A stretch of DNA of 64,000 nucleotides from NCBI GenBank assembly GCA_001782235.1, contig MFOC01000003.1, positions 47,851 to 111,850 of the forward strand, written 5' to 3'. A program made the translations under genes and the position numbers. This DNA comes from Candidatus Levybacteria bacterium RIFCSPHIGHO2_02_FULL_40_18. GTDB lineage: Bacteria; Patescibacteriota; Microgenomatia; Levybacterales; GWA1-39-11. Positions within the stretch are counted from its first letter, which is position 1. Each line of letters starts with the position of its first letter. The notes under the pieces are model-generated. The model did not search any database, had not been told where the DNA came from, and saw only the letters and a list, made by a program, of their open reading frames with translations. Of the stretch, positions 1 through 64,000 are shown piece after piece.

Positions 1-685
1 CTCTCAAATAAATCTGGCACTTGCAAATTCGCTGGCACAGGGCATACAACAGGGATCTTCCCCTTCCGCTGAGGTCCAAAGAAATATAACCGCCCTCCTT
101 CAGCAAAGCATAAACTCCGGTCGCAATGCCGTCATTCTTGCCCCCGTAACATCATTAAACTGGCAAAACCTTTCGCAAATCTATAGGTCTTTAATAAATG
201 TAGGTCAGAATGCCGAGCAGTTTGCAATAGCATCTATGAATCAAGCGATTGCTCTTGATCCTTATAATCCTATTCTTCGTGTTCAGCTGGGTGGAATTTT
301 CTATCAACTGGGAAAATTTGATAACGCTCAAAACCAGTTTCGGGTAGCAATAAACTTAAAGCGTGACTTTGCAAATGCATATTATAACCTGGGCCATGCT
401 CTTGAACAGATGGGCGATCTTCAAAGTGCGCTTGAAGCTTATCAGGTAGTAAAACAGCTGTCGCGGGATAACAAACAGAATCTTGAGAGGATTGAAGAAG
501 AAATAAAAACTCTGGAAGCAAAAATTGGTGAAACGGTAAAAGAGGCGGGAGAAATAAGTCCTGAAACAGAACAAACGCCGCTCTCAATCTCAACACCATC
601 GGCAAACCTGCCTCCTCAGAAGCCGCCCATTAAAATCTCTCCGCCGCCCGGAGAGCAATCTGCATCTCCTTCAGCTTCCGACTAG
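1..685 (+). CDS. TPR-repeat protein, 5' partial. The reading frame is open from position 2, so the gene starts upstream of the window.
   Basis: TPR-like helical repeats (AYYNLGHALEQMGDLQSALEAYQ). There is no in-frame stop between nt 2 and the listed ATG at 236. The C-terminal tail is Pro/Ser-rich. Confidence 0.55.
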   Translation, partial: SQINLALANSLAQGIQQGSSPSAEVQRNITALLQQSINSGRNAVILAPVTSLNWQNLSQIYRSLINVGQNAEQFAIASMNQAIALDPYNPILRVQLGGIFYQLGKFDNAQNQFRVAINLKRDFANAYYNLGHALEQMGDLQSALEAYQVVKQLSRDNKQNLERIEEEIKTLEAKIGETVKEAGEISPETEQTPLSISTPSANLPPQKPPIKISPPPGEQSASPSASD

Positions 686-735
686 AATTGACTTCCAGAT
701 ATGATTTCTGTTAAGCTAGTAGCTCTTTCTTTTTT

Positions 736-1872
736 ATGAAGAAATTCATTATCTTGGCCTCCTCTTTTGTTAAAATGGTTTCTGATCTTTCCTCTTATCG
801 CTTTTTAGCAGAAGAAGCAAGAGGTTTCGCAAGATTCGTTAACATATATGGCAAAGATAAAATCTTGATCTTCTCTGAAAACTTTGAAGGAGCAAAATCA
901 GCACTTGTAAAAAGCATTCTGATTAAACGGGGCAGAAGAAATAGAATGTTTCTACATCTTTCTGCGATGACTCTTTTGACTTTGGGCGTACTTGTTTCAC
1001 CCTTTATACAAGATGTTAATCTATTTGGTAAAAACCCAAGCCTTACCTTTGCCCAAAGTGAGAATGAATCTCTTATCACAACCCCTGACGTATTTGACAC
1101 AAAGTTATCGGAAAAGCCGCGCGATACAATAATTATCTATACTGTCCAAAATGGGGATACTCTTTCGGGAGTTGCTAAAAGATTTGGAATTGATGAGGAT
1201 ACAATCAAATGGCAAAATAATTTGCAGTCTGATTATATAAACGTCGGAGATCAACTTGAGATTTTGCCTGTCTCAGGTGTTGCACACAAAGTCGCTCGAG
1301 GAGATACGGTTTATACCATCGCAAAAAGGTACACTGCAAATGCCCAAGCCATAGCTGATTTTCCCTTCAATGATTTTGCAAATCCGCAGACCTTCTCGCT
1401 TGTTGAGGGTCAAATCTTAATAGTCCCTGACGGAGTGCCGCCCAAAGAAACGCCAAGAATCGTTAGAAGACAATTCTTTGCTGCTGGTCCGGTTGAGGTT
1501 GGAGCATCAGGATTTACCTGGCCGGCACGAGGAACAATCAATCAAGGATATTCGTGGTATCACAAGGGAATTGACATAGGCGGAGATATTGGAACACCTA
1601 TTGTCGCTGGACAATCAGGGCGAGTCTCAGAGGTCTACACTAGCGGCTGGAACGGAGGGTATGGAATACACGTTATAATAGCCGGCGACAATGGATATTC
1701 AACTCTATACTCACATATGTCAGGGGTAAATGTCTCGCCGGGTGATAGAGTTGAAGCCGGGAGAAGTCTTATTGGATGGATAGGACTAACAGGTAGAACC
1801 ACGGGGCCTCATGTTCACTTTGAAATTAGAGGACCCGCAGGATTCCTAAATCCCCTTGCAATCATGCAATAG
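736..1872 (+). CDS. LysM-domain M23 family metallopeptidase (peptidoglycan hydrolase)
   Basis: Two LysM motifs (YTVQNGDTLSGVAKRFGI, HKVARGDTVYTIAKRY). The C-terminal M23 signature reads GIDIGGDIGTPIVAGQSG...GYGIHVII...LYSHMSGVNVSPGDRVEAG...TGPHVHFEIR. There is an N-terminal TM segment. Confidence 0.8.
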   Translation: MKKFIILASSFVKMVSDLSSYRFLAEEARGFARFVNIYGKDKILIFSENFEGAKSALVKSILIKRGRRNRMFLHLSAMTLLTLGVLVSPFIQDVNLFGKNPSLTFAQSENESLITTPDVFDTKLSEKPRDTIIIYTVQNGDTLSGVAKRFGIDEDTIKWQNNLQSDYINVGDQLEILPVSGVAHKVARGDTVYTIAKRYTANAQAIADFPFNDFANPQTFSLVEGQILIVPDGVPPKETPRIVRRQFFAAGPVEVGASGFTWPARGTINQGYSWYHKGIDIGGDIGTPIVAGQSGRVSEVYTSGWNGGYGIHVIIAGDNGYSTLYSHMSGVNVSPGDRVEAGRSLIGWIGLTGRTTGPHVHFEIRGPAGFLNPLAIMQ

Positions 1873-2023
1873 CCTCTAGAAATCCTAAATTCTAAGCACT
1901 AAACCCTAAACAAATTACAAATGACGATGATTCAAATCCTAAACGTTTGGGACATTGAAGTTTGGAACATTGAATATTGTTTAGAATTTAGATATTAGAT
2001 ATTAGATATTAGAATTTGAAGAC

Positions 2024-3376
2024 TTATTCTCCTTTACCTAGTAAGGCAAGGAATGCTTTGTTGTCTTCTGTTTTTGAGAGACGCTCAATTAGGACTTCTG
2101 TTCTCTCGTCCGGCCCTAAAACATCTATCATCCGGCGAAGCGTTGTAACTTTTTGCAATGTTTCGCTGGGGAGAATCAGCTCTTCTGCCCGAGTTCCCGA
2201 TCGCTCAACATTAATGGCCGGGAAAATTCGTCTTTCGGCAAGTTTGCGGTCCAAATGAACCTCCATGTTGCCTGTCCCTTTAAATTCTTCAAAAATGAGG
2301 TCGTCCATTCTCGAGCCGGTATCGACAAGTGCCGTACCTATAATAGTAAGCGAGCCTCCTTCTTCACAGTTTCTGGCCGCGCCAAAGAAGCGTTTGGCAG
2401 GGTAAAGCGCTGCCGGATCAAAGCCTCCGGTCAAAGTCCGGCCTGACGGATCAATTGACAAATTATAGGCGCGCGCCAAGCGCGTGATTGAGTCAAGAAG
2501 AATAATAACATCGCGGCCCTGTTCAACCAATCGTTTTGCTCGATCCATGGCTATTTCTGCCACACGGGTTTGGGTCTCGGGGGATTCATCAAAGTTTGAA
2601 GCCGCAACCTCCCCTTTAACGCTTCTTGAAATATCGGTCACCTCTTCCGGTCTCTCGCCTATTAAAACTGCCATCAAATGGACGTCAGGATAGTTCTCAG
2701 ATATTCCTGCCGCAATTTCTTTAAGAATTGTTGTTTTTCCGGCTTTAGGCGGTGAAACAACCATTCCTCGCTGGCCAAAGCCAATTGGGGAAACGATATC
2801 AATTATTCGAGTTGATAAGGGAATCTTCCCGGTGGAAAGCTGGACCTGCTTTTTAGGATAAATAGGTGTCACGTCATCAAAGTGAAGCCGCTTCAAAGAA
2901 GCTTCAGGATCTATCCCGTTAACATGCTCTATCTTAAGCAAGCCAAAGTAGCGCTCATTATCTTTTGGAGGACGCCCTACCCCCTCAACCAAATCTCCCG
3001 GTCGGAGCCAAAATCTCCTAATTTGAGAGGCTGAGATATAAATATCGCGCTCCGAAGCCCTGAATTTTGGCCGCAAAAAACCATGCCCTTCATGCTGAAT
3101 GTCAAGGATGCCTGAGACTGGAACCGTACCCTCTTCTTGAGGGGTGAATTCCCGATCTCTTGAGTATCTCCCTCTTGGTTGGTATGAACTTTCTGATTCC
3201 TCAGCTTGCCCCTCGGATCCTTGGCTAAGAGCGGTGTCCTCAGTAGGCTTCTCTGCGATCTCAGTAGTTACAGGCTCCGGCGAACTAACCATAGGTTCCG
3301 GGGAGGGAATTTCACTGACAAGTGTTTCTTCTGGTTTTAAGACTTTAGGTTTACGAACAACTTTCTTTGTAGGCAT
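2024..3376 (-). CDS. rho: Transcription termination factor Rho with a low-complexity acidic/Pro-rich N-terminal extension
   Basis: Walker [14 protein letters not shown], a Q/R-loop region and a C-terminal [14 protein letters not shown]. An OB-fold segment ([14 protein letters not shown]) is present. The first ~110 aa are disordered ([21 protein letters not shown]...). Confidence 0.85.
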
Positions 3377-3558
3377 AAGTTAGACTTAAGATATTAAGAT
3401 GTAAGATTTAAGATGTAAAACTCAATAGATTCGATAGAATAGAACTAAAAAACTGCGTTTCTTGGAATTGCTTCGGAGGAAAACCTTTTGAAGCAAGTGT
3501 ATTTAATCATGTTTTCAAATCGTTGTCAAGGGCTGGCTTCGCGGGCCCGCATACCCTC

Positions 3559-4032
3559 TCAAAAGATTACAAAGAGTATCAAATAGAGCCATATCAAGGC
3601 TAGAATTTGGGTTATTATGCCCCAAGGCTTGTCAAGCTTGACATTGAGCCTGTGTTGGATTTCATACATGAAAGAAGACCCGGGGAAATCCTTCCCGAAC
3701 ATCCATGAGGGAGCGGTAAGCCAGTCGGGAGCCTGAGCCGCAATAATACACAAGAAAACGAAAGGATAGTTCGCAAGAGCCATAGGCGGCCCTTTCTGCA
3801 AGATTAGACTATATAATATGTAAGACAGGATAAAACCCACCAAAACATCTATTATTGCTTCCCGCCTCAGCCTTTCCTTTGTCTTTTTTCTCCAATGGGT
3901 TCCAGAATCCCAGTGAGGAACAACGTCCGCGACAAAATGTGAGACAAAGGAAGCACCTACGGCCAGAAGAGGATTTCCTGAAAACTTGGCTGCCATCATT
4001 GTACCTATCAAGGCATGAGAAGTAGCCGTCAT
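3559..4032 (-). CDS. Small polytopic membrane protein, possibly a DUF457/YdjM-like membrane-bound metal-dependent hydrolase
   Basis: Several TM helices. His/Asp-rich motif HFVADVVPHWDSGTH. This is a weak family guess. Confidence 0.3.
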   Translation of the reverse strand: MTATSHALIGTMMAAKFSGNPLLAVGASFVSHFVADVVPHWDSGTHWRKKTKERLRREAIIDVLVGFILSYILYSLILQKGPPMALANYPFVFLCIIAAQAPDWLTAPSWMFGKDFPGSSFMYEIQHRLNVKLDKPWGIITQILALIWLYLILFVIF

Positions 4033-4147
4033 ACGTATATGATACCATCAGGACTCAAAAATAGCTAAATCCGGCTTCTGACAGTTTGTTTACTATGGGC
4101 TTGACAAACAAAGAAGGTTATGTTAGAATCCCAAAATCTATTTAAAC

Positions 4148-4837
4148 ATGAGAAAAATTACATCTTTATTTCTATCTTTTATGGCTGTCGCAATTGCGGC
4201 AACCGCAGTTTTTGCTGCCGGTGAATCCAATTGTCAAATAGTTTACGGTGGTGGAGAAGTTTGTCCCCCAAAACAAGTTAAATTCACTATTAATAAGACA
4301 GTTCAAAAGCCCGGAAAAGGTGGCGGAGATTTTGTCGAAAATCTCACTATTAATGATCCGAGATTTGCTCCCGATCAAAATGTAAACTTCAAGATCATAA
4401 TAGAAAACACTGGTGATACTGACGTTTCAAACCTCAATGTAGTTGATTCATTCCCGGAATTCTTATCTTTTGTTGCAGGCGTAGGAAACTCAAACGTTGG
4501 CGCAAAACAAATTAATTTCATTATCGGAACTCTTAAAAAGGGTGAGAAAATGGAATTTGTTATTACTGCAAAAACCGCAGAGGGAGACAAATTGCCTGCA
4601 AACCAAGCTATAACCTGCGTGACAAATAACGTGAAGGCAATGGCCCCTGATGGAGTTACAGCGCAGGACAATGCTCAAGTCTGTATCGAAAAACAAGTGC
4701 TTGGAGCGGAGACTCCTAAAATCTTTGAAAAACCAAAAATAAAAGAACTTCCCCCAACAGGTCCTGAGTTAGGGCTTTTGGCCGCCCTAATTCCAACCGG
4801 ACTTGCTGGAATTTATCTAAGAAGAAAAGCAAAATAA
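4148..4837 (+). CDS. Secreted DUF11 (conserved repeat domain) surface protein with an LPXTG-type cell-wall sorting signal
   Basis: N-terminal signal peptide. A DUF11-like segment (NFKIIIENTGDTDVSNLNVVDSFPEFLSFVAG). The C-terminus has LPPTG, then a hydrophobic stretch, then RRKAK. Confidence 0.6.
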   Translation: MRKITSLFLSFMAVAIAATAVFAAGESNCQIVYGGGEVCPPKQVKFTINKTVQKPGKGGGDFVENLTINDPRFAPDQNVNFKIIIENTGDTDVSNLNVVDSFPEFLSFVAGVGNSNVGAKQINFIIGTLKKGEKMEFVITAKTAEGDKLPANQAITCVTNNVKAMAPDGVTAQDNAQVCIEKQVLGAETPKIFEKPKIKELPPTGPELGLLAALIPTGLAGIYLRRKAK

Positions 4838-5356
4838 TCCGCCAGCCGGCGGACTGCAATTAAGGCAGGAGAAAGCAGTTTCAGACTATTAATTGGCACG
4901 CCCCCAAACAACCTCTAACCCCGTCGAAACAATCCTGAAACTACTCTCCCCGGTCTTAAACCCGCGAATCCCTGAGTTTTGCGAAAGGCAAGCGCGGGAC
5001 CTTTAAAATCGGCATTCTAATTTAAGCTAGCAATTAGAACATGGCTTTAAAAAGCTAAAAGCCAAACGCTGAGAGCTAAAAGCTAAATTAGTTGTTCTTT
5101 GACAAAAGGTATACAGAAGGATGCACCTGAAGATGAACCGAATGGTTCGTCTCAAATGGTGCGTCCCTAATAGGCAACTATCTATTCACGTAGCTAGCTT
5201 TTTAAATTATAGCGAAGATTAGATAGTCTATTTTTTAAAATTAAATCTCCTTACATTCTAGATGTCGGATTCAGCGTACCATGAGTTGAAACTGCGCATG
5301 GTGCGCGGTGTCCGGCATTTAGAGAAACAAAAAGAAAGAAGGAGAAAAGGAGACAA

Positions 5357-5548
5357 ATGAATAATCCCATGAAGGGTTTCCCAAACGAGCTTGAAAGGTT
5401 ATGGGCGAAAAAAGCAATTGAAATCCTGCGAACAGCCGCGCTGTACTTGGTTGTCGCATTGGTTGCAATTGTGATTTTCATCCCAACACTGCTCTATTCC
5501 ATAAAGGAGGTTCTCACCGACCGCAAAAAGCGTAAGAAACGCACCTAG
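5357..5548 (+). CDS. Small single-TM membrane protein with a basic C-terminus (hypothetical)
   Basis: Good RBS (aaggagaaaaggagacaa ATG). A central hydrophobic helix. It lies inside the high-GC island. Confidence 0.3.
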   Translation: MNNPMKGFPNELERLWAKKAIEILRTAALYLVVALVAIVIFIPTLLYSIKEVLTDRKKRKKRT

Positions 5549-5585
5549 ACTTCGGCAAAAACCGAAGAGAAAGACGGAGGAAATC

Positions 5586-5867
5586 GTGACAATACAGGAA
5601 GATTTGGAGAAGGCAATCGAGAGCGCTAAAAATGCACTTGATGCCTGCAAGGTACAGGGAAAGGAGGGAACCGCTTCTTCTCTCGCCGTGATCATAAGCG
5701 AACTTGAGAAAGTCCGCGACCACGTGACAGAGACAGAGCATTATTTCTCCCTACCCCACGAGAACCCGATATGCTCAAGGCATGGAGAGGTAGACCTTAA
5801 CCATCGCTGCAACGTGTTTGTCGGCATGGTTTTTGACTACCTAAGCTACCGCGAGCGGTTCGGATAG
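5586..5867 (+). CDS. Hypothetical protein (93 aa)
   Basis: ORF with an upstream GGAGG. No recognisable domain. It lies inside the high-GC island. Confidence 0.25.
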   Translation: MTIQEDLEKAIESAKNALDACKVQGKEGTASSLAVIISELEKVRDHVTETEHYFSLPHENPICSRHGEVDLNHRCNVFVGMVFDYLSYRERFG

Positions 5868-6046
5868 CCTTTCGGCAAAAACCCAAACGACATCGCAATA
5901 ACTAGCCTTCCCGTAAGGGATTGTAAGTCCGCCGACGCTCTTTGAGCTTTGGCGAGACAAAGGGGGTGGTTATCAAGCCATAAAGCCATCGGCAAGCGAG
6001 GCAGAAATGCCTTGGACCTCAAGCGAACGCGCGTGAGGAAAACCCC

Positions 6047-6484
6047 GTGGAAAGGAAAGGAATGAATCGTTTCAGAAACATCATGGGAGTCGTACTGCTG
6101 CTTTTGGCACTTGCCGCGTTCACGTCTTTCAACAGCGCTGACGTGTCGGCAGGCGGCGGATATCACCATCCAAAGCCATCACCGACGGCAACCAAAACGC
6201 CTAAGGCGACTAAGACACCAACGCAGACATTCACACCGACGGCAACGAATACGCCGGCACCGACGAACACACCGACGCCTACGGCGACGGCTACTCGAAC
6301 ACCGACTGCCACTGCCACAAGGCCACCGCGGGCGAAAGCGACTTCAACGTCGACACCACTTCCCCCGACGGCGACAACTGTGGTGCCGCCTGCTGTCACA
6401 CCAACCCCGCAGGGGCCGCCTGCTCTATTCGGGGGGCCGCCTCCAACAGGGGACGCAGGTCTGGCAGCAACAAGAGGCGACTAA
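6047..6484 (+). CDS. Secreted Thr/Pro-repeat (PT-rich) protein
   Basis: Signal peptide ([14 protein letters not shown]) followed by [32 protein letters not shown] repeats. The alternate-frame Arg-rich ORF 6111..6620 is treated as a frame artefact. Confidence 0.45.
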
Positions 6485-6500
6485 CAAGGAGGAAGCTAAC

Positions 6501-6620
6501 ATGCTTCGAAGGTTGTTCCGCAAGACAAGCGAGCTCGGCCAAACGTTGGTGGAGTACGCCCTCATCATAGCACTGCTCGTGATCGCGGTATTAGCCTTCT
6601 ACCTCACGGACAGGGAATGA
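6501..6620 (+). CDS. flp: Flp/Fap family type IVb pilin (39 aa prepilin)
   Basis: ATG at 6501 is preceded by AAGGAGG (6486-6492). The sequence MLRRLFRKTSELG|QTLVEYALIIALLVIAVLAF matches the Flp motif G-x4-EY plus a hydrophobic helix (class III signal). Confidence 0.6.
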   Translation: MLRRLFRKTSELGQTLVEYALIIALLVIAVLAFYLTDRE

Positions 6621-6660
6621 ACCGTCCCGGGGGGCCATCGACTACTGGAAACTGGCACGG

Positions 6661-6849
6661 ATGCCTTCTACCCTTCAGGATACGCCTGAGGTGCAAACCC
6701 GCAAGGAGGCGGAATTGTCCCACAAACCAAAGCGGCAGCGACCCAAGCGTTCAAAAGACGTAAGGCTTCGTCGCCGTCTGGTGAAAATCAACGGTAACAA
6801 CGGTTCCGAAAAGCGGCGAACCAAGAAAGGCGGCAGACAAGGCGGATAA
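6661..6849 (+). CDS. Very basic Arg/Lys-rich small protein (hypothetical)
   Basis: KPKRQRPKRSKDVRLRRRLVK...KRRTKKGGRQGG. No recognisable family. Coding status is uncertain. Confidence 0.2.
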   Translation: MPSTLQDTPEVQTRKEAELSHKPKRQRPKRSKDVRLRRRLVKINGNNGSEKRRTKKGGRQGG

Positions 6850-7519
6850 GCACCGTAAGATAAACAAACCCTGCCGACATCATGAAACCGAGCGACGAAG
6901 ATTTTCTTTTGACTCTTCCACGAAGAGCAGTAAAGGAGGTACTAAAACTACTCAAAACGCGGCAAGAGCAACGGCGCCAACCTCATACGAACGGTAAGAC
7001 AGCGAAGGAGAAGGAATGGCCTAAAAGACACATTAGTTCCCGATAGCACTGGAAACCCCCGCCATGGAAAAAACCACGAAAACACTGTCTGAATGGTGGA
7101 TGGAAGCCGGTAGATACCGGAGGCTCTTCATCTTCAGGCAGAATATCCACTCCAATAAGCAAGAAGGAGGCAACGGTGCAAGGAAAAGGCCGAAACCACG
7201 GAAGAAGCAAGATCTCGATCAAAAGAGGTCTGGCTAAGACTCGCTACCCTCAGCGCTCTGGAAAACACCAAGCTGAGGCACGAGCCTTACGTGAAGGTCA
7301 CCCAAGCACCCCCTCGGGGAGGACGAATGGCAAAAAGACCGTTCAACGCAACGGGCGGCAAGCGCAAAGCCCGAAAGCCCCCGCCCCCGTGGCACCGTAA
7401 GTCCAAGAGACATCGGAAACGCCACGCGCGCGATCATGGGAACTTCGGGAACGTTCCGAGGAGAAGCCAGCTGTGATAACCATCGATACATAGTTTCATA
7501 GCGCACGGTAAGTGAATCC

Positions 7520-8590
7520 GTGGCAAAAAACGGCAAGTCAAAATCTTCAGAAAGGAAACGCAAAATGCCTGAAGAAACCGGAAATAGGAGTGGCACGCGA
7601 AGGCGAGCTGCTCGAACCACTCAGGCCCCGGCGCCGGCAGCGCCACCAGCCAACGGAGGGCAACCTCCAGCGGCACAGCCTCAAGAGGGAGGAAACATGC
7701 AACGCAGTCTGTTGTGGATACTTGTCATCCTCGCTGCAGTAGCGCTGGCGCTTGCTGCTTTCGCGGTAGGCCTGACCTTGGGTGACAAGGACGACTCGGA
7801 CGGCAGCTCGGCTACAGCCAGCAGTTCGTCAAGCTTAAGCTCCGCACCCGGCACCACCGGCGGCGGCGCCAGCAGCAACAACTCCGCTGACAACGGTCAG
7901 TCAGGCAAGAACGAATCGGAGTCCACGTCAACGGGAAGCTTTCCGACTCTCCCGAGCGATAAGTCCCACGGCGCGTGGAAGATCAAGACCGTAGCCGGCC
8001 TTGAAACATCCGGTGACCGTGTAGTCGCCGAATGGCTTGCGCGTCTGAAGGACCCGGCACCGAGGCTCTGGAAAACGTATCCCAACGTCCCCAACCCGGA
8101 TGTCGCGGACTTCAATGTAGCAGCAGGTGCCGAGTACGGTGTCGCCAACGTCCCGTTCTGTCAGCAGGACACGCGGTGCGACTTCGTGGTACCCGCATGG
8201 CACTACCGCCTGATTACCGCGGACTATGAGTTCCTCGGTCACAAGTGCGGAGGTAAGGGCAACGGATGCCTGCTCCTGCTCATCAACGTGATGGACAAGT
8301 CCTACACGTGGCGCAACCAGATCGCCGACAACGGCTTTTCGGTTCCGGGCAGGTACTGGGACGGTGACAAGCTCGAGTGGGCAGTTTGGGGCCTGGTCAG
8401 CCATGCGAGCGCTAACATGCTCAACTTGCCGACTACTGGCCTCGTGGGTCAGGTACTTAACGCTGGCACGCCCGGCAATGCAGGCGCTAACTGCGGCAAC
8501 GTCAACGGCTGCGGAAGCGTCGAGGTCATGGTCGTGGTGCACGCCGGCGATCGGATCCTGGCCACTGCCGAAACCACCGTTTCGCGGTAA
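7520..8590 (+). CDS. Membrane-anchored exported protein with a Ser-rich linker and a Cys-containing C-terminal domain (hypothetical). The true start may be the internal Met near 7697.
   Basis: Basic N-terminal tail, then TM LLWILVILAAVALALAAFAVGL, a Ser/Gly-rich low-complexity stretch, and a C-terminal globular region with several Cys. Confidence 0.35.
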   Translation: MAKNGKSKSSERKRKMPEETGNRSGTRRRAARTTQAPAPAAPPANGGQPPAAQPQEGGNMQRSLLWILVILAAVALALAAFAVGLTLGDKDDSDGSSATASSSSSLSSAPGTTGGGASSNNSADNGQSGKNESESTSTGSFPTLPSDKSHGAWKIKTVAGLETSGDRVVAEWLARLKDPAPRLWKTYPNVPNPDVADFNVAAGAEYGVANVPFCQQDTRCDFVVPAWHYRLITADYEFLGHKCGGKGNGCLLLLINVMDKSYTWRNQIADNGFSVPGRYWDGDKLEWAVWGLVSHASANMLNLPTTGLVGQVLNAGTPGNAGANCGNVNGCGSVEVMVVVHAGDRILATAETTVSR

Positions 8591-8956
8591 ACGTCGTGAA
8601 CCTCGCCAAGCTACTCTCGATCATTCGAGGAGACCTGATCGAGGAGTGGATCGAAAGGCAGCAGCAGAAACTTGCGGCTCGAGGTCTTGACTGGCTTCCG
8701 AAGGCTGCCTTGGTGATAGTCACCCTGGCAATACTCGTGGCCATAGTCGCCTACGGCGCAAGTCTGCGGCCTTAGGTCTCTCAAGCCTATTAGCCTGGGT
8801 CTGTCGTGATCGACGTCTAAAGCACGCATAATGCTTGTGTGAAATAAGATGATCGTAAACGATTAAGACTCGGAGGGAGTAAAGTTGCACGTGAATGTGA
8901 AAGTTCGTCATTCGACGATTCTGTTCGCTTCGCGCGAACAACTTTCACTCCACCTG

Positions 8957-9010
8957 TATACCTTTACTCTAAAGCTTATAAGGCAATTCCTTATCGGCTT
9001 TAGAGTAAAT
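8957..9010. terminator. Nested inverted repeats (tttactctaaagc ... gctttagagtaaa) at the right edge of the high-GC island. Probable terminator or structured element.
   Basis: A 13-bp perfect inverted repeat with a loop that is itself palindromic (cttataagg/ccttatcg). An upstream arm gtgaaagttcg...cgaacaactttcac lies at 8900-8950. Confidence 0.35.
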
Positions 9011-9084
9011 AGCTAAATAGCTGAACGGCTACATGGTTTTAAAAACTATGCAACCATTTTAACTATTCTAACCATTTAACTTTT

Positions 9085-10143
9085 ATGAGAACAATATCTT
9101 TCATTATTCCTTGCCATAACGAGGAAAAAAGACTAAATAAAACATTTGCCGCCCTACGCCTTGTTCAGGGCGAGCTTCCTCGTGGAATTCGACTTGCCGA
9201 AGTAATATTCGTAGATGACGGCTCAACCGACAAAACTTTTCCAAAGCTTTCAACTCTCGCACAAGAGAACTCTAGTCTTCCTGTATCTATAGTTTCTTAT
9301 AAAAAGAGGCTCGGAAAAGATAAGGCGGCAAGAGAAGGCATAAAGCATTCCGTTTCAAAGTTCAATCTGATTTTAAAACCCGATATGTCAAACCTCAAAA
9401 AAGAACTTGCTAAACTTTATCATAAACCCAAAAGGTTGAGAAGAAAACCCCCATTAGTTTCAGTCATTATGCCCGTCTATAACTCACAAGAGTATATTGA
9501 TAAGGCAGTTCAAAGTGTTTTAAGTCAAACATTTAAGGATTTTGAGCTTATCATTGTTGATGACCATTCAGCTGATAAAAGTTGGAATATAATCAAAAGG
9601 TATGCCCGAAAATCAAAGAAAATTAAATCTCTCAGAAATCGCAAAAAAATAGGGCTTCCAATTTCTGTCAAACGTGCACTTGAGAAAGCTAGGGGGGACT
9701 ATATCACAAAGATTGAAAGCGATGATCTTTGTTATAAAACGCGTTTTGAGAAACAGGTAAGATACCTTAATAAAAATAGACGGACAGTGGCGGTTGGAAC
9801 TCAATATTTATTTATCAATGAAAGAGGGAGAAAGGTTAATAAAAAGGTATCTCCACCTTTATTTGAGAGGATAAACCAATATATCTATCGTTTTCTACCG
9901 GTTCAACAACCTGCGCTCATGATAGCTAAAAAACGTTTGCCTCGCAATTTTGACTTTTACAATTATGACACGGATTCTTTGGAAGACACAGAGTTAGTTT
10001 ACAAACTTTCAAAATATGGAGAAGTTGAAAATCTACCATACACGCTTCTTAGATATAGACTAGATAACGATTATTCATTGCTTGAAACATTAAGAAAAAT
10101 TTACTTTTTGTTCTTCGTTTCACGCATAAAGGAGACCATATGA
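9085..10143 (+). CDS. Glycosyltransferase family 2 protein with two tandem GT-A N-terminal motifs
   Basis: ISFIIPCHNEEKRL...VIFVDDGSTDKT and VSVIMPVYNSQEYIDKAVQSVLSQTFKDFELIIVDDHSADKS. DxD-type (ESDD) motif. Confidence 0.75.
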   Translation: MRTISFIIPCHNEEKRLNKTFAALRLVQGELPRGIRLAEVIFVDDGSTDKTFPKLSTLAQENSSLPVSIVSYKKRLGKDKAAREGIKHSVSKFNLILKPDMSNLKKELAKLYHKPKRLRRKPPLVSVIMPVYNSQEYIDKAVQSVLSQTFKDFELIIVDDHSADKSWNIIKRYARKSKKIKSLRNRKKIGLPISVKRALEKARGDYITKIESDDLCYKTRFEKQVRYLNKNRRTVAVGTQYLFINERGRKVNKKVSPPLFERINQYIYRFLPVQQPALMIAKKRLPRNFDFYNYDTDSLEDTELVYKLSKYGEVENLPYTLLRYRLDNDYSLLETLRKIYFLFFVSRIKETI

Positions 10144-10370
10144 ATAAAGTTCTATTAAATTCACTGGGAGTTGCAGGATTAATAACCTTGTTAGTATTGG
10201 CCTATGTTGGTTTTGCCCTACTTAACCTTGAGAAAAAACGGGCTGAAAACGAAGCTAGATATCAATGCGCTGTTTCCTCAAAATATGAAATCCGCGACGG
10301 AGACGCAAATGTTTCTTTTCCTGTTAAAGAGGTTTATAAGGAATGTCTTCGCGAGAAAGAAATTGACTAA
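10140..10370 (+). CDS. Small single-TM protein (hypothetical)
   Basis: Start overlaps the stop of the GT2 gene (ATGA). N-terminal TM helix. Confidence 0.3.
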   Translation: MNKVLLNSLGVAGLITLLVLAYVGFALLNLEKKRAENEARYQCAVSSKYEIRDGDANVSFPVKEVYKECLREKEID

Positions 10371-10381
10371 TATTAACCCTT

Positions 10382-13300
10382 ATGGAATTTATCAAGCGTT
10401 TTATATTCCCGTTTCTTTTAGTTGTTTTAACAGTTTTTATATCTTTTCTAAACTATACTCCCGGAACCTTTCTTACAGGCTGGGATACTCTTCATCCTGA
10501 GTTTAATTTTGCGCAAAACTTCTCAAATATATTCTTCGGAGTTTTTAGAACCGATCAAGGTTTAGGGGCTGTTGCCGCGCATGCACATATGGCGGAACTT
10601 CCACGCCTAGTCTTATTATGGCTTTTTTCCTTCATCTTTCCTCTCTCATTCCTACGCTACTCTATTATATTTTTGTGTTTCATCCTAGGACCCTTGGGAG
10701 TCTACTTTTTCACGAAACGAGTCCTCAATCTCTACAACAATCTAACAATCGAACAATGGAGCAATTCAATTCCTGCTTTCCTTGCGTCCCTAATCTACAT
10801 CTTTAATCTTGGAACCGTCCAGCATTTTTATGTTCCTTTTGAGATGTTCACAATACAATATGCGGCTCTTCCTTGGCTCTTCTTAACAGCTTTAAGATTT
10901 ATAGAAAAGGGCACGAACTTGGCTCTTTTGTTATTTGCTATCGTAACACTTCTTGCTTCACCCATAGCCTATGCCTCGGTTCTATGGTACGCATACTTTG
11001 CATTTCTACTGTTGTTTCTTATCACATATTCAGTACTAAAACGGCAAAGAAAAGTTCTATTGCGAAGCCTATTCCTCGTCATAACTACCCTCGTCGTCAA
11101 TGCCTATTGGATTCTGCCAAATATGTATTTTTTGGCAAACGGTGCTAGTAATGTTTCCTTGGCCCAAACGAATAAAATTTTTTCAGATGAAGCTTTTCTA
11201 TACAACAAGGAGTATGGAAATATTTTGGATACGGCCATACTTCGAAACTTCTTATTTTCCTGGACGCAATCAAAAGACGTTCATACAACTGAAGACCTCC
11301 TTTCTGCCTGGAAAACGCATCTTAACAATCCTATTACTTTAACTATCGGGTACGCTGTTTTTGTCATAGTCTTGATAGGAATTTTAATCACCTTGATTAG
11401 GAAAAAGTCGATAGGAATAGCGTTTATCCCAGGCTTCCTGTTTTCCCTAATTATGGTTATGAACATGAACCCTCCTTTTGAAACTCTTTTTTCTTTTCTG
11501 CGAGAAACAAGCCCGATCTTTCGTGAAGCTTTAAGATTCCCATTTACGAAATTCTCAATCCTGCTTATGTTTTCTATGAGCTTCTTTTTTGCGGTTTGCT
11601 TGGCGCAAATCTTGAAAGCAGGGCAAAAGATAAAACCAGCCTATCTAAAAAGCGTCCTGCCTTTGGGAATTGCTTTAGTATTTTCAGCAAGTCTTGCATT
11701 TTATGGCGCGCCGATGTTCAAAGGCGAACTTATTAATCGCCAAATGAGAATTGCAATTCCACCTTACTACTTTGAATTATTTGACTATCTTTCCAAAAAA
11801 CCACAAGGTGCGCGCGTTGCCCCCCTACCGCTTCAATCCCTTTGGGGTTGGGAATACTATAACTGGCGCTATCAGGGAGCAGGTTTTATATGGTTTGGAA
11901 TTAAGCAGCCGGTTTTAGCCCGTGACTTTGACCGTTGGAACGCCCCCAACGAGCAGTATTTCCGCGAGATGTCTACTGCTGTCTATTCACGGGACGTAGG
12001 CCAGATTGAGGCCTTAGCTCGCAAATACAGAATTTCATATTTTCTTTTGGATGAAAGCGTTGTTTTTCCGGGCTACAAGCAAAATGCACTTTGGCATTAT
12101 GAGACGCACGATACTTTTAAAAAATCACGCCACATAAAACTTGAGAAACAGTTCGGATATCTTTATCTTTATAAAGTTGATGAATTTTTGACCGGCGAAG
12201 GCTACGTGCAACAACCGCAAAATATAATATCTGTGGCACCGCAAATTACAGGTGGATTTGTTGATCTTGCGACACAAAATCATGGCGATTACATTACTTT
12301 AGAAGAACCGGATTTCACTTATTTTTCGCGCTCTTTTGTTGATCGTTATGATCGAGTAGATCCTGCAAATATCAGTTTCTTAGGAGATAAACTCATCTTA
12401 AGACTTGGTAAGAATAAGGGATATAGCCTTACGGATTCATGGAAGTCTAATGATATTTTTCCCGAGTTTATGAGGAATTCTTATGATTTATCAATTGAAG
12501 AACAGGGCAATCCTTTCATAGTTGATGATGAACAATTCATTTTCTTTCCAGCAACATCAAGTCCTGTTAATGTCTCGGCTTCCCTTGAAGTGCCGGAGAA
12601 CTGTGGAGGAGCTTTACAAAGTTCAAAATCTCGCGTTATAAGACTTACTGACGCGGTTGCCTTCATAGCAAGGAATGGATCATCGTGTGGTTTTATTACA
12701 TTTTCAAGCGCAAAACAGGATTTTGGAAGTATCCTAATAATTGAAGCGAGAAATCTTAAGGGGTTGCCAACAAGACTTTGTATTAGCGAGAATATTACCG
12801 AGAGATGTGGAATTTACACTGCCCTTGACCCTGGAAATTCTTGGAAGAGATATGTTTTCATAATTCCACCCCTACCATCAGGGGGAAGTGGCTATGCAGT
12901 GCATTTCAATACGGTTGGAATCGGCAATGAGGAAAGCGAGAATGAGATCAGGTTCGCACAGCTTATCCAAATTCCTTATTATCGCATCGCAAATCTCTCT
13001 TTTGTTAAGAACGGGTACGTACTCAAAACAAATGGCGTTTCAATTATATCATCGCTTGAGATCAATCCTACTCTCTACACTACTCTTATCTCCGCTAAAA
13101 ATAATGAGGACGGTCTTATTGCCTTGTTCAAGGCCTTTGATCCGGGGTGGCAAGCTTATCAAGTCAATGTCAAATGTCAAATGTCAAATGTCAAATGTTC
13201 GCTTGCTATGGCTCTTCCCTTTTTATTCGGAAGCGAAATTGGCGAGCATGTTGAGGTGAATGGCTGGGCTAACGGCTGGCTCCTAAATTCGATCAATGAT

Positions 13301-13432
13301 CAAAGATCTAAGATCAAAGATCTAATTGTGATCGTCTATCTTCCCCAGTATCTTGAGTATGCTGGATTCGCTATTCTTATAATAACATTTTGTGTATTAT
13401 CGGGTAGAGTTCTTTTAAAGAGGAGTGAATAA
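10382..13432 (+). CDS. Large polytopic membrane protein (1016 aa) with a big extracytoplasmic C-terminal domain. Putative GT-C-type glycosyltransferase (AftD/DUF3367-like).
   Basis: More than 12 predicted TM helices in the first ~480 aa, followed by a ~500 aa soluble domain and a C-terminal TM. The family assignment is by architecture only. Confidence 0.5.
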   Translation: MEFIKRFIFPFLLVVLTVFISFLNYTPGTFLTGWDTLHPEFNFAQNFSNIFFGVFRTDQGLGAVAAHAHMAELPRLVLLWLFSFIFPLSFLRYSIIFLCFILGPLGVYFFTKRVLNLYNNLTIEQWSNSIPAFLASLIYIFNLGTVQHFYVPFEMFTIQYAALPWLFLTALRFIEKGTNLALLLFAIVTLLASPIAYASVLWYAYFAFLLLFLITYSVLKRQRKVLLRSLFLVITTLVVNAYWILPNMYFLANGASNVSLAQTNKIFSDEAFLYNKEYGNILDTAILRNFLFSWTQSKDVHTTEDLLSAWKTHLNNPITLTIGYAVFVIVLIGILITLIRKKSIGIAFIPGFLFSLIMVMNMNPPFETLFSFLRETSPIFREALRFPFTKFSILLMFSMSFFFAVCLAQILKAGQKIKPAYLKSVLPLGIALVFSASLAFYGAPMFKGELINRQMRIAIPPYYFELFDYLSKKPQGARVAPLPLQSLWGWEYYNWRYQGAGFIWFGIKQPVLARDFDRWNAPNEQYFREMSTAVYSRDVGQIEALARKYRISYFLLDESVVFPGYKQNALWHYETHDTFKKSRHIKLEKQFGYLYLYKVDEFLTGEGYVQQPQNIISVAPQITGGFVDLATQNHGDYITLEEPDFTYFSRSFVDRYDRVDPANISFLGDKLILRLGKNKGYSLTDSWKSNDIFPEFMRNSYDLSIEEQGNPFIVDDEQFIFFPATSSPVNVSASLEVPENCGGALQSSKSRVIRLTDAVAFIARNGSSCGFITFSSAKQDFGSILIIEARNLKGLPTRLCISENITERCGIYTALDPGNSWKRYVFIIPPLPSGGSGYAVHFNTVGIGNEESENEIRFAQLIQIPYYRIANLSFVKNGYVLKTNGVSIISSLEINPTLYTTLISAKNNEDGLIALFKAFDPGWQAYQVNVKCQMSNVKCSLAMALPFLFGSEIGEHVEVNGWANGWLLNSINDQRSKIKDLIVIVYLPQYLEYAGFAILIITFCVLSGRVLLKRSE
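13163..13198 (+). repeat. Heptanucleotide tandem repeat (tcaaatg x4 plus a partial copy) inside the 1016-aa membrane protein CDS
   Basis: gtcaatgtcaaatgtcaaatgtcaaatgtcaaatgttc encodes VNVKCQMSNVKCS. The unit length of 7 is not a multiple of 3. Confidence 0.8.
13291..13333 (+). repeat. In-frame palindromic mini-element (aagatctaagatcaaagatctaat) inside the 1016-aa CDS. It is homologous to the insert in pth.
   Basis: gatcaatgatcaaagatctaagatcaaagatctaattgtgatc encodes INDQRSKIKDLIVI. Compare 21459-21495 in pth, which encodes DPRSKIQDLI. Confidence 0.6.
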
Positions 13433-13670
13433 GTAACGAATAGAAGATCACACAAAATATTGTTTGTCAAGAGGGTAATTTAATCTCCCCAAGTTTTCCA
13501 CATTTTCTCTAAGTAATTTAAAACAGTTTGATAATTCAGTCTAAATTGATTATAAAATTACTCTGGGTCTATCATTTTTGGAGCGGAAAAAAGCTATAGG
13601 TTGCATTATTTCGAGATTTTATGCTATACTTTATTCAGTGTCTAAGATTTAAGATTTAAGATTTAAGAAA

Positions 13671-13877
13671 TTGCTTACATCTTACAACTTAAAACTTACA
13701 AACTTGACTATGAAACTTTTAAAGCTCCTCAGGACACAAAAAAAGGCAGGTAACTTAAATATTGCTCGCGCTGGAAAAGTGATTGACTTTTATCAAGATT
13801 CAATTGAAAAAATAGGTAGGGATCAGATTAAAAAGCTGGTCGAAAAGGGTTTGAGCATCCCAGTGTTTACTCTCTGA
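13671..13877 (+). CDS. Small hypothetical protein (68 aa) in a long intergenic region
   Basis: ORF preceded by a TATACT-like box (13626-13631) and a taagatt x3 repeat. No recognisable domain. Confidence 0.25.
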   Translation: MLTSYNLKLTNLTMKLLKLLRTQKKAGNLNIARAGKVIDFYQDSIEKIGRDQIKKLVEKGLSIPVFTL

Positions 13878-14195
13878 CTTGCATCGGGCAGTATAACGCT
13901 GGGATACAAGTGATATCCTTGAGTGCGCGGGGATACAAAAAAGAGCATCGCTTTCGCTACTGTGAAAATAAATCCTTGAGTACGAAAAGCAATGCTCTTT
14001 TAAAAATTAGCTATTAGTCTTTAGGCAGGAAAAGACTAGGCTATGGGGATAAAGCTAGCAAAAGAAAAATCTTTTGTCAAGAAAATCTGACGAAGCAAAA
14101 ATCAGCGATTTAGGCTGTCCATAAAAGATTTTTCATGTCCCAAAAAACATAGCTAAATCCCGATTTGATCGGGATAAATTTGTCTTTTCTAAAAA

Positions 14196-14238
14196 AGGGG
14201 GTAGGAGTGTTGGGCAGGCATTCTTACCCCCTTTTTGT
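14196..14238. terminator. Bidirectional intrinsic terminator, likely terminating the PIN-TRAM gene on the minus strand
   Basis: GC-rich stem gggggtagg...cttaccccc (14196-14231) with T-runs on both sides (aaaaaa upstream, tttttgt downstream). Confidence 0.45.
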
Positions 14239-14308
14239 ATGGAAACCCCTTTTTGTATTAAACTGTGAAAATTAAGCCATTGCCGGCCCAAATTTTCACG
14301 AATTTTTA

Positions 14309-15106
14309 TTAGTTGCCTGCCGTTTTTATTTTGGAGAAGAGGATTTTGCCGGCGTCTGTTTGAATAATTCGCGAGACTTCTACCTGAACGGTTTTGCCAA
14401 CTGAACTCTTCCCTTGTTCCACGACCAACATGGTGCCGTCGGGTAAATACCCTACCCCCTGATTTAGGCCTTTCCCCTCCTGAACTATTTTTACAAAAAA
14501 CTCCTCACCCGGTAATGCTGTGGTTTTAAGAATGTTGGTCATCTCATAAAGATCAATGGCGCGAACATTTGAGATTTTTGCCTTTTTTGCCAAATTATAA
14601 TCGCACGTAACAATTCTGCCTTTAAATTTTTTGGCATGGTCAATAATTGATTCATCTACCGGCTTTATGAGCTCATCGGGTATTATCTTTACCCTTATCC
14701 CTCGGGTCTTTTTGAACTTTTCAAGCGCATCCATTGCGCGCCGGCCTCGCTCCTTTTTGATAGCGTCTTTTGAATCCGATATATTTTTAAGCTCGGTCAG
14801 CACACTCTCTAAAACTATGAAGTTGCCGTAAAGCGCTCCAATTCTTGCCAAATCAAAAGTCCTCATGTCAATAATTGCCGAAGTATCAAGAAAAACCGCA
14901 TTGTCAATTTTTTTATCTTTTCTAACTTTTTTTGTTCGACGGTGCGGGATTGTGCTAACCACAACCTTCCCCACCTCTTCTGCAATTTGACGAATCACGC
15001 GGGGCGGTAACATTAGATTCTCAAGAACCTCTGATCCAACCGCTCTCGCCATCTCCACCCCGCCGGTTTTACGTTTTAAGTTTTTAGTTTTAAGTTTATC
15101 GCTCAT
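14309..15106 (-). CDS. PIN-domain plus TRAM-domain protein (YacL-like)
   Basis: PIN core (AVFLDTSAIIDMR...IVLESVLTELKNI). C-terminal TRAM-like beta segment (EEFFVKIVQEGKG...GKTVQVEVSRIIQTDAGKILFSK). Confidence 0.65.
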   Translation of the reverse strand: MSDKLKTKNLKRKTGGVEMARAVGSEVLENLMLPPRVIRQIAEEVGKVVVSTIPHRRTKKVRKDKKIDNAVFLDTSAIIDMRTFDLARIGALYGNFIVLESVLTELKNISDSKDAIKKERGRRAMDALEKFKKTRGIRVKIIPDELIKPVDESIIDHAKKFKGRIVTCDYNLAKKAKISNVRAIDLYEMTNILKTTALPGEEFFVKIVQEGKGLNQGVGYLPDGTMLVVEQGKSSVGKTVQVEVSRIIQTDAGKILFSKIKTAGN

Positions 15107-15127
15107 AGACTTTTTATTATATCACCT

Positions 15128-16618
15128 TCAACTAGAGGCTGATCCGTCTTTGGCGGAAATAATTACATCCTGTAGAAACTTAAATTTCTCACTTGTTATT
15201 ATATTTTTAAATCCAAATTTTTTGGCTTCTTTCATCCGCTGTTTTATGTTACTCACTTCTTTTAGTTCTCCAAGGAGTCCTATCTCTGCTATGGCAACTG
15301 CGTTGATGGGCTTGTTTTTAAATGATGAAACTAGGGCGAGACAAGCAGCCAAATCTCCCGCAGTCTCGGTGATTCTAAGACCTGAGACAACATTCACATA
15401 AACATCAAAACGATCAAGGGGTATTTTTGCATGTTTTTGCATAACGGCAAGAAGAAGTTCGATTCTTGTTGATGCTATTCCGTTTGACACGCGTCGAGGG
15501 TACGAGAGATTTGATGGAACAACTAATGCTTGGATTTCGCAAAGCAATGGCCGCGTGCCCTCCATAACAACCGTAAGGCAAGATCCGGGCACGCGCTTTT
15601 TATTCTTATCCATGAAAAATCCCGAATCACGAACCTCTACAATTCCCCGCTCTTCCATTGCGAAGATCCCGACCTCCGATGAGTCTCCGAATCTGTTTTT
15701 AAATGCGCGCAAAATCCTTGTCGAGCTGTCGGTTTGCCCCGATTTGATCGGGGTTGATGCGCAAGACTCAAGATATAAAACACAATCAACCATGTGGGAG
15801 AGCGACATGGGGCCTGCAACCTCTCCCTCTTTTGTCACGTGTCCGATGATAAAAACAGGGACTCCATTCTTCTTGGCAAAAGAAACAATCCTTGAGGTCG
15901 CGTGTCTAATCTGAGGAAGGGATCCGGCAAAACCCGGCACATTATCGCTTGCCATTGCTTGAATGGAATCAATAATTAATAGATCTGGATTAATTTTTTG
16001 CGCTGCCACAATTACGCTTTCTAGGTTCCCGTTTGAAAAAATAAAGAGATTGTCGCTCTCCTTGACTCCAATTCTTTCTGCGCGAATCTTAATCTGACCC
16101 TCAGATTCCTCCCCGCTCACATACAACACTCTGTTCTCGGTTTTCGGTTTTCGGTTTTCCGTTCCCTGTTTACCTGTTTTCAGTTTGTCTGTTTTTAAAA
16201 CTGAACGACCGACAACTGACTGACTGGAGTCTGACAACTGAGAACTGAGAACCGATAACTGGGAAGCGCCATGAGTGATGTTTTTTGCAAGTTCAAGAAG
16301 AAGTGTGGATTTTCCAACGCCGGGATCTCCGGACAAAAGGACCGCAGAACCGGCCACAATTCCTCCTCCCAAAACCCTATTGAACTCGGAAAATCCAGTT
16401 GAAATTCGAGAAGCGGCTTCACTTTTTACCTTACCAATTTGTATAGGAACGCTTGATGCAAAATCAAGGCTTGTAGATGTTTTTGAAGGAGCTTCAACTT
16501 TAAACTCGGAAAACGTATTCCATGCCTGACACGAGGGACACCTACCGTACCACTTACTCGATTCATAACCACACGCCGAACAAATAAACGCCGTTCTTTT
16601 CATAAATTCAAAAATCAA
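15128..16618 (-). CDS. radA: DNA repair protein RadA/Sms (Zn finger, RecA-like ATPase and Lon-like domains) carrying an in-frame ~45 aa low-complexity insertion
   Basis: N-terminal CxxC...CxxC. Walker A GDPGVGKSTLLLEL, then ...VLYVSGEES. KNGVPVFIIGHVTKEG. A C-terminal Lon-like region. The segment between Walker A and VLYVSGEE is expanded (ITHGASQLSVLSSQLSDSSQSVVGRSVLKTDKLKTGKQGTENRKPKTENR). Confidence 0.85.
   Translation of the reverse strand: MIFEFMKRTAFICSACGYESSKWYGRCPSCQAWNTFSEFKVEAPSKTSTSLDFASSVPIQIGKVKSEAASRISTGFSEFNRVLGGGIVAGSAVLLSGDPGVGKSTLLLELAKNITHGASQLSVLSSQLSDSSQSVVGRSVLKTDKLKTGKQGTENRKPKTENRVLYVSGEESEGQIKIRAERIGVKESDNLFIFSNGNLESVIVAAQKINPDLLIIDSIQAMASDNVPGFAGSLPQIRHATSRIVSFAKKNGVPVFIIGHVTKEGEVAGPMSLSHMVDCVLYLESCASTPIKSGQTDSSTRILRAFKNRFGDSSEVGIFAMEERGIVEVRDSGFFMDKNKKRVPGSCLTVVMEGTRPLLCEIQALVVPSNLSYPRRVSNGIASTRIELLLAVMQKHAKIPLDRFDVYVNVVSGLRITETAGDLAACLALVSSFKNKPINAVAIAEIGLLGELKEVSNIKQRMKEAKKFGFKNIITSEKFKFLQDVIISAKDGSASS
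16125..16265. repeat. MITE-like imperfect inverted-repeat element inserted in frame within radA
   Basis: The arms ctcggttttcggttttcgg...ctgttttcagtttgtctgttttt | aaaactgaacgaccgacaactgactg...gagaaccgataactgg are inverted copies of each other. A related copy is intergenic at 25945-26090. Confidence 0.5.
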
Positions 16619-16706
16619 AAGTCAAAGGTCAAAAGTTAAAGTAAAAAGTGTTAAAAACTTTTAAATTTTGAATTGCAATTTTGAATTTTGCATTTTGACT
16701 TTTGAC
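16619..16706. promoter_or_regulatory. Palindromic AT-rich spacer between the S1-protein gene and radA. Likely terminator and promoter region.
   Basis: aaaatcaaaagtcaaaggtcaaaagt ... acttttgacttttgac form an inverted repeat around a central aaatttt core. Confidence 0.3.
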
Positions 16707-17975
16707 TTATCTGTAGCCGATAGGTATTGCTTTCAGGATTGGCGAGAGGATAATTACGCGGCGCCTACCATCAAAGTCAACAACAACGGCTTCAACGTCC
16801 TGCCCCACATCATATGTTGTGCCGGAAGGAATTTTGTCCGAGGGAATAAATCCATTGACGCCCCCTCCGGGCCGGAGGCCCTCAGGGCCGGAGGCATCTT
16901 CAATTGCAAGGGTTATTCCGCGGGTTTTAACCTCAGTCACCGTTCCGCGAACCTTCTCTTCGACTTTGTATTTGTTTCGAACGTTTGCAAATACATCTTC
17001 TAGTGTCTTTTTAATTGAAAGATTTACTCTTCTATTCGCTGTGTCAATCTCAAGAACTTCTGCCTTTATTTTACCTCCGACTTTATATGATGCCCCTAAG
17101 TTCTCCACGCGCGCATAGGAAATCTCAGATATGTGAACAAATCCTTCGACAACAGCTTCCCCTTTCCCTCCTGGGCCGGAGGCCTGCTCTCTGAGTCCCG
17201 AGGCTCTCCGAGTCGGGGACCGGGCCGGAGGCTCAATTTTTACGAAAAGTCCGTAAGGTGCAACCTCTGTGATCTCAGCTTCTATAATTTCGCCGGGCTT
17301 AAGAAGCGCTTTTATAGAATCGATATTTGTGAGAAAAAAGGTTGCTTTCTCTGAAAAAACGGCTCGTTTTTTAGAACGATCATATTCAAGTATTTTAACT
17401 TTTATTTTTGCGCCCGGACCAATAGATTCTTGGGAAAGTATCTGTGAGGCCGGCAAAAATCCGCGAACTCCTTCTCCTGTCAATGTAAAATATCCGCCAC
17501 GGGTAGGCTCCGCAACTTCAACCTCAAAAGCTTCATCGCGGCGAGCCAAATCTTCAAACTTATTAAAGATAATATCGTCAAGCATTCGACGCAGGGAAAC
17601 AACCGGAAAACCTTCTTCTGATTCTGGCGAAATAACAGTTGCCGTAACGCGGTCCCCAACCTTAAGATTTGCTAATAGATTCTCCAAGTTTTGCTTATCA
17701 AATTCAATTACTAAAGCGTCTCCCTTAGCCCCGATGTCCATTAAAATCTCTTGTGGGGTGAGTTTTTTGATAATACCTGAAACAGCCTGCCCTTTCTGAA
17801 GAACCTGGAAAAACGAGCCTTGTTTGGCCATTAACTCGCCCATCGAGGAAGCTGGCTTCCGAGACCCTGAGCTTGTCGAACGGGTTAACTCAGCCATCGA
17901 GCCCGCAGGCTTGCCCTGAGCTTGTCGAACGGGTTTAGAAGAGTTTTTTGTTTTCGGTTTTAAGTTGTCTACCAC
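16707..17975 (-). CDS. S1 RNA-binding domain protein (ribosomal protein S1-like, about four S1 repeats). It carries two in-frame GC-rich inserts and an N-terminal tandem duplication.
   Basis: Repeated S1 motifs (GDRVTATVISPE..., GAKIKVKILEYD..., GEIIEAEITEVAPYGLFVKI, GGKIKAEVLEIDTANRRVNLSIK, VRGTVTEVKTRGITLAIED). The N-terminus has a 45-bp tandem duplication (KPVRQAQGKPAGSMAEL / RKPASSMGEL). Confidence 0.6.
   Translation of the reverse strand: MVDNLKPKTKNSSKPVRQAQGKPAGSMAELTRSTSSGSRKPASSMGELMAKQGSFFQVLQKGQAVSGIIKKLTPQEILMDIGAKGDALVIEFDKQNLENLLANLKVGDRVTATVISPESEEGFPVVSLRRMLDDIIFNKFEDLARRDEAFEVEVAEPTRGGYFTLTGEGVRGFLPASQILSQESIGPGAKIKVKILEYDRSKKRAVFSEKATFFLTNIDSIKALLKPGEIIEAEITEVAPYGLFVKIEPPARSPTRRASGLREQASGPGGKGEAVVEGFVHISEISYARVENLGASYKVGGKIKAEVLEIDTANRRVNLSIKKTLEDVFANVRNKYKVEEKVRGTVTEVKTRGITLAIEDASGPEGLRPGGGVNGFIPSDKIPSGTTYDVGQDVEAVVVDFDGRRRVIILSPILKAIPIGYR
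16867..16895. repeat. GC-rich direct-repeat mini-element (gggccggaggc cctca gggccggaggc) inserted in frame in the S1-protein gene. It encodes ASGPEGLRPGG.
   Basis: The 11-mer gggccggaggc occurs twice, separated by cctca. Copies lie at 17171-17233 and 61217-61252. Confidence 0.65.
17171..17233. repeat. Second, expanded copy of the gggccggaggc element in the S1-protein gene. The two 11-mers are separated by 39 bp.
   Basis: ctgggccggaggcctgctctctgagtcccgaggctctccgagtcggggaccgggccggaggctc encodes EPPARSPTRRASGLREQASGPGG. Confidence 0.6.
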
Positions 17976-18048
17976 TCATTAACAACCTCATTTCTTAAAA
18001 GTTTCCCCAATTTTAACACATCCGCCTTTTTTTTGCTATAATTCACTT

Positions 18049-18597
18049 ATGAAGGCTTTAACGATTGAGGATATTAATGAAGAGGCTCGCGGAAAAATCT
18101 ATATTCAAGATTATTCTCAAAAACCTACAATTGATGGTGTAAAAATCATCCCGGTCAAAAACTACATCTCGGAGGACGGAGATTTTTCTGAGATACTCCG
18201 AATGGAAAATGGTAAGGCTCAAGGAATCGAAGGTTTTGAAGTAGTCCAAATGAACCGGTCAAGACTTCCCCCCGGCAGTATTAAAGGCTGGCATTTGCAT
18301 TTTGAGCAAGAGGATATTTTTTATTTACCGCCCTCCGATTCTCTTCTGGTTGGGCTTTGGGATCTTAGACGAGATTCAAAAACAAACGGCACTTCAATGA
18401 AAATAACTCTGGGAGCTGGACAATCGTCTCTGCTCTATATTCCGCGCGGAGTCGCACATGGGATGACAAACGTGTCAAATCAAGACATAGAGTTATTCTA
18501 TTTTGTGAATCTCTTGTTTGACGCAAAAAATCCCGATGAAAGAAGATTACCCTGGGATTCGCTCGGTGCCGACTTCTGGCAACCCAAAAGAGATTAA
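18049..18597 (+). CDS. dTDP-4-dehydrorhamnose 3,5-epimerase (RmlC)-like cupin
   Basis: Cupin motifs KGWHLHF...EDIFYLP...LWDLRRDSKTNGTSMKITL...SLLYIPRGVAHGMTN resemble the RmlC family. Confidence 0.55.
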   Translation: MKALTIEDINEEARGKIYIQDYSQKPTIDGVKIIPVKNYISEDGDFSEILRMENGKAQGIEGFEVVQMNRSRLPPGSIKGWHLHFEQEDIFYLPPSDSLLVGLWDLRRDSKTNGTSMKITLGAGQSSLLYIPRGVAHGMTNVSNQDIELFYFVNLLFDAKNPDERRLPWDSLGADFWQPKRD

Positions 18598-18648
18598 TTT
18601 CCTCTTGAAACCCCACATCCAATTGTTATAATAACTTTTATTCAACTT

Positions 18649-19728
18649 ATGAGTAAAGAACCACTACGACCTAGCACTCCATTTGCCGAGCGGACAGATG
18701 CGATTTACGGAAAAACAACTAGATCGGCTTCTCCTCGACCTAGAGGTTGGGCAGCCAGATGGGCTCGATGGGCTCCTCTGAGAGAAAAGGCAGGCATTAA
18801 TCCAGATGATGAAACAGCAGACATGTATCCAAGCGACGCAAGGACTTATAAGCTACTGTCGGAAGAAGAACCGGTGACATGCAATCAACTTGCACGAACT
18901 CTATATCCTGACTTAGATATTAAAAAAGCAAAGAGTAGTGCTGTCTCCCAAAGCATGGCCAGATTAAGAAAAATGCTACCGAGTCTTATTAATAGATCAG
19001 TTGTTAATGTTGGTACTCCACGCCACGCAGAGTATTTGCTGGTTGAGGCCGGTCGCGAACAGGAAGTAATTGAACGCTATGCGCGAGAAAGAGAAGAAAA
19101 ACAAGCAGAGACTACTCCATCAAGACTAAGGGTTCGGGCAGCTGAATTAAGCCAAAGAATGGACAAGAAATCAAGTAAGACACAACTTAAGGAAGATGAA
19201 ACCGAACTTGAGGAGGGAGTTGAAGCTACGGTTAGCCGGAGCGATGAGGATTTGCAGTGGGCACAAAGGTTTATTGAGGAGTCAGGACTCGATAATAAAA
19301 CCGAAAAGGTGTTTGGTGAGGAAGAAAGTCAAAAATTAATGCCTCGGGAACATGTACAGAAATCCCCATCATTAAAACTTACCCGAGAAGATCAATATTG
19401 GCTTGCAATGTCTATAGTTGATTTCAATGGTCAGTACGTAATAACTGATGAGCTCGGAAAAAAGATAGGTACTGAAACCCTCGACTCTTTCAGGCGTGTT
19501 TTATCAACTAGAGGTTCTTATGTTTATTCGGCCCAAGAAGGCCAGAGAATACGTGTCATTCTTAATCAAGCTTCCAATAATAATACATCATTTATGCGAG
19601 AGAATGGGCATCACGCATGGATTTCTCGTGCGCTTGAGCTTCTTACACCTCAAGACAACTCAAAAAGTCCGGGAGATGTTTTCTGGGAAATATACGAGTA
19701 TATGCACCCAAGGCCTGCTATGCACTAA
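18649..19728 (+). CDS. Hypothetical protein with an N-terminal OmpR/CadC-type winged-helix segment
   Basis: YKLLSEEEPVTCNQLARTLYPDLDIKKAKSSAVSQSMARLRKML resembles a trans_reg_C wHTH. The remainder has no recognisable domain. Confidence 0.3.
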   Translation: MSKEPLRPSTPFAERTDAIYGKTTRSASPRPRGWAARWARWAPLREKAGINPDDETADMYPSDARTYKLLSEEEPVTCNQLARTLYPDLDIKKAKSSAVSQSMARLRKMLPSLINRSVVNVGTPRHAEYLLVEAGREQEVIERYAREREEKQAETTPSRLRVRAAELSQRMDKKSSKTQLKEDETELEEGVEATVSRSDEDLQWAQRFIEESGLDNKTEKVFGEEESQKLMPREHVQKSPSLKLTREDQYWLAMSIVDFNGQYVITDELGKKIGTETLDSFRRVLSTRGSYVYSAQEGQRIRVILNQASNNNTSFMRENGHHAWISRALELLTPQDNSKSPGDVFWEIYEYMHPRPAMH

Positions 19729-19737
19729 TCATCATTT

Positions 19738-20385
19738 TTGTATAATATAAGAGAAATGGAGTTTTTGGTACCGCTTGTTATCTTAATCTTTTCTGCGATG
19801 CTGCATGAAGTAATGCACGGCGTGGTCGCCAATAGGTTGGGTGATCCGACCGCAAAGCTTATGGGGAGACTAACCCTTAATCCCATTCCACACCTTGACC
19901 CGATGATGAGCATTCTCTTACCTGCTCTTTTGGTTTTGTCAGGATCACCGGTTATCTTTGGCGCTGCAAAACCGGTCCCTGTAAACCCAATACATTTCCG
20001 CGATCCAAAAAAAGACATGGCATTGACAGCCCTTGCTGGGCCTTTGACGAATGTGTTTCTTGCCGTATTTACGGCCCAAATTATTAAGCTTATTCCCTCC
20101 GGGGCAGACCCCCTCTGGGGCGGCGCCCTCTCATCCTTCTTATATCTCGTCGTGCTATATAATTTAATGCTTGCAATAATTAATTTAATTCCCATCCCCC
20201 CACTTGACGGAAGCAAGGTTGTAGCGGCAATTATGCCAGATGATTTAGCTAAATCTTACTTATCAATTCAGCAATTTGGTATATTTATTTTATTCTTTTT
20301 GTTGCTCTTCCCCATCGGCGACTTTTCCCTGGGCAGACTCATTAGCAACTTAATTTTCTTCTCGATAAACTTACTTGGAATATGA
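19738..20385 (+). CDS. Site-2 protease family (M50) membrane metalloprotease
   Basis: HExxH motif (LHEVMHGVVA). NLIPIPPLDGSKV motif. Multiple TM helices. Confidence 0.6.
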   Translation: MYNIREMEFLVPLVILIFSAMLHEVMHGVVANRLGDPTAKLMGRLTLNPIPHLDPMMSILLPALLVLSGSPVIFGAAKPVPVNPIHFRDPKKDMALTALAGPLTNVFLAVFTAQIIKLIPSGADPLWGGALSSFLYLVVLYNLMLAIINLIPIPPLDGSKVVAAIMPDDLAKSYLSIQQFGIFILFFLLLFPIGDFSLGRLISNLIFFSINLLGI

Positions 20386-20459
20386 TAATGGAAAATAGTT
20401 ATTGGAAAATGGAGATTAGTAAAACCATTTTCTAATTTCTAATAACCAATTTCATTCAT

Positions 20460-21089
20460 ATGGCGTATTTAGTTTTGGTTCGACATGGACTCTCTGACTA
20501 CAACAAAAAAGGTCTTTGGACCGGCTGGGATAATCCTCCACTCTCAGAAGAAGGATTCGAACAATCCCAAAAAACTGGCGCCGAATTAACTGATATTAAA
20601 TTCGACTTTGCCTACTCTTCTGATCAGATTCGCTCAGTCCAAACAATCGAGGAAATATTTAAAGCCACAAATCAGAATATTCCAATAGTTCAGGACGCAA
20701 CGATTCGAGAGCGCAATTATGGTACTTATACCCGGAAAAACAAGTGGGAAGTACAAAAAGAGATTGGAGATGAAGAGTTTAAAAAACTTCGTCGAGGATG
20801 GGATTATCCTATTCCGAATGGCGAGAGCTTAAAACAAGTCTACGAACGCGAAATTCCATATTTTAGACAGGAGATCGAACCAAAACTCAAGGAAGGCAAA
20901 AATGTGATTATCGCATCTTCCGGCAATGCCCTTCGTGCGCTGGCAAAATATCTCGAAAATATTTCTGATGAACAAATCTCGGAAGTGGAAATAGGCACGG
21001 GCGAAGCCTACGTTTACACTATGAATGAACGTGGAGAGGTAGTTACTAAAGAAATAAGAGGAACGAATCCTAATCGTGGCAAAATATAA
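20460..21089 (+). CDS. gpmA: Histidine phosphatase family enzyme, 2,3-bisphosphoglycerate-dependent phosphoglycerate mutase-like
   Basis: LVRHGLSDYNKKGLWTGWDNPPLSEEG matches the RHG catalytic motif and the GpmA N-terminus (LVRHGESQWN...FTGW). FDFAYSS is also present. Confidence 0.6.
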   Translation: MAYLVLVRHGLSDYNKKGLWTGWDNPPLSEEGFEQSQKTGAELTDIKFDFAYSSDQIRSVQTIEEIFKATNQNIPIVQDATIRERNYGTYTRKNKWEVQKEIGDEEFKKLRRGWDYPIPNGESLKQVYEREIPYFRQEIEPKLKEGKNVIIASSGNALRALAKYLENISDEQISEVEIGTGEAYVYTMNERGEVVTKEIRGTNPNRGKI

Positions 21090-21285
21090 TCTATATAAAA
21101 AATAAAATATAAAATAGTAAATATACATATTAAATATGAAAAATGAGAAGAATCGAGAATTTAAGAATAGATTATATGCGTTAATTTTAAGAACAATAAG
21201 ACTTGTAGAAAGCGGGGGTAAAAGAAAAAATATTTGATTTTTACTATGTATTTTTTATCTTTTATATTTAATATTTAATATTTAT

Positions 21286-21903
21286 ATGAAGTTAATAGTC
21301 GGTCTGGGAAATCCCGGAGAAAAATACCAAAATACCCGCCACAATATTGGTTTTATGGCGCTGGATTCTCTTTTGGAAAAATTCGAGCCGGTCGAAAAAA
21401 CATTTTGGGAAGAAAAAAAGAATCTTAAGTCCAATATTAAACACATTAAGTTTAGTATCCAGGATCCAAGATCTAAGATCCAAGATCTAATCCTTGCCAA
21501 ACCCACTACTTTTATGAATGCCTCGGGATTTGCGGTTTCAAAGGTTTTAAATTATTACAAAATCGAACCGGTCGAGATGATAGTCATTCATGATGATTCG
21601 GATCTGCTTTTAGGGAAAATTCGAGTGCGATTTGGGGGCGGCTCTGGCGGCCACAAGGGTGTCGCTTCAATTATCGAAACTATTCAAACAGACCAATTTT
21701 TGCGCGTAAGGCTTGGGATCGGCCGGTCGGAGGATGAGAAACTTGGTAAAAAAAGACACAAGAAGCTTGACAGATATGTCCTTGGCTCTTTCTCACCGGC
21801 TGAACGCGGGCACGTTAAAACTATGATTCGCGAAGCGACACGTGCAGTCGAGTTAATCCTTGAGCACGGCCTCGAAGTATACATGAGCAAATACAACAAG
21901 TAG
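21286..21903 (+). CDS. pth: Peptidyl-tRNA hydrolase with a short in-frame repeat-element insertion
   Basis: MKLIVGLGNPGEKYQNTRHNIGFMALD is a canonical Pth N-terminus. The insert KFSIQDPRSKIQDLILAKP is encoded by a palindromic repeat. Confidence 0.9.
   Translation: MKLIVGLGNPGEKYQNTRHNIGFMALDSLLEKFEPVEKTFWEEKKNLKSNIKHIKFSIQDPRSKIQDLILAKPTTFMNASGFAVSKVLNYYKIEPVEMIVIHDDSDLLLGKIRVRFGGGSGGHKGVASIIETIQTDQFLRVRLGIGRSEDEKLGKKRHKKLDRYVLGSFSPAERGHVKTMIREATRAVELILEHGLEVYMSKYNK
21459..21495. repeat. In-frame palindromic mini-element (ccaggatccaagatctaagatccaagatctaatcc) inside pth
   Basis: It contains two BglII-type agatct palindromes. A homologous element lies at 13291-13333. Confidence 0.6.
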
Positions 21904-21939
21904 TAACTAACAAATTAACGAAAACAACAAAGTAACAAA

Positions 21940-22302
21940 TTAACGGGACGAGCGAAGTTTTTTCGAAAGTCCACCTAACTGTTTTGTAATACTTTCCGCT
22001 AATTTAATTACTTCATTAAAAGAAGTTTTTTCTATTAAAGCATTGTCAAGCGCAATATCTAGACAAGCTACGGATTCATTTATTGAACCTAATGCATTTT
22101 CTATGTATCGTTTGAAATCCTTATCAGAGTACTTAGCCGAACCTTCTGCGATATTAAGACAAGCTGATAGTATAGCTCTTCTTAGTTGATCTCCAAGCTC
22201 CTAATGTTCTCGAGGAAATAACTTAGTTATCGCTACTATTCTTTTATAAAGCAATTTGCTGTCTTTGTATACCTGAAAATCTAGAAATCTGAAAGTTTTC
22301 AT
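21940..22302 (-). pseudogene. Four-helix-bundle protein (TIGR02436, 23S rRNA IVS-type) with an in-frame TAG at codon 35. The gene is flanked by inverted repeats.
   Basis: Translation reads MKTFRFLDFQVYKDSKLLYKRIVAITKLFPREH*ELGDQLRRAILSACLNIAEGSAKYSDKDFKRYIENALGSINE.... The TAG is at plus-strand 22201-22203, where family members have Tyr/Phe. Flanks: aacaaattaacg (21910-21947) and ggttaatttgttaac (22350-22365). Confidence 0.55.
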
Positions 22303-22379
22303 CTCGTCTTAGCTTAATTCGAACAATATCAAATTGTCAATTTGTCAATTGGTTAATTTGTTAACTGTTGAGCGGAGCT

Positions 22380-25300
22380 TTAGGGGGCGATTTCTCTCCA
22401 TCTTGTGTAAGAGGTTTTATAGAAATCAGTTAATTGCGTTATAAAGTCATATCTTGAGGAAACATAAAGAGAGGGGTAATTGCGATCCTCAAGACATAAG
22501 GACCTATTGTTAACTACGGAGCCTGCCCCACCGGACTGGAATGGCTTAACCGAATTTGCAATTAGTGCTCCACTAATATTGAGTCTTCTGTCCGCAGCTC
22601 CCGATGGACATCCATCACCATCCGCTATAATGTCCCCTTCTGCTGTAAGAATTCCGTTAAGATGGGTGGTTGTAACTGACGGATCGGTTGACCCAATGCT
22701 TTTGTCAACTGTGATATTGCCTTTGGCGGCGATAATCAGAAGACTACCGGAAGGAACAGAAACATTGCTTTGAATAACCACATCTCCATTTACAAGAAGC
22801 AGCACCCTTGCTCCTGCCTGATGTGAATAGGAAGTAAGCGTCAGATCTCCATTATTAAGATGATAAGCGCCGGTTGCAAGATTAGAAATCCCGGTAGTGC
22901 AATTACCGCCGGCACAGCCCGGGATATTATTAGTTGTTACGTTTTGCTGCGCGATTCTGTTCATATAAAATGAATAAGACATGGCGCCATTCCTGTTTCT
23001 TGAGTCTTCCTCATAAGTATACTCATCGTTTACTACCCATCCTTTTGTTGATGCATTGCCTGATCCAAACTCGGAGACAAAATTTGAAGAATAGAAGACT
23101 GACGGATTATTCGTATCTGTTGAGGCATACTTTCCTCCCGGAACGTTATTTGATAAGTTGTTCATGCGAACATCACCTGTTGTTGTCTGAAACCAGGACA
23201 CAACATTTGAAATACAGAAGTCCAACGTATGGTTTGCCGAGAAATCAAAGGGGCCATAGGTAAGTCCTGAGAAGCCGGAGGTATTCCATGAACCTCCGTC
23301 AAATCGCACGGCGCTAATATGGTACTCAGGGACGCTTGATAGCACGGCAGTTTTATCTCCGCAAACGGTTGTATCAGCTAAGCTGTAAGCACCTGTGCCA
23401 TCTGTGCTATCAGAACCCGTTTGAGTACCTCCGCCATCAAAAACTGTGACGGTCGCGCTAGCACCATAAGGCGTTGAGCCACTTGCGCAATTATTCCCGG
23501 CAGTATCTTCTCTCACGGTCCCGCTCAAAATGTTACGCGGGGTAACTGTTAAATCCACGGAGATCGCGGAAGTTCCATTAGGATTAGTTGCGTTAACCTC
23601 CTGCCTTACTACCTGATCAGAGCAGATGTTACTCGGGGCAGTATAAGTTGTTGTGGGACCGCTTCCATCGTTATTCGATCCCGGATTGCTCCCTCCTGGG
23701 ATCGCACCCTCGCTATTATCAGAAGGATCATAGCTTCCGGGGTTGCCCGCATCGCCGTCTGTGTGACATCCAGGATCGTTGGTATCAACTAATCCGTCTA
23801 AATCATTGTCAATTCCATCCTGACACTGAGGAACAACTGTTGGAGGAGGCCAAGAATAGGTTGGAGGTGTAAGACTAACACAGTCTTGCGCGGTTATCGT
23901 GGTACTTTCACCGGCTCCAACAGTTGACGAGGCCGCGGTCAATGCTTCGCAGAGAGGCGGGATTGGGGATTCGGACGGAAATCCGGGCACATAGCTGCCC
24001 GGATTTCCTGTGTTCCCGTCAGTATGACAGTCAGGATCTTGTGAATCTACCCCTTGTGATCCATCGTTATTAATCCCGTCAGAACAGGCAGGATCCTCAC
24101 TTGGGTCAAAGGGGTCATAATCGTTTGGTCCAGGTGTTGGGGTTGGAGTTCCGGGACCCGGAGTCGGCAACGGACACGAGGGACTAACGACTCCGTTAAT
24201 ATCGCAGCCCAACTCGCAGGCATCAATTATCCCATTTCCGTTATTATCTGCGTTATCTTGACACTCAAGATTATCTGTGAGTCCAAAGTTAACCGTTGCA
24301 TTGGGAGGAACCGTAGCCGGCGCTGGGTCTGTCATTGTGGAGGTATAGCCGGAAGGAGGCGTTACGTCTACATTATAATTTCCCGCAGGAATATCTGTGA
24401 AAATATAGTCTCCTGAAGAATCTGTAGTTTGTGGACCAATCCCGGGAATTGTGACCGCTACGCCGCTCATTCCATTTTCCCCTGTATCGCGCGCTCCGTT
24501 TGCGTTTACATCGTCAAAGACGTTTCCCGAGATTATGGAGGTGGTTGACCCATAGGTGCAGGCCTGACCGGCATTATATAGCGACCAGATTTCGGATGCG
24601 TTCAAAATCCTTTGCCAAACGCCTACTTCATCTATCCTGCCCGGAAAATAATTAGCGCTTCCGTTATCCTGGCTCCCTATTGCCGAGCTTGCGGATGGGG
24701 AATTTGGTGTTGTTGACGCGCTGAAAGATATGGATCCCGTGGTCGTCATATGATTGCCGTTAATATAGATGTCAACCGTGTCCGCAGAATAATTTATAAC
24801 GCAGGTAACATTGTACCAGCTCCCGGTTGAAATGCCGCTGTTCGTTGTAGTAACCCTTTGGAGACTTTCTCCATCCGCTGATCTTCCTCCGCATGTCATT
24901 TGTCCCAGGCTTGGAGTTCCAAAAGTAATATAGGCTCGCGAATTGCTCGTCGGCGTTCCCCCATTGTTGATCGAAAATGCGACAATCTCGCTGACTGAGG
25001 TTACTGATGTTAGGTTTATCCAAACGGACATAGTGAGTGCGGAGACATTCTGGGCTATCGTTCTATTGGCTCCCACGTTAACCCAGTCTGACGATCCGTT
25101 AAAGCTTCTCGCATAGTTGAGCTTGCCCGCGGCAGTAGGAGACGCTCCGTTTGCCGTTGCATCGTTTCCGTTTTCCGTTGCGTCAGCAAGGTTTGAACCC
25201 GCTGTCTCATCCATTTTCCAAAATGCTGCGGCCGTGACGGGACATGTTGCGTTTGAGACCGGGGTGGGCGTTGGAGTTGGAATCGAAGTAGGAGTTGGCG

Positions 25301-25922
25301 TGGGAGTCCGGGTCGGGGTTGGTGTGGAGGTTGGTGGTGCCAGATTCACAAAAATCGCGAATGCGCAGTCCCCGGAAGAAGACGCGTCAGTCATTTCTAC
25401 ACGTCTGGTTGAGGCAATATAGCGGACGTCGCATTCAGGATCAAGACCTGAACTTGTATTTGTTGAGAGCCTCCAATCGGAAGAAAGGCTTGACATGACG
25501 TAACAGCCCGCTTCAAGACTACCGCCCCAGGGAGGAGATGCCGTAATTGAACAGGTAGGAGTAGAAAGAGAAACGTTGTAATTCCCTCTGTCTCCTGTGA
25601 TGGTCGCATCCGACTCGCCTTCCCATCCCGCAAATGCAACATCGGTCGCAGCAGCAGGAACCGTTCCTATCGTACACCAGGCCGTCGAACCTGCATAAGT
25701 ACCATTCCCATTGCCGAGCCATTTCCAGCCGGATCCCGATGGGGAACCTGTTTCAATGCTACAACCGGGTGCGGGGGTGGGGGTAGGAGCCTGGGTCGGG
25801 GTTGGTGTGGGAGTGGAATATTGGGCGTAGGTCTTGCCTAGCCCAGAGGAAACAAAGAAAGCAAAGAACGCGAATAAAAATACCCAAGCAAACCCCGCAC
25901 TACCTCTTAAAAAGGATCTCAC
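22380..25922 (-). CDS. Giant secreted surface protein or adhesin (1180 aa) with PT-rich linkers, a LamG/concanavalin-like domain, SdrD-B/Cna-B-like domains and Cys/Asp-rich repeats
   Basis: Signal peptide. TPTPTPTQAPTPTP linkers. LamG-like segment (SFNGSSDWVNVG...GRIDEVGVWQRILNASEIWSLYNAG). B-type domain ISGNVFDDVNANGARDTGENGMSGVAVTI...YIFTDIPAGNYNVDV. Repeated DPxCxxDG motifs. Confidence 0.6.
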   Translation of the reverse strand: MRSFLRGSAGFAWVFLFAFFAFFVSSGLGKTYAQYSTPTPTPTQAPTPTPAPGCSIETGSPSGSGWKWLGNGNGTYAGSTAWCTIGTVPAAATDVAFAGWEGESDATITGDRGNYNVSLSTPTCSITASPPWGGSLEAGCYVMSSLSSDWRLSTNTSSGLDPECDVRYIASTRRVEMTDASSSGDCAFAIFVNLAPPTSTPTPTRTPTPTPTSIPTPTPTPVSNATCPVTAAAFWKMDETAGSNLADATENGNDATANGASPTAAGKLNYARSFNGSSDWVNVGANRTIAQNVSALTMSVWINLTSVTSVSEIVAFSINNGGTPTSNSRAYITFGTPSLGQMTCGGRSADGESLQRVTTTNSGISTGSWYNVTCVINYSADTVDIYINGNHMTTTGSISFSASTTPNSPSASSAIGSQDNGSANYFPGRIDEVGVWQRILNASEIWSLYNAGQACTYGSTTSIISGNVFDDVNANGARDTGENGMSGVAVTIPGIGPQTTDSSGDYIFTDIPAGNYNVDVTPPSGYTSTMTDPAPATVPPNATVNFGLTDNLECQDNADNNGNGIIDACELGCDINGVVSPSCPLPTPGPGTPTPTPGPNDYDPFDPSEDPACSDGINNDGSQGVDSQDPDCHTDGNTGNPGSYVPGFPSESPIPPLCEALTAASSTVGAGESTTITAQDCVSLTPPTYSWPPPTVVPQCQDGIDNDLDGLVDTNDPGCHTDGDAGNPGSYDPSDNSEGAIPGGSNPGSNNDGSGPTTTYTAPSNICSDQVVRQEVNATNPNGTSAISVDLTVTPRNILSGTVREDTAGNNCASGSTPYGASATVTVFDGGGTQTGSDSTDGTGAYSLADTTVCGDKTAVLSSVPEYHISAVRFDGGSWNTSGFSGLTYGPFDFSANHTLDFCISNVVSWFQTTTGDVRMNNLSNNVPGGKYASTDTNNPSVFYSSNFVSEFGSGNASTKGWVVNDEYTYEEDSRNRNGAMSYSFYMNRIAQQNVTTNNIPGCAGGNCTTGISNLATGAYHLNNGDLTLTSYSHQAGARVLLLVNGDVVIQSNVSVPSGSLLIIAAKGNITVDKSIGSTDPSVTTTHLNGILTAEGDIIADGDGCPSGAADRRLNISGALIANSVKPFQSGGAGSVVNNRSLCLEDRNYPSLYVSSRYDFITQLTDFYKTSYTRWREIAP

Positions 25923-25944
25923 ACTTTAATATTATGCAAGCAAA

Positions 25945-26090
25945 AGGTCAGTTGTCAATTGTCAGTTCTCGGTTGTCGGTTGTCAGATAGCTGTTTATCT
26001 GTTCTCTGTTTGTCAGTTTTTAAACAGACTGACTGAAGACCGACAGACTATAATCCGAAAACAGAAAACGGAGAACCGATAACGGTATCG
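25945..26090. repeat. Intergenic copy of the MITE-like inverted-repeat element also found inside radA
   Basis: cagttctcggttgtcggttgtcag...ctgtttgtcagtttttaaacagactgactgaagaccgacag...gagaaccgataacgg shares its blocks with 16125-16265. Confidence 0.45.
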
Positions 26091-26136
26091 CCCGTGATAC
26101 TTGTGATACTTCTGATACTCGTGGTACCCTTGGATT

Positions 26137-27333
26137 ATGACGATTATTATTTTCTCAGCTCTCCTCTCCCTTGCCGTATTTCTTGAGGGTATCGGAATCC
26201 CATACGATAGAAAAATCCCCCTCTACCTATTGCTCTCCCTGCCCTATGTTTTATTTATTTTAAACAGGAAATGGAAAATCGAACTCCCCCGAACTTTAAA
26301 AATTTTATTTGGTGGTTTTTTGTTTTTTTCTCTTGTTTCGACGCTTCTCTCTCCCAATGTTCGAACTTCAATTGAATACTTGTTTCTTTATACATCCGCG
26401 TTTTTATTTTTCGTTTATATCATAAATAATAAAGAACAGATTGAACGATTTATGCTTCCGTTAATCTTTGCTTTTTCCGCACTTTTTGTAATTTACTCGC
26501 TTGCCTTACCCGCGCTTATCCGCACTTTTCCCTTCCTCGAACCACAATTCGGCTACCAAGTGGTCTTTTCAAAATTCTTCTCTCACAATCACCTCGGCGA
26601 CTTCCTTCTTCTACCATTGGTAATGCTTTTCTATTATTTGCTTTCAAATCGAAACTCAACTAATAATCGATCTATTATCTATTATCTATTATCTATTATC
26701 TTATTCCTTCCCTACTTTCTCTTCTCTTTCTCCCGAAGTGCTTATCTTGCGCTGTTTCTGACACTTGTTCTTATGGTTGCGGGGCTCGTTCGAACAAAAA
26801 TGTTTAAATTCAGCCTGCCTGCCGTGATTCTTTTAGTTTTCTCCCTTCTCCTGCCGCTTTTGTTTATCTTCTCGGTCGTACAAAGATATGATTACAGCCT
26901 GTCCAGCAGGATAAGTTATCTTCTAACAAACCGATATGGTCTTGAGTATAAAGAAGAAAGTGGAAACAGGCTTGAATATTTAAGTCAAAGTTTTCTTTCA
27001 ATTCGCAAGAACCCTCTTTTTGGAACGGGGCCTGGGAATTTTATCGAGGCCTCGAATAAATTTAAGGGGAATTATTCGACTCCCACAGAAACTGCCCACA
27101 ATGTCTTTCTTGAGATGCTTGTTGAGAACGGGGTTTTGGCCGGGATTGTGTTCGTTTTTTTGATTTTCGAACTTCTTCGCCGCTCCCAAAGAAACGTATA
27201 TTTCTACATGGCACTTGGGCTCCTTATCAATTTCCAGACCGACTACACATACAGAATCTACTTCCTTTTTGTACTGTTTTTCATACTGTTAGGACTAGCC
27301 TACAAAGAAGGTTCAATTGATGATAGACTGTAG
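26137..27333 (+). CDS. O-antigen ligase/polymerase (Wzy_C) family membrane protein
   Basis: At least 10 TM helices. The conserved loop NKFKGNYSTPTETAHNVFLEMLVENGVLAGIVFVFL is typical of O-antigen ligase domains. Confidence 0.55.
   Translation: MTIIIFSALLSLAVFLEGIGIPYDRKIPLYLLLSLPYVLFILNRKWKIELPRTLKILFGGFLFFSLVSTLLSPNVRTSIEYLFLYTSAFLFFVYIINNKEQIERFMLPLIFAFSALFVIYSLALPALIRTFPFLEPQFGYQVVFSKFFSHNHLGDFLLLPLVMLFYYLLSNRNSTNNRSIIYYLLSIILFLPYFLFSFSRSAYLALFLTLVLMVAGLVRTKMFKFSLPAVILLVFSLLLPLLFIFSVVQRYDYSLSSRISYLLTNRYGLEYKEESGNRLEYLSQSFLSIRKNPLFGTGPGNFIEASNKFKGNYSTPTETAHNVFLEMLVENGVLAGIVFVFLIFELLRRSQRNVYFYMALGLLINFQTDYTYRIYFLFVLFFILLGLAYKEGSIDDRL
26671..26705 (+). repeat. Heptanucleotide tandem repeat (tctatta x4) inside the O-antigen-ligase-like CDS
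   Basis: tctattatctattatctattatctattatcttatt encodes SIIYYLLSIIL. Confidence 0.8.
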
Positions 27334-27370
27334 AAGCTAGAATGTAGAATTTGAAGTTAGAAAGTAGATA

Positions 27371-27733
27371 TTAGAAAGTTTTCCAGTTGTTTCGTAAATT
27401 ATTGAGTTTACCGCCTAGGTAAGAGTAGCGCTTAAGTAAATCTTCGCATAAATTCTTGTTCCAATAGTTTAAATCTCGCGCGGTCTCGATATGCACCTCC
27501 ATTTCGTTTGCTGAACCAATCGCTGCATCAAGGTGTCTTTTAAATTCCTTTTCAAATCTCCTTTTGGCCCAACCCTCAGCTATGTTTGATGGACAAGACT
27601 TTGATGCTCTTCTCATTTGAGAAGCAAGGTCGTTTCTCTCATATACCGGAAGCTTTTTAACTTCTTTATGAACTATTATCATTAGCTCGTAGCTTTCTTT
27701 ATAAACCTCGAGGTCTCTGAATGTCTTTATCAC
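27371..27733 (-). CDS. Four-helix-bundle protein (TIGR02436, 23S rRNA intervening-sequence protein family). Intact copy flanked by inverted word repeats.
   Basis: EVYKESYELMIIVHKEVKKLPVYERNDLASQMRRASKSCPSNIAEGWAKR. Flanks: gaatttgaagttagaaag (27334-27370) and its inverted counterpart cttcaaattccagcttctaat (27760-27800). Confidence 0.65.
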   Translation of the reverse strand: MIKTFRDLEVYKESYELMIIVHKEVKKLPVYERNDLASQMRRASKSCPSNIAEGWAKRRFEKEFKRHLDAAIGSANEMEVHIETARDLNYWNKNLCEDLLKRYSYLGGKLNNLRNNWKTF

Positions 27734-27816
27734 CCACTTATACTAACAATTCTTACTTCTACTAATCAAGCTTCAAATTCCAGCTTCTAATTTCCAGTTT
27801 CTAACATCAAATGAAG

Positions 27817-28566
27817 TTAATATTGATAATACAGCGAATAAACCGTCAGCTCGGAGTCCGGGGCAACGTCAACAAAAGCGTTTAGTAATTTTCCGGAACC
27901 AAAGAAAGAATCGGCAAGCTGTACTACTCTTGTAGGTAAGCCTGGGGTTGAAACAAATACGTTTTTCCCGTCCGCAGATACAATCAGCCCGAATTTCCTG
28001 AAATCCTCCCCATCTTTACTTTGTGCAATAACGGTGTAAGTTGATTTCCCTTGGCTCCTATATTCAAACACCCAATTGCTGCCTTTATTGTTCGGGTCGA
28101 TGTATCTGAATAAATGAAGCGCCTTATAGCTTTCGTCTGTGTACTTTTTTGAGTTATTGAACGTTATACCACTCCCATCCTTTGAGTTATTCACGCTCAA
28201 TTCCACATCAATTCTTAAAAGTTGTCTTACCTGTACGGAACTGCTTGCGATAGGTTCAAAGAGCATCTCCTCTCCTTTGTTTGTATACTTCTGAAGATTG
28301 TTGGACTGGACAACCGCCATTGTCTTGATAGCCTGATTCTGAGCCGGACTGCCGGTTTCAGATGTACCTCCGAGATTGGAGGATCCAAGATTGCCGGACT
28401 CTTGTTTGGGCAGAAATGAGAGCGCGGGAACAATATCTGAGACAGGTATAATATTGAAGTAATTAAGAGTGGCAAGAATTCCAGCTACAAGAAGTAAGGC
28501 TATTAAGATCTCCGTGAGTCCCGCGCCAAGTATTGAAAGTGAGTTCTTCTTTGAAGAATCGTCCAT
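27817..28566 (-). CDS. Exported or membrane-anchored hypothetical protein. The N-terminus is weakly type-IV-pilin-like.
   Basis: N-terminus SILGAGLTEILIALLLVAGILATL resembles a prepilin helix (G-x-T-E-I-L...). The rest is unassigned. Confidence 0.3.
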   Translation of the reverse strand: MDDSSKKNSLSILGAGLTEILIALLLVAGILATLNYFNIIPVSDIVPALSFLPKQESGNLGSSNLGGTSETGSPAQNQAIKTMAVVQSNNLQKYTNKGEEMLFEPIASSSVQVRQLLRIDVELSVNNSKDGSGITFNNSKKYTDESYKALHLFRYIDPNNKGSNWVFEYRSQGKSTYTVIAQSKDGEDFRKFGLIVSADGKNVFVSTPGLPTRVVQLADSFFGSGKLLNAFVDVAPDSELTVYSLYYQY

Positions 28567-28637
28567 AAAACCATGGTAGGCAAAAGTCTAAGTATTGTCA
28601 ATACCCTATGATCACATCCTATGTTAAACTAACTTAA

Positions 28638-28850
28638 ATGAATCTCAAAGGAATTTTAATTCTTGCTGTGCTACTTACCACCGTTAAATCCGCAATTTTA
28701 ATTAGCGCAAATCTCCTTAAACCTAAGCTCAAATACAACCTCATTTTAATCTCTGTTGATACACTTCGCCCTGACCACATGGGGATCTACGGTTATCCCA
28801 AAAATACCACCCCCAACATAGACACTCCTAATTTCTCTGTGATAATATGA
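28638..28850 (+). pseudogene. Truncated 5' fragment of a sulfatase-like gene (a duplicate of the N-terminus of 29481..30899)
   Basis: MNLKGILILAVLLTTVKSAILISANLLKPKLKYNLILISVDTLRPDHMGIYGYPKNTTPNID matches MKVKLRRIVILAILLISVISAILIGANLLKPKPKYNLILISVDTLRADHMGVYGYPKNTTPNID over about 200 bp, then diverges and stops. Confidence 0.6.
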
Positions 28851-28854
28851 GTTT

Positions 28855-29382
28855 ATGGCTAAAAAATCTAAAAGAGAAAAAGTCTATGCTTTCATCGATA
28901 GCCAGAATTTAAATCTTGGAACTAGCAAAGACATTTATCGCGGCAAGAAAAGAGTTTATAGGGGTTGGAAAATAGACTTTGGGAAATTCAGAAAATATCT
29001 ATCTGATAAATTTCGCATTGAAAAGGCATTCTTGTTTATTGGTTATATTAAGCAAAATGAGAAAATGTATCGTAGGTTAAGGTCTTACGGATATGATCTG
29101 GTTTTCAAACCAACTGTCAGAGATAATCAAGGAAAAGCAAAGGGGAATGTTGACGCAGAACTGGTTTTATATGCCGCAAAAATCGAATTCGACAACTATG
29201 ACAAGGCAATAATTGTTTCAGGAGATGGCGACTTTTATTGTCTGCACGAATATTTAAAGAAGAATAAAAAATTACTGCGAATCATTATCCCTAATGTTAA
29301 GTCAGAATCCTCTTTGTTAAAAACGTTCCAAGAGTATAAGACTTTTATTATTTACGATAGGCAAAAACTGGAGCTTAGGTGA
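28855..29382 (+). CDS. NYN-domain (LabA-like, DUF88) putative RNase
   Basis: VYAFIDSQNLNLG...DAELVLYAAKIEFDNYDKAIIVSGDGDFYCL matches the NYN/LabA acidic-residue pattern. Confidence 0.55.
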   Translation: MAKKSKREKVYAFIDSQNLNLGTSKDIYRGKKRVYRGWKIDFGKFRKYLSDKFRIEKAFLFIGYIKQNEKMYRRLRSYGYDLVFKPTVRDNQGKAKGNVDAELVLYAAKIEFDNYDKAIIVSGDGDFYCLHEYLKKNKKLLRIIIPNVKSESSLLKTFQEYKTFIIYDRQKLELR

Positions 29383-29480
29383 TAAAAGTGGGAGGCGTTG
29401 CTCTATGACACGTAGTCATAGGTTCGTATTCCCCCTCGTGATTGTTTACATAATAACACGAGCTGATTAAAAAATCAAGA

Positions 29481-30899
29481 ATGAAAGTTAAATTAAGGCG
29501 AATAGTAATTCTTGCCATCCTACTTATCAGTGTTATATCCGCAATTTTAATCGGCGCAAATCTTCTCAAACCAAAACCCAAATACAACCTCATTTTAATC
29601 TCTGTTGACACGTTAAGAGCAGACCACATGGGAGTTTATGGCTACCCCAAAAACACTACCCCCAACATTGACAAATGGGCCAAAAATGCCACGGTATTCA
29701 CAAACGCCTATACGATTTTTCCTCTAACTTTTCAGTCATTTTATACCCTATTCACAGGTACAGATGAAGTATTAAAGAATGATTCTTTAGGCTACAGTTC
29801 TTCGGTTACAGAGATTACCCAAGCCTCATCCCCCACCCTTCCTCAAATCTTACAAAAAGCCGGCTTTAAAACTGCAGCATTTGTAACTAATCCAGTGCTT
29901 GATCCACTTGCTACAAACACATTTAAAAACGGATTTAATACTTTTAACAGGTATGATGTGACGGGATTGTCTGAGGGAATAAACCGGGAAAATTCAGGCG
30001 AGTTATTCTTGAAAATCTTTAATTATGATTATGATAATTCAAAAAAAATAACCTCTGATGCCATTTCATGGCTCGCTAAAAACAAGGATTACAGATTTTT
30101 TGCTTGGCTTCATTATACTAATCCTCACCAGCCTTATATTCCCCCGCAGGACGTCGCGTGTCGCTTCAATAAAAGTCTATGTGATAAAGAGTATTTTCAA
30201 GAACTTTCAACGAGCGGAATTCCAAGATGCACTGAAGGAGAAAAAATTCTTGAAGGGGAAGATCTTACAGCCAAAATGGCTCTCTACGATGCAGAAATAG
30301 CTTCATTGGATGAATATATTGGGAAAGTTTTCAAGCAAATTAGCGATCTTGGCCTTGATAAAAATAGCATAATTGTCTTCTATGGTGATCACGGTGAAAG
30401 CTTTGAGCACGGAATTATGAGCCATGGGTATTCATTATATAATACGGACGTAAAAATACCCCTAATAGTAAGGTATCCCGAGGTCACACCAGGGAAAAAA
30501 AGCCAACTTATCGACAACACGGATATCTTACCTACACTTCTTTCAGTACTTGGTGTTAGATTCGACAGGAACAAATTAACGGGGGAAGATTTTGCAAATG
30601 TATTAACAAGCGGCGTGAAGAAAGGCAAAAAAGAGGTTTTTTTCATGACTCCAAGGGATTTTACAAACAAATACGGTGTGACTAATGGGGAAAGTAAATA
30701 CATCTTTTCAAAAGGTGTATACTGCGTTCCCAGAGAGGGAAAGGAAGAACTTTATAATATAGGCGAGGATAAACAAGAGATAAAGAGTATTTTTAAATCA
30801 TCAAATACCCCTCTAAAGGACAGCTTGTTCAAATATTTTGATTTAAAAGGCGATGAGCGCGATGAAGAAATAGATAAACTCAAATCCATTGGGTACTAA
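29481..30899 (+). CDS. Sulfatase-like (PF00884, alkaline phosphatase superfamily) exported hydrolase or transferase
   Basis: N-terminal TM anchor. ISVDTLRADHMGVYGY metal-binding motif. FYGDHGESFEHG. No obvious Cys-x-Pro-x-Arg formylglycine motif was found. Confidence 0.7.
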   Translation: MKVKLRRIVILAILLISVISAILIGANLLKPKPKYNLILISVDTLRADHMGVYGYPKNTTPNIDKWAKNATVFTNAYTIFPLTFQSFYTLFTGTDEVLKNDSLGYSSSVTEITQASSPTLPQILQKAGFKTAAFVTNPVLDPLATNTFKNGFNTFNRYDVTGLSEGINRENSGELFLKIFNYDYDNSKKITSDAISWLAKNKDYRFFAWLHYTNPHQPYIPPQDVACRFNKSLCDKEYFQELSTSGIPRCTEGEKILEGEDLTAKMALYDAEIASLDEYIGKVFKQISDLGLDKNSIIVFYGDHGESFEHGIMSHGYSLYNTDVKIPLIVRYPEVTPGKKSQLIDNTDILPTLLSVLGVRFDRNKLTGEDFANVLTSGVKKGKKEVFFMTPRDFTNKYGVTNGESKYIFSKGVYCVPREGKEELYNIGEDKQEIKSIFKSSNTPLKDSLFKYFDLKGDERDEEIDKLKSIGY

Positions 30900-31897
30900 T
30901 TCGCACCACACGGAATCAATTTATTTTTCATTAAGTAGTCAAATATATCCCGAGCTATCAACTTATGCCCTTTTTTGTTCGGGTGATCATCGAGCAAGAG
31001 GTATTCATCCCAAGAAGGATTGTTACTTCTGTAAAAATAAGTTGTCTTCCTATTTCCGCTAAATTCCGTTATGGCATCTATGTATTGGCTATTGTCCAGT
31101 GAATAATTGCCCAACCCATAGAATACTAGTGAGCCATTATAGTATTTATCAAATTCTTCTAATTTATGCATTTGAAAGTCGAGCGTTTCTCCCTCATCCC
31201 ATTTTTTACGAAATTCATTTATAGCGTAGGTATAAAGAGAAAACCCATAGTTAGAAGAGGCTGGTGTTACCCCCCGTCTTACTAGTTCAGCTGCGCCATT
31301 AGAGAGAGAGGGTCCCAATTCTTCCTCAATATAGCTAAAGTCATTATCGAGAACCATCCAAACAAGCAAGTTCGGATTATATTTTATTCCTCGTATTTTA
31401 AATCGTTCAACTTCATATTGAATATCATAAGCCTGTTCTCCTAAATTTATAACTTCGAATTTCTTATATTTACTACAGCTTAAATTGCTATTTAAAAGAT
31501 CCTCTAATTTTTCTGGCCAAATGTCCGCAGTACTCACATGGAGCCCGTAGGTAAATGAATCTCCCAAAGTTATTATTCTGAATACATTGCTAGCTTTTTT
31601 AATAGAGTAATTAAACCTATCTTTTAATGCGTCTTTATTTACTCCGTTCTCAACCAATCCTGTCCATGAAAATTCGTATGTCAATTTTCTGTCTGGAGCA
31701 GGCTCATGAAAATACTTGAGACCATTAACTTTTGGAAATATCTGGAATTCTTTCTTTATTGGGTTTACTGAGATAGAGGATCCTAAAACCGAACCTCCAG
31801 TGTAAATCTTATAGACTAATATTCCAATTATTATCAATTGGAACAAGATAATATAAGCAGTTATCCTCTTTTTCATCCTACACACAAAGTATAACAA
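30896..31897 (-). CDS. SGNH/GDSL-type hydrolase (membrane-anchored)
   Basis: ITLGDSFTYG GDS(L) block near the N-terminus. C-terminal DDHPNKKGH (DxxH). Confidence 0.5.
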   Translation of the reverse strand: MLYFVCRMKKRITAYIILFQLIIIGILVYKIYTGGSVLGSSISVNPIKKEFQIFPKVNGLKYFHEPAPDRKLTYEFSWTGLVENGVNKDALKDRFNYSIKKASNVFRIITLGDSFTYGLHVSTADIWPEKLEDLLNSNLSCSKYKKFEVINLGEQAYDIQYEVERFKIRGIKYNPNLLVWMVLDNDFSYIEEELGPSLSNGAAELVRRGVTPASSNYGFSLYTYAINEFRKKWDEGETLDFQMHKLEEFDKYYNGSLVFYGLGNYSLDNSQYIDAITEFSGNRKTTYFYRSNNPSWDEYLLLDDHPNKKGHKLIARDIFDYLMKNKLIPCGAN

Positions 31898-31934
31898 AAG
31901 TCTTTATGATCGCACAGAAACGTGGGCTTGTAAT

Positions 31935-33350
31935 TTATGCTGTGGGTAATAACGCTCTCCTTTGGGTGTAGAGCGCAGGTTTTGGAGTCAAATCATCCTG
32001 ATAAGGAGTCGGTTCTGCATTTTTAGCATAGGTTGGAAACTTCGGATCGTTTTGATGAACGGAAAATCTGTCGCCTAATTGAAAATCAACGAACCCTTTA
32101 CAAGCTCCTGAGCTAACTATAGCTTTCGTCACGTTCTCATAAATATCTGCTTGTTTCATAAATCTTTCTCCTCTTGTTCCTAGAAGATTTCTTATGTTAA
32201 CGGCAAATTCCGTTATATAAACCGGGAGTCCATAGCTTTTCAAGGCAGCGGGTATTTGATCCAAAGGCGGAAGATTCGATGCTTCTGTATATGCCTCTAT
32301 TCCAACTCCATCAATTAAATTTCTTGAAGAAAGACGATCAGCTACATCTTTGGTCATTTTATAATTATTACCAAAAACTCCATGGGTAAATGTATGATTA
32401 TCATAATCATTGATAATCAATCTTGCCTCAGGTAGAATTCTTCTTGCCTCTCCAAAAAATTCATCTACGTACCCTATCCCTTTCTTCTGGAAGAAAATGT
32501 CATTTTTTGCTCCAACCTCATTTGTAACTACAACAATAGGAGGTTCCGTAAGGTTGGCGTTTTTTACTTCAGTCAAGACAGCTTGGATAGTCTCTTTACC
32601 TCTTAACATTAGTTCATCTGCTGATAAATTCCTCCAACTATTGGGGATATCTGAAAACCAAATTAGCGGATGAATTAGGACTCTCTTTCCATTTTGCTTG
32701 GCAAGTCTTAAGAGCCCGCGTAAAGTTGTAAAGTCGAAAGAACCGTCTGGTGATCGAAGCGAAGATGAACCTGCATAGATACCAACCATTCCATATTCTC
32801 TGTTTAATACTCTTTGAATATTTTCAAAGTCTCCAGGACCCATGTTATTTCCCCCAGCAAAAGCGCCCATTAGAATGTCAGATTTTTGTCCTATATTTCG
32901 AAGTGTTGCCTCCTTCCAAGTGTTCCATTTTGCGTTTTGGTCTTTTTCAGTAATAACTAGAGGAATTCTTGTTGCAGAATCTAAACCTACTACAAAGGGG
33001 GTTCCTTTAAAATCTGTAAATTGACCATATGAGATTTCGATTGCTTCAGGATTGAGTCCGAATGCCCCGGCATAAGGATTCTTCGCTTCCAGCAATAGGG
33101 ATTTGTTTGGGAAAGGCAGGTCCGGAAAACCTTCAATTGAAGGTTCCGCAGTGGCTGATGGGGACGGTTCTGCAGTTGGAGAACTTGGTTTGCCATCAGG
33201 GCCGCAGGCGGCAAGAATTGTGCCCAATACTACTCCCTCACTTAAGAAGATTAACAATCTTCTTTTTGTCGGATCTTGAACCCCTTGCTCGCGAAACTCT
33301 TGATCCTCTAGTTCTCTTGGAGTTAAATCTTGTTGCTCAGGCATACGCAT
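31935..33350 (-). CDS. Exported glycoside hydrolase-like TIM-barrel protein (clan GH-A-like)
   Basis: Lipoprotein-like N-terminus (LGTILAACG). Candidate acid/base VVVTNEVG and nucleophile YITEFAVN in a GH5/GH10-like arrangement. Confidence 0.4.
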   Translation of the reverse strand: MRMPEQQDLTPRELEDQEFREQGVQDPTKRRLLIFLSEGVVLGTILAACGPDGKPSSPTAEPSPSATAEPSIEGFPDLPFPNKSLLLEAKNPYAGAFGLNPEAIEISYGQFTDFKGTPFVVGLDSATRIPLVITEKDQNAKWNTWKEATLRNIGQKSDILMGAFAGGNNMGPGDFENIQRVLNREYGMVGIYAGSSSLRSPDGSFDFTTLRGLLRLAKQNGKRVLIHPLIWFSDIPNSWRNLSADELMLRGKETIQAVLTEVKNANLTEPPIVVVTNEVGAKNDIFFQKKGIGYVDEFFGEARRILPEARLIINDYDNHTFTHGVFGNNYKMTKDVADRLSSRNLIDGVGIEAYTEASNLPPLDQIPAALKSYGLPVYITEFAVNIRNLLGTRGERFMKQADIYENVTKAIVSSGACKGFVDFQLGDRFSVHQNDPKFPTYAKNAEPTPYQDDLTPKPALYTQRRALLPTA

Positions 33351-33455
33351 ATGCTTTCCTCCTGCCTATTTAAAACTATAAGCTACCCAATTTTCTCATT
33401 TTTAAACCTGCTTGTCAATAGAAAATAAGGCTTACGACAAACTCTTACTATTTCT

Positions 33456-34412
33456 TTATATCTTCAGTTTTCTAAGAGTTTTGTCTTGAAATAGTCGGTA
33501 AAAACAGATTGAAAAAAGATATAGAAAAAAGGCTGCATATTGAAAAATCGAATTAAAAATAAATCTATGCACTACAATATTTAATTTTTGGGTGTCTTTC
33601 TTGTAGTTGACTAACTTTTGAAGCCCGCTAGCAATATCGGATACTGTTTCATTGGAAGCCAGTTTCTCGCTTGTCAAAAAATTTAAAAAGGCACCTGCCG
33701 CCTCCTTTTTTCCCATAGAGCTTGAATTTCTTGCGAACTCAAACCAAGCTGAAGATGGATGTTTTCTATAATAACCGTAAATGGCGTTTCTATAGGCAAT
33801 TGCTCCATGCGGAAGTAGCGAAAGCCATGTAGGAATATCAACAAACGGGTAAGTCCTGCTGTTTTTAAATCCCCCAATTCGCCTAAGTGCCGCCTTCCGG
33901 ATCACAACAGTTACGGGAATAATATTGCATATGATGTTAAAAAGATCGATAAATTTTTTATCTTTATTAGTTTCACAAAGTATATCCACCCTTTTTTTGT
34001 AAGAGTATACGAAACACTGAATATTATTTTGATTAACTATGACCGCGTCCCCAAAAGAAAAGACTACGCTTTTATCTCTAAAATCTTTCAGCTGTTTTTT
34101 TAGCTTGTCTGCCGGCCAAAAATCATCCCCCTCAAGGATGGCTATGTATTCTCCTTTTGCCCGGGCCAGCGCCTGATTGTAGGTTCTACTCAAACCTTTT
34201 ATTCCCCATCTGGTTCTATGTTTTATGAGTTTTAACTTTTTATTTTCGGTCGTATATCTTCGAACTATTTCGGCAGTTTCATCTGTCGAACAGTCATCCA
34301 CAATAATCATCTCCCAATCTTTATAGCTTTGATTTAAAACTGATCTTATACAATAGGAGATAAACCTTCCATGATTATAGGTAGGAGTTATTATCGTAAC
34401 CTTAGCTTTCAT
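33456..34412 (-). CDS. Glycosyltransferase family 2
   Basis: VTIITPTYNHGRFISYCIRSVLNQSYKDWEMIIVDDCSTDET. EGDDFW DxD motif. Confidence 0.8.
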   Translation of the reverse strand: MKAKVTIITPTYNHGRFISYCIRSVLNQSYKDWEMIIVDDCSTDETAEIVRRYTTENKKLKLIKHRTRWGIKGLSRTYNQALARAKGEYIAILEGDDFWPADKLKKQLKDFRDKSVVFSFGDAVIVNQNNIQCFVYSYKKRVDILCETNKDKKFIDLFNIICNIIPVTVVIRKAALRRIGGFKNSRTYPFVDIPTWLSLLPHGAIAYRNAIYGYYRKHPSSAWFEFARNSSSMGKKEAAGAFLNFLTSEKLASNETVSDIASGLQKLVNYKKDTQKLNIVVHRFIFNSIFQYAAFFLYLFSICFYRLFQDKTLRKLKI

Positions 34413-35538
34413 TAATGCTATTTAGTAAATCCACATATTGATCCAGCATTTTCTTTTCAGAAAAGTCTTTTACCCTTTCAATCGATAGGTTAGAGTATTT
34501 TAAATACTCTTTTCGATCTTCCAAGAGTTTGTTCAAATTATTTTTAATAGCTTTTTTATCTCCTACAGGGACAAGAATTCCATATTTTCCGTTACCCAAA
34601 ATTTCTTTAGGACCGAATGGCGCATCTGTTGAAACTATTGGCAAACCATAAGACATTGCCTCAATGATTCCATAGCCGAACCCCTCTCTTTTCGAAGAAG
34701 ACACGTAAATATCTGCTTTTGATAAAACGTCCTTCACGGAATTTTTCCATCCTAAGAAACTTACCATGGAATCAAGACCTTTGCTGTGGGCTAGATTTTT
34801 CAGCTCCAGTTTTAACGGGCCGTCACCGACTATCCAAAGACGAGCCTGGTTTTTGTCTTTAATCACTCCTGAAAACGCATTTATCAAGATTCCATAATCT
34901 TTCTGCTCAACTAATCTCCCAAGAGTAACTATTGTTTTACGGTCCCAAGATCTTGGGTTTTTACGTTTTCCCAAAGTAATTCCGTAATTAATAATGTCTA
35001 TTTTCCTATTTATTTTGAACCCTCGTTTAAAATTTTTCCCTAAATCTTTCGATATAAAAACCAGTCTGTCCGCTTTATTATAAAAGAACGTAATTAACCT
35101 CGAGATAAAAAGTCGCAGAATATGACTGCTTTTTGCACTAAGCGTATCCTCCAAGTTTATATGGGTGGTTAGAATAACATTAAATCTTCCAAGAAAAATA
35201 GCCTTTATAATCGAGACTATTAAATTTGCATGAACATCTACACTGAGAACTAGCTGTGGACTTAACTTGTTAATTTCTCGTTTTATTTTAAATATCTCAG
35301 TAAAAAAATTATAGCTATGAGAAAGGTTCAATTCATATTTTTGAGGATAATAATTACTCGAATGAAGAAATTTGATTTTGGATTTTTTTACTCTTCTATA
35401 GGATGGTTTTTCAAGAACTAAAGCTTTTATTTCAATATTAGGATCGACATCTTGTATTTTTAGAAGGCTCAAAAGGAATGTTCCTGTTCCACCATCTATG
35501 CTTTTTGCAACTACTAAAATTTTCTTTTTTTTATTCAT
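34402..35538 (-). CDS. Glycosyltransferase family 4 (GT-B, group 1)
   Basis: C-terminal REGFGYGIIEAMSYGLPIVSTD (E-x7-E motif). Confidence 0.8.
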   Translation of the reverse strand: MNKKKKILVVAKSIDGGTGTFLLSLLKIQDVDPNIEIKALVLEKPSYRRVKKSKIKFLHSSNYYPQKYELNLSHSYNFFTEIFKIKREINKLSPQLVLSVDVHANLIVSIIKAIFLGRFNVILTTHINLEDTLSAKSSHILRLFISRLITFFYNKADRLVFISKDLGKNFKRGFKINRKIDIINYGITLGKRKNPRSWDRKTIVTLGRLVEQKDYGILINAFSGVIKDKNQARLWIVGDGPLKLELKNLAHSKGLDSMVSFLGWKNSVKDVLSKADIYVSSSKREGFGYGIIEAMSYGLPIVSTDAPFGPKEILGNGKYGILVPVGDKKAIKNNLNKLLEDRKEYLKYSNLSIERVKDFSEKKMLDQYVDLLNSINES

Positions 35539-35541
35539 ATT

Positions 35542-36822
35542 ATGCTCTGTTATAATTACTCCATGTTGAAAAAAGAATGGGCGATATCAACCTTTATAAT
35601 TGCAGTATTCCTATTAAGAATTCCCCCTCTATATTTTACCGGCATTAAGAATATATTTCTCACCACACATTCTATAGTGGTTTTAACAATTCCCCTGATT
35701 TTTCTTTACTTGTTTTCCCAAAGATTATACTATAAAAAGAGACTACCCTATTTAAATACTCCCGAAGCTTTATTTGTAGTTATTTTTTTTGCAACACAAT
35801 CTTTGTCTATATTTGGGGCTTCAAATGTTGAAATTTTCCTTCAGAGATACGTAAAGATTATTTTTGGGATTATTGTCTTTATTGCGGTTAAAGAACTCGT
35901 TGCAATAGATAAAAAGATAATCTACAAAGTCCCTATAGCAATTATAGCGGGCGGTTTAATAACATTTGGACTACAGTTGATACTCTTTTTTGCACCTGAT
36001 GTCTATTTCCAATTAGGAGAAACTCTGATTTATAAAAACGTTTACAGCATTACTATTACTAACTTCTCCGTAGGAAAAATCTTTGATGACTCTTTCCTTC
36101 AAACGGTTACCCCCTTTATTATTTATTACCTTGCTTCCAGTAAAAATAAACTTATAATTCCTGTTTTGGTTTCTGCAATGGTGGGAATGGGAATGGTAGA
36201 TTTTGCTTCTAACTTTAGATATAGGGTCATAGCATATGTTGTCTCTCTTGCATCTTCTCTTGGCCTTATTTTTAGGTTCAAAAGAAATTTAATAATTGTT
36301 ATCGGTATAGTTTTTTTAATATTTTTAGTGCTACCTAATGTCGATAAATACTTGAGGCAAAATGTGGGTTTCAGTTTCGTTGATAGAATATTACTGGAGA
36401 GTGAAACTAGAGATATTGCTAGCATCGAATGGCGGCTTAGTGCTTTTGAACAGTCGATACAAATGGCAAGCACGAATATTTTTGGGGTGGGACTTGGTAA
36501 TTTTTTTGATAAATCTCAATTTGTAAACATCCCAAAAACTAACTTTCCCAACTATACTATCACTATTGAAGCTTTGAAAGCCGGGCCTCACAATATATTC
36601 TTTCAGATATTGGCAGAGACAGGACTTCCGGGATTAACATCGCTTGTGATTCTACTTGCATATTTTGTCCGTAAAGACCTGCATATAATCAAAGATAAAA
36701 TGAGCGGGATAAAAACCGCTTATGTGCTTGGTTTTTGGACTCTAATTTTGATAGGTCAGTTTTTCCCAACAAATAATTTTACTTTTTTTACACTTTTCTT
36801 CCTTTTTAGAGGCGCTCTATAG
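35542..36822 (+). CDS. O-antigen ligase/polysaccharide polymerase-like membrane protein (second paralogue)
   Basis: Multi-TM. KAGPHNIFFQILAETGLPGLTSLVILLAYF ligase loop. The true start may be an internal Met, because the listed start abuts the divergent GT4 start. Confidence 0.55.
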   Translation: MLCYNYSMLKKEWAISTFIIAVFLLRIPPLYFTGIKNIFLTTHSIVVLTIPLIFLYLFSQRLYYKKRLPYLNTPEALFVVIFFATQSLSIFGASNVEIFLQRYVKIIFGIIVFIAVKELVAIDKKIIYKVPIAIIAGGLITFGLQLILFFAPDVYFQLGETLIYKNVYSITITNFSVGKIFDDSFLQTVTPFIIYYLASSKNKLIIPVLVSAMVGMGMVDFASNFRYRVIAYVVSLASSLGLIFRFKRNLIIVIGIVFLIFLVLPNVDKYLRQNVGFSFVDRILLESETRDIASIEWRLSAFEQSIQMASTNIFGVGLGNFFDKSQFVNIPKTNFPNYTITIEALKAGPHNIFFQILAETGLPGLTSLVILLAYFVRKDLHIIKDKMSGIKTAYVLGFWTLILIGQFFPTNNFTFFTLFFLFRGAL

Positions 36823-36863
36823 GCTTTGCTGTTCTGAATCCATACAGTACACTACAATATCTA

Positions 36864-36977
36864 ACTCTCTTTTGGCTTTTGAGGGCACTTATTGAAAAAT
36901 CACCAAAGTTAAGATCGCGTGATTCATTCAATCTTACTGACAATGTAATTATCAAAGACAAAGTTGGGGGTTGAAAT
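36864..36977. repeat. 114-bp direct repeat R1 (left boundary of a 5.6 kb cassette). Its last ~55 bp are a 3' gene remnant that, on the minus strand, encodes ...STPNFVFDNYIVSKIE*
   Basis: About 95% identical to 42610-42723. The core tactgacaatgtaattatcaaagacaaagttgggggttgaaa is also related to 47548-47599 and 48606-48660. Confidence 0.7.
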
Positions 36978-37017
36978 GCTTATATTTCTACCGGAACATA
37001 GTGTTATTATTAATGCG

Positions 37018-37191
37018 TGGCTAAAATAATTTACTACACAACAGCAGAAGGCGAAAATCCGGTTAGCTACTTCTTCGACTCTTTAACCAAACGACAACAG
37101 AGTAAAATACTCCGAATAATAGAGGTTATTGAAAACTATGGTTTAATGAGCGTAATTCCACATATTAAAAAACTTTCAGGGAGGTAAAACC
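37018..37191 (+). pseudogene. Truncated phage Gp49-like (HigB/RelE-type) toxin N-terminal fragment
   Basis: GTG-initiated ORF VAKIIYYTTAEGENPVSYFFDSLTKRQQSKILRIIEVIENYGLMSVIPHIKKLSGR* resembles the Gp49/DUF891 N-terminus but ends before the conserved LYELR block. Confidence 0.35.
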
Positions 37192-37245
37192 CTAGACTTC
37201 TTCTTGGCTTCGTAATTCCTTTTATATCTGACTAATTTGATATAA

Positions 37246-38271
37246 TTGTCTACGCAAAAACATAATTTTTTTATGTTTGCAACTTTTATGGAGAAAGAGG
37301 CTATAAAATCGTCCTTTTTACCTTATCCTGACATTCCTCCTATTATCGAACTTGACCCATTCCTAGCAACCTTGCGTAAAATAGAAAAAATTACTCCCCT
37401 TTATGACGGGGTCGCTCATTGTCTATTTCGAGTTCAAGCTGATGGAAAAAGCTTTTTTTTGAAAATCAGAGGTGATCACTTTCCAAGAATACCTGAGATA
37501 ATTACAAATCCAGAAGATATTAAAAATGAATATAAAGCGCTTAGCATATACGGTTCTTTGCTGCCGGATAATTTTCCTCAAGTCGTCTCATTCAATAATA
37601 ATGCTCATTATCTAATAACATCAGATGCTACATTTAATGGTGAGCTTTTCTTAGAAACTTTAGTAAGAGGAGATGTTACAAGAGAAATAGCCTTTAGTCT
37701 CGGACGCACGTTAAGAAGTATTCACGATTCCACAGGTCAACATACGGAAGACCTAAGAAGCGAGGGAGATAGTTTTCATTATGATCAAAAGTTACTGCAT
37801 AGATTTGGATTCCTTCGAAATGTTGGCCTTGATGAAATGGTCCAGAGATTAAGACAAGAAGAAAGGCAATTAGTTTTGGGAGACCCCGCTCCTAAAAATA
37901 TTGGAATGAATAATGATGGATCACTTTTTGTATTTTTTGATTTAGAGGATGCGCATCAAGGAAATCCTGTGTTTGATTACGGTTACTTACTCGGTCACAT
38001 TATATTACATAACTGCCTAATGCCTGGAAAAGCAATGGATTTAATTCAAGGGTATACCGGCGGTTATAACGGTCATGCTTATGACGAGGATATGGTTAAA
38101 AAAATAGCGCTGGGAACGATAAGATATCGCTTGGCAGGACGGATTCCTTATGAAGCACCAAATATTCCCTTTGACTTAAGGTCGGATATTTTAGGTAGCA
38201 TTGAAAACTTTCTTTCAGTCGATCTAGGCAAGGTGAATTGGGACTTTATTTTAGCTAATATACCACAATGA
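37246..38271 (+). CDS. Phosphotransferase (APH/choline-kinase-like) family kinase
   Basis: VLGDPAPKNIGMNNDGSLFVFFDLEDAHQGNPVFDYGY matches the Brenner motif and D-x-E region of APH-type kinases. Confidence 0.5.
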   Translation: MSTQKHNFFMFATFMEKEAIKSSFLPYPDIPPIIELDPFLATLRKIEKITPLYDGVAHCLFRVQADGKSFFLKIRGDHFPRIPEIITNPEDIKNEYKALSIYGSLLPDNFPQVVSFNNNAHYLITSDATFNGELFLETLVRGDVTREIAFSLGRTLRSIHDSTGQHTEDLRSEGDSFHYDQKLLHRFGFLRNVGLDEMVQRLRQEERQLVLGDPAPKNIGMNNDGSLFVFFDLEDAHQGNPVFDYGYLLGHIILHNCLMPGKAMDLIQGYTGGYNGHAYDEDMVKKIALGTIRYRLAGRIPYEAPNIPFDLRSDILGSIENFLSVDLGKVNWDFILANIPQ

Positions 38272-39710
38272 ATAATCTGAACTTAATGCTTATTGGAGTA
38301 GGACCACATGCAAGAAGAATATACTATCCCATTTGTAAAAAGGAAGAAAGTCTTGGGGTTAAAATAATTTGCGGAGTTGATTTAGTTGAGAAAAAGGATG
38401 AAATTGAAAGGTTTCTTGATCTAAAAGAGGACAAGCTACCTATGCTTTATATCTCAAACAATACATACACTAAGGCATTACCGAACGAAGAAAGAGAGAA
38501 GCTAAATAAACTTGTTAAAAAATATAAGATTAATGGTGTTATCATCTCGACGGATCCTTTGGCTCATCTACGATATGCACTATGGGCAATTGATCAGGGC
38601 CTTCACATCTTGATGGATAAACCAATTTCAGCTGTTCCTTACGCCTCAACTGATGAACATGCTGCGGAGGATATTGTTTCTGATTTTTATCTTTTAAAAA
38701 ATCGCCATGAGAAAAAGGGAGCCAAAAAAATTGTTAGCATAATGACTCAAAGGCGATTCCACCCAGCATATACAAAAATTCGTGAACTAGCCGAAGATGT
38801 TTTTAAAAAAACTAATTGCCCAATTACATCTGTTCAGACTTTTCATTCTGATGGTCAGTGGCGTCTTCCATCTGAAATAGTGGATATTGACTACCATTCA
38901 TTTAATCATGGTTTTGGTGAGCTGTTACATTCTGGGTATCACTCATTAGACATTATTTGCTGGTTATTAAGTTCGACTCGAGGAACAAAGAAAGAAATAA
39001 ATAATGTGGATATTTTCTCACAGATAGTACGTCCTACAGATTTTATCTCACAAATAAACTTTCCCGATTATAAAAATTTGTTTGCAGACTTTCCAAAGGT
39101 CAACAAATACTCTGAGAAGGATTTCAGAAATATAACCAAAAAATATGGAGAGATAGACGTTTTTGTTAATTTTGCATTTAAACATAACTCAGACGTAATA
39201 ACTTTAGGCAGCTCGAACTTAGTGCATAATGGTTTTTCCCAACGTGGGTGGCTTATGCCTAAAAAAGATATGTACAAGGGGAACGGAAGAGTTAGACAAG
39301 AAACTATATTTATTGAACAAGGCCCTTTTCAGTCAATCTCCCTAGTTTCATATCAATCAAGCGAGATTAACAAAGACTCAAACAGTGGCATTTTTGATGT
39401 GGGTGGAGAGTACCATTTGGATATTCATGTTTTTAGAAATAGCAGTTTTTACCCAAAATGGAAAACCTATGAAAAATTATCGATTAAAGACTTATCGAAA
39501 AGTACGTTGGAGGGATATTCAAGAGGCCATCAAGAAGACGCAAGAAGAAATGCAATAATTGACTTTATAGAATCTGCAAAAGGTAAGAGACTAAGCCAAG
39601 TATCGAATTTATTGGATCATGAATTTGGTGTTAAACTTATTAGCGGAGCGTACCTTTCAATGGCAAGAAAGATTCACTCCAAGAACCCAGTTGTAAATAT
39701 TTCTCTTTAG
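38268..39710 (+). CDS. NAD(P)-binding oxidoreductase, Gfo/Idh/MocA-like (divergent, 480 aa)
   Basis: N-terminal Rossmann-like LMLIGVGPHARRIYYPI. Start overlaps the upstream stop (ATGA). Confidence 0.35.
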   Translation: MNNLNLMLIGVGPHARRIYYPICKKEESLGVKIICGVDLVEKKDEIERFLDLKEDKLPMLYISNNTYTKALPNEEREKLNKLVKKYKINGVIISTDPLAHLRYALWAIDQGLHILMDKPISAVPYASTDEHAAEDIVSDFYLLKNRHEKKGAKKIVSIMTQRRFHPAYTKIRELAEDVFKKTNCPITSVQTFHSDGQWRLPSEIVDIDYHSFNHGFGELLHSGYHSLDIICWLLSSTRGTKKEINNVDIFSQIVRPTDFISQINFPDYKNLFADFPKVNKYSEKDFRNITKKYGEIDVFVNFAFKHNSDVITLGSSNLVHNGFSQRGWLMPKKDMYKGNGRVRQETIFIEQGPFQSISLVSYQSSEINKDSNSGIFDVGGEYHLDIHVFRNSSFYPKWKTYEKLSIKDLSKSTLEGYSRGHQEDARRNAIIDFIESAKGKRLSQVSNLLDHEFGVKLISGAYLSMARKIHSKNPVVNISL

Positions 39711-39716
39711 AACTAG

Positions 39717-40406
39717 ATGAAGTTTAAAATACTAAATGAGTCTAACCTCAAAAAGGCATCTGGCCTTGTTATTATTGTTGACGTTCTTCGTGCATTCACT
39801 ACTATTTGTTACGTTTTCTCAAATAAAGCAGATAAGGCAATTCTTGTAAAAGGCCCTGAAGAGGGTTTGTTGTTAAAGAGAGAGAATCCTAACTATGTTT
39901 TAATTGGTGAGCGTGGAGGTTTTAAACTTCCAGGATACGACTATGGAAACTCTCCTTACGAGCTAAAGAAGGTTAACTTTTCAGGCAAAACTATTGTTAT
40001 GACAACTTCTCAGGGAACTGCATTTTTCTACAGACTTAGTAAACACTCAGAGTGTAAAGAGCTTATTACTGGAAGTTTTGTCAATGCGTCTTCCATAGTT
40101 AATTATATTAAGCAAAATAAGTATAAAACTATAACATTTGTTTGTACAGATAATTCATATCAAAACAATGAGGATTATATGTGCGTTAAGTATTTAATCA
40201 GTTGTCTAAAAGGAAAACCCCTTAACTTTCAAGAAATAAAAAAGGATTTAACGAAACATCCCGTTGCCGAAAGGTTTATTAAAAAACCCTTAACAAAGCA
40301 TGCTCCGTATGATTTCGAGTTGTCTTTGCAATTGAATAAATTTAGTTTTATAATAAAGGCGAACATGTCAACCAAGCGCATAATTTTAGAACAGATAACT
40401 CTATGA
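39717..40406 (+). CDS. 2-phosphosulfolactate phosphatase (ComB) family protein
   Basis: LVIIVDVLRAFTTICYVF N-terminal motif and ~230 aa length are typical of PF04029. Confidence 0.45.
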   Translation: MKFKILNESNLKKASGLVIIVDVLRAFTTICYVFSNKADKAILVKGPEEGLLLKRENPNYVLIGERGGFKLPGYDYGNSPYELKKVNFSGKTIVMTTSQGTAFFYRLSKHSECKELITGSFVNASSIVNYIKQNKYKTITFVCTDNSYQNNEDYMCVKYLISCLKGKPLNFQEIKKDLTKHPVAERFIKKPLTKHAPYDFELSLQLNKFSFIIKANMSTKRIILEQITL

Positions 40407-41869
40407 GCGCTGAAAATAGGCAAGGGGCTCCAGATAGATTTACGCTCCGTAAAGAATACTTCGGAGGTTTAGTACTTGATTCCCATACTCCTAAAAACGA
40501 ATTTCTTAAGCCTCAAGAATATGAATTTTTAAGCCGACTGAAAGAAGCAGAAGGAGTGTTTTTTGATGCAGTCTTAGAAAGCAACCCAGACCTTACACAA
40601 AGAGTTAATGCGTTTGCTGAGACTGGATTTGTTGAAAAAGGGCCAAATGGAGAAATTATTTTAACAAATATTAGACTAGTCCCTCCACCAGATCAAATAC
40701 GCCATGGGGTCCTTACTGCCCCGATACGTGTTTATGATATGTATACTCGAAGATGTAATCTTGCCTGTGAACACTGCTATGCGGCTAGTAATCCATTTAT
40801 AAAAGAGGACAGACGTACTCTTGAGCAGACTGCTGATATTATGAAGAAATTTTACGATGCTGGAACTATCGAGTGGCGTTTTACAGGAGGAGAACCAACC
40901 GTATACCCTGACTTATTCGATGCAATAGATGTCGCTCAAGGGTTGGGCATGAATGTAAGCATGAATTCAAACGGATGGTGGAGTGAAAAAACTGCACAAA
41001 AGATACTTGAATCTGGAATTAGTGAAATGGTAATTAGTATTGAAGGTGAACCTGGAACAAACGATTTAAGAAGGAAAGTAGGTTCTTACAATCACGTAAT
41101 AGATGCACTTGATAAGGTAGCACATCATAATAGATTTTACTCTGATAAAAAGATAGATGTCGTAATAAATACGGCGGTCGGTAGGGACAATATAAACGAT
41201 GCAGAATTTGTCGTCCGTTTGGCTGCTAAATATGGACATAACGTAAACTTTCTTCCATTAAAACCAAGCGGGAGGGCAAGACATGGTCTCCAATCTGTAA
41301 TGTTAAGTACCAGAGAATGGATGGAATTCTCGAGAAAGGTTCAACAGTTAAGAACTGATCCAGAGATACAAGCCTCGGGTATTAAGCTCACTCATAGATA
41401 CAAGGATCTTTTTTGTCCAACAGCACCTGACCAATCTGGAAAACCTTATCCGTTTAATTATGCAGAATGTGGAGCAACAACAACTGCTATAAGCATGTTC
41501 CCTGATGGAAGAGTTTTTGCTTGTCCCTTTGTGATTGAGTTTGATGTTAGAAATGAATTTGTAGGACCAAATATGATCACTTCGTCAGTTGAAGAAGCTT
41601 GGAATCACGTAAACATTGATAAATTCAGGACAGCAGAAAAAACTCAAGGTTGCACCGATTGTAGCCATTTATCGAAAAGGTGCAGGGGAGCTTGCAAGGC
41701 AACAGTTTTGGGATATGGCGGTGAAATAAAGGATGGAAAATTGGTTGGAGAAGACCCATATTGTTACGTTTCTTTAATAGATGAAGAGGACACAATGATA
41801 CAAGAAAGTAAGGCTCGAGGCCGTCAAATGTTACCATTTATACAGCTTGATGACATCCCCACACTATAA
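40403..41869 (+). CDS. Radical SAM/SPASM-domain enzyme with an N-terminal RRE-like (wHTH) domain. Putative peptide-modifying maturase.
   Basis: CNLACEHCY (CxxxCxxC) at about residue 118. FTGGEPTVYPD. C-terminal auxiliary-cluster cysteines (CPFVIEFD...CTDCSHLSKRCRGACKA...CYVS). The ~100 aa N-terminus YFGGLVLDSHTP...LSRLKEAEG resembles RRE domains. Confidence 0.75.
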   Translation: MSAENRQGAPDRFTLRKEYFGGLVLDSHTPKNEFLKPQEYEFLSRLKEAEGVFFDAVLESNPDLTQRVNAFAETGFVEKGPNGEIILTNIRLVPPPDQIRHGVLTAPIRVYDMYTRRCNLACEHCYAASNPFIKEDRRTLEQTADIMKKFYDAGTIEWRFTGGEPTVYPDLFDAIDVAQGLGMNVSMNSNGWWSEKTAQKILESGISEMVISIEGEPGTNDLRRKVGSYNHVIDALDKVAHHNRFYSDKKIDVVINTAVGRDNINDAEFVVRLAAKYGHNVNFLPLKPSGRARHGLQSVMLSTREWMEFSRKVQQLRTDPEIQASGIKLTHRYKDLFCPTAPDQSGKPYPFNYAECGATTTAISMFPDGRVFACPFVIEFDVRNEFVGPNMITSSVEEAWNHVNIDKFRTAEKTQGCTDCSHLSKRCRGACKATVLGYGGEIKDGKLVGEDPYCYVSLIDEEDTMIQESKARGRQMLPFIQLDDIPTL

Positions 41870-42348
41870 AAAGGGTATCCTCTTCGATATTTGCAACCAG
41901 AATAGAAAACACAACTTGAAATGAAGGTTTGGCGCCTTACAGCTGAAAACCCCTATCTTTTAAAACGCAATGGCTGAACTAGACGCAGTATATGGGGGAT
42001 GTATATCGATTGGCTACTAAAAACATCCCAGATACTGGTGGAAGCATTAGCATTACTCTTTCTCCCTCCAATTGGAGCAGCAGGTCTGCACCTCAAACTA
42101 AAAGCTAGCCTCTAAACAATTTCACTACTAAAAGGGCGGGGCAGAGCGGTTTTGTCTCTTCCAGGTCTTTCCAGCTCATTCCAATTACTTCTTAGACAAA
42201 TTCCAACGACCATCCCATTAAAGAACCTCTCTCCTATCTTTTTTAGACCTAGAGCTTTGACGGCGAAAACTTGACATAATAGCTTTGTCATTCTTGCATT
42301 CTCTTCAGTCTCCTCTACAGAGAATAGTCAGATCTTAATGCTACAAGA

Positions 42349-42720
42349 GTGACTTTTATGACATCGATCCTTCTATCTAAGGCAAGGAGAAGATTAGCGG
42401 CAAAAGACCCTCACAATGTGTTCGCAAGCACTTTTGCAGAAACGGGATTTCTAGGGCTTGGTTCTCTAGTTTTATTACTTTTGTATTTTCTTCAAAAAGA
42501 CATCGGAATCATGAAGAGCAGTAACGATCTATCGAAAACATTTGTTGTTTCTTTCTGGACACTTTTTGTTTTTGCGCTTCTTAACCCTTCCTCATCGATT
42601 ATCTACCAGACTCTCTTTTGGCTTTTGAGGGCACTTATTGAAAAATCACCAAAGTTAAGATCGCGTGATTCATTCAATCTTACTGACAATGTAGTTGTCG
42701 AAGACAAAGGTGGGGGTTGA
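42349..42720 (+). pseudogene. C-terminal fragment of an O-antigen-ligase paralogue that runs into repeat R2
   Basis: DPHNVFASTFAETGFLGLGSLVLLLLYFLQKD...FWTLFVFALL is about 50% identical to the C-terminus of 35542..36822 and lacks the N-terminal ~300 aa. Confidence 0.5.
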
Positions 42721-42723
42721 AAT
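42610..42723. repeat. 114-bp direct repeat R2 (right boundary of the cassette). The minus strand encodes ...STPTFVFDNYIVSKIE*
   Basis: Near-identical to R1 (36864-36977). Confidence 0.7.
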
Positions 42724-43033
42724 ACTCAACTTCTTACCGCCATTTCAGATACTACGATTAGCAACGTAATAATCAATCAATCTCCTAATCATGGCTTGAT
42801 AAGAAGCGCTCTTAATTCTGGCTGCTTTTTTAAAGAAGTCAACGCTCTTTTTACTCAAAGCAAGTGTTACTTTTACTTTTTCCTCGCGCAAAACAAGATC
42901 TTCGGGTTTTGGTAAAAAATCCCTTATGGCTTTTGCCTCAAAGGGTTCATTTGTGTATTTTATTTTGGGGCCATTATTTATTTTGCTGGTGTTGGTTCAA
43001 AAGGTAAAAGAATATATCAAACCATAGATTAAC

Positions 43034-44308
43034 CTAGCGAGGTCTTGCTTTCTTAGGAGGTTGCATAGTTATTGGGCCTCTAACTAGGGTTAGAAAATTT
43101 TCTTGATTAAAATATTGATTAGCAACCCTTTTAACATCTTCGGCAGTTACCTTTTCTATTTCCTTTTTTATATAATCTGTACTTAAAATTCGCCCTTCTG
43201 TGGCATACGTTGTAGCGTGCCATTGGGCAATAGAGTCGGGGGTCTCAAGAGAATAATACATATTTGAGATGTCTAAAATCTTGGCAACATTAATTTCATT
43301 TTTTTCAATTTTCCCCTCTCTTAACTTTGCTAATTCTTCATGAATGCATGTAAGGGCACGATCTACATTAACAGGAGAAAAACCACCATAAGCAATAAGC
43401 ATCCCTGTATCTTTAAACGTCCAATTCCAAACCCATGTGCTATACGCTATCCCGAGTTCATAAACTAGTTTATTAAATAAACGCGAGCTTGTACCCCCAC
43501 CAAGAATATCTGCAATAACCCGCATAGCGAATCTATCCGGGTGGAGATAGTGTATCCCAGTCACTGTGCCTATCATTAATAGAGCTTGTTGACTATTTGA
43601 ACGTATTTTTTTGATTTTTTTTATGGGAGGCAAAAAGGCAACTTTCTCAATCTCTCTTTTGCTCTTTATAGTTCCCTTGCCGAAATATCTTTGAATATAT
43701 TGATTGAGTTCACGGATATTAAATTTACCCACTATAGAAATCGTCATATTTGATGGATAATAAAAGTTATTAAGGTAATCTCTTAATTGGCTAGGGTCGA
43801 TATTTTTGATGGTAGATCTTTCTCCTAAGGTTGACCTTCCCAAGGCCTGCTCCTTTCCCCAACAGTATTCCATAAACAAATCCCATATCTCTATTTCAGG
43901 AGTATCCTCTTTCCTCTGAATTTCCTCGAGAATTATGCTCTTTTCCCTCTCAACGGATGTTTTATCAAAAGCTGGATTGAATAATATCTCCGAAAGGTAA
44001 TAGAGCCCTTTCTCAAGATATTCTTTGGGAACCTTCACATTATAGGCAATATATTCTTTATCAGTCCACGCTCCGCTTTTCCCTCCGATAGATTCTATAA
44101 CCTGAGCTAATTCTTTTGCTGTCGGATATTTTCTTGTTCCTTCAAATAACATATGCTCTAGAAAATGAGCATGCCCAGCAGATATCTTTGATTCATATCT
44201 TGGTCCGGCATTAACCGCAACATAAATCGCAATTGAATTAACCCAAGGCACCTGTTGAGTAATTACAGTTAACCCATTGCTCAATTTTTGAATCTTAGCC
44301 TTTTCCAT
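43034..44308 (-). CDS. M16 (insulinase/pitrilysin) family zinc peptidase. Candidate leader peptidase of the adjacent RiPP locus.
   Basis: HxxEH zinc motif (GHAHFLEHMLFEGT). About 420 aa with two M16 halves. Confidence 0.7.
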   Translation of the reverse strand: MEKAKIQKLSNGLTVITQQVPWVNSIAIYVAVNAGPRYESKISAGHAHFLEHMLFEGTRKYPTAKELAQVIESIGGKSGAWTDKEYIAYNVKVPKEYLEKGLYYLSEILFNPAFDKTSVEREKSIILEEIQRKEDTPEIEIWDLFMEYCWGKEQALGRSTLGERSTIKNIDPSQLRDYLNNFYYPSNMTISIVGKFNIRELNQYIQRYFGKGTIKSKREIEKVAFLPPIKKIKKIRSNSQQALLMIGTVTGIHYLHPDRFAMRVIADILGGGTSSRLFNKLVYELGIAYSTWVWNWTFKDTGMLIAYGGFSPVNVDRALTCIHEELAKLREGKIEKNEINVAKILDISNMYYSLETPDSIAQWHATTYATEGRILSTDYIKKEIEKVTAEDVKRVANQYFNQENFLTLVRGPITMQPPKKARPR

Positions 44309-44309
44309 T

Positions 44310-45065
44310 TTATTTACCGAGTGCTATCATATATAAAGGGTATTCCCTAATATTCTCAATATCAAGCAGGGATATAATTTGAGATTCAATAAATCCACCA
44401 ATTGGGCAACTTCTTAAACCTAATTCAGTTGCCAGAAGACATATATTTTGGGATAAGTGTCCGGCCTCAATTAACATATACCTGAACTCCCGATCTCCAT
44501 ATTTTATTCGACTCCTATCAGGGATGCCTGTAATTATTATTAAAAAATTTGCATCTAATATCCACTTTTCATTACCCGTACAGGCAAGAACCCATTCCCC
44601 CATGTCTTCTATCAGTAATGCCTCTAGCGCGTTCTCTTTTACATTATAATGATACAATCCCTGCTTTAAACTTTTTACGCCTAATGGAATTAGATATACT
44701 TCTAACGGATATCTCGCTCCCGCAGAGGGGTATGACCGTCTTGAATCATCCATATCTTTTGGCTCAAAAATAAGCCCGGCAACTGTGTATATTAAACTAG
44801 ATAATAACTTGAATGATATATCTTTTTTAATAAACAATCTTGTTGATCGCCTGCTTGATAATGATTTTATTTTTTTAGATAACGCTTTTTCAAGGACAAT
44901 TTTCGGCATACGAGGATAGGTTTTAAAATGAATTGTTATCCACTCTTGGGGAATGACTTCAACACTGTCCTCAAAACTTATGTTTTTAGACTGTTCATAA
45001 AAAACATCAGAGGCGTTTGCTTGTCCGTTAATAAATTCCGCAATTTTCTTTTTCAGTTTTTTCAT
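44310..45065 (-). CDS. SagB-type (nitroreductase-fold, FMN) dehydrogenase, azoline oxidase-like
   Basis: ARYPLEVYLIP...GLYHYNVKENALE...FRYMLIEAGHLSQNICLLATELGLRSCPIGGF are diagnostic SagB/McbC-type motifs. Confidence 0.7.
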   Translation of the reverse strand: MKKLKKKIAEFINGQANASDVFYEQSKNISFEDSVEVIPQEWITIHFKTYPRMPKIVLEKALSKKIKSLSSRRSTRLFIKKDISFKLLSSLIYTVAGLIFEPKDMDDSRRSYPSAGARYPLEVYLIPLGVKSLKQGLYHYNVKENALEALLIEDMGEWVLACTGNEKWILDANFLIIITGIPDRSRIKYGDREFRYMLIEAGHLSQNICLLATELGLRSCPIGGFIESQIISLLDIENIREYPLYMIALGK

Positions 45066-46396
45066 AAAAAGGGATGGGGAATATTATTCAGCTTTTCCTC
45101 TGTCTTGGGCTTGTATCCCATTTTTTCGGGAGAATCAAACAATCTCATTTTGCCAAAATATTTATACCGTTCATCCAGATAAATAGGTTGTAATTCGGGC
45201 GAAACTACCTTAACCACGTGGACTGGATAATCTTTAAATATTGAACTTGTAATTTCTGCGAAGTAGAAATTTACTCCTTTATCTTTTAGGATTTTGGCGA
45301 TTTTATATAAGCTCTCTTGTGCTTCTGTAGTTCTAGAATTGAGTTTGATATTAATTAAATCGCTATTAAGCCAGAAATTTAGATTTTTAATCATTTGTGG
45401 AGAAAACCAATAATATGCTCTGTCCTCTATGGTTCTGATGTCACTTCTTGATTTGTACCTTTTTAGGTTTCTACCAAGAATGACTTTGTCCCTGGTCCAT
45501 GATCTTGTCATCAAGGACTCTTCTATAGCTCCTACTATTACGTTTCTTTTGTCTAGCCCTGCCTTTAAACCAACTGATATTGACGGACCCAATCCTGTTC
45601 TATCTATAATTATTGCACAGACTGAAAAAATTGATAAATCATTGGTAATATTAATCAAATAAACTTCGAGTTGGTACCTTTCTATTTTATTAATAATATC
45701 ATTAATATATAAATCCCTAATACAATTAAGATTTATTCTTCTGCACGGAATTTTATTGAGGTATGCTACCATGAATGAATCTCTTTCGATTAACTCACAA
45801 ATTCCTCTATATATCGCTGTTTCTAGAGTGTCAGCACATGCAGCTCCTGAAGATGTTCCAAATTGAAGCATAGGCTCCATTCTCTCCCATTTATAAGGTA
45901 CATAAATTAATTGCGCTGGCAACAAAAAGTTATTTCCAATAAAAACATTTTTTGATTCGACCCATGAGTAATTTGCATATAAATATTCTTCTTTTTTTAA
46001 TTTTAATCTTTTGATTTGGGGATCTGAGAAAGATAAAAACAAGAGAGGACTAAGCATTTTACTTTTCTCATATTTCTTATTTTTTATAAGAGGTCTCTCT
46101 CTGTCATCTGAAAGAGAAAATCTCTCTATTAATTCGCCAAATAGCTTTTGCAATGCAGATGTTTGTGAAAATGATGTTCCACTAGCAATAGCATCTTCTG
46201 TTCCCTTATTCTTTCTCTCTTTAAATGAAGTATTATATTGAAAAATTTTAGGCTCATCATTATAAAAAGGGGCTCTATGAAAACCATGGAATATATGAGG
46301 ATATTTTTTAAGGAGATCAAAACCTATATCAATTATATCTTGTGAGTTTTTACCCATAAAGGAATACTTAAGCCTGTTTTGGGGCAGATAATCCAA
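45062..46396 (-). CDS. YcaO-domain protein (ATP-dependent cyclodehydratase or amide-activating enzyme)
   Basis: ASGTSFSQTSALQKLFGELIERFS and FGTSSGAACADTLETAIYRGICELIERDSFMVAYLNK (ATP-binding E-x2-ER motifs). Ends ...NIPHPFL. Translationally coupled to the downstream dehydrogenase (4-nt overlap). Confidence 0.8.
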   Translation of the reverse strand: MDYLPQNRLKYSFMGKNSQDIIDIGFDLLKKYPHIFHGFHRAPFYNDEPKIFQYNTSFKERKNKGTEDAIASGTSFSQTSALQKLFGELIERFSLSDDRERPLIKNKKYEKSKMLSPLLFLSFSDPQIKRLKLKKEEYLYANYSWVESKNVFIGNNFLLPAQLIYVPYKWERMEPMLQFGTSSGAACADTLETAIYRGICELIERDSFMVAYLNKIPCRRINLNCIRDLYINDIINKIERYQLEVYLINITNDLSIFSVCAIIIDRTGLGPSISVGLKAGLDKRNVIVGAIEESLMTRSWTRDKVILGRNLKRYKSRSDIRTIEDRAYYWFSPQMIKNLNFWLNSDLINIKLNSRTTEAQESLYKIAKILKDKGVNFYFAEITSSIFKDYPVHVVKVVSPELQPIYLDERYKYFGKMRLFDSPEKMGYKPKTEEKLNNIPHPFL

Positions 46397-46404
46397 GCGT
46401 TATT

Positions 46405-46620
46405 TTATTTACCTTCTCGTATCTCAACGGTTATTCTGCAACGTTGAGTGCAATGTCCAGGAACAGGAGAACGACAAGGACCGGGAGGGGGATTAGGAGG
46501 AAGCGGCGGCGGAGTTCCGCATCTCGAAACCATAGATTCTCCTTTCAATTCACTTGGAAGCCCTGATGTGAATTCCTTCGCATCAGCAATGACTCTTTCA
46601 ACTGTCTCTATATTTGACAT
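46405..46620 (-). CDS. Candidate RiPP precursor peptide (71 aa) with a Pro/Cys-rich C-terminal core
   Basis: MSNIETVERVIADAKEFTSGLPSELKGESMVS | RCGTPPPLPPNPPPGPCRSPVPGHCTQRCRITVEIREGK. Near-consensus SD (taAGGAGGTGAtaacta ATG). Ends 9 nt upstream of the YcaO start. Confidence 0.5.
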   Translation of the reverse strand: MSNIETVERVIADAKEFTSGLPSELKGESMVSRCGTPPPLPPNPPPGPCRSPVPGHCTQRCRITVEIREGK

Positions 46621-46936
46621 TAGTTATCACCTCCTTATTTAAGGAATACTTGTTACTAAGGTGATCTGCAATTATAGGAAGACTCTCTTCTAAAGGCAGC
46701 TGTGTACTTATTTGCCTTGCTCATGAAGTAACTAAAATATATCACAATTTAGAAACACTTGTCAATTTTTCGTTCTGTGTAAACACATATGAGACACTTT
46801 CCATTAGAATAACTCATCAGGAAAGTAGGTGTTTGTTTTGCTGGTGTTGGTTCAGAAGGTAAAAGAATATATCAAACCATAACTTAATATACGATCTTTC
46901 TTTCTTTCTTTTTGGGGAATTATGGGCGTAATCTAA

Positions 46937-47230
46937 TTACTCGGCGATACCGTCGTAGATAAATTTCTTAATCAGTGCCTGATATGGAATATCCATTTTG
47001 TGAGCCTCTACTTTAACCCTATCGATTAAACCAACCGGTAGGCGAATTGTAATAGGCTTAGTAGTAAGTTTTAAATTTGGGAAAATTACATGCCTTGCAG
47101 TTGAATAATCTACATACTCTGTTGAGTCTACTTTTTGCCAGAACTCTCTTTCCTCTTTTTCTGTTTTAAATTTTGGTATTGGCTTTAGCTTTTTTTTCTT
47201 CATACAACCTCCTTTCTTTTTTATTTGCAA
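46937..47230 (-). CDS. brnA: BrnA-like antitoxin (RHH/CopG-type). Probable true start at the internal Met MKKKKLKPIPKF.
   Basis: EEREFWQKVDSTEYVDYSTARHVIFPNLKLTTKPITIRLPVGLIDRVKVEAHKMDIPYQALIKKFI matches the BrnA family pattern. Confidence 0.55.
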   Translation of the reverse strand: MQIKKKGGCMKKKKLKPIPKFKTEKEEREFWQKVDSTEYVDYSTARHVIFPNLKLTTKPITIRLPVGLIDRVKVEAHKMDIPYQALIKKFIYDGIAE

Positions 47231-47519
47231 GTCTTGCAGAAATTATCCTTATCTTGTTATCTCTTTTTGTAAATACCGTGAACAACGTTCTGTTATCATT
47301 TGACTTACCTATTCCTATAAATCTTCCTTCCTCCTTAGAATGTTTTATGTCATCTTGGAAAAAAAGATATTTATCAACAAATACTTCCTCTGCTTCTCTT
47401 GGAGTAATTCCGTGTTTTTGATAGCTTTTGTCAACATTCCACTTATCCCATTCAAATCCGGTAATCTTACTCAAATCCGTCACTGTACATATATTACATG
47501 TACAAGTACGTGTTGTCAA
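47166..47519 (-). CDS. brnT: BrnT-like toxin (DUF497 ribonuclease)
   Basis: FEWDKWNVDKSYQKHGITPREAEEVF...IRIISARLANKKERRLYEE matches DUF497 motifs. Confidence 0.6.
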   Translation of the reverse strand: MTTRTCTCNICTVTDLSKITGFEWDKWNVDKSYQKHGITPREAEEVFVDKYLFFQDDIKHSKEEGRFIGIGKSNDNRTLFTVFTKRDNKIRIISARLANKKERRLYEEKKAKANTKI

Positions 47520-47547
47520 GCACTAAACCTCTGTGGACGTCACAGTT

Positions 47548-47599
47548 ACTCAATTTTACTGACGATGTAGTTGTCGAAGACAAAGGTGGGGGTTGAAAC
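47548..47599. repeat. R3, a third copy of the conserved 3' gene-end element (minus strand STPTFVFDNYIVSKIE*) abutting the AbiEii gene
   Basis: cagttactcaattttactgacgatgtagttgtcgaagacaaaggtgggggttgaaaca. Confidence 0.6.
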
Positions 47600-47618
47600 A
47601 CTTATTGTTTCCTTTTGT

Positions 47619-48260
47619 TCACTCTAATTTTCCCTTCATATAGGTTTCGACCTCTTGTTTCAAGGTCGAAGTAATTTGTTCGTAAGAGTAATTTTCTCCT
47701 ATAAATTCTATCGGCGTTTGTTCAAGGTCTTCAAAATATACGAGTTGCTCAAGAAATTGAACCTCAACAAAAAAACTACCGCATTTTTTTACTGCGAATT
47801 TTACTATATCGTCAAGTGTCAACAGTCTCTTTTTTAGAACAACAAAAATATCAACATAATCGCGCCAGGTTGCTCGTCTTCCGATGGTGTACGCTTTGTC
47901 AGCTGCTATATCCTTTACACTTGCTAAAGCAAGGTACGGTGTTTCTACTCGCGGGAACGCGGGTTTGAAATCCTGCACAACAAATGTTATGCCAATATTG
48001 CTTTTAAGAATAGTAAAGGTTACTTGCTCGGAAGTATTCCATTTGTAGATAACTTTCCCGAATTTCTCCCTTATTTTATTTTCTAATGATTTTTTAATTG
48101 GATCGTCTACAAATATATCAAAGTCATAAGAAGTTCGATGCCCTATTTGAAGTGCAAGGGCGGTTCCGCCGGCAAGATATCCTTCATCTCGGAAGTCTAC
48201 TAGCTTCTTTAATATCTCTCTGCGGTCATGGTCTAATATCTCGAGGAATATTTTTGACAT
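47619..48260 (-). CDS. Nucleotidyltransferase, AbiEii/AbiGii toxin family (DUF1814)
   Basis: RREILKKLVDFRDEGYLAGGTALALQIGHRTSYDFDIFV is the conserved AbiEii N-terminal block. Confidence 0.6.
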   Translation of the reverse strand: MSKIFLEILDHDRREILKKLVDFRDEGYLAGGTALALQIGHRTSYDFDIFVDDPIKKSLENKIREKFGKVIYKWNTSEQVTFTILKSNIGITFVVQDFKPAFPRVETPYLALASVKDIAADKAYTIGRRATWRDYVDIFVVLKKRLLTLDDIVKFAVKKCGSFFVEVQFLEQLVYFEDLEQTPIEFIGENYSYEQITSTLKQEVETYMKGKLE

Positions 48261-48537
48261 ATAAGAGTTCGCTCATATCACGATCTTCAAGATTTAGGAG
48301 TATATTTTTAACGAAATAAAAGCGTGCTTTTCGATAATCTTTAAATGCCGTGGTTGTGAAAGTTTTTATAATCTGTGAGGCTCCATATTTCTCAAACAAC
48401 CAAAGGATTTCATCCAATCCTCCGTAAGATAGTATCTGATGAATAATATAGTTCTTATCCCGTTCAGAATTGAGCTTACGCACACCACTGGACCATAAAA
48501 CGCTTTGAAGTTTCTGAGGAATTTTTTTTTGCTGCAT
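48226..48537 (-). CDS. Hypothetical small protein upstream of AbiEii. Possible cognate antitoxin-like partner.
   Basis: Overlaps the AbiEii start. No confident domain. Confidence 0.25.
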   Translation of the reverse strand: MQQKKIPQKLQSVLWSSGVRKLNSERDKNYIIHQILSYGGLDEILWLFEKYGASQIIKTFTTTAFKDYRKARFYFVKNILLNLEDRDMSELLYVKNIPRDIRP

Positions 48538-48605
48538 GAGGATATTATATCAATACTGGTAGGCTCTGACAATCGCCGAAATACGTAAAAAGCCTCTGCC
48601 TAGAT

Positions 48606-49418
48606 CTATTCAATCCTGCTCACGAGGTAGTTGTCGAAGACAAAGTTTGGAGTAGAGATACTCATATTTCTGCCCGGAACAATCAGTTGGTCTTCGCCCA
48701 GCACCCATTGACCGTTCAGATTCTTGACTTTCACCTTTGCCTCAACCTCGATTCTCATTCTCGGCTCTGCAATAATTGAAAACACTCCGCCTGAAGCTGC
48801 ATTCATAAGACTTGCTGTATCTATGCCGGTCTTATCGACTACCTCAAAAATTTTGTCCTCGCCGTCAAAATATGTATCCCCTATTTTTATAGCATCAAAT
48901 TCAAACGGATATGCATTACTTTTGATAAGACGAACGGTTTTTTCAGTCAATCTTTCTTCAAGCGGCTTACTGCTTAAACCGATAACCGTGCCGGTAACTT
49001 CGGCTTTTGGAAATTGGATTTCGATTGCCGAACCCACAGATAAGGCGGCCCTGTTAAAAGTGTAACTTCCTGTTTTTTGGTTGCCTGAAACCGCAAGTTT
49101 TAAGGTAAGATAAATGTCGAATTGGTCGCTTCCGTACCAGCGGTAAACCTTTTTTGAAAGGACTTCCGCCTCAGGGTTTCCTAAAAGGCCGAGCGCTACG
49201 TCTCCCTTATTTATCGCGTCAACCTGCCAAATTGAGGGTCGCTGTGTTTGGGCCCACCAAAGTCCCTGCCCTACCTTAACCTTTGCGTAAACATAGGTTG
49301 GTTTTGAAAGAAAAAGTCTCGCGCCAGCCACAAATCCTACGAACAAAATTGCGGCAAAAAAAATGACCAGAAAGGGGTTTTTACGTAAGAATCTTACAAC
49401 TTTTTTGAAATTCATCAA
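48606..49418 (-). CDS. Exported hypothetical protein (N-terminal TM/signal). Only intact member of the family whose 3' end is the R element (ends ...PNFVFDNYLVSRIE*).
   Basis: N-terminal hydrophobic helix LVIFFAAILFVGFVAGARLF. C-terminal peptide matches the R1-R3 remnants. Confidence 0.4.
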   Translation of the reverse strand: MMNFKKVVRFLRKNPFLVIFFAAILFVGFVAGARLFLSKPTYVYAKVKVGQGLWWAQTQRPSIWQVDAINKGDVALGLLGNPEAEVLSKKVYRWYGSDQFDIYLTLKLAVSGNQKTGSYTFNRAALSVGSAIEIQFPKAEVTGTVIGLSSKPLEERLTEKTVRLIKSNAYPFEFDAIKIGDTYFDGEDKIFEVVDKTGIDTASLMNAASGGVFSIIAEPRMRIEVEAKVKVKNLNGQWVLGEDQLIVPGRNMSISTPNFVFDNYLVSRIE

Positions 49419-49591
49419 TTGGTATTATAATATAATAAGGTGATGGAGACAATAAAACAACTTGCGACGTTGATTAAAAAAACCGACAAAATATATATTA
49501 TTCCCGTGATTCTCTTTTTGATAATAATTGCTCTCCTTATAATTAGCGCGAGTATCTCTCCTGTCCCGGTATTTATTTATCCTTTGATTTA

Positions 49592-49792
49592 ATGGGACAA
49601 CAACTCATATTTTTAAAACGAGCTAACAAAATCTTAAACAGGACTTTTGTATCGATTATTCTTGTAATCTTCTATATCCTAATTATTGGAATTGCAAGAG
49701 TTATTTACACAATTTCGCAAAACAAAAGCGCAAGACAAACCACTTACTGGCAGGAGTCAAAAAAGCGTATAAACCTTGCCTCCGCGTACTAA
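49592..49792 (+). CDS. Small membrane protein upstream of the carbamoyltransferase (hypothetical)
   Basis: One TM helix FVSIILVIFYILIIGIARVIY. The stop overlaps the next start. Confidence 0.25.
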   Translation: MGQQLIFLKRANKILNRTFVSIILVIFYILIIGIARVIYTISQNKSARQTTYWQESKKRINLASAY

Positions 49793-51479
49793 TATGTATA
49801 TTTTGGGTATTTCTTCCTATTACCATGATAGCGCGGCGGCGCTTTTAAAAGACGGCAAAATTGTTGCGGCGGCTGAGGAGGAGCGCTTTACCAGAATAAA
49901 ACATGACAATTCTTTCCCCTCAAAAGCTATAGATTTTTGTCTTAAGAATGCGGGGATATCAAAAATCGATTTAGAGTACGTTGCTTATTATGAAAAGCCA
50001 TTGCTTAAGTTTGAACGTATACTCGAGACTTTTGTTGCAACATGGCCTTTTTCCCTCAAGCCTTTTATTAAAGCCATACAGGAGTGGCTTGGCGAGAAAA
50101 TAAAAGTTGAGCAAAAGATTAGAAAAAAGCTTGACTTTAAAGGCAAAATATACTTTGTCCCACATCACCTGTCTCACGCAGCTGCCGCTTTTTATCCCTC
50201 ACCTTTTAAAAAGTCGGCAATATTAACGGTAGACGGCGTTGGCGAATACCAAACTATAGGAATCTGGAAAGGAATGGGAAATAAAATAAAACCAATAAAG
50301 GAAATTAACTTCCCTCATTCTCTTGGGCTCTTATACTCAACTTTTACAGCATTTTTAGGATTTCGCGTGAATGATGATGAATACAAAGTTATGGGGATGG
50401 CAGCATACGGTAAGCCTTCCTTTAAAAACAGTATCTATGAATTAATTGATATAAAAGATGACGGTAGTCTTCAGCTCGATTTGTCATATTTTGGATATCG
50501 AGAGTCTTTTCAAATGTGGAATAAGAAGTTTGAGCAATTATTTGGAGAGCCGCGAAACTTAAAAGCACCAATAACACAGCGCCACAAAGACATAGCAGCA
50601 AGTATTCAAACCGTGACAGAGGAAATATATTTTAAGATCTTAAAAAACTTATATTTAACTTCGAAAATCAATAATTTATGTATTGGCGGAGGAGTTGCTC
50701 TTAACGCCCTTGCTAACGGCAAAATCTATAAAAATACGCCTTTCAAAAAGGTTTTCATACTTGGACCCTCAGGTGACAGCGGTGGAGCAGTGGGAAGCGC
50801 GCTTGAAGTCTACAATAGGCTCTCTAAAAAGGCAAAAAGACGCTTTATAACTCATTTAAAATTTGGCTCGAAATATAAAGATAACGAAATTGAAATGATT
50901 CTTAAAGCAAAAAAATTAACATATAAGAAGTGTTCCTCCAAAACGCTTATCAAAAAAACGGCTAAATTACTTTCAGAAGGCAGAATTATTGGATGGTTTC
51001 AGGACAGGATGGAGTTTGGACCAAGGGCGCTAGGCAGTCGATCCATTCTTTCTGCTCCCTTCCCCTTCTCCATGAAGGAAGAGGTTAATGTTGTCAAAAG
51101 AAGGGAACAATTTAGACCTTTTGCAGGTTCAATATTGTTAGAAAAAGCGGTTAATTACTTTAAAATCCCAAAAACCCAAAACGAATTCCCGTTTATGAAC
51201 TTTTGTTTTCCTGTTCGAGAAATAAAAATAAAAGATATTCCAGCAATAACGCATGAGGACAGAACCTGCCGCATTCAAACTGTAAGTAAAAACGATGGTG
51301 CTTATTATTCTTTGATTAGGGAATTCGAAAGGTTAACCAGCATTCCCGTTATACTCAATACAAGTTTTAATCTTCGCGGCGAACCAATAGTTGAGAATCC
51401 CGAACAAGCAATTAATGACTATACAAAGACAAAAATTGATTCTCTTGTAATAGGCAGTTTTATCGTGTATAAGAAATGA
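49776..51479 (+). CDS. Carbamoyltransferase (NodU/CmcH/NovN family)
   Basis: MYILGISSYYHDSAAALLKDGKIVAAAEEERFTRIKHD. HHLSHAAAAF. C-terminal YrdC-like domain. Confidence 0.85.
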   Translation: MPPRTNMYILGISSYYHDSAAALLKDGKIVAAAEEERFTRIKHDNSFPSKAIDFCLKNAGISKIDLEYVAYYEKPLLKFERILETFVATWPFSLKPFIKAIQEWLGEKIKVEQKIRKKLDFKGKIYFVPHHLSHAAAAFYPSPFKKSAILTVDGVGEYQTIGIWKGMGNKIKPIKEINFPHSLGLLYSTFTAFLGFRVNDDEYKVMGMAAYGKPSFKNSIYELIDIKDDGSLQLDLSYFGYRESFQMWNKKFEQLFGEPRNLKAPITQRHKDIAASIQTVTEEIYFKILKNLYLTSKINNLCIGGGVALNALANGKIYKNTPFKKVFILGPSGDSGGAVGSALEVYNRLSKKAKRRFITHLKFGSKYKDNEIEMILKAKKLTYKKCSSKTLIKKTAKLLSEGRIIGWFQDRMEFGPRALGSRSILSAPFPFSMKEEVNVVKRREQFRPFAGSILLEKAVNYFKIPKTQNEFPFMNFCFPVREIKIKDIPAITHEDRTCRIQTVSKNDGAYYSLIREFERLTSIPVILNTSFNLRGEPIVENPEQAINDYTKTKIDSLVIGSFIVYKK

Positions 51480-51483
51480 CAGG

Positions 51484-52077
51484 ATGCCCTATCTTCTTCA
51501 AAGAATTATTGCTCTTTTCTTTCTACTATTATCCACGCCACTTCTTGTACTGCTCTTTTTAGCCGTTAAATGGGATTCAAGTGGGCCTTTTATTTTTAAG
51601 CAAAAACGCGCAGGAAAGAACAAAAAACCTTTTACTATGTACAAGATTCGGACAATGGTTGAAGGGGCTGAAAAGCTTCAATCGAGGTACGCGAAACTAA
51701 ATGAAGCAAGCGGGCCGGTTTTTAAAATTCGAAATGATCCGCGCTACACAAGGGTCGGAAAAATCTTAGCTCGAATCGCAATCGATGAACTCCCTCAGCT
51801 TTGGAATGTGGTCAAGGGTGAAATGGCGCTTGTCGGACCCCGCCCCCTTCCTTTATACGAGGCGAACAAAGTTCCGAAGAAATTCGAACAAAGGTTCTCA
51901 GTTCTTCCCGGAATGACCTCACCTTGGATCATTAAGGGTGGTCATGGTTTGAAATTCGATCAATGGATGAAGCTCGATTTGGAGTATGTAAAGAAAAAAT
52001 CCCTTTTATTTGAGCTTAAAATTCTTGCGCAGACAGCATTATTAATAATAAGGGTCGCAATGAATTCGGGGCGATGA
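51484..52077 (+). CDS. Bacterial sugar transferase (polyprenyl-phosphate glycosyl-1-phosphate transferase, small WbaP C-terminal type)
   Basis: PFIFKQKRAGKNKKPFTMYKIRTM...GPVFKIRNDPRYTRVGKILARIAIDELPQLWNVVKGEMALVGPRPLP. Confidence 0.8.
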   Translation: MPYLLQRIIALFFLLLSTPLLVLLFLAVKWDSSGPFIFKQKRAGKNKKPFTMYKIRTMVEGAEKLQSRYAKLNEASGPVFKIRNDPRYTRVGKILARIAIDELPQLWNVVKGEMALVGPRPLPLYEANKVPKKFEQRFSVLPGMTSPWIIKGGHGLKFDQWMKLDLEYVKKKSLLFELKILAQTALLIIRVAMNSGR

Positions 52078-52087
52078 GACTTAGTTT

Positions 52088-52492
52088 CTAATTTTTCTTA
52101 TCTTCAAGCGGCGAAATATCTATCGATTGTTTTTGGTAAGAAAGTGCTACATCAAAATGATCAAAGAATCCTTTTTGGCCTAAGATACCATGCCCAAATT
52201 CACTTATCTCTGCAAAAATTACTTTGGCTACATAAGTCTTGTCACTTATTCTTATTTCTATCTCTCCCCAGAAACCCTTAACTTGCTTCTTGCCTACTCC
52301 GACAAACAGAATTCTATCCTTTTTTGATAGAGTTAAACCTAGTTTCTTGGCAATTTCTAAACTGAAAATGCAATAGTCAGCGCCGGAATCTATCAAGCCA
52401 GAATATAAAATAACGGTTGTAGAAGATTTAATAATTATGGGAATAATAGGTCTTCTAATTTTTGAAGTAATCTCAAGATATGAAAAAGTCAT
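52088..52492 (-). CDS. Retropepsin-like (clan AA) aspartyl protease
   Basis: LIDSGADYCIF contains the D-S-G-A active-site signature. About 130 aa. Confidence 0.5.
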   Translation of the reverse strand: MTFSYLEITSKIRRPIIPIIIKSSTTVILYSGLIDSGADYCIFSLEIAKKLGLTLSKKDRILFVGVGKKQVKGFWGEIEIRISDKTYVAKVIFAEISEFGHGILGQKGFFDHFDVALSYQKQSIDISPLEDKKN

Positions 52493-52740
52493 TTACTGAA
52501 AGCAAAGGGGCCAACTATGGGGAGGACCTTCTTTGGTATCTGAGTCACCAGAGGCAGATCAAAACCCTTTTCTTTTGCCTTTTTTAAAACTTCATCGAGA
52601 GTTTTGGATGAGGCAACAACCTTATTACTATTTGGTCCCGCCAAAGCTACCCACTTACCTTTATAATCTCTATACACTTTTTTCATGTCAACCGTTTTCA
52701 TGTTTAATTTTATTATAGCAGACACTTTACTTCCGTTCAA
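52489..52740 (-). CDS. DUF5678-like small protein paired with the retropepsin-like protease
   Basis: YKGKWVALAGPNSNKVVASSKTLDEVLKKAKEKG pattern. 4-nt overlap with the downstream protease. Confidence 0.35.
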   Translation of the reverse strand: MNGSKVSAIIKLNMKTVDMKKVYRDYKGKWVALAGPNSNKVVASSKTLDEVLKKAKEKGFDLPLVTQIPKKVLPIVGPFAFSK

Positions 52741-52868
52741 GGGAAAATCTCCGGTATTGCATAATGAATTTCAACTATTTTGATTTAATAAATCTCTGTG
52801 GTATGATATTGCAAATCTCGCCGAAGCTCACATAGCAAAGGCGGACTAAAATCTCCCGAATTTAAAAA

Positions 52869-53672
52869 ATGGATGAAATTTACGTAAATATAGCCGATTT
52901 CAATATACTAATCAAAATCCAGCCGCAGGAAACTACCAACAATCCGCCTTACGATTTCATCAGAAACAGACTGTTAACCGATTTGGTTTCTTATTTAGGT
53001 CAATTTATAATTTTAGAAAAGCCTGGAAAAGTTGATTTTGAAATTAATTTTATTGAAGCATGGAACTTACAAATACTGCGAGTCAAAAGTGACAATATCA
53101 GTTACATTCCTCTTTATGAAGAAATTTCGTCGTCTAAGTTTTTAACCTATTTTTTAAACAGCATCTATCAATTCCAGTTAATCTTAAAATACGCTGTCCA
53201 TGAACTTTTGGACAAATCCAGTGGGTTTTTAATCCACTCTTCCGCCGTCAAAATCAACAACAAGGCTTACTTCTTCTTAGGCAAGTCTGCGGCTGGTAAA
53301 TCGACCATTGCCACAATGCTTGCTGACAGATACCCAAAAATCGCAGATGATACAAGTCTTGTTAAAAAAGAGGGTAATCAATTTTTTTTCTACCAAACTC
53401 CATTTTTTGACAAAAATTGGGTCAATAAACACTCCGAGAGATTAAAAATGGGCAAAATGTTTTTTTTAAAAAAAGCCAATTTCTTTAAAGTAGAGAAAAT
53501 CGAAGATAAAGAGCAAATTCTCAACTATTTCTTGAAGGGTTATGTCGTTAACCTCAACAAAATCTCAACCAAAAATGTACTAAAATTTGTCAATAAATTC
53601 GACAACTTCTACATGCTTTACTTTGCAAAAAACCCGGAGAAAACAATAAGACTAATTGAATCCCTTAAATGA
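52869..53672 (+). CDS. HPr-kinase/phosphorylase-like P-loop protein (the RiPP-associated HprK-like kinase type)
   Basis: FLGKSAAGKSTIATMLADR P-loop in the C-terminal half. 267 aa. Overlaps the start of the PqqD-like gene. Confidence 0.4.
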   Translation: MDEIYVNIADFNILIKIQPQETTNNPPYDFIRNRLLTDLVSYLGQFIILEKPGKVDFEINFIEAWNLQILRVKSDNISYIPLYEEISSSKFLTYFLNSIYQFQLILKYAVHELLDKSSGFLIHSSAVKINNKAYFFLGKSAAGKSTIATMLADRYPKIADDTSLVKKEGNQFFFYQTPFFDKNWVNKHSERLKMGKMFFLKKANFFKVEKIEDKEQILNYFLKGYVVNLNKISTKNVLKFVNKFDNFYMLYFAKNPEKTIRLIESLK

Positions 53673-53920
53673 TCAAACTCAAAAAAGGCATAGTCTCTCA
53701 AAAAGTCGGTCAAAAAACCACCATTTTTGACGGCGAGAAGTCAGTTCTTTATACTTTTAACGAAACGGCATCATTCATATTTGACCAGCTCAAAAAAGAG
53801 GCAAAATTGGAAAAAATTGTAGATTTGATGGCAAAAAAATTTAATGTCAAAAAAGAGACTGCAAAAAACGACGTTGAAGAATTTGTCAAAACCTTAAAAG
53901 CTAAAAAAATTGTTTCCTAG
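53669..53920 (+). CDS. PqqD-family protein, RiPP recognition element (RRE)
   Basis: LYTFNETASFIFDQLKKEAKLEKIVDLMAKKFNVKKETAKNDVEEFVKTLKAKKIV matches the PqqD fold pattern (L..N.TA..IW..L.G..T..EI...L...Y.V..E.A..DV..F...L). Confidence 0.55.
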   Translation: MIKLKKGIVSQKVGQKTTIFDGEKSVLYTFNETASFIFDQLKKEAKLEKIVDLMAKKFNVKKETAKNDVEEFVKTLKAKKIVS

Positions 53921-55362
53921 TAGCCGATTGACCTAAGATCACCTGCGCTGTCATCTTCGGTAGAAAACTGTCCGGGTACTTCATTGCTCTTCCATTCAAT
54001 TGGCAGGTTGTAATCGGAAAGATATTCTAAAAGGTCATCCCGGAGTTTTCCCAGTTCCTTTGTCCTTTCGCCGGCCAAATTTTTTGTCTCGTTGGGATCG
54101 GCCACAAGGTCATACAGCTCTTCGTGCCAACTTTCAAGAAGACAGGACTGCGGCAAGGAATAGATATACTTTAAATTGTCCCTGACAATTGCAAACTTGG
54201 AAAAATAGCTGTTGGCAAAAATAGCCCTTTTTCTGGGCGCCGGTATTATTTTGGAGAATTTACCGAATTGTCCTGCAAAACTCTTTCCGTCGAAACTGCC
54301 CTTTTTATAATCAATGCCCAGAAAATCCAAAATGGTCGGCAAAATGTCAACATCTTGTATCAAAACGTCTGATTTTTCCCCCGATCTGCCCTTGGCTGGA
54401 TCAAAAATTATAAGCGGAATCTTGATCGATGAATCGTAAAGAACCTGCCTGTGGTTGAAATAATAGTTGTGATCAAATCCTTCTCCGTGGTCGCCGTATA
54501 AAACCACCAGGGTGTTTTTATCAAGACCCAGCTCTTTAAGATTATCCAAAATTTTACCTACCAGTCTGTCGGCCGCAGCAACCTCGCCATCGTAAAGAGC
54601 CTCCATAAGCTCTATCCTGTCTTGAGGAACCGGATTATTTTGGCAGGATTGATACTGGGCCCGAAGTTCTTCAAGTTCCTCAAGGTTTTTGCCAGAAATT
54701 TCATCGCAGAATTTACTGTTAAATTTGCACCTCAAACCCCCGGGGGCAAAGTAGGGTGCGTGGGGATCGACAAGATGCACCCAGAGAAAAAACCGCCCTC
54801 CATCCTTGCTGCTTTTCAAAATGTCGGCAGAACTTAAAATAAATTTCTCGTAATCTGCCCTTTCGGTCATAGTAAACCTTTCGTTATATTCCGCCTTTGC
54901 GCCATTGTAGTAAAACGATTTGAACTCATGGGTATTGAATACCTCAAACCCCTGATCCAAAGCACTGCCGATGGTGGAATAACCCGCGGTAAAAAACCCG
55001 TTTTGGGCAAGAATACTTGTCAAAGTTTTGTTGTTCTCACTGACCAGAAGACCTGAATTTGAAATAATTCTGGTCTTTGCCGGATCCTTGCCGGTAAAAA
55101 GAGCCGCCATCGAAGGATGAGTCATGGGAACGGCTGTAGCGGCGTTGGTAAAGACTGCTGCGCTTTTTGCCCACTTGTCAATATTGGGAGTCGTATCTTT
55201 TCCATAGCCATATACGCCCATATGGTCAGGGCGTAGGGTATCAATTGAAATTAGAAGAAGATTTTTAGGGTGAGTTGGGGTAAATACGAATTTCCAAACG
55301 AGAGCGAGAAACAAAAAAAGTGTTGAATATATTACTATCCGCCTAAATTTAACTTTGAGCAT
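53917..55362 (-). CDS. Sulfatase-like (PF00884) exported hydrolase or transferase, paralogue of 29481..30899
   Basis: LLISIDTLRPDHMGVYGYGKDTTPNIDKWAKSAAVFTNA. YGDHGEGF. The nucleophile region reads ATAVPMTHPSMAALFTG, with Thr where sulfatases have the formylglycine Cys. Confidence 0.7.
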   Translation of the reverse strand: MLKVKFRRIVIYSTLFLFLALVWKFVFTPTHPKNLLLISIDTLRPDHMGVYGYGKDTTPNIDKWAKSAAVFTNAATAVPMTHPSMAALFTGKDPAKTRIISNSGLLVSENNKTLTSILAQNGFFTAGYSTIGSALDQGFEVFNTHEFKSFYYNGAKAEYNERFTMTERADYEKFILSSADILKSSKDGGRFFLWVHLVDPHAPYFAPGGLRCKFNSKFCDEISGKNLEELEELRAQYQSCQNNPVPQDRIELMEALYDGEVAAADRLVGKILDNLKELGLDKNTLVVLYGDHGEGFDHNYYFNHRQVLYDSSIKIPLIIFDPAKGRSGEKSDVLIQDVDILPTILDFLGIDYKKGSFDGKSFAGQFGKFSKIIPAPRKRAIFANSYFSKFAIVRDNLKYIYSLPQSCLLESWHEELYDLVADPNETKNLAGERTKELGKLRDDLLEYLSDYNLPIEWKSNEVPGQFSTEDDSAGDLRSIGY

Positions 55363-55366
55363 AAAT

Positions 55367-56620
55367 TTATCTTACCATCTTTATGCTTTTTACGCGATTT
55401 AAGAAAACCCAAATTATCGTATAAATCACCTGTTTGTCTAAAAAAACCATTACCTTTCTAAAAAAGGGCTCCGGCGATAAATAGAATAAATTTTTAAAAC
55501 GCTCAATTCCCGAATTAATCCTTTGTTCTTCATCAAATATATTTAGCTTATAAAGCATTTTTCGAACTCTGGCAAAACTGCTATCAGGTCTAATGTCATT
55601 CAGAAAATCACGATCAAAATTTAGTCCGTAGTATTTTTGCAAGATAAGAAAAACAGGATATATGAAATTCATAAGCTTATATTCTTTAGCGAGTTTTGCA
55701 ATTTTAGAAAAATTTTGTTGTTCTTTTGAAATAATGCTCTTCATAAAATCATATCTATAAGCCCCTTTAAAATTATGATGGTAAAGATGAAGGGCTAGAT
55801 AAATTAATAAGTTTTCAGAAGAAAGAATTGGAAATTTATGACTCCAAACACTAACATCTCTTTTTTCTCTTAGAAATTTTCCACTTAAACTATTCAAAAG
55901 ACTCTGCGGGTAAAGAGCATTAAGTTCCCCAAGTTGTGTCATCATAAATACAACCTCAAGATGAATATCGAAAAAGATTGGAAATCCTTTAACTATTTTC
56001 AAGAAATTAACTTCCGGACTTTTATTTTTAAGTCTTCCCAGAGTCTCGGACAATGATGAGTCGAATTCTTTGAAGCCTAATTTTCGTAAAATCGTCTTTG
56101 CGCGAGAAAAAAATTTTGGGCTAATTAAAATGTCGCAGTCGGCATAAATGCGTCTCGGGTGCTTGCCCTCATGGTAAAGGTGGAGAGGCAGACCTTTGAG
56201 AAAAACGAATTTTATTCCTGTCTTCTCAAGCGTTCTTTTAACTTTTACTATTTCGCCAAAATATAGTGTTGATTGAATAAGATAAAGGTCGTCGATGCTA
56301 AATTCGTTCCTTCCCCTTTTTATTTTATATACAACACCGATTACGTTTTTTGGGTAAATCTTCCCATCGGAAGTTTGATTATTCTCCCCTTTTGTTATTA
56401 AGTACTTATCTGTTTTGTAAACCACTCTGTGGGTGAAGATCCTGTCGCCCTGCCTGCCGGCAGGCAGGCCTTTTCGCACGCAGACAATATCATTAACGGC
56501 AATTCTGTCAAATCGTTTTTTTGCAAGATAAACGACGTCGCCGTCCCAAAGTAGCGGGAACATACTCTCACCGTAAGTCTTAAACGCAGAAATCTTTGAA
56601 ATATTTGCAACCTTAATCAC
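55367..56620 (-). CDS. Fusion protein: N-terminal S24/S26-type peptidase-like domain plus an uncharacterised nucleotidyltransferase (PF14907-like) domain
   Basis: N-terminus YGESMFPLLWDGDVVYL is LexA/signal-peptidase-like (GxSMxP). The remaining ~300 aa resemble the uncharacterised nucleotidyltransferase family found in RiPP clusters. Confidence 0.4.
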   Translation of the reverse strand: MIKVANISKISAFKTYGESMFPLLWDGDVVYLAKKRFDRIAVNDIVCVRKGLPAGRQGDRIFTHRVVYKTDKYLITKGENNQTSDGKIYPKNVIGVVYKIKRGRNEFSIDDLYLIQSTLYFGEIVKVKRTLEKTGIKFVFLKGLPLHLYHEGKHPRRIYADCDILISPKFFSRAKTILRKLGFKEFDSSLSETLGRLKNKSPEVNFLKIVKGFPIFFDIHLEVVFMMTQLGELNALYPQSLLNSLSGKFLREKRDVSVWSHKFPILSSENLLIYLALHLYHHNFKGAYRYDFMKSIISKEQQNFSKIAKLAKEYKLMNFIYPVFLILQKYYGLNFDRDFLNDIRPDSSFARVRKMLYKLNIFDEEQRINSGIERFKNLFYLSPEPFFRKVMVFLDKQVIYTIIWVFLNRVKSIKMVR

Positions 56621-56687
56621 TAAGATATTTTAACACGCAGGCAAGCCCGTAATTGTTTCATGTTGTACTAAAGTCTTAAAGAAAAAT

Positions 56688-56891
56688 CTAGGAGGCACTA
56701 TTGGTCATAAGGCACAGAGCACAGGTGGTAGAACCACATGAGGCACAGGTGATAAGAGTGTTACATGAACCTTGCGCATACACAGACGATCCGAAGAGTT
56801 CTTCCGCTGAATCGATAAACCTGCTACTTAAAAAGAAGTTTATCTTGACTCTTTGCTCTTTTATCGCAGGCTTGCTGTATTTTTTTTTCAT
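56688..56891 (-). CDS. Candidate RiPP precursor peptide (67 aa) with a Cys/Ser/Thr-rich core
   Basis: MKKKYSKPAIKEQRVKINFFLSSRFIDSAEELFGSSVYA | QGSCNTLITCASCGSTTCALCLMTNSAS. The start overlaps the stop of the upstream 168-aa gene (ATGA). Confidence 0.55.
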   Translation of the reverse strand: MKKKYSKPAIKEQRVKINFFLSSRFIDSAEELFGSSVYAQGSCNTLITCASCGSTTCALCLMTNSAS

Positions 56892-57394
56892 AGTTTTATT
56901 ATCTCTATTTCAAGTCTATTGTATGATGGATCGGCAAACAAGTCAATTGTTTCCTCTATTATCAACTCATCTCCCGGCTTAAGGTCTGAAAAAATCATGG
57001 GAATATTCACTCCAAGTATTTTTTTATATATTTTAAGGGCTTCAAGATCCGTTTTTCTAAAAAGCATATAGATGCCAGAGCCGCTCTTGCCGCCAACAGG
57101 ACTAATGAATAAACCCTTTTCATACTCTAATCTCCCTTTTATTCCCGGAGTGCCTAATGCTTCCTTAACTATTCCTCTGTATTCACTTTTCACAACTGAC
57201 GAGGCTAAAATATCCTTATTGGCATTGAGGTAATTAAGAACACTGTAATTAATATCGCTTGATGAGACTCTACTGACTTGATTTTGCCGTGCGGCTTCCT
57301 TAGATGAGGGTTGATAGAGAAATAAATATCCAACTTCTATTATAGTAAGTATAAAAAGCGTGATTGAGACAGCAATTATAATTCTTGTTAACAC
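56888..57394 (-). CDS. Membrane-anchored hypothetical protein (168 aa) in the YcaO locus
   Basis: N-terminal TM RIIIAVSITLFILTIIEVGYLFLY. No recognisable domain. Confidence 0.4.
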   Translation of the reverse strand: MLTRIIIAVSITLFILTIIEVGYLFLYQPSSKEAARQNQVSRVSSSDINYSVLNYLNANKDILASSVVKSEYRGIVKEALGTPGIKGRLEYEKGLFISPVGGKSGSGIYMLFRKTDLEALKIYKKILGVNIPMIFSDLKPGDELIIEETIDLFADPSYNRLEIEIIKL

Positions 57395-57429
57395 GTTGAT
57401 TCCAGTTTAGGACTTAGCGACTCTTGGTG

Positions 57430-58209
57430 TCAATGGCCTCCGGCTTTATTTCCAACACCAAGCATGTAAACCACGGTTTCATCAAGGCCGTCAACGTCAA
57501 GCAATCTATTTACATTATCGTCCATATATCCGCCCACGCCGCAAATTCCTAAACCTAGTGCACTTGCGAGTAAATAAAAGTTCTGCGCCAAATGTCCCGC
57601 CTCCACCAAAACGTGTCGGTACCCTCTGTCCCCATATTTTATGGTATTTCTTTTAAAAATTGCGGTAATTATTATCAAACATCCTGCGTTTTTTGCAAAG
57701 GGAACCGATGTAAGCAATTTTAGATTTTTTTTCTTAAAATCAGTCAGCTTTTCAAGACTGTTCGTCTTAACATAATAGTGGTACACACCTTTTGGCAAAT
57801 CCATATTTAAAGATAAGATATAAACTTCAAGCGGGAAACGTGCGCCACCTGAGGGATAAAATCTTCTTTGGGCAAAATCCGAATTTTTGTTAAGTCCTGC
57901 GCTGTAGTATAAAAAGCTATTCAATTCCCCAAGACCTATCGGCTCTTTTGAAAATTCACGTGTCGATTTTCTATCTCTAAGCGCTTGCGCAAACGTAACT
58001 CTTTTGCTAAATGTGGGTTTTGGGAGTCTTATTTCTTCAAATCTGGCATATCCCTTATAGTAAATTGTCCCCCATTCCTTGGGCCAAGATGGCCTGGGCA
58101 GATTTCTGGCCAGTTTTTTAATCTTGGTTTTTGAGTGGAATTTCTCAAACTCGGCAGTGGGCTTTCCCAGAAGGCCGGCGATATTCTTTACACGTGTGGT
58201 TTTTTTCAT
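57430..58209 (-). CDS. SagB-type (nitroreductase-fold) dehydrogenase
   Basis: ARFPLEVYILSLNMDLPKGVYHYYVKTNSLEKL...YRHVLVEAGHLAQNFYLLASALGLGICGVGGY. Confidence 0.75.
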   Translation of the reverse strand: MKKTTRVKNIAGLLGKPTAEFEKFHSKTKIKKLARNLPRPSWPKEWGTIYYKGYARFEEIRLPKPTFSKRVTFAQALRDRKSTREFSKEPIGLGELNSFLYYSAGLNKNSDFAQRRFYPSGGARFPLEVYILSLNMDLPKGVYHYYVKTNSLEKLTDFKKKNLKLLTSVPFAKNAGCLIIITAIFKRNTIKYGDRGYRHVLVEAGHLAQNFYLLASALGLGICGVGGYMDDNVNRLLDVDGLDETVVYMLGVGNKAGGH

Positions 58210-59480
58210 AAAAACGGATGAGGTATCGGATTCGGCCCCTCGTATTTTTTGCCGAAAAAGTCAGCTATCTCTCTGAGTCTTTTTGGGTTGATAACACGGC
58301 CTTTTTCAACCTCTCTCAAGTACAGCGGCTGAAGCTGGGGCATAACGACCTTATATGCCCAAAAGCCCAGCTGCTTAAATATTCCCGGTGTGATATCGAC
58401 AGCATATAAATCAAGACTATGACTTTTAAGAATACTTATAGCCAAATCTAGCTCTGCCTTTTTTGATTGTCCACCAAAGCTTTTGGGCATATGATGAGAT
58501 TTTGAGCTGGAAAGAAGAAATTGGATGTATTTTAAAGTTTTGGGATAGATCCAATACGCCGCTCTTTCGGAAAAAACATCGGTTCCTTTGAGGTTATCCC
58601 CAACTAGAATGGAACCGTTTTTCAGCATCCGCTTTACAAAATTTCTGACCATAAAAGACTCTCCTATTGCGCCCAGAACTGCGTCAATTTGGGAAAACCC
58701 TGCCTTTGCGCCCGCAGACACCGCGGGACCAAAACCGCTTCTGTCAATTAAAACTGCACAATAAACGGGAATGCCAAGATCGCAGGTAATATCTAAAACA
58801 TAAAGCTCAAGTTTATATCTGGCGCACTTTTCCAAAACCAATTTGACAGCTTTATTGCCCAAAGCTTCAAGGTCAACTTTTGGGGGGGTAATTTTGTTAA
58901 GATAGATTGTCATAAAACTATCTCTTTCTATTACTTCGTAGATGCCATTTAGTAGCGCCTGCTCCCTGCTTCTTCCAATTGCACCCCCTGTGCTAATGCT
59001 TGGAAAGTCTAAAAGCGGTTCCCCTTTGTTATTTCTTAAGAAGTGAAGGAAGATTAATTGTGCAGGTATATAACACTTCTTGCCGGTCATCAAATTTACT
59101 GCCCCAACCCAGCCAAATTTTCTATCTATCAGTTCTGGCCTTTTTGTAAAAATTGTCGGATTGACGAAAAACCTAGGATTATCGCTGAATCTGCCATATC
59201 TTATCGAGTCTTGACTATAGGCATCGAGGCAGAACCTCTCCATTGCCTCAAATAAAGACTTAAAAAGCGCGTCTTTGGGAGAATTGATTGAAAAGCCCAA
59301 ACCGGAAAAGAAAGCACTGCCGACAATGAGTTTTTTTTTGTGCCTCCTGCCTATTTTAAATACGCATTGATAATTAAGGAATTTAGGCTCATCATAGAAC
59401 TCAGCAACTCGTGTTATTTGGGGGCTAAGTTCCAATTCATTAAGTTTATCAAGTATCGAATAAAAGTCCGAAAGCTTCAT
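58206..59480 (-). CDS. YcaO-domain protein (second copy)
   Basis: STGGAIGRSREQALLNGIYEVIERDSFMTIYLNK. GPNPIPHPFL C-terminus. 4-nt overlap with the dehydrogenase. Confidence 0.8.
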   Translation of the reverse strand: MKLSDFYSILDKLNELELSPQITRVAEFYDEPKFLNYQCVFKIGRRHKKKLIVGSAFFSGLGFSINSPKDALFKSLFEAMERFCLDAYSQDSIRYGRFSDNPRFFVNPTIFTKRPELIDRKFGWVGAVNLMTGKKCYIPAQLIFLHFLRNNKGEPLLDFPSISTGGAIGRSREQALLNGIYEVIERDSFMTIYLNKITPPKVDLEALGNKAVKLVLEKCARYKLELYVLDITCDLGIPVYCAVLIDRSGFGPAVSAGAKAGFSQIDAVLGAIGESFMVRNFVKRMLKNGSILVGDNLKGTDVFSERAAYWIYPKTLKYIQFLLSSSKSHHMPKSFGGQSKKAELDLAISILKSHSLDLYAVDITPGIFKQLGFWAYKVVMPQLQPLYLREVEKGRVINPKRLREIADFFGKKYEGPNPIPHPFL

Positions 59481-59617
59481 CAGATTGCCATATATATTAT
59501 CAATTAAAAGTTGACCTGTAAAGAATGAATAAAATCAATGGCCTTTTGAAAGAGTTCTTAAATGCATAAGTTTTACCAAGGATAAAAGCTTTTAAGGGCC
59601 TGGCTAAAACTCAGGCG

Positions 59618-59716
59618 AAACTTGTTAAAAGCAGGCGCTATTCTTTGCGGCCAGCGGATTTCACCCTCCCCATAGCGTCTGCTTTTAAAGAGGAAATTGT
59701 TGGGAAACACACCGCT
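59618..59716. repeat. About 95-bp direct repeat A. It is a 3' fragment of a paralogue of the 60465..61793 gene. The minus strand encodes ...FPNNFLFKSRRYGEGEIRWPQRIAPAFNKF...
   Basis: About 90% identical to 60511-60609, which is the genuine 3' end of 60465..61793. Confidence 0.6.
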
Positions 59717-60142
59717 TCATTCTAAACTCCTCAGGTACTGCAAAAATTGCGCAGGCCTCATAGTTATAATGTTTAAATCTTCTTTTATCTTATCGGTGTT
59801 GAAATCTTTTTGATTATAAGTGATGAGAAATTTAGCTTTTGACTTATATGCTCCCGCTACGATATGCGCGTCATTTGAATCTTCAACAAAGTTATTATAT
59901 TTTTCCCTTATTTTCTTAAGTGAACTTTTAATCTCAATCTTTAAGAATCTTCTCTCAATAAGCTCTTTCAGGTCTTGCTCTTTTATATTCAGTTCTTTTG
60001 ACACCCTTTTTAACTCCTCCAAAGATATATTTGAAATAAAACGATTGGCACCGCTTTTATGAATAAGGGAATAGGCAGCGCCTGTTTTTGACAGAAGAGA
60101 AGAAATTACAACATCTGAATCAATAAAGACTGTTGGGGTCAT
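59717..60142 (-). CDS. PIN-domain (VapC-like) putative toxin
   Basis: N-terminal VFIDSDVVISSLL with the conserved Asp. About 140 aa. Confidence 0.55.
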   Translation of the reverse strand: MTPTVFIDSDVVISSLLSKTGAAYSLIHKSGANRFISNISLEELKRVSKELNIKEQDLKELIERRFLKIEIKSSLKKIREKYNNFVEDSNDAHIVAGAYKSKAKFLITYNQKDFNTDKIKEDLNIITMRPAQFLQYLRSLE

Positions 60143-60146
60143 TTAT

Positions 60147-60410
60147 TTAAGCCGCCCGGGCTTTTTTAAGATATTGCCGCACGCGCGGTATAACTTTCAT
60201 GTCTTCTTGTTCTTTAGAAAATAAATCATAGTCAAGCCCTGTGATCATAAATGATACGGAACTTGCGGGAATTCTATACACACGGCCAAGTTTTTTAGCA
60301 ACAATCTCCCCTCGAGCGATAAGCTCATAAACCGTATTTTTTGATAATTGAAGGGCCTCGGCAATTTGTTCGGGGGTATACATTTTTACAATATTAGCAT
60401 TACTTATCAT
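60147..60410 (-). CDS. HTH (excisionase/MerR-type) DNA-binding protein. Putative antitoxin of the PIN protein.
   Basis: YTPEQIAEALQLSKNTVYELIARGEIVAKKLGRVYRI. 4-nt gap to the downstream PIN gene. Confidence 0.5.
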   Translation of the reverse strand: MISNANIVKMYTPEQIAEALQLSKNTVYELIARGEIVAKKLGRVYRIPASSVSFMITGLDYDLFSKEQEDMKVIPRVRQYLKKARAA

Positions 60411-60464
60411 GACTATACTATACTAAACTCAACTAAACTTGTCAATAGTCAACTCCAGACCTTT

Positions 60465-61793
60465 TTACCTGGGGTAAAGTTTGCCAAGGATTTGATGCAG
60501 GTTATATGTAAACTTATTAAAAGCAGGCGCTATTCTTTGAGGCCATTTGATTTCATCCTCCCCGTAGCGTCTGCTTTTAAAGAGGAAATTGTTGGGAAAC
60601 GCACCGGTTTGTTTTGTGGTATATGGACTTACAATGTCCCATACAACCTCACCTTTGTTGGTTACTTCGAATATATGTCCCCTAGTCCCGTCAGTGATTA
60701 GCGTATTTCCATTTGAAAGTCTTTGCGCGCCCCCTACGATTGGCGCATAAAATTTAATTTTGTCAATTGGCCCCTCTCCTGCATCAAACTGCCATACAAC
60801 TTTGTTTGTTTTGGGGTTCACTTCAACTGCCCTTGATCCGAAACTCGGAAATGGCGCCGGGAGCCTATCATACCCGTTATCAAATACAAGAATGTTTCCG
60901 TTTTCAAGCAATGTCGGGTCATGCTGAAGGCTGAACATTCCTTTTGGAGATCGCCAGATTATTCCCCCGTCTTCTTTTCGAATTATATAAACAGTACTAG
61001 TTGTCCGCATGCTTAAAAGATACGCAGGTGTGCCATCGATAGGATTTTTTTCCATATACTTCAACCCGTTAGTGTAGGTCCATCCGTACCGAGGCAGAAG
61101 CGGGGCAATTACGTCCATTTGCGGATCCATATGCTCATATGAGTGCCAAGACCAAACAGTCTCTCCTTTTCGATTTATCTCGACTATATTATCCGACCAA
61201 ATGAGACCGCCTTCCCCGCCGGGCCGGAGACCCTCTGGGCCGGAGGCCATCTCTGTACCATCAACGCCACCTTGAATTTGCCTTGCGATCTCAGGTGGTG
61301 TTTTCTCCCAGAGAGCAAAAGCAAGGTTTCCGTTAGGCAGTATTGCGACATCATGATGCATTGCCTCATTCTTATATTCCCAAACCACATTCGATTTCCA
61401 GTCAAGTTCTTGAATAATTCCGGTATTGCCTCCCGGAGGGAAAAACTGGCTATATTTTGGCTGCTCCATTACCGAGAGTAATTTCCCGTCAGGCTCAAGA
61501 ACCGAGTACAGAACCTGATGATTGGTTGTCCATGTATGTACGGGGTAGCCCGCCATATCGAGTAAATAAACTTTGCCCTCGATTTTTGAATCGCTTAAAA
61601 GACGGTTATATGGAGAAATTAACGTGTAGCCCGGAAAGACCTTTTCCTCATCGAGAATCGGCAGTGATTTAAAGATGCTGTATGAATTGTCTATGGGTTT
61701 GAAAACGAATATGAAAGTCAGTATGTAAACTGCGCCTAAAATCAATAGAATATAAAGAAGTTTTTGAGGAGGATTAAAACCTTTGTTTTCCAC
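60465..61793 (-). CDS. Membrane-anchored beta-propeller protein, arylsulfotransferase (ASST)-like. It carries an in-frame GC-rich insert.
   Basis: N-terminal TM. Repeated hydrophobic-Gly blades (NGNILVFDNGYDR, NGNTLITDGTRGHIFEVTNKGEVVWD). Insert EMASGPEGLRPGGEGG at 61217-61252. Confidence 0.4.
   Translation of the reverse strand: MENKGFNPPQKLLYILLILGAVYILTFIFVFKPIDNSYSIFKSLPILDEEKVFPGYTLISPYNRLLSDSKIEGKVYLLDMAGYPVHTWTTNHQVLYSVLEPDGKLLSVMEQPKYSQFFPPGGNTGIIQELDWKSNVVWEYKNEAMHHDVAILPNGNLAFALWEKTPPEIARQIQGGVDGTEMASGPEGLRPGGEGGLIWSDNIVEINRKGETVWSWHSYEHMDPQMDVIAPLLPRYGWTYTNGLKYMEKNPIDGTPAYLLSMRTTSTVYIIRKEDGGIIWRSPKGMFSLQHDPTLLENGNILVFDNGYDRLPAPFPSFGSRAVEVNPKTNKVVWQFDAGEGPIDKIKFYAPIVGGAQRLSNGNTLITDGTRGHIFEVTNKGEVVWDIVSPYTTKQTGAFPNNFLFKSRRYGEDEIKWPQRIAPAFNKFTYNLHQILGKLYPR
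61217..61252. repeat. Third copy of the gggccggagRc x2 GC-rich in-frame mini-element
   Basis: ccgccgggccggagaccctctgggccggaggccatc. Confidence 0.6.
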
Positions 61794-61866
61794 GTTTTAA
61801 TACTAGATTATAATTTTTCGGTTTGCAATAGTATTTTTGTGCACGCGCAGATATATGGGGAAATTG

Positions 61867-61945
61867 GCAAAAAAATAGGGGGGTGCATGAAGAGTTTTAT
61901 CGCCAAAAAGGCTAGTTCGTAAACGAACACTCAACGCACACCCCC
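61867..61945 (-). terminator. Probable intrinsic terminator for the minus-strand gene 62009..62800
   Basis: GC stem ggggggtgc...gcacaccccc encloses an inner hairpin gttcgtaaacgaac. On the minus strand it is followed by tattttttt. Confidence 0.4.
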
Positions 61946-62008
61946 AAAAGGATTGCGAAACTAATCAGCGCGATCGCTGGGTCGTAAAAGAAAGGTTACC
62001 GGCGGCGG

Positions 62009-62800
62009 TCAGGCTGCTGGTATGCAGAGCTTGAAGTTACCCTTCGAGGTAACTTGGCCTTGGAACGTGATCTGTCCATCGAGCGAGCCATCGGCCTGTT
62101 GGGTGAATACCACCAGGGGAAAACCACCCGAGAAAGATAGTAAACCACCCGGGACAATCAGAAGTTTCCAGTTCGTAATCGCGATCTTGTTGCCGTTGAA
62201 GAAGTACGTTACCTTCGAAGACGCGATGTCGTTGATGACGACTACGGACTTGCCGATGCCTTGATCTTTGGCAGGACCACCTGGAATAACGCCTGTGCTC
62301 TTCCACTCGCCTTCATAAACTCCTTCCGGAGCCTGTACACTGGTTATGACCTTGAGGTCGTCCTTGGTAAGCGAGGGGATCGTCTGCGGGACGCTACAGG
62401 TGGTGGTACCGACGGGCGGGTATGCTGAACAGGCTCCCGGCGTGATCTGGAACAGACCTGTCATGCCGACGCCGTTCTTGAACTGGTTGACGAGACGGAA
62501 GGTGTACTTGACGCCCGGCTTGAAATCTCCGATGAAGATACTGTTGTCCGTGACGCCGACGTCGTAACGCTTGTACGCGCCTCCTGACGATACCTCAAAC
62601 CACTGTTTGGTGGCGGCGGGGTTACGAACCCAGCTGAAGCTAACGTCGACAAGTCCGTCAGCCTGACATTGTTCCCATACGCCGATTCCGGATCCCTCTG
62701 CGCTGGCCGTCTCGACCGGGTTACCGGGCAAGATGCTTGTGCCGAATGCGGCGATGGCAATCGCTGCGACGACAACCAAAAACTTGTACTTGTTGAACAC
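62009..62800 (-). CDS. Secreted hypothetical protein encoded in a second high-GC island
   Basis: Signal peptide FLVVVAAIAIAAFGTSIL. About 58% GC against AT-rich flanks. No recognisable domain. Confidence 0.4.
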   Translation of the reverse strand: MFNKYKFLVVVAAIAIAAFGTSILPGNPVETASAEGSGIGVWEQCQADGLVDVSFSWVRNPAATKQWFEVSSGGAYKRYDVGVTDNSIFIGDFKPGVKYTFRLVNQFKNGVGMTGLFQITPGACSAYPPVGTTTCSVPQTIPSLTKDDLKVITSVQAPEGVYEGEWKSTGVIPGGPAKDQGIGKSVVVINDIASSKVTYFFNGNKIAITNWKLLIVPGGLLSFSGGFPLVVFTQQADGSLDGQITFQGQVTSKGNFKLCIPAA

Positions 62801-63631
62801 TTGAGTGGTCCTCCGTTACTACTTCCGTAGCGGACTATAAGTATTGTTGATTCGGACGGGCTACAACCTCCTATCAGGACTATTTCGCGCAAAGCGATGT
62901 CCTACTTGCTTCCTTAGCAGTTTGCGTAGATTGATCATGATGCCCTCCTTGTTCTTACGCTCCTGTTCGACCATCCTTCTTTTGTTTTAATTTTCCTTTC
63001 TATAATTATGTATTTCTACCGGTTTCTACCCTTCCGCAAACAAACCAACAGTTTGTTTGAAGAGCGGTAGAAACAAAGCCTCATACATCCGCCAGCTGGC
63101 GGAGAAGCTTTTTGAAATACACTTTCACAATCAGTTATTAATGTGCAATTTACAATTCAACCCATGCTTGTAGGATGATATGTAAACTTCAATTCAGCAT
63201 TATATCAGAAATTTATAAAACTTCTTACAATAATCAAATAATCCCTAATGGAAAAACTCAGAAGCCTGGGTTATTAGTAAATCGTAAAGATTCTAGTGTA
63301 ATCTCACTTACAAAATTTTTGTAGCGGAAAGTACTGATATGAGCATTGCGAATTGATTTAATCTTTCATAGAATGAACATTAAAAAGTTCACATCAAATT
63401 ACGGATTCATAGAATGGCCTGACATAAATTTTGATGAAATTAAAGATTATTATGTTGAGAACAAGACGGCACGAGTTCTTTATAAGGGGGTGATTGCTTT
63501 GCTTTTTACTCCTCAAATTATCCTCCAGGCTTTTTTGATAATTTTAAAATTCAAAGCATAATATGAGATATTTATGCAATTCACCATAAACGCTTGACAT
63601 TTATCTATTCTAATCTTTTCGAACATAATAT

Positions 63632-64000
63632 CTACTCATAATTAGTCCACTCCTTTAAGAATTTATTGAGAAAATTTTGAGTGAATTTATGCTTTTCTTT
63701 CGCAATTTTCCTCCCGGTCTTAGTATTCATTTTGTCCTTCAGCAATAAGAGTTTTTCGTAAAAATGATTAATAGCGGTGAAACTTTTTTTGTAATCGCCA
63801 AAACTTTTATGGAGGACCGGTTTAACGGTCGGATCGAAAAGCGAGTGTTTAAAATATGCGCTTGTTGCAAATACGCGGGCCAACCCTATTGCACCAAGCG
63901 CATCAAGGCGGTCTGCGTCCTGAACTATTTTTCCTTCTCTGCTTCTCATTTTATTAGGTACATTTGCTCCCTTAAAAGACACATTATCAACAATATGCTC
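63632..64000 (-). CDS. HD-domain phosphohydrolase, 5' partial (continues beyond the window end)
   Basis: IVQDADRLDALGAIGLARVF is an HD-domain C-terminal motif. The ORF is open to the window edge. Confidence 0.45.
   Translation of the reverse strand, partial: EHIVDNVSFKGANVPNKMRSREGKIVQDADRLDALGAIGLARVFATSAYFKHSLFDPTVKPVLHKSFGDYKKSFTAINHFYEKLLLLKDKMNTKTGRKIAKEKHKFTQNFLNKFLKEWTNYE

Follow-up and report, generated by a model that had tools for sequence, protein, structure and literature searches.

Why would a bacterium with a small genome place azole-forming enzymes next to a peptide kinase, a recognition element and a nucleotidyltransferase, and do these genes serve one peptide or two? The question arises from a locus of Candidatus Levybacteria, a groundwater bacterium, within a 64-kb stretch of DNA (hereafter the window). 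An initial annotation, made from the sequence alone, assigned positions 52869-59480 to a hybrid RiPP locus of a combination not recognized as a described class. We found this observation to be real: the eight ORFs lie where they had been placed, and the family assignments hold except for one peptidase domain. The locus is best read as a functional biosynthetic cluster for a ribosomal peptide, in which a recognition, phosphorylation and cleavage module of the type found in linear polyphosphorylated peptides (LPPs) is joined to azole-forming machinery, a reading in which we have moderate confidence. The two toolkits have so far been described only separately, and the predicted product, a small peptide with both azole rings and phosphate groups, has not been tested experimentally.

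Gene content of the locus

The azole-forming half is encoded on the minus strand. The 424-residue YcaO cyclodehydratase (58206-59480, -) scores 160 bits against PF02624 and 184 bits against TIGR03604, the latter below its cut-off of 219, and its ATP-binding ExxER motifs and C-terminal IPHPFL are conserved in 27 homologues. It belongs to the ScmC-associated YcaO clade described below. It is followed by a SagB-type FMN dehydrogenase (57430-58209, -), which overlaps the YcaO stop by 4 nt and scores 144.4 bits against TIGR03605 (cut-off 78.4) and 87 bits against PF00881. As previously noted, the canonical partner of YcaO is missing: no E1-like, ThiF or Ocin-ThiF gene was found among the called genes within 10 kb, nor among the recurrent neighbour clusters of the 83 related loci that we compiled. 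As YcaO also scores below the TIGR03604 cut-off, its activity or chemistry could differ from the usual. Downstream lies a 168-residue N-terminally membrane-anchored protein of unknown function (56888-57394, -) without any Pfam or NCBIfam hit, and then the 67-residue precursor (56688-56891, -), the start of which overlaps the upstream stop (ATGA). A promoter-like site at 56946-56918 is supported by weak evidence only.

The remaining genes form the kinase half and its accessories. The fusion protein (55367-56620, -) has an N-terminal domain (about residues 1-110) and a PF14907 nucleotidyltransferase domain (about residues 116-417), the latter scoring 76.9 bits over residues 116-332 against a cut-off of 31.2. 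[quoted passage not shown] Its Ser (GxSMxP), His (THR[VI][VI]Y) and Asp (TKGDxN..SDG) motifs, as well as the DxD and D-x-H motifs of the nucleotidyltransferase, are conserved in 13 fusions, and the GTG start is needed to include the catalytic Ser19. The membrane-anchored sulfatase-fold enzyme of the alkaline-phosphatase superfamily (53917-55362, -; PF00884, 165.8 bits) has Thr81 aligned to the Cys nucleophile, as initially reported, and Met85 in place of the Arg of the CxxxR motif, a pattern conserved in all 6 homologues; it is an accessory of one subclade. On the plus strand, the discrete 83-residue PqqD-type RiPP recognition element (RRE; 53669-53920, +) scores 57.9 bits against PF05402; its nearest NCBIfam models are lasso B1 chaperones, and its best solved relative is the lasso B1 protein TbiB1 (E=0.0017). 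It overlaps by 4 nt the stop of a ScmC-family (PF27840) P-loop protein (52869-53672, +), the "HPrK-like" protein of the initial annotation, which has a PEPCK/HPr-kinase fold by structure prediction and is the putative peptide Ser kinase, an analogue of LppK and the lasso K proteins. ScmC scores below the curated cut-offs of the HPrK models and of TIGR04249, and was not compared directly with the sequence of the LPP kinase LppK.

Co-inheritance and the precursor family

To assess whether this neighbourhood is a matter of chance, we examined the 83 loci; individual loci are given here by L numbers. In 22 species-level loci of candidate phyla radiation (CPR) bacteria, YcaO, SagB, ScmC, usually PqqD and the S26::nucleotidyltransferase fusion travel together in shuffled gene orders around one precursor family. 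ScmC is present in 22 of 22 loci of one YcaO clade and in 0 of the 61 others, the nucleotidyltransferase is in 12 and PqqD in most, whereas SagB is adjacent to YcaO in 76 of 83 loci. ScmC is inserted between the precursor and SagB in L013-L015, and is co-directional with YcaO or SagB in L021, L055 and L074. The fusion protein itself is widespread, with 210 cluster representatives at E<=1e-30, mostly full length. The 168-residue protein is a recurrent accessory, with weak homologues (E 1e-9 to 5e-3) in L012, L013, L014, L015, L021, L028 and L035, and its gene also lies directly upstream of the precursor in L012, L021 and L035.

The precursor belongs to a family found by HMM in 17 loci, always beside cassette genes. 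Fourteen of 15 compiled members carry a YxxPx[ILV] leader motif (YSKPAI at residues 5-10 in the window), and leader identity is 42% against 11% for the hypervariable Cys/Ser/Thr/Gly-rich cores. In the window, VYA|QGS marks the leader/core junction. The C-terminal Ser is not conserved, and by analogy to LPPs a Ser near the core N-terminus (AQGS) is the likelier kinase site; however, no Ser position is strictly conserved in the cores, and as these are S/T-rich, the AQxS resemblance could be chance.

The sister YcaO clade occurs in a different cassette, found at 43034-46620 of the window and in 22 other loci. It shares a partner-less YcaO of the same lineage, a SagB dehydrogenase, a Cys-rich precursor and the same phyla, but has an M16 peptidase and a DAKEF-type leader, and lacks an RRE, ScmC and the nucleotidyltransferase. 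None of its 31 candidate ORFs has YxxP, and no DAKEF-type precursor occurs in ScmC-positive loci.

These data bear on two alternative readings. First, two independent pathways might merely sit side by side, as LPP clusters sit beside lasso clusters in Bacilli while remaining separate, and in the window the kinase/RRE pair is indeed on the strand opposite to the YcaO operon. We consider this most unlikely, because each locus has only one precursor family, which carries both the LPP-type leader and the azole-type Cys-rich core, the genes are interleaved in many orders, and the ScmC-linked YcaOs form one clade, retained down to about 27-30% identity. Second, ScmC might not be a tailoring kinase but, together with PqqD, an ATP-using adaptor that replaces the missing partner of YcaO, recruiting the leader and activating cyclodehydration to give a plain linear azole peptide. 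In line with this, ScmC is the gene most tightly tied to YcaO/SagB, no canonical partner is present, and second ScmC paralogues with a degenerate P-loop (L021, 9126-9911; L012, 6255-7070) suggest a structural or oligomeric role. By contrast, the sister cassettes have the same partner-less YcaO/SagB without ScmC or any RRE, so that these YcaOs do not need ScmC as such, and the kinase catalytic motifs are conserved in the primary copies. Moreover, the same ScmC/PqqD/SpI/nucleotidyltransferase module works with radical SAM (rSAM) enzymes and, in LPPs, alone, where the kinase does phosphorylate the peptide. This adaptor reading is thus unlikely, although less so than the first.

The initial annotation had named in advance what would overturn it, and none of these conditions was fulfilled where examined: the profile scores pass for SagB and PqqD, and for YcaO at the Pfam level; the small ORF is conserved; and the kinase/RRE genes and the YcaO genes are co-localized in the 22 loci and co-diversify. 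Its interpretation, one RiPP locus joining YcaO/SagB azole machinery to a kinase, RRE and nucleotidyltransferase set in an undescribed combination in a small-genome bacterium, is therefore supported, with the amendments given here.

Comparison with known peptide systems

The accessory set, initially likened to lasso-peptide accessories, equals the core of the LPP family, described in 2026 from lppA-K-B-S-D-N of Paenibacillus alginolyticus (Popov et al., Nat Commun 2026, PMC13381572); half of the system is thus a described kind. [quoted passage not shown] The core starts with AQS in LppA and with AQGS, AQSS or AQSG in several CPR members, and both kinds of cluster are embedded among polysaccharide and envelope genes. 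In LPPs, polyphosphorylation of a core Ser (Ser3) is the primary modification, and SpI cleavage depends on the RRE. There are also differences. YcaO and SagB are co-inherited here, the cores are Cys-rich, the peptidase and the NTP transferase form one polypeptide, extra Thr-nucleophile sulfatase-fold, sugar-phosphate transferase, Wzy_C and arylsulfotransferase genes occur in subsets, and the host belongs to CPR (Levybacteria and other Microgenomates), although LPPs were described as restricted to Bacillota; that paper mentions neither YcaO nor CPR. The rest of the LPP logo (LxHQxIxFET) is not matched in the CPR leaders, and the sequence relationship to LppS and LppN was likewise not tested directly. 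LPP clusters also include an MsbA-like export pump; a tblastn search with the exporter of L006 found no such homologue in the window, and among ScmC-positive loci it is present only in L006, L008 and L007/L009, the last two being one place.

Compared to linear azol(in)e peptides/TOMM, the locus shares a YcaO directly followed by a SagB-type dehydrogenase, and a Cys/Ser/Thr-rich core behind a leader. It differs in lacking the E1-like C protein and the Ocin-ThiF F protein, one of which is the partner that carries the RRE in those clusters, in leader recognition, which is apparently delegated to a discrete lasso-type RRE, in an S26 leader peptidase, and in having a kinase and a nucleotidyltransferase as core members.

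Phosphorylated and phosphoglycosylated lasso peptides (paeninodin, pseudomycoidin) resemble the locus in a B1-type RRE, a [Y/W]xxP leader, an HPr-kinase homologue acting on the linear precursor, and a PF14907-type nucleotidyltransferase that adds hexose to the phosphate and is sometimes fused to the leader peptidase (PMC8498205). However, neither an Asn-synthetase-like lasso cyclase nor a B2 transglutaminase-like peptidase was found in the annotated 21-kb neighbourhood or in the related loci, the C-terminal Ser targeted by those kinases is not conserved, and the fused peptidase is S26 rather than B2.

In addition, ScmC/PqqD cassettes with rSAM/SPASM enzymes (SynChlorMet-type; L089-L091) contain an S26-like peptidase, ScmC, PqqD, PF14907 and a small ORF with a YxxP leader, for example YEAPEILSQKVFET in L090, which matches the LPP logo. 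There, rSAM/SPASM takes the place of YcaO/SagB, the peptidase is a separate protein and PF14907 is full length. The module is therefore portable. The locus itself is not a SynChlorMet cassette, which combines ScmC and ScmD with two PqqE-like rSAM/SPASM enzymes: it scores 22 bits against a cut-off of 125 for ScmC (TIGR04249) and 21.5 against 100 for ScmD, and has no rSAM gene, the rSAM/SPASM gene at 40403-41869 lying 11 kb away beyond the second YcaO/SagB locus.

Proposed pathway and envelope-related genes

We propose that the PqqD RRE binds the precursor through YSKPAI, as inferred from LppB and the lasso B1 proteins. YcaO and SagB would then convert Cys, and perhaps Ser/Thr, of the core into thiazoles and (methyl)oxazoles by ATP-dependent cyclodehydration and dehydrogenation, as inferred from family membership; as no E1-like partner exists, the RRE probably also serves YcaO. 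The ScmC kinase would phosphorylate a Ser close to the core N-terminus, possibly several times, as LppK does on Ser3 of a core that starts with AQS. The S26 domain would remove the leader with the help of the RRE, as LppS does, and the fused PF14907 domain would add a further group to the phosphate, which is hexose in pseudomycoidin and unknown in LPPs, where deletion of LppN had no effect. Our analysis demonstrates the gene content, folds, catalytic motifs, co-inheritance and precursor pattern, whereas every chemical step, whether azole, phosphate, NMP or sugar, is inferred; neither phosphorylation nor azol(in)e rings were measured here, no product has been observed, and expression in the organism is not known. 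Alternatively, phosphorylation might be transient, with elimination giving dehydro-amino acids that are attacked by Cys to form thioether (lanthionine-like) rings alongside the azoles. The cores are rich in both Ser/Thr and Cys, phosphorylation followed by elimination is the route in class III/IV lanthipeptides, and azole plus dehydroalanine hybrids exist (goadsporin and the dehydrazoles). Nevertheless, no lyase or cyclase domain was found in the cassette or among the recurrent neighbour clusters, and LppK and the lasso K proteins, the nearest characterized kinases, leave stable mono- to tetra-phosphates on one Ser, which makes this route very unlikely.

In this subclade, membrane-anchored enzymes might then act on the phosphorylated peptide or link it to glycan chemistry outside the cytoplasm, which is speculative. 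These are the Thr-nucleophile phosphoesterase-like protein, the sugar-phosphate transferase with its carbamoyltransferase, and the arylsulfotransferase-like protein. In a bolder and improbable view, which the data nevertheless allow, the kinase and the nucleotidyltransferase build a nucleotide-activated phosphopeptide or phosphoglycosyl peptide, which the co-operonic sugar-phosphate transferase, a Wzy_C-type ligase and the LtaS/EptA-like Thr-nucleophile enzyme move onto a lipid carrier and on to the cell surface or a glycan. An azole-containing RiPP would then be exported and displayed by envelope-glycan machinery in an episymbiotic CPR bacterium, which would also explain why most of these loci lack a dedicated exporter, and would assign a role to the NTP transferase, still orphan in LPPs.

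The cluster probably extends beyond 52869-59480. A small polyprenyl-phosphate sugar-phosphate transferase (51484-52077, +; PF02397, Bac_transf) is a probable member, as it occurs in 7 ScmC-positive loci and in no ScmC-negative locus, and overlaps or abuts PqqD, the nucleotidyltransferase or ScmC in L008, L074 and L011. The sugar transferase, the sulfatase-fold gene (6 loci, all ScmC-positive), the arylsulfotransferase-like gene and Wzy_C occur only in subsets, and shared ancestry of the neighbourhood could explain part of the pattern of the first three. A carbamoyltransferase of NodU/CmcH type (49776-51479, +; PF02543 and PF16861), co-operonic with the sugar transferase, is a possible accessory that recurs in L008 and L021, and in L008 the order is carbamoyltransferase, Bac_transf and PqqD. 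Another possible accessory, an arylsulfotransferase-like protein with an N-terminal anchor (60465-61793, -; PF14269 and PF05935), is separated from YcaO by a PIN/HTH toxin-antitoxin pair and recurs in L013 and L064, which also carry the sulfatase-fold gene.

Family assignment and domain organization of the encoded proteins

All of the ORFs named in the initial annotation were found in the sequence at the positions it had assigned, and the observation it reported is real. Profile searches confirmed most of its family assignments, including those of YcaO, SagB and PqqD, whose scores had been chosen beforehand as a point on which the proposal could fail. YcaO matches PF02624 with 160 bits, whereas the narrower model TIGR03604 gives 184 bits, under its cut-off of 219. 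The SagB-type dehydrogenase matches TIGR03605 with 144 bits against a cut-off of 78. PqqD matches PF05402 with 57.9 bits, and its nearest NCBIfam models are lasso B1 chaperones. The nucleotidyltransferase matches PF14907 with 76.9 bits over residues 116-332 of the 417-aa protein, and the sulfatase-fold enzyme matches PF00884 with 165.8 bits. The ATGA stop/start overlap of the precursor with the upstream ORF is in the sequence, and no E1-like, ThiF or Ocin-ThiF gene lies within 10 kb. By contrast, an Rfam scan of the window returned no match, and a promoter and terminator scan yielded only weak consensus matches. The exact proteins recur on 75-141 kb contigs from Rifle aquifer metagenomes, and NCBI names the ScmC protein as coming from a Candidatus Levybacteria MAG. 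The host is a CPR/Patescibacteria organism, in agreement with the small-genome bacterium proposed in the initial annotation.

Two assignments needed further analysis. The N-terminal peptidase-like domain of the PF14907 protein (55367-56620), which had been described as S24-type, belongs to S26 and matches archaeal-type signal peptidase I (TIGR02228, E=9.6e-10). The Ser of GxSMxP, the His of THR[VI][VI]Y and the Asp of TKGDxN..SDG are kept in all 13 homologous fusions. Public gene calls often start this protein at the internal Met20, giving 398 aa instead of 417 aa and removing the catalytic Ser19 of the S26 domain, as seen for the window protein and for L001 12918-14114 (L numbers denote the loci compared in this study); about a fifth of the listed cluster representatives begin at that Met. 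In the sulfatase-fold protein, Thr81 is aligned with the Cys nucleophile of a solved sulfatase and Met85 with the motif Arg. The motif VPMT[HYI][PG]S and an N-terminal membrane anchor are conserved in all six homologues.

The P-loop protein ScmC, which the initial annotation had called HPr-kinase-like, could not be assigned by sequence alone. A homologue search with the single sequence gave only three hits, because the family diverges fast. Searches of the PDB with ScmC profiles returned mostly 22-residue matches to the P-loops of ABC transporters, and HPrK reached only E=0.27 and then 0.0017, which we judged insufficient without the fold search. An AlphaFold prediction from a three-sequence alignment had a pLDDT of 45 and was unusable, whereas an alignment of 27 sequences from the profile search gave a usable model, the basis for the predicted PEPCK/HPr-kinase fold. 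Several loci carry two ScmC paralogues, including L029, L034 and L040. The second copy can have a degenerate P-loop: that of L021 (9126-9911) lacks the P-loop and the His, and that of L012 (6255-7070) has GT in place of the Walker GK. This hints at a hetero-oligomer of an active and a pseudo-enzyme subunit.

Co-conservation of the cassette and of its precursor family

The three closest YcaO homologues on long contigs (43-46 % identity) all have YcaO, SagB, a small ORF, the PF14907 protein, PqqD and ScmC, with different flanking genes. We then scanned one genome per species (GTDB representatives) with a YcaO alignment, and scored the resulting 80 loci with HMMs built from the four cassette copies. 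Whether the kinase/RRE genes and the YcaO genes are co-localized in related genomes had been proposed in advance as a criterion, and ScmC sits next to YcaO/SagB in 19 of these loci, or in 22 counting the window and the loci from the individual look-ups. Nine loci have the complete set of ScmC, PqqD and the fusion, whereas others are cut by contig ends or lack the fusion. The gene order is extensively shuffled while the set stays together; ScmC lies between the precursor and SagB in L013-L015, and is co-directional with YcaO or SagB in L021, L055 and L074. Many of the third-party-assembled MAGs among L009-L064 that carry this CPR-type cassette are titled "uncultured Gammaproteobacteria", one locus is titled Bathyarchaeota and one Chloroflexia; these titles probably do not reflect the true taxonomy.

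An unbiased clustering of all neighbouring ORFs gave a clean dichotomy. The ScmC cluster occurs in 22 loci and an M16 peptidase cluster in 22 other loci, and the two never co-occur. In a neighbour-joining tree, all ScmC-linked YcaOs form one clade, sister to the M16-linked clade. The only non-ScmC members of that clade are L010 (a 3-kb contig), L052 (a truncated gene) and L039. The coupling is therefore ancient and has been retained down to about 27-30 % YcaO identity. Moreover, an exhaustive HMMER search with the fusion protein found 210 representatives of 50 %-identity clusters at E<=1e-30, most of which align over both domains, so the cassette is common in environmental data.

The 67-aa precursor (56688-56891) belongs to a family detected in 17 loci, always beside cassette genes, which answers the previously raised question of whether the small ORF is conserved. 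Fourteen of the 15 compiled members have YxxPx[ILV] at residues 5-11, followed by a basic, alternating-hydrophobic stretch (KKIKINFF) and an [RK]FxDS motif. After a [VILF]-x-A junction, the cores are hypervariable and rich in Cys, Ser, Thr and Gly; leader identity is 42 % against 11 % for the cores. The C-terminal Ser of the window peptide is not conserved, and for this reason phosphorylation of that residue in the manner of paeninodin was considered and rejected. Some precursors of the same leader family carry a very short Cys-rich core followed by a self-processing domain: L035 (2803-3375) and L029 (12527-13081) have PT-HINT (PF07591, 55 and 46 bits, respectively), and L040 (6650-7099) has Peptidase_S74 (63 bits), with further cases in L034 and L055. 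Most of the loci lacking the S26::NTP fusion are these, which suggests that the core C-terminus is released or activated autocatalytically.

The window also harbors a second, different YcaO/SagB cassette on the minus strand (43034-46620). It comprises a 71-aa precursor (46405-46620) with a DAKEF-type leader and a Cys/Pro-rich core, a YcaO (45062-46396), a SagB (44310-45065) and an M16 peptidase (43034-44308), with no RRE and no kinase. The same type occurs in 22 other species-level loci and is mutually exclusive with ScmC. These M16-type sister cassettes have a different precursor family, with a DAKEF-type leader and Cys/Pro-rich cores, and none of their 31 candidate ORFs has YxxP. The only Cys-rich precursor in the ScmC-type loci is therefore the one with the RRE-type leader, which argues that the azole enzymes and the kinase/RRE/peptidase set act on the same peptide.

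Comparison with the LPP module and proposed mechanism

Literature searches on YcaO with HPr kinase or nucleotidyltransferase, on RiPPs of CPR/Patescibacteria, on PF14907 and on follow-ups of the LPP work found no description of this combination, and nothing on CPR. A paper on dehydrazoles, considered as a possible precedent for a kinase together with YcaO, mentions a Ser/Thr-kinase homologue in only one cluster, and no RRE, PqqD or nucleotidyltransferase. The closest known system is that of the linear polyphosphorylated peptides (LPPs) of Bacillota (PMC13381572, May 2026), whose clusters are embedded in capsular polysaccharide loci. Their precursors carry YxxPxVLxHQxIxFETxxS. LppK puts one to four phosphates on Ser3 of a core that begins AQSNWK, LppS needs LppB and cleaves the unphosphorylated precursor poorly, and deletion of LppN had no visible effect. 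The paper calls LPPs restricted to Bacillota and does not mention YcaO, azoles or CPR. The window has four of the five core proteins and the leader motif, and several CPR cores begin AQGS, AQSS or AQSG. The nearest solved relative of the window RRE is a lasso B1 protein (TbiB1, E=0.0017); LppB (PDB 9x8z) did not appear in the PDB sequence search. A tblastn search of ScmC and of the fusion protein against annotated plasmids gave nothing useful, and the window proteins were thus not compared directly with LppK, LppS or LppN. In Firmicute lasso clusters, the HPrK homologue phosphorylates the linear precursor, and the nucleotidyltransferase adds hexose to that phosphate (pseudomycoidin) and is sometimes fused to the B2 leader peptidase (PMC8498205), an analogue of the S26::PF14907 fusion seen here.

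More distant ScmC family members, outside CPR, sit in cassettes with the order S26-like peptidase, ScmC, PqqD, rSAM/SPASM and PF14907 (L089 3790-10452; L090 7568-11586; L091 6867-10230). Their small ORFs bear YxxP leaders that are LPP-like, for example L090 YEAPEILSQKVFET, and one of these matches the LPP leader logo. In these cassettes the peptidase is a separate protein, so the fusion is so far specific to CPR. The SpI/kinase/RRE/NTP module is thus not confined to Bacillota, but is a portable unit that pairs with YcaO, with rSAM enzymes, with lasso cyclases, or with no additional core enzyme at all.

Our analysis demonstrates the gene content, folds, catalytic motifs, co-inheritance and leader/core pattern of the locus, whereas the following pathway is inferred. 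We propose that PqqD binds the YSKPAI leader, and that YcaO and SagB convert Cys, and possibly Ser/Thr, to azoles; with no E1-like partner present, they probably use the same RRE. In this view, ScmC would phosphorylate a Ser near the core N-terminus, the S26 domain would remove the leader in an RRE-dependent way, and the PF14907 domain would decorate the phosphate. The main alternative is that ScmC plus PqqD replace the missing YcaO partner rather than tailoring the peptide. This is weakened by three observations: the sister cassettes run the same partner-less YcaO without ScmC or any RRE, the kinase motifs are conserved, and the module functions without YcaO elsewhere.

Altogether, the interpretation given in the initial annotation, a hybrid RiPP locus joining YcaO/SagB with a kinase, RRE and nucleotidyltransferase set, is supported, with corrections. 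Both halves, the LAP/TOMM azole machinery and the LPP module, are already known, whereas their combination is uncharacterized. This would be the first pathway in which azole-forming YcaO/SagB chemistry is coupled to the recently discovered SpI/RRE/HprK-kinase/NTP-transferase module, and it predicts a peptide class carrying both azoles and (poly)phosphate or phosphoglycosyl groups. It also offers a natural case for asking how a partner-less YcaO recruits its substrate, possibly through a discrete lasso-type RRE. Almost no natural products are known from CPR bacteria, in which this experimentally tractable family is widespread, with about 200 fusion-protein clusters.

Extent of the cluster and neighbouring genes

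The limits set in the initial annotation (52869-59480) are probably too narrow. A small polyprenyl-phosphate sugar-phosphate transferase (PF02397; 51484-52077) occurs in 7 ScmC-type loci and in none of the 61 others, and overlaps or abuts PqqD, the fusion gene or ScmC in L008, L074 and L011. This tight operon coupling may help identify the missing partner or substrate of the orphan NTP transferase. In the window, the gene is separated from ScmC only by two small opposite-strand genes (52088-52740) that look like an insertion, namely a DUF5678 gene and an Asp_protease_2-like gene. Similar small, apparently mobile or defence-type genes interrupt the cluster elsewhere: a PIN/HTH_17 toxin-antitoxin pair (59717-60410) lies between YcaO and an arylsulfotransferase-like gene, and an AbiEii-family gene (47619-48260) lies upstream.

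Further genes recur in subsets of the loci. A carbamoyltransferase is found in the window, L008 and L021, and an arylsulfotransferase-like protein in the window, L013 and L064. A Wzy_C protein recurs in 9 ScmC-type loci, although its homologue in the window is 25 kb away. The sulfatase-fold enzyme recurs in 6 loci, and the 168-aa anchored protein (56888-57394) also recurs in subsets. The 168-aa protein and its homologues (L012-L015, L021, L028 and L035) form a family of roughly 170-240-aa N-terminally anchored proteins with a conserved C-terminal …[YF]EG.I…DLK.GD… region, which often occurs in two copies or directly upstream of the precursor; it has no family match and its function is unknown. 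By contrast, an MsbA-like exporter is absent from the whole window and from most ScmC-type loci. These facts fit extracytoplasmic processing of a phosphorylated peptide and, more speculatively, export through lipid-carrier glycan machinery, although shared ancestry of the neighbourhood may explain some of these co-occurrences.

In addition, a co-directional run on the plus strand (37246-41869) encodes an APH-type phosphotransferase, a weak GFO/IDH/MocA-type oxidoreductase, a 2-phosphosulfolactate-phosphatase-family protein and a 488-aa radical SAM/SPASM enzyme, and may be another biosynthetic locus. The GC-rich stretch at 6047-8590 (0.57, with strong AT skew) encodes secreted Thr/Pro/Ala-rich low-complexity proteins, which explains its anomalous composition.

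Follow-up and report, generated by a model that had tools for sequence, protein, structure and literature searches.

The 67-codon open reading frame at positions 56688..56891 on the minus strand of the window (the whole 64,000-nt stretch of Candidatus Levybacteria DNA analysed here) is a real but unannotated protein-coding gene for a RiPP precursor, and its product is probably the precursor of a linear azol(in)e-containing (LAP/TOMM) peptide. It represents a previously uncatalogued precursor family whose genes adjoin the same enzyme set in many CPR bacteria. The sequence-only reading of this DNA had proposed a precursor of this length, with a 28-aa core containing 5 Cys, 5 Ser and 5 Thr, translationally coupled to an upstream membrane-protein gene, and both the composition and the coupling were confirmed. 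Its proposal that the precursor belongs to the YcaO operon is likewise supported by the gene neighbourhoods described below.

The full product (MKKKYSKPAIKEQRVKINFFLSSRFIDSAEELFGSSVYAQGSCNTLITCASCGSTTCALCLMTNSAS) was divided into a leader and a core on the basis of the family alignment (Table 1). The leader includes a YxxPxI motif (Y5, P8, I10), an FF pair, an R..DS motif and V-Y-A at positions -3 to -1 of the junction, while 15 of the 28 core residues are potentially heterocyclisable. The start codon shares an ATGA with the TGA stop of the 168-aa gene upstream, and the 18 nt between this ATG and the previous in-frame stop contain no alternative start codon. The long ORFs of the window have 0.9 % Cys on average. 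When the 644 six-frame stop-to-stop ORFs of >=40 aa were compared, the precursor had the highest Cys+Ser+Thr content per 28 aa of those listed with at least five Cys in a 28-aa stretch. Four frames that look non-coding reach 6–7 Cys per 28 aa; hence, the composition is notable but not decisive, and the decisive support is conservation.

Table 1. Features of the window, with positions numbered from its first nucleotide
Feature	Position	Strand	Details
Precursor gene	56688..56891	-	ATG start, 67 aa + stop; MKKKYSKPAIKEQRVKINFFLSSRFIDSAEELFGSSVYA followed by QGSCNTLITCASCGSTTCALCLMTNSAS
Leader region, aa 1-39	56775..56891	-	MKKKYSKPAIKEQRVKINFFLSSRFIDSAEELFGSSVYA; from the family alignment
Core region, aa 40-67	56691..56774	-	QGSCNTLITCASCGSTTCALCLMTNSAS; C-terminal residue Ser
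YcaO cyclodehydratase, 424 aa	58206..59480	-	PF02624 1.2e-46, full length
SagB-type FMN-dependent peptide dehydrogenase	57430..58209	-	Nitroreductase fold; TIGR03605, PF00881 1.6e-24
Single-pass membrane protein, 168 aa	56888..57394	-	Stop overlaps precursor ATG
S26 signal-peptidase/NTP_transf_5 fusion, 417 aa	55367..56620	-	PF14907 2.4e-21; TIGR02228 9.6e-10
Sulfatase/alkaline-phosphatase-superfamily protein, membrane-anchored	53917..55362	-	PF00884 1.8e-48
Stand-alone PqqD-family protein	53669..53920	+	PF05402 1.3e-15; candidate RRE
ScmC-like P-loop protein (GKSAAGKST)	52869..53672	+	TIGR04249 ScmC 7.8e-5
Promoter-like TTTACA-17-TAATAT with TG	59494..59522	-	Consensus match only; just 5' of YcaO start
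Promoter-like TTGACT-17-TACAAT	56918..56946	-	Consensus match only, 10/12
Second cluster, candidate precursor ORF, 71 aa	46405..46620		
Second cluster, YcaO	45062..46396		
Second cluster, SagB	44310..45065		
Second cluster, M16 peptidase	43034..44308		

The leader is common to at least 20 non-redundant relatives with hypervariable cores. A word-indexed homology search with the single 67-aa peptide produced no match, and phmmer, run exhaustively against 1.84 billion representatives, returned 14 matches at E<1e-3, 13 of which carry the same leader (small peptides or Hint fusions); the other, an 813-aa repeat protein (P0004), was a compositional false match and was dropped. A profile search (13 matches) added further relatives. 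The consensus of the 19-member alignment is MKKKYxKPxIKxxKIKxNFFLSxRFxDS...AQS with the junction pattern ΦΦA/QS; P8 is invariant, Y5, K7, F20 and D27 are nearly so, and position 10 is I, L, V or F. With a leader HMM, members scored E <=7e-9 and the remainder of the 32 sequences E >=0.28, with one copy per locus, and the window peptide scored E = 5.8e-22. Against the curated precursor models in Pfam and NCBIfam/TIGRFAMs (heterocycloanthracin TIGR03601, NHLP and SCIFF among them), the window peptide had no NCBIfam match and only a chance IBR match in Pfam, and the best matches of the 19 members were to single members at E ~0.01 or weaker.

When 20 non-redundant members were divided at the conserved junction, the leaders contained no Cys in 815 residues and 16 % Lys, and the cores 17 % Cys, 19 % Ser, 11 % Thr, 21 % Gly and 0.2 % Lys, with Cys, Ser and Thr together accounting for 47 % of core residues (68 % with Gly added). 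Ala occupies position -1 in 19/20 members, V, I or L position -3 in 16/20 and Gln position +1 in 14/20, and the resulting (V/I/L)-(Y/F/L)-Ala pattern fits the -3/-1 rule of signal peptidases. A conserved leader with a hypervariable core had been suggested as a check on the ORF, and this is what the family displays, the cores being variable yet always rich in Cys, Ser, Thr or Gly. As some members have Ser/Thr-rich cores without any Cys (L006/P0015, P0021) and others a very short core fused to a Hint domain, the chemistry may not be uniform across the family.

Scans with YcaO yielded one locus from the genome collection and 21 from metagenomes. The YcaO proteins of the loci fetched in this way are 29–46 % identical to that of the window, and the position and leader of the precursor are conserved, so that the proposed search for the leader in related genomes bore the ORF out across divergent loci. 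The leader ORF lies 3' of the YcaO-SagB pair in the window and in L001, L004, L005, L006, L007 and L012. In L001, a Patescibacteria MAG with a YcaO 33 % identical to that of the window, the order YcaO, SagB, membrane protein, small ORF is as in the window, and the small ORF (55 aa, MIKKSKKRYQKPMIKSEKIKVSFFMSNRYKDSIDSLIQPNLYLAQSNCDTTACDT) begins at an ATGA overlap. For L005 and L025, which share 78.6 % DNA identity, 30 precursor codons differ, 21 of them synonymously and 9 non-synonymously, and 25/35 substitutions fall at third codon positions; in the core there are 10 synonymous and no non-synonymous changes.

The minus-strand genes are ordered YcaO, SagB-type dehydrogenase, membrane protein, precursor, S26/NTP_transf_5 fusion and sulfatase-family protein, and the SagB and YcaO genes overlap by 4 nt. 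Though the precursor had been read as last in the operon, two genes follow it on the same strand (55367..56620 and 53917..55362) with no terminator-like site between, and it is therefore the fourth of six co-directional genes. A consensus scan gave no such site adjacent to the precursor, and the 67-nt spacer that separates it from the S26/NTP_transf_5 gene on the same strand has no stable RNA structure, folding no better than shuffled sequence (z = 0.66); an attenuator or terminator between the precursor and the downstream genes is thus not supported. Of the two promoter-like matches in Table 1, that at 56918..56946 falls within the membrane-protein gene, ~27 nt 5' of the precursor ATG. The ScmC-like and PqqD genes are on the plus strand and converge on the operon. 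Rfam and tRNA scans over the whole window gave no match.

The precursor gene adjoins those for YcaO and the SagB-type dehydrogenase wherever the flanking DNA suffices, and the dehydrogenase gene overlaps or is adjacent to the YcaO gene in nearly every locus. Four look-ups anchored on the precursor only (P0008, P0019, P0021 and P0023; loci L023/24, L025, L030 and L031), which are free of bias from YcaO, all placed it beside YcaO, nitroreductase, ScmC and NTP_transf_5 genes, with PqqD in three. The ScmC-like, S26/NTP_transf_5 and PqqD genes are found in most leader-bearing loci, and at least one of them appears in the YcaO-fetched, leader-bearing loci of sufficient length; none was detected next to the YcaO genes of L010 and L015–L022, which are of the YcaO2 type or more distant. 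In L014 a YcaO2-type gene is present with no leader ORF, yet the S26-NTP gene is there. PqqD was also seen in L001, L004, L007, L012, L023, L025 and L030, and the sulfatase-family gene in L001, L008, L023 and L025. The stop-start overlap of the membrane-protein and precursor genes recurs in L001, L007 and L023, and the two are an adjacent pair in L031. Location of the precursor downstream of the enzymes, earlier regarded as an oddity, is the rule for the family and not a quirk of the window locus.

All of the proteins of the cluster are labelled 'hypothetical' in the identical public contigs, and the membrane protein is 100 % identical to 'hypothetical protein A3C30_03000' of Candidatus Levybacteria bacterium RIFCSPHIGHO2_02_FULL.... 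In the GenBank records the YcaO is A3C30_03010 (OGH16118.1) and the peptidase fusion A3C30_02995 (OGH16121.1); the flanking locus tags and accessions are consecutive, and hence there is no GenBank entry for the 67-aa ORF. An exact-sequence look-up of the product found no record, and the gene call is also absent from the identical public contigs of other assemblies. Because the interval is uncalled in these contigs, the missing record means that the ORF has not been called rather than that it is absent.

The enzymes next to the precursor point to azole formation. The nearest solved structures to the window YcaO are those of the azoline-forming TruD, LynD and MusD, and its ExxER (SLFEAMER) and ExxERD (YEVIERD) motifs, the Mg/ATP ligands of YcaO enzymes, are invariant relative to L001. 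Its C-terminus, PNPIPHPFL, resembles the PxPxP C-terminus of TOMM cyclodehydratases. The dehydrogenase scores 144.4 bits against TIGR03605, above the 78.4 cut-off, and the only known role of SagB-type dehydrogenases is the oxidation of azolines to azoles. Canonical azoline-forming YcaOs need an E1-like (SagC) or Ocin-ThiF-like partner. The window YcaO has no fused E1-like or RRE domain, the ~66 residues ahead of its YcaO domain leaving no room for a fused recognition domain, and Pfam and NCBIfam searches, which a divergent SagC-like protein can escape in the case of Pfam, found no E1-like (SagC/McbB) or Ocin-ThiF-like protein in the window cluster. None was found in the gene tables of L023, L025, L026, L030 and L031, or in ~10 loci overall. 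Hence, the YcaO might perform other chemistry or use another partner.

We consider it unlikely that the ORF is a genuine precursor which receives no azoles, with the YcaO making thioamides or amidines, or the PqqD/ScmC/nucleotidyltransferase module modifying Ser/Thr by phosphorylation, nucleotidylation or glycosylation. Such chemistry would account for the lack of a canonical partner in any of the ~10 loci, for the Cys-free but Ser/Thr-rich cores and for the location of the ScmC gene, which lies beside YcaO in L004 and L025, has an overlap with it in L012 and shares its operon in L031. It would also be consistent with the YcaO scoring 184 bits against TIGR03604 (SagD family), below the 219 cut-off, and matching the McrA-thioamidation YcaO model weakly. 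However, almost every locus pairs YcaO with a SagB-type dehydrogenase above its cut-off, there was no sign of a TfuA or sulfur-delivery gene, and the closest solved relatives of the YcaO, with its PxPxP-like C-terminus, are azoline formers.

On the LAP/TOMM reading, what goes beyond a precursor of a YcaO/SagB-modified peptide is a pathway that we infer from synteny, motifs and analogy. PqqD would bind the leader via its YxxPxI motif, in the manner of the B1 proteins of lasso systems, which bind YxxPxL, and present the core to a YcaO that has no fused or adjacent E1/ThiF-like partner. The YcaO would carry out the ATP-dependent conversion of Cys, and probably of Ser/Thr also, to azolines, which SagB would oxidise to azoles. 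The cytoplasmic S26 domain of the 417-aa fusion would then cut the leader after (V/I/L)-(Y/F/L)-Ala, leaving an N-terminal Gln in most members. The ScmC-like protein and the NTP_transf_5 domain may add phosphate or glycosyl-phosphate, as their counterparts do on the C-terminal Ser of some lasso peptides, and the membrane protein and the exported sulfatase-family protein might, more speculatively, serve export, immunity or extracellular unmasking. The roles suggested for PqqD, ScmC, S26-NTP, the sulfatase and the membrane protein derive from synteny and analogy only.

The 417-aa fusion is proposed as a candidate leader peptidase and tailoring enzyme. Its S26 domain (aa ~15-100) is of the ER/archaeal (Sec11/SipW) type; the score against TIGR02228 (38.5 bits) is below the 51.85 cut-off, and a profile of the N-terminal 100 residues matches human SEC11A (2e-5) and SEC11C (4.5e-5), with the GxSM (Ser19), HRV (His64) and KGDNN motifs aligned. 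These motifs are conserved, and Ser19, His64 and D85 invariant, in the relatives, where the S26 motif is clipped by the gene callers' choice of a later ATG, and in the window E79 replaces the first Asp. No membrane anchor lies N-terminal to the S26 domain. The leader has no hydrophobic h-region of ~10–15 residues, the 30 residues before the junction being interrupted by K, E, R and D, and because it is charged throughout it is not a Sec signal. The charged leader and the unanchored S26 domain argue for a cytoplasmic leader peptidase.

These features also weigh on the possibility that the leader is mainly a sorting or secretion signal and the C-terminal part unmodified cargo, for instance a disulfide-rich bacteriocin, with the removal of the TasA signal by SipW as the model. 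The junction does obey the signal-peptidase -3/-1 rule, a peptidase domain of the Sec11/SipW type is a conserved part of the cluster, the same leader precedes different cargo, including Hint domains, and there is translational coupling between the membrane protein and the precursor. We nevertheless regard this as highly unlikely, since the leader (KEQRVK...DSAEE) lacks an h-region, no membrane anchor precedes the peptidase domain, the gene set includes no conserved dedicated transporter and the strict linkage to YcaO+SagB and PqqD would be unexplained.

The antisense ORF at 56701..56982 is present in the window, but stops break every antisense frame in 6/6 homologous loci examined; it is therefore window-specific and spurious, as had been judged from the sequence. 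That the 67-codon frame is open by chance, with the antisense ORF or a non-coding spacer as the real feature, is hardly credible and effectively refuted: public gene callers skip the ORF, it has no Pfam/NCBIfam match beyond the chance one and other non-coding frames in the window have similar Cys counts, but the leader is conserved as protein across highly diverged DNA, synonymous changes outnumber non-synonymous ones, the ATGA coupling is conserved and the antisense frames contain stops in homologues.

Of the remaining accessory proteins, the membrane protein is modelled as an N-terminal transmembrane helix followed by an OB-like beta-barrel, with no informative structural neighbour to the model. 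The best NCBIfam match of the PqqD protein is to the lasso-type PqqD chaperones (41 bits, below the 70 cut-off). For the ScmC-like protein, PF27840 is recorded on an identical protein and there is a weak Hpr_kinase_C match (0.013); the ScmC family profile searched against PDB sequences returned Walker-A/P-loop matches and weak PEPCK only, and the single-sequence AlphaFold model was unusable (pLDDT 35). The protein is possibly an HPr-kinase-like kinase, the link being weak.

The system shares with known LAP/TOMM peptides (microcin B17, streptolysin S, plantazolicin, phazolicin) an N-terminal leader with a Cys/Ser/Thr/Gly-rich core and a YcaO cyclodehydratase beside a SagB-type FMN dehydrogenase. 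It differs from them in having a discrete PqqD instead of an E1-like C or Ocin-ThiF-like F protein, a leader family unrelated to the curated ones, a candidate leader protease in the form of a Sec11/SipW-type S26 domain joined to a nucleotidyltransferase, and a precursor gene that comes downstream of the enzyme genes and is coupled to that of a membrane protein. With no E1/ThiF-like partner and with lasso-like accessory genes, it would be an unusual LAP variant.

The resemblance to lasso systems (paeninodin, pseudomycoidin) extends to the YxxPx(L/I) leader motif with a stand-alone, possibly B1-like PqqD, the possibly HPr-kinase-like P-loop protein, the PF14907-type nucleotidyltransferase fused to a protease and the core ending in Ser. 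In contrast, the protease domain here is S26 and the catalytic core is YcaO/SagB, and neither a lasso cyclase (Asn-synthetase homologue) nor a B2 transglutaminase-like protease was found in the window cluster or related loci. In lasso systems an HPr-kinase homologue places a phosphate on the Ser at the C-terminus, and a nucleotidyltransferase, sometimes fused to the leader protease, puts a hexose on the Ser phosphate (PMC8498205). The parallel with the ScmC protein, the S26-NTP fusion and the C-terminal Ser of the window core is striking but unproven, as only 3/20 family members, the window peptide among them, end in Ser. In the SynChlorMet cassette (ScmA-F), as here, a ScmC-like protein adjoins and overlaps a PqqD-family (ScmD-like) protein; the window precursor is unrelated, the scores against the ScmC and ScmD models fall well short of the equivalog cut-offs (22 versus 125 and 21.5 versus 100 bits) and there is no radical-SAM gene (ScmE/ScmF) in the window cluster.

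Neither Pfam and NCBIfam nor the literature searched yielded this leader family or this gene set; literature searches gave nothing on ScmC with PqqD, on Hint domains with RiPPs or on YcaO with PqqD and HPr kinase, and nothing relevant on PF14907. We raise as a tentative, somewhat doubtful suggestion that this is an undescribed RiPP class-variant of the CPR, in which a partner-less YcaO/SagB pair is combined with a lasso-like PqqD/ScmC/S26-NTP module and some leaders are fused to Hint domains. The genomes of CPR/Patescibacteria are tiny and an epibiotic life is assumed for these bacteria, and a conserved multi-gene outlay in such genomes points to a peptide that is important in host interaction or competition. 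The analysis recovers a gene absent from the annotation of a public genome, and its leader profile can serve to find small ORFs that gene callers overlook. The system is a test case for a YcaO of the azoline-forming type working without a canonical E1/ThiF partner. Should the S26 domain prove to be the leader peptidase, RiPP maturation would gain a new type of protease. The relatives that carry Hint fusions suggest that the precursor C-terminus is processed by an unexplored route, and a self-cleaving (intein-like) Hint fusion, if true, would release or activate the C-terminal end of a RiPP core in a new way.

YcaO/nitroreductase clusters in the CPR are already known, with 110 LAP clusters reported in 93 CPR genomes (Sharrar et al. 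2020, mBio, PMC7298704). The published example consists of YcaO, nitroreductase and peptidase genes with the precursor beside YcaO. The window shares with these clusters the Microgenomates/Parcubacteria radiation and the YcaO and nitroreductase core; what differs is the leader family, the downstream precursor, the lack of a canonical YcaO partner and the PqqD/ScmC/S26-NTP/sulfatase set. The text of PMC7298704, as read, contains no description of this leader family or of the PqqD/ScmC/S26-NTP genes. The window includes a second YcaO cluster (43034..46620), with its own candidate precursor. Its M16 peptidase was considered as the leader peptidase for the 67-aa precursor and rejected, because it belongs to that separate cluster. 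It is this second cluster, and not the one with PqqD, ScmC and S26-NTP, that fits the published layout.

GenBank lists no gene for the 67-aa precursor ORF (56688..56891, minus strand) in the Candidatus Levybacteria genome (tags A3C30_02995 to A3C30_03010). The ORF is likewise missing from the gene calls of identical contigs in other assemblies, and the cluster genes around it are all labelled 'hypothetical protein'. The start of the peptidase/nucleotidyltransferase was also examined in three related loci (L001:9693-9768, L025:9783-9861 and L023:12732-12789), and in these the first ATG encodes the GxSM Met. The public gene calls in L023 and L025 begin at this Met and, hence, lose the catalytic Ser. 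Because a conserved KTFGxSM lies in frame upstream of the first ATG, the real starts in these loci are probably non-ATG codons.

The window includes a second cluster of the linear azol(in)e-containing peptide (LAP) type, which is separate from that of the 67-aa precursor and matches the gene layout of the LAP cluster described for CPR genomes (Sharrar et al. 2020; PMC7298704). Its 71-aa ORF is annotated as a gene in public assemblies, whereas the 67-aa ORF is not.

Features of the window and Hint-fused relatives of the precursor
Feature	Location	Strand	Remarks
Second LAP-type cluster	43034..46620	-	
71-aa ORF	46405..46620	-	second cluster; Pro/Cys-containing
YcaO	45062..46396	-	second cluster
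SagB-type dehydrogenase	44310..45065	-	second cluster
M16 peptidase	43034..44308	-	second cluster
BrnT/CopG	46937..47519		
DUF6922/AbiEii	47619..48537		
Carbamoyltransferase	49776..51479	+	
Bac_transf sugar-phosphate transferase	51484..52077	+	
DUF5678 with Asp-protease-like protein	52088..52740		
PIN_3	59717..60142		toxin-antitoxin pair with HTH_17
HTH_17	60147..60410		toxin-antitoxin pair with PIN_3
Hint-fused leader members	L004:5870-6904; L012:8419-8970		and the proteins P0010, P0012 and P0013

Some members of the precursor family have the same leader followed by a very short core (e.g. AAGCTPSYSVSSGT or SGGG) that is directly joined to one or two Hint/intein-like domains, with Pfam PT-HINT or Intein_splicing matches of approximately 1e-6 to 4e-25. 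Each of these domains has Cys as its first residue and HN as its last and, as no nucleophile follows the HN, self-cleavage is more likely than splicing. A literature search for Hint domains together with RiPP precursors found no paper connecting the two.

In the related locus L007, a 224-aa ORF (6955-7629) and a 125-aa ORF (7750-8127), which by eye look like transposase genes, lie in the stretch L007:6955-8127 between SagB and the membrane-protein/precursor pair. The pair itself is intact and the ATGA overlap is kept.

Two further genes recur beside the cluster of the 67-aa precursor: Bac_transf in L001, L006, L007 and L025, and the carbamoyltransferase in L025, where it is found together with Wzy_C, itself also present in L030. 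The carbamoyltransferase and Bac_transf may tailor the peptide or may instead be part of an adjacent envelope-glycan locus.

The region of the two peptide clusters looks like a variable island. Copies of a 97-bp direct repeat (59618..59714 and 60510..60606, 92 % identical) lie on either side of the HTH_17 and PIN_3 toxin-antitoxin pair. The repeated sequence forms the 3' end of an arylsulfotransferase gene (60465..61793), and the second copy of this gene, at 59573..59710, is reduced to a remnant of 45 codons. This suggests that the cassette was inserted with target duplication. The arrangement of arylsulfotransferase, fragment and YcaO is the same in L002. Several other pairs of the toxin-antitoxin or abortive-infection-like kind, namely BrnT/CopG, DUF6922/AbiEii and DUF5678 with the Asp-protease-like protein (46937..48537 and 52088..52740), lie between the two peptide clusters and within them.
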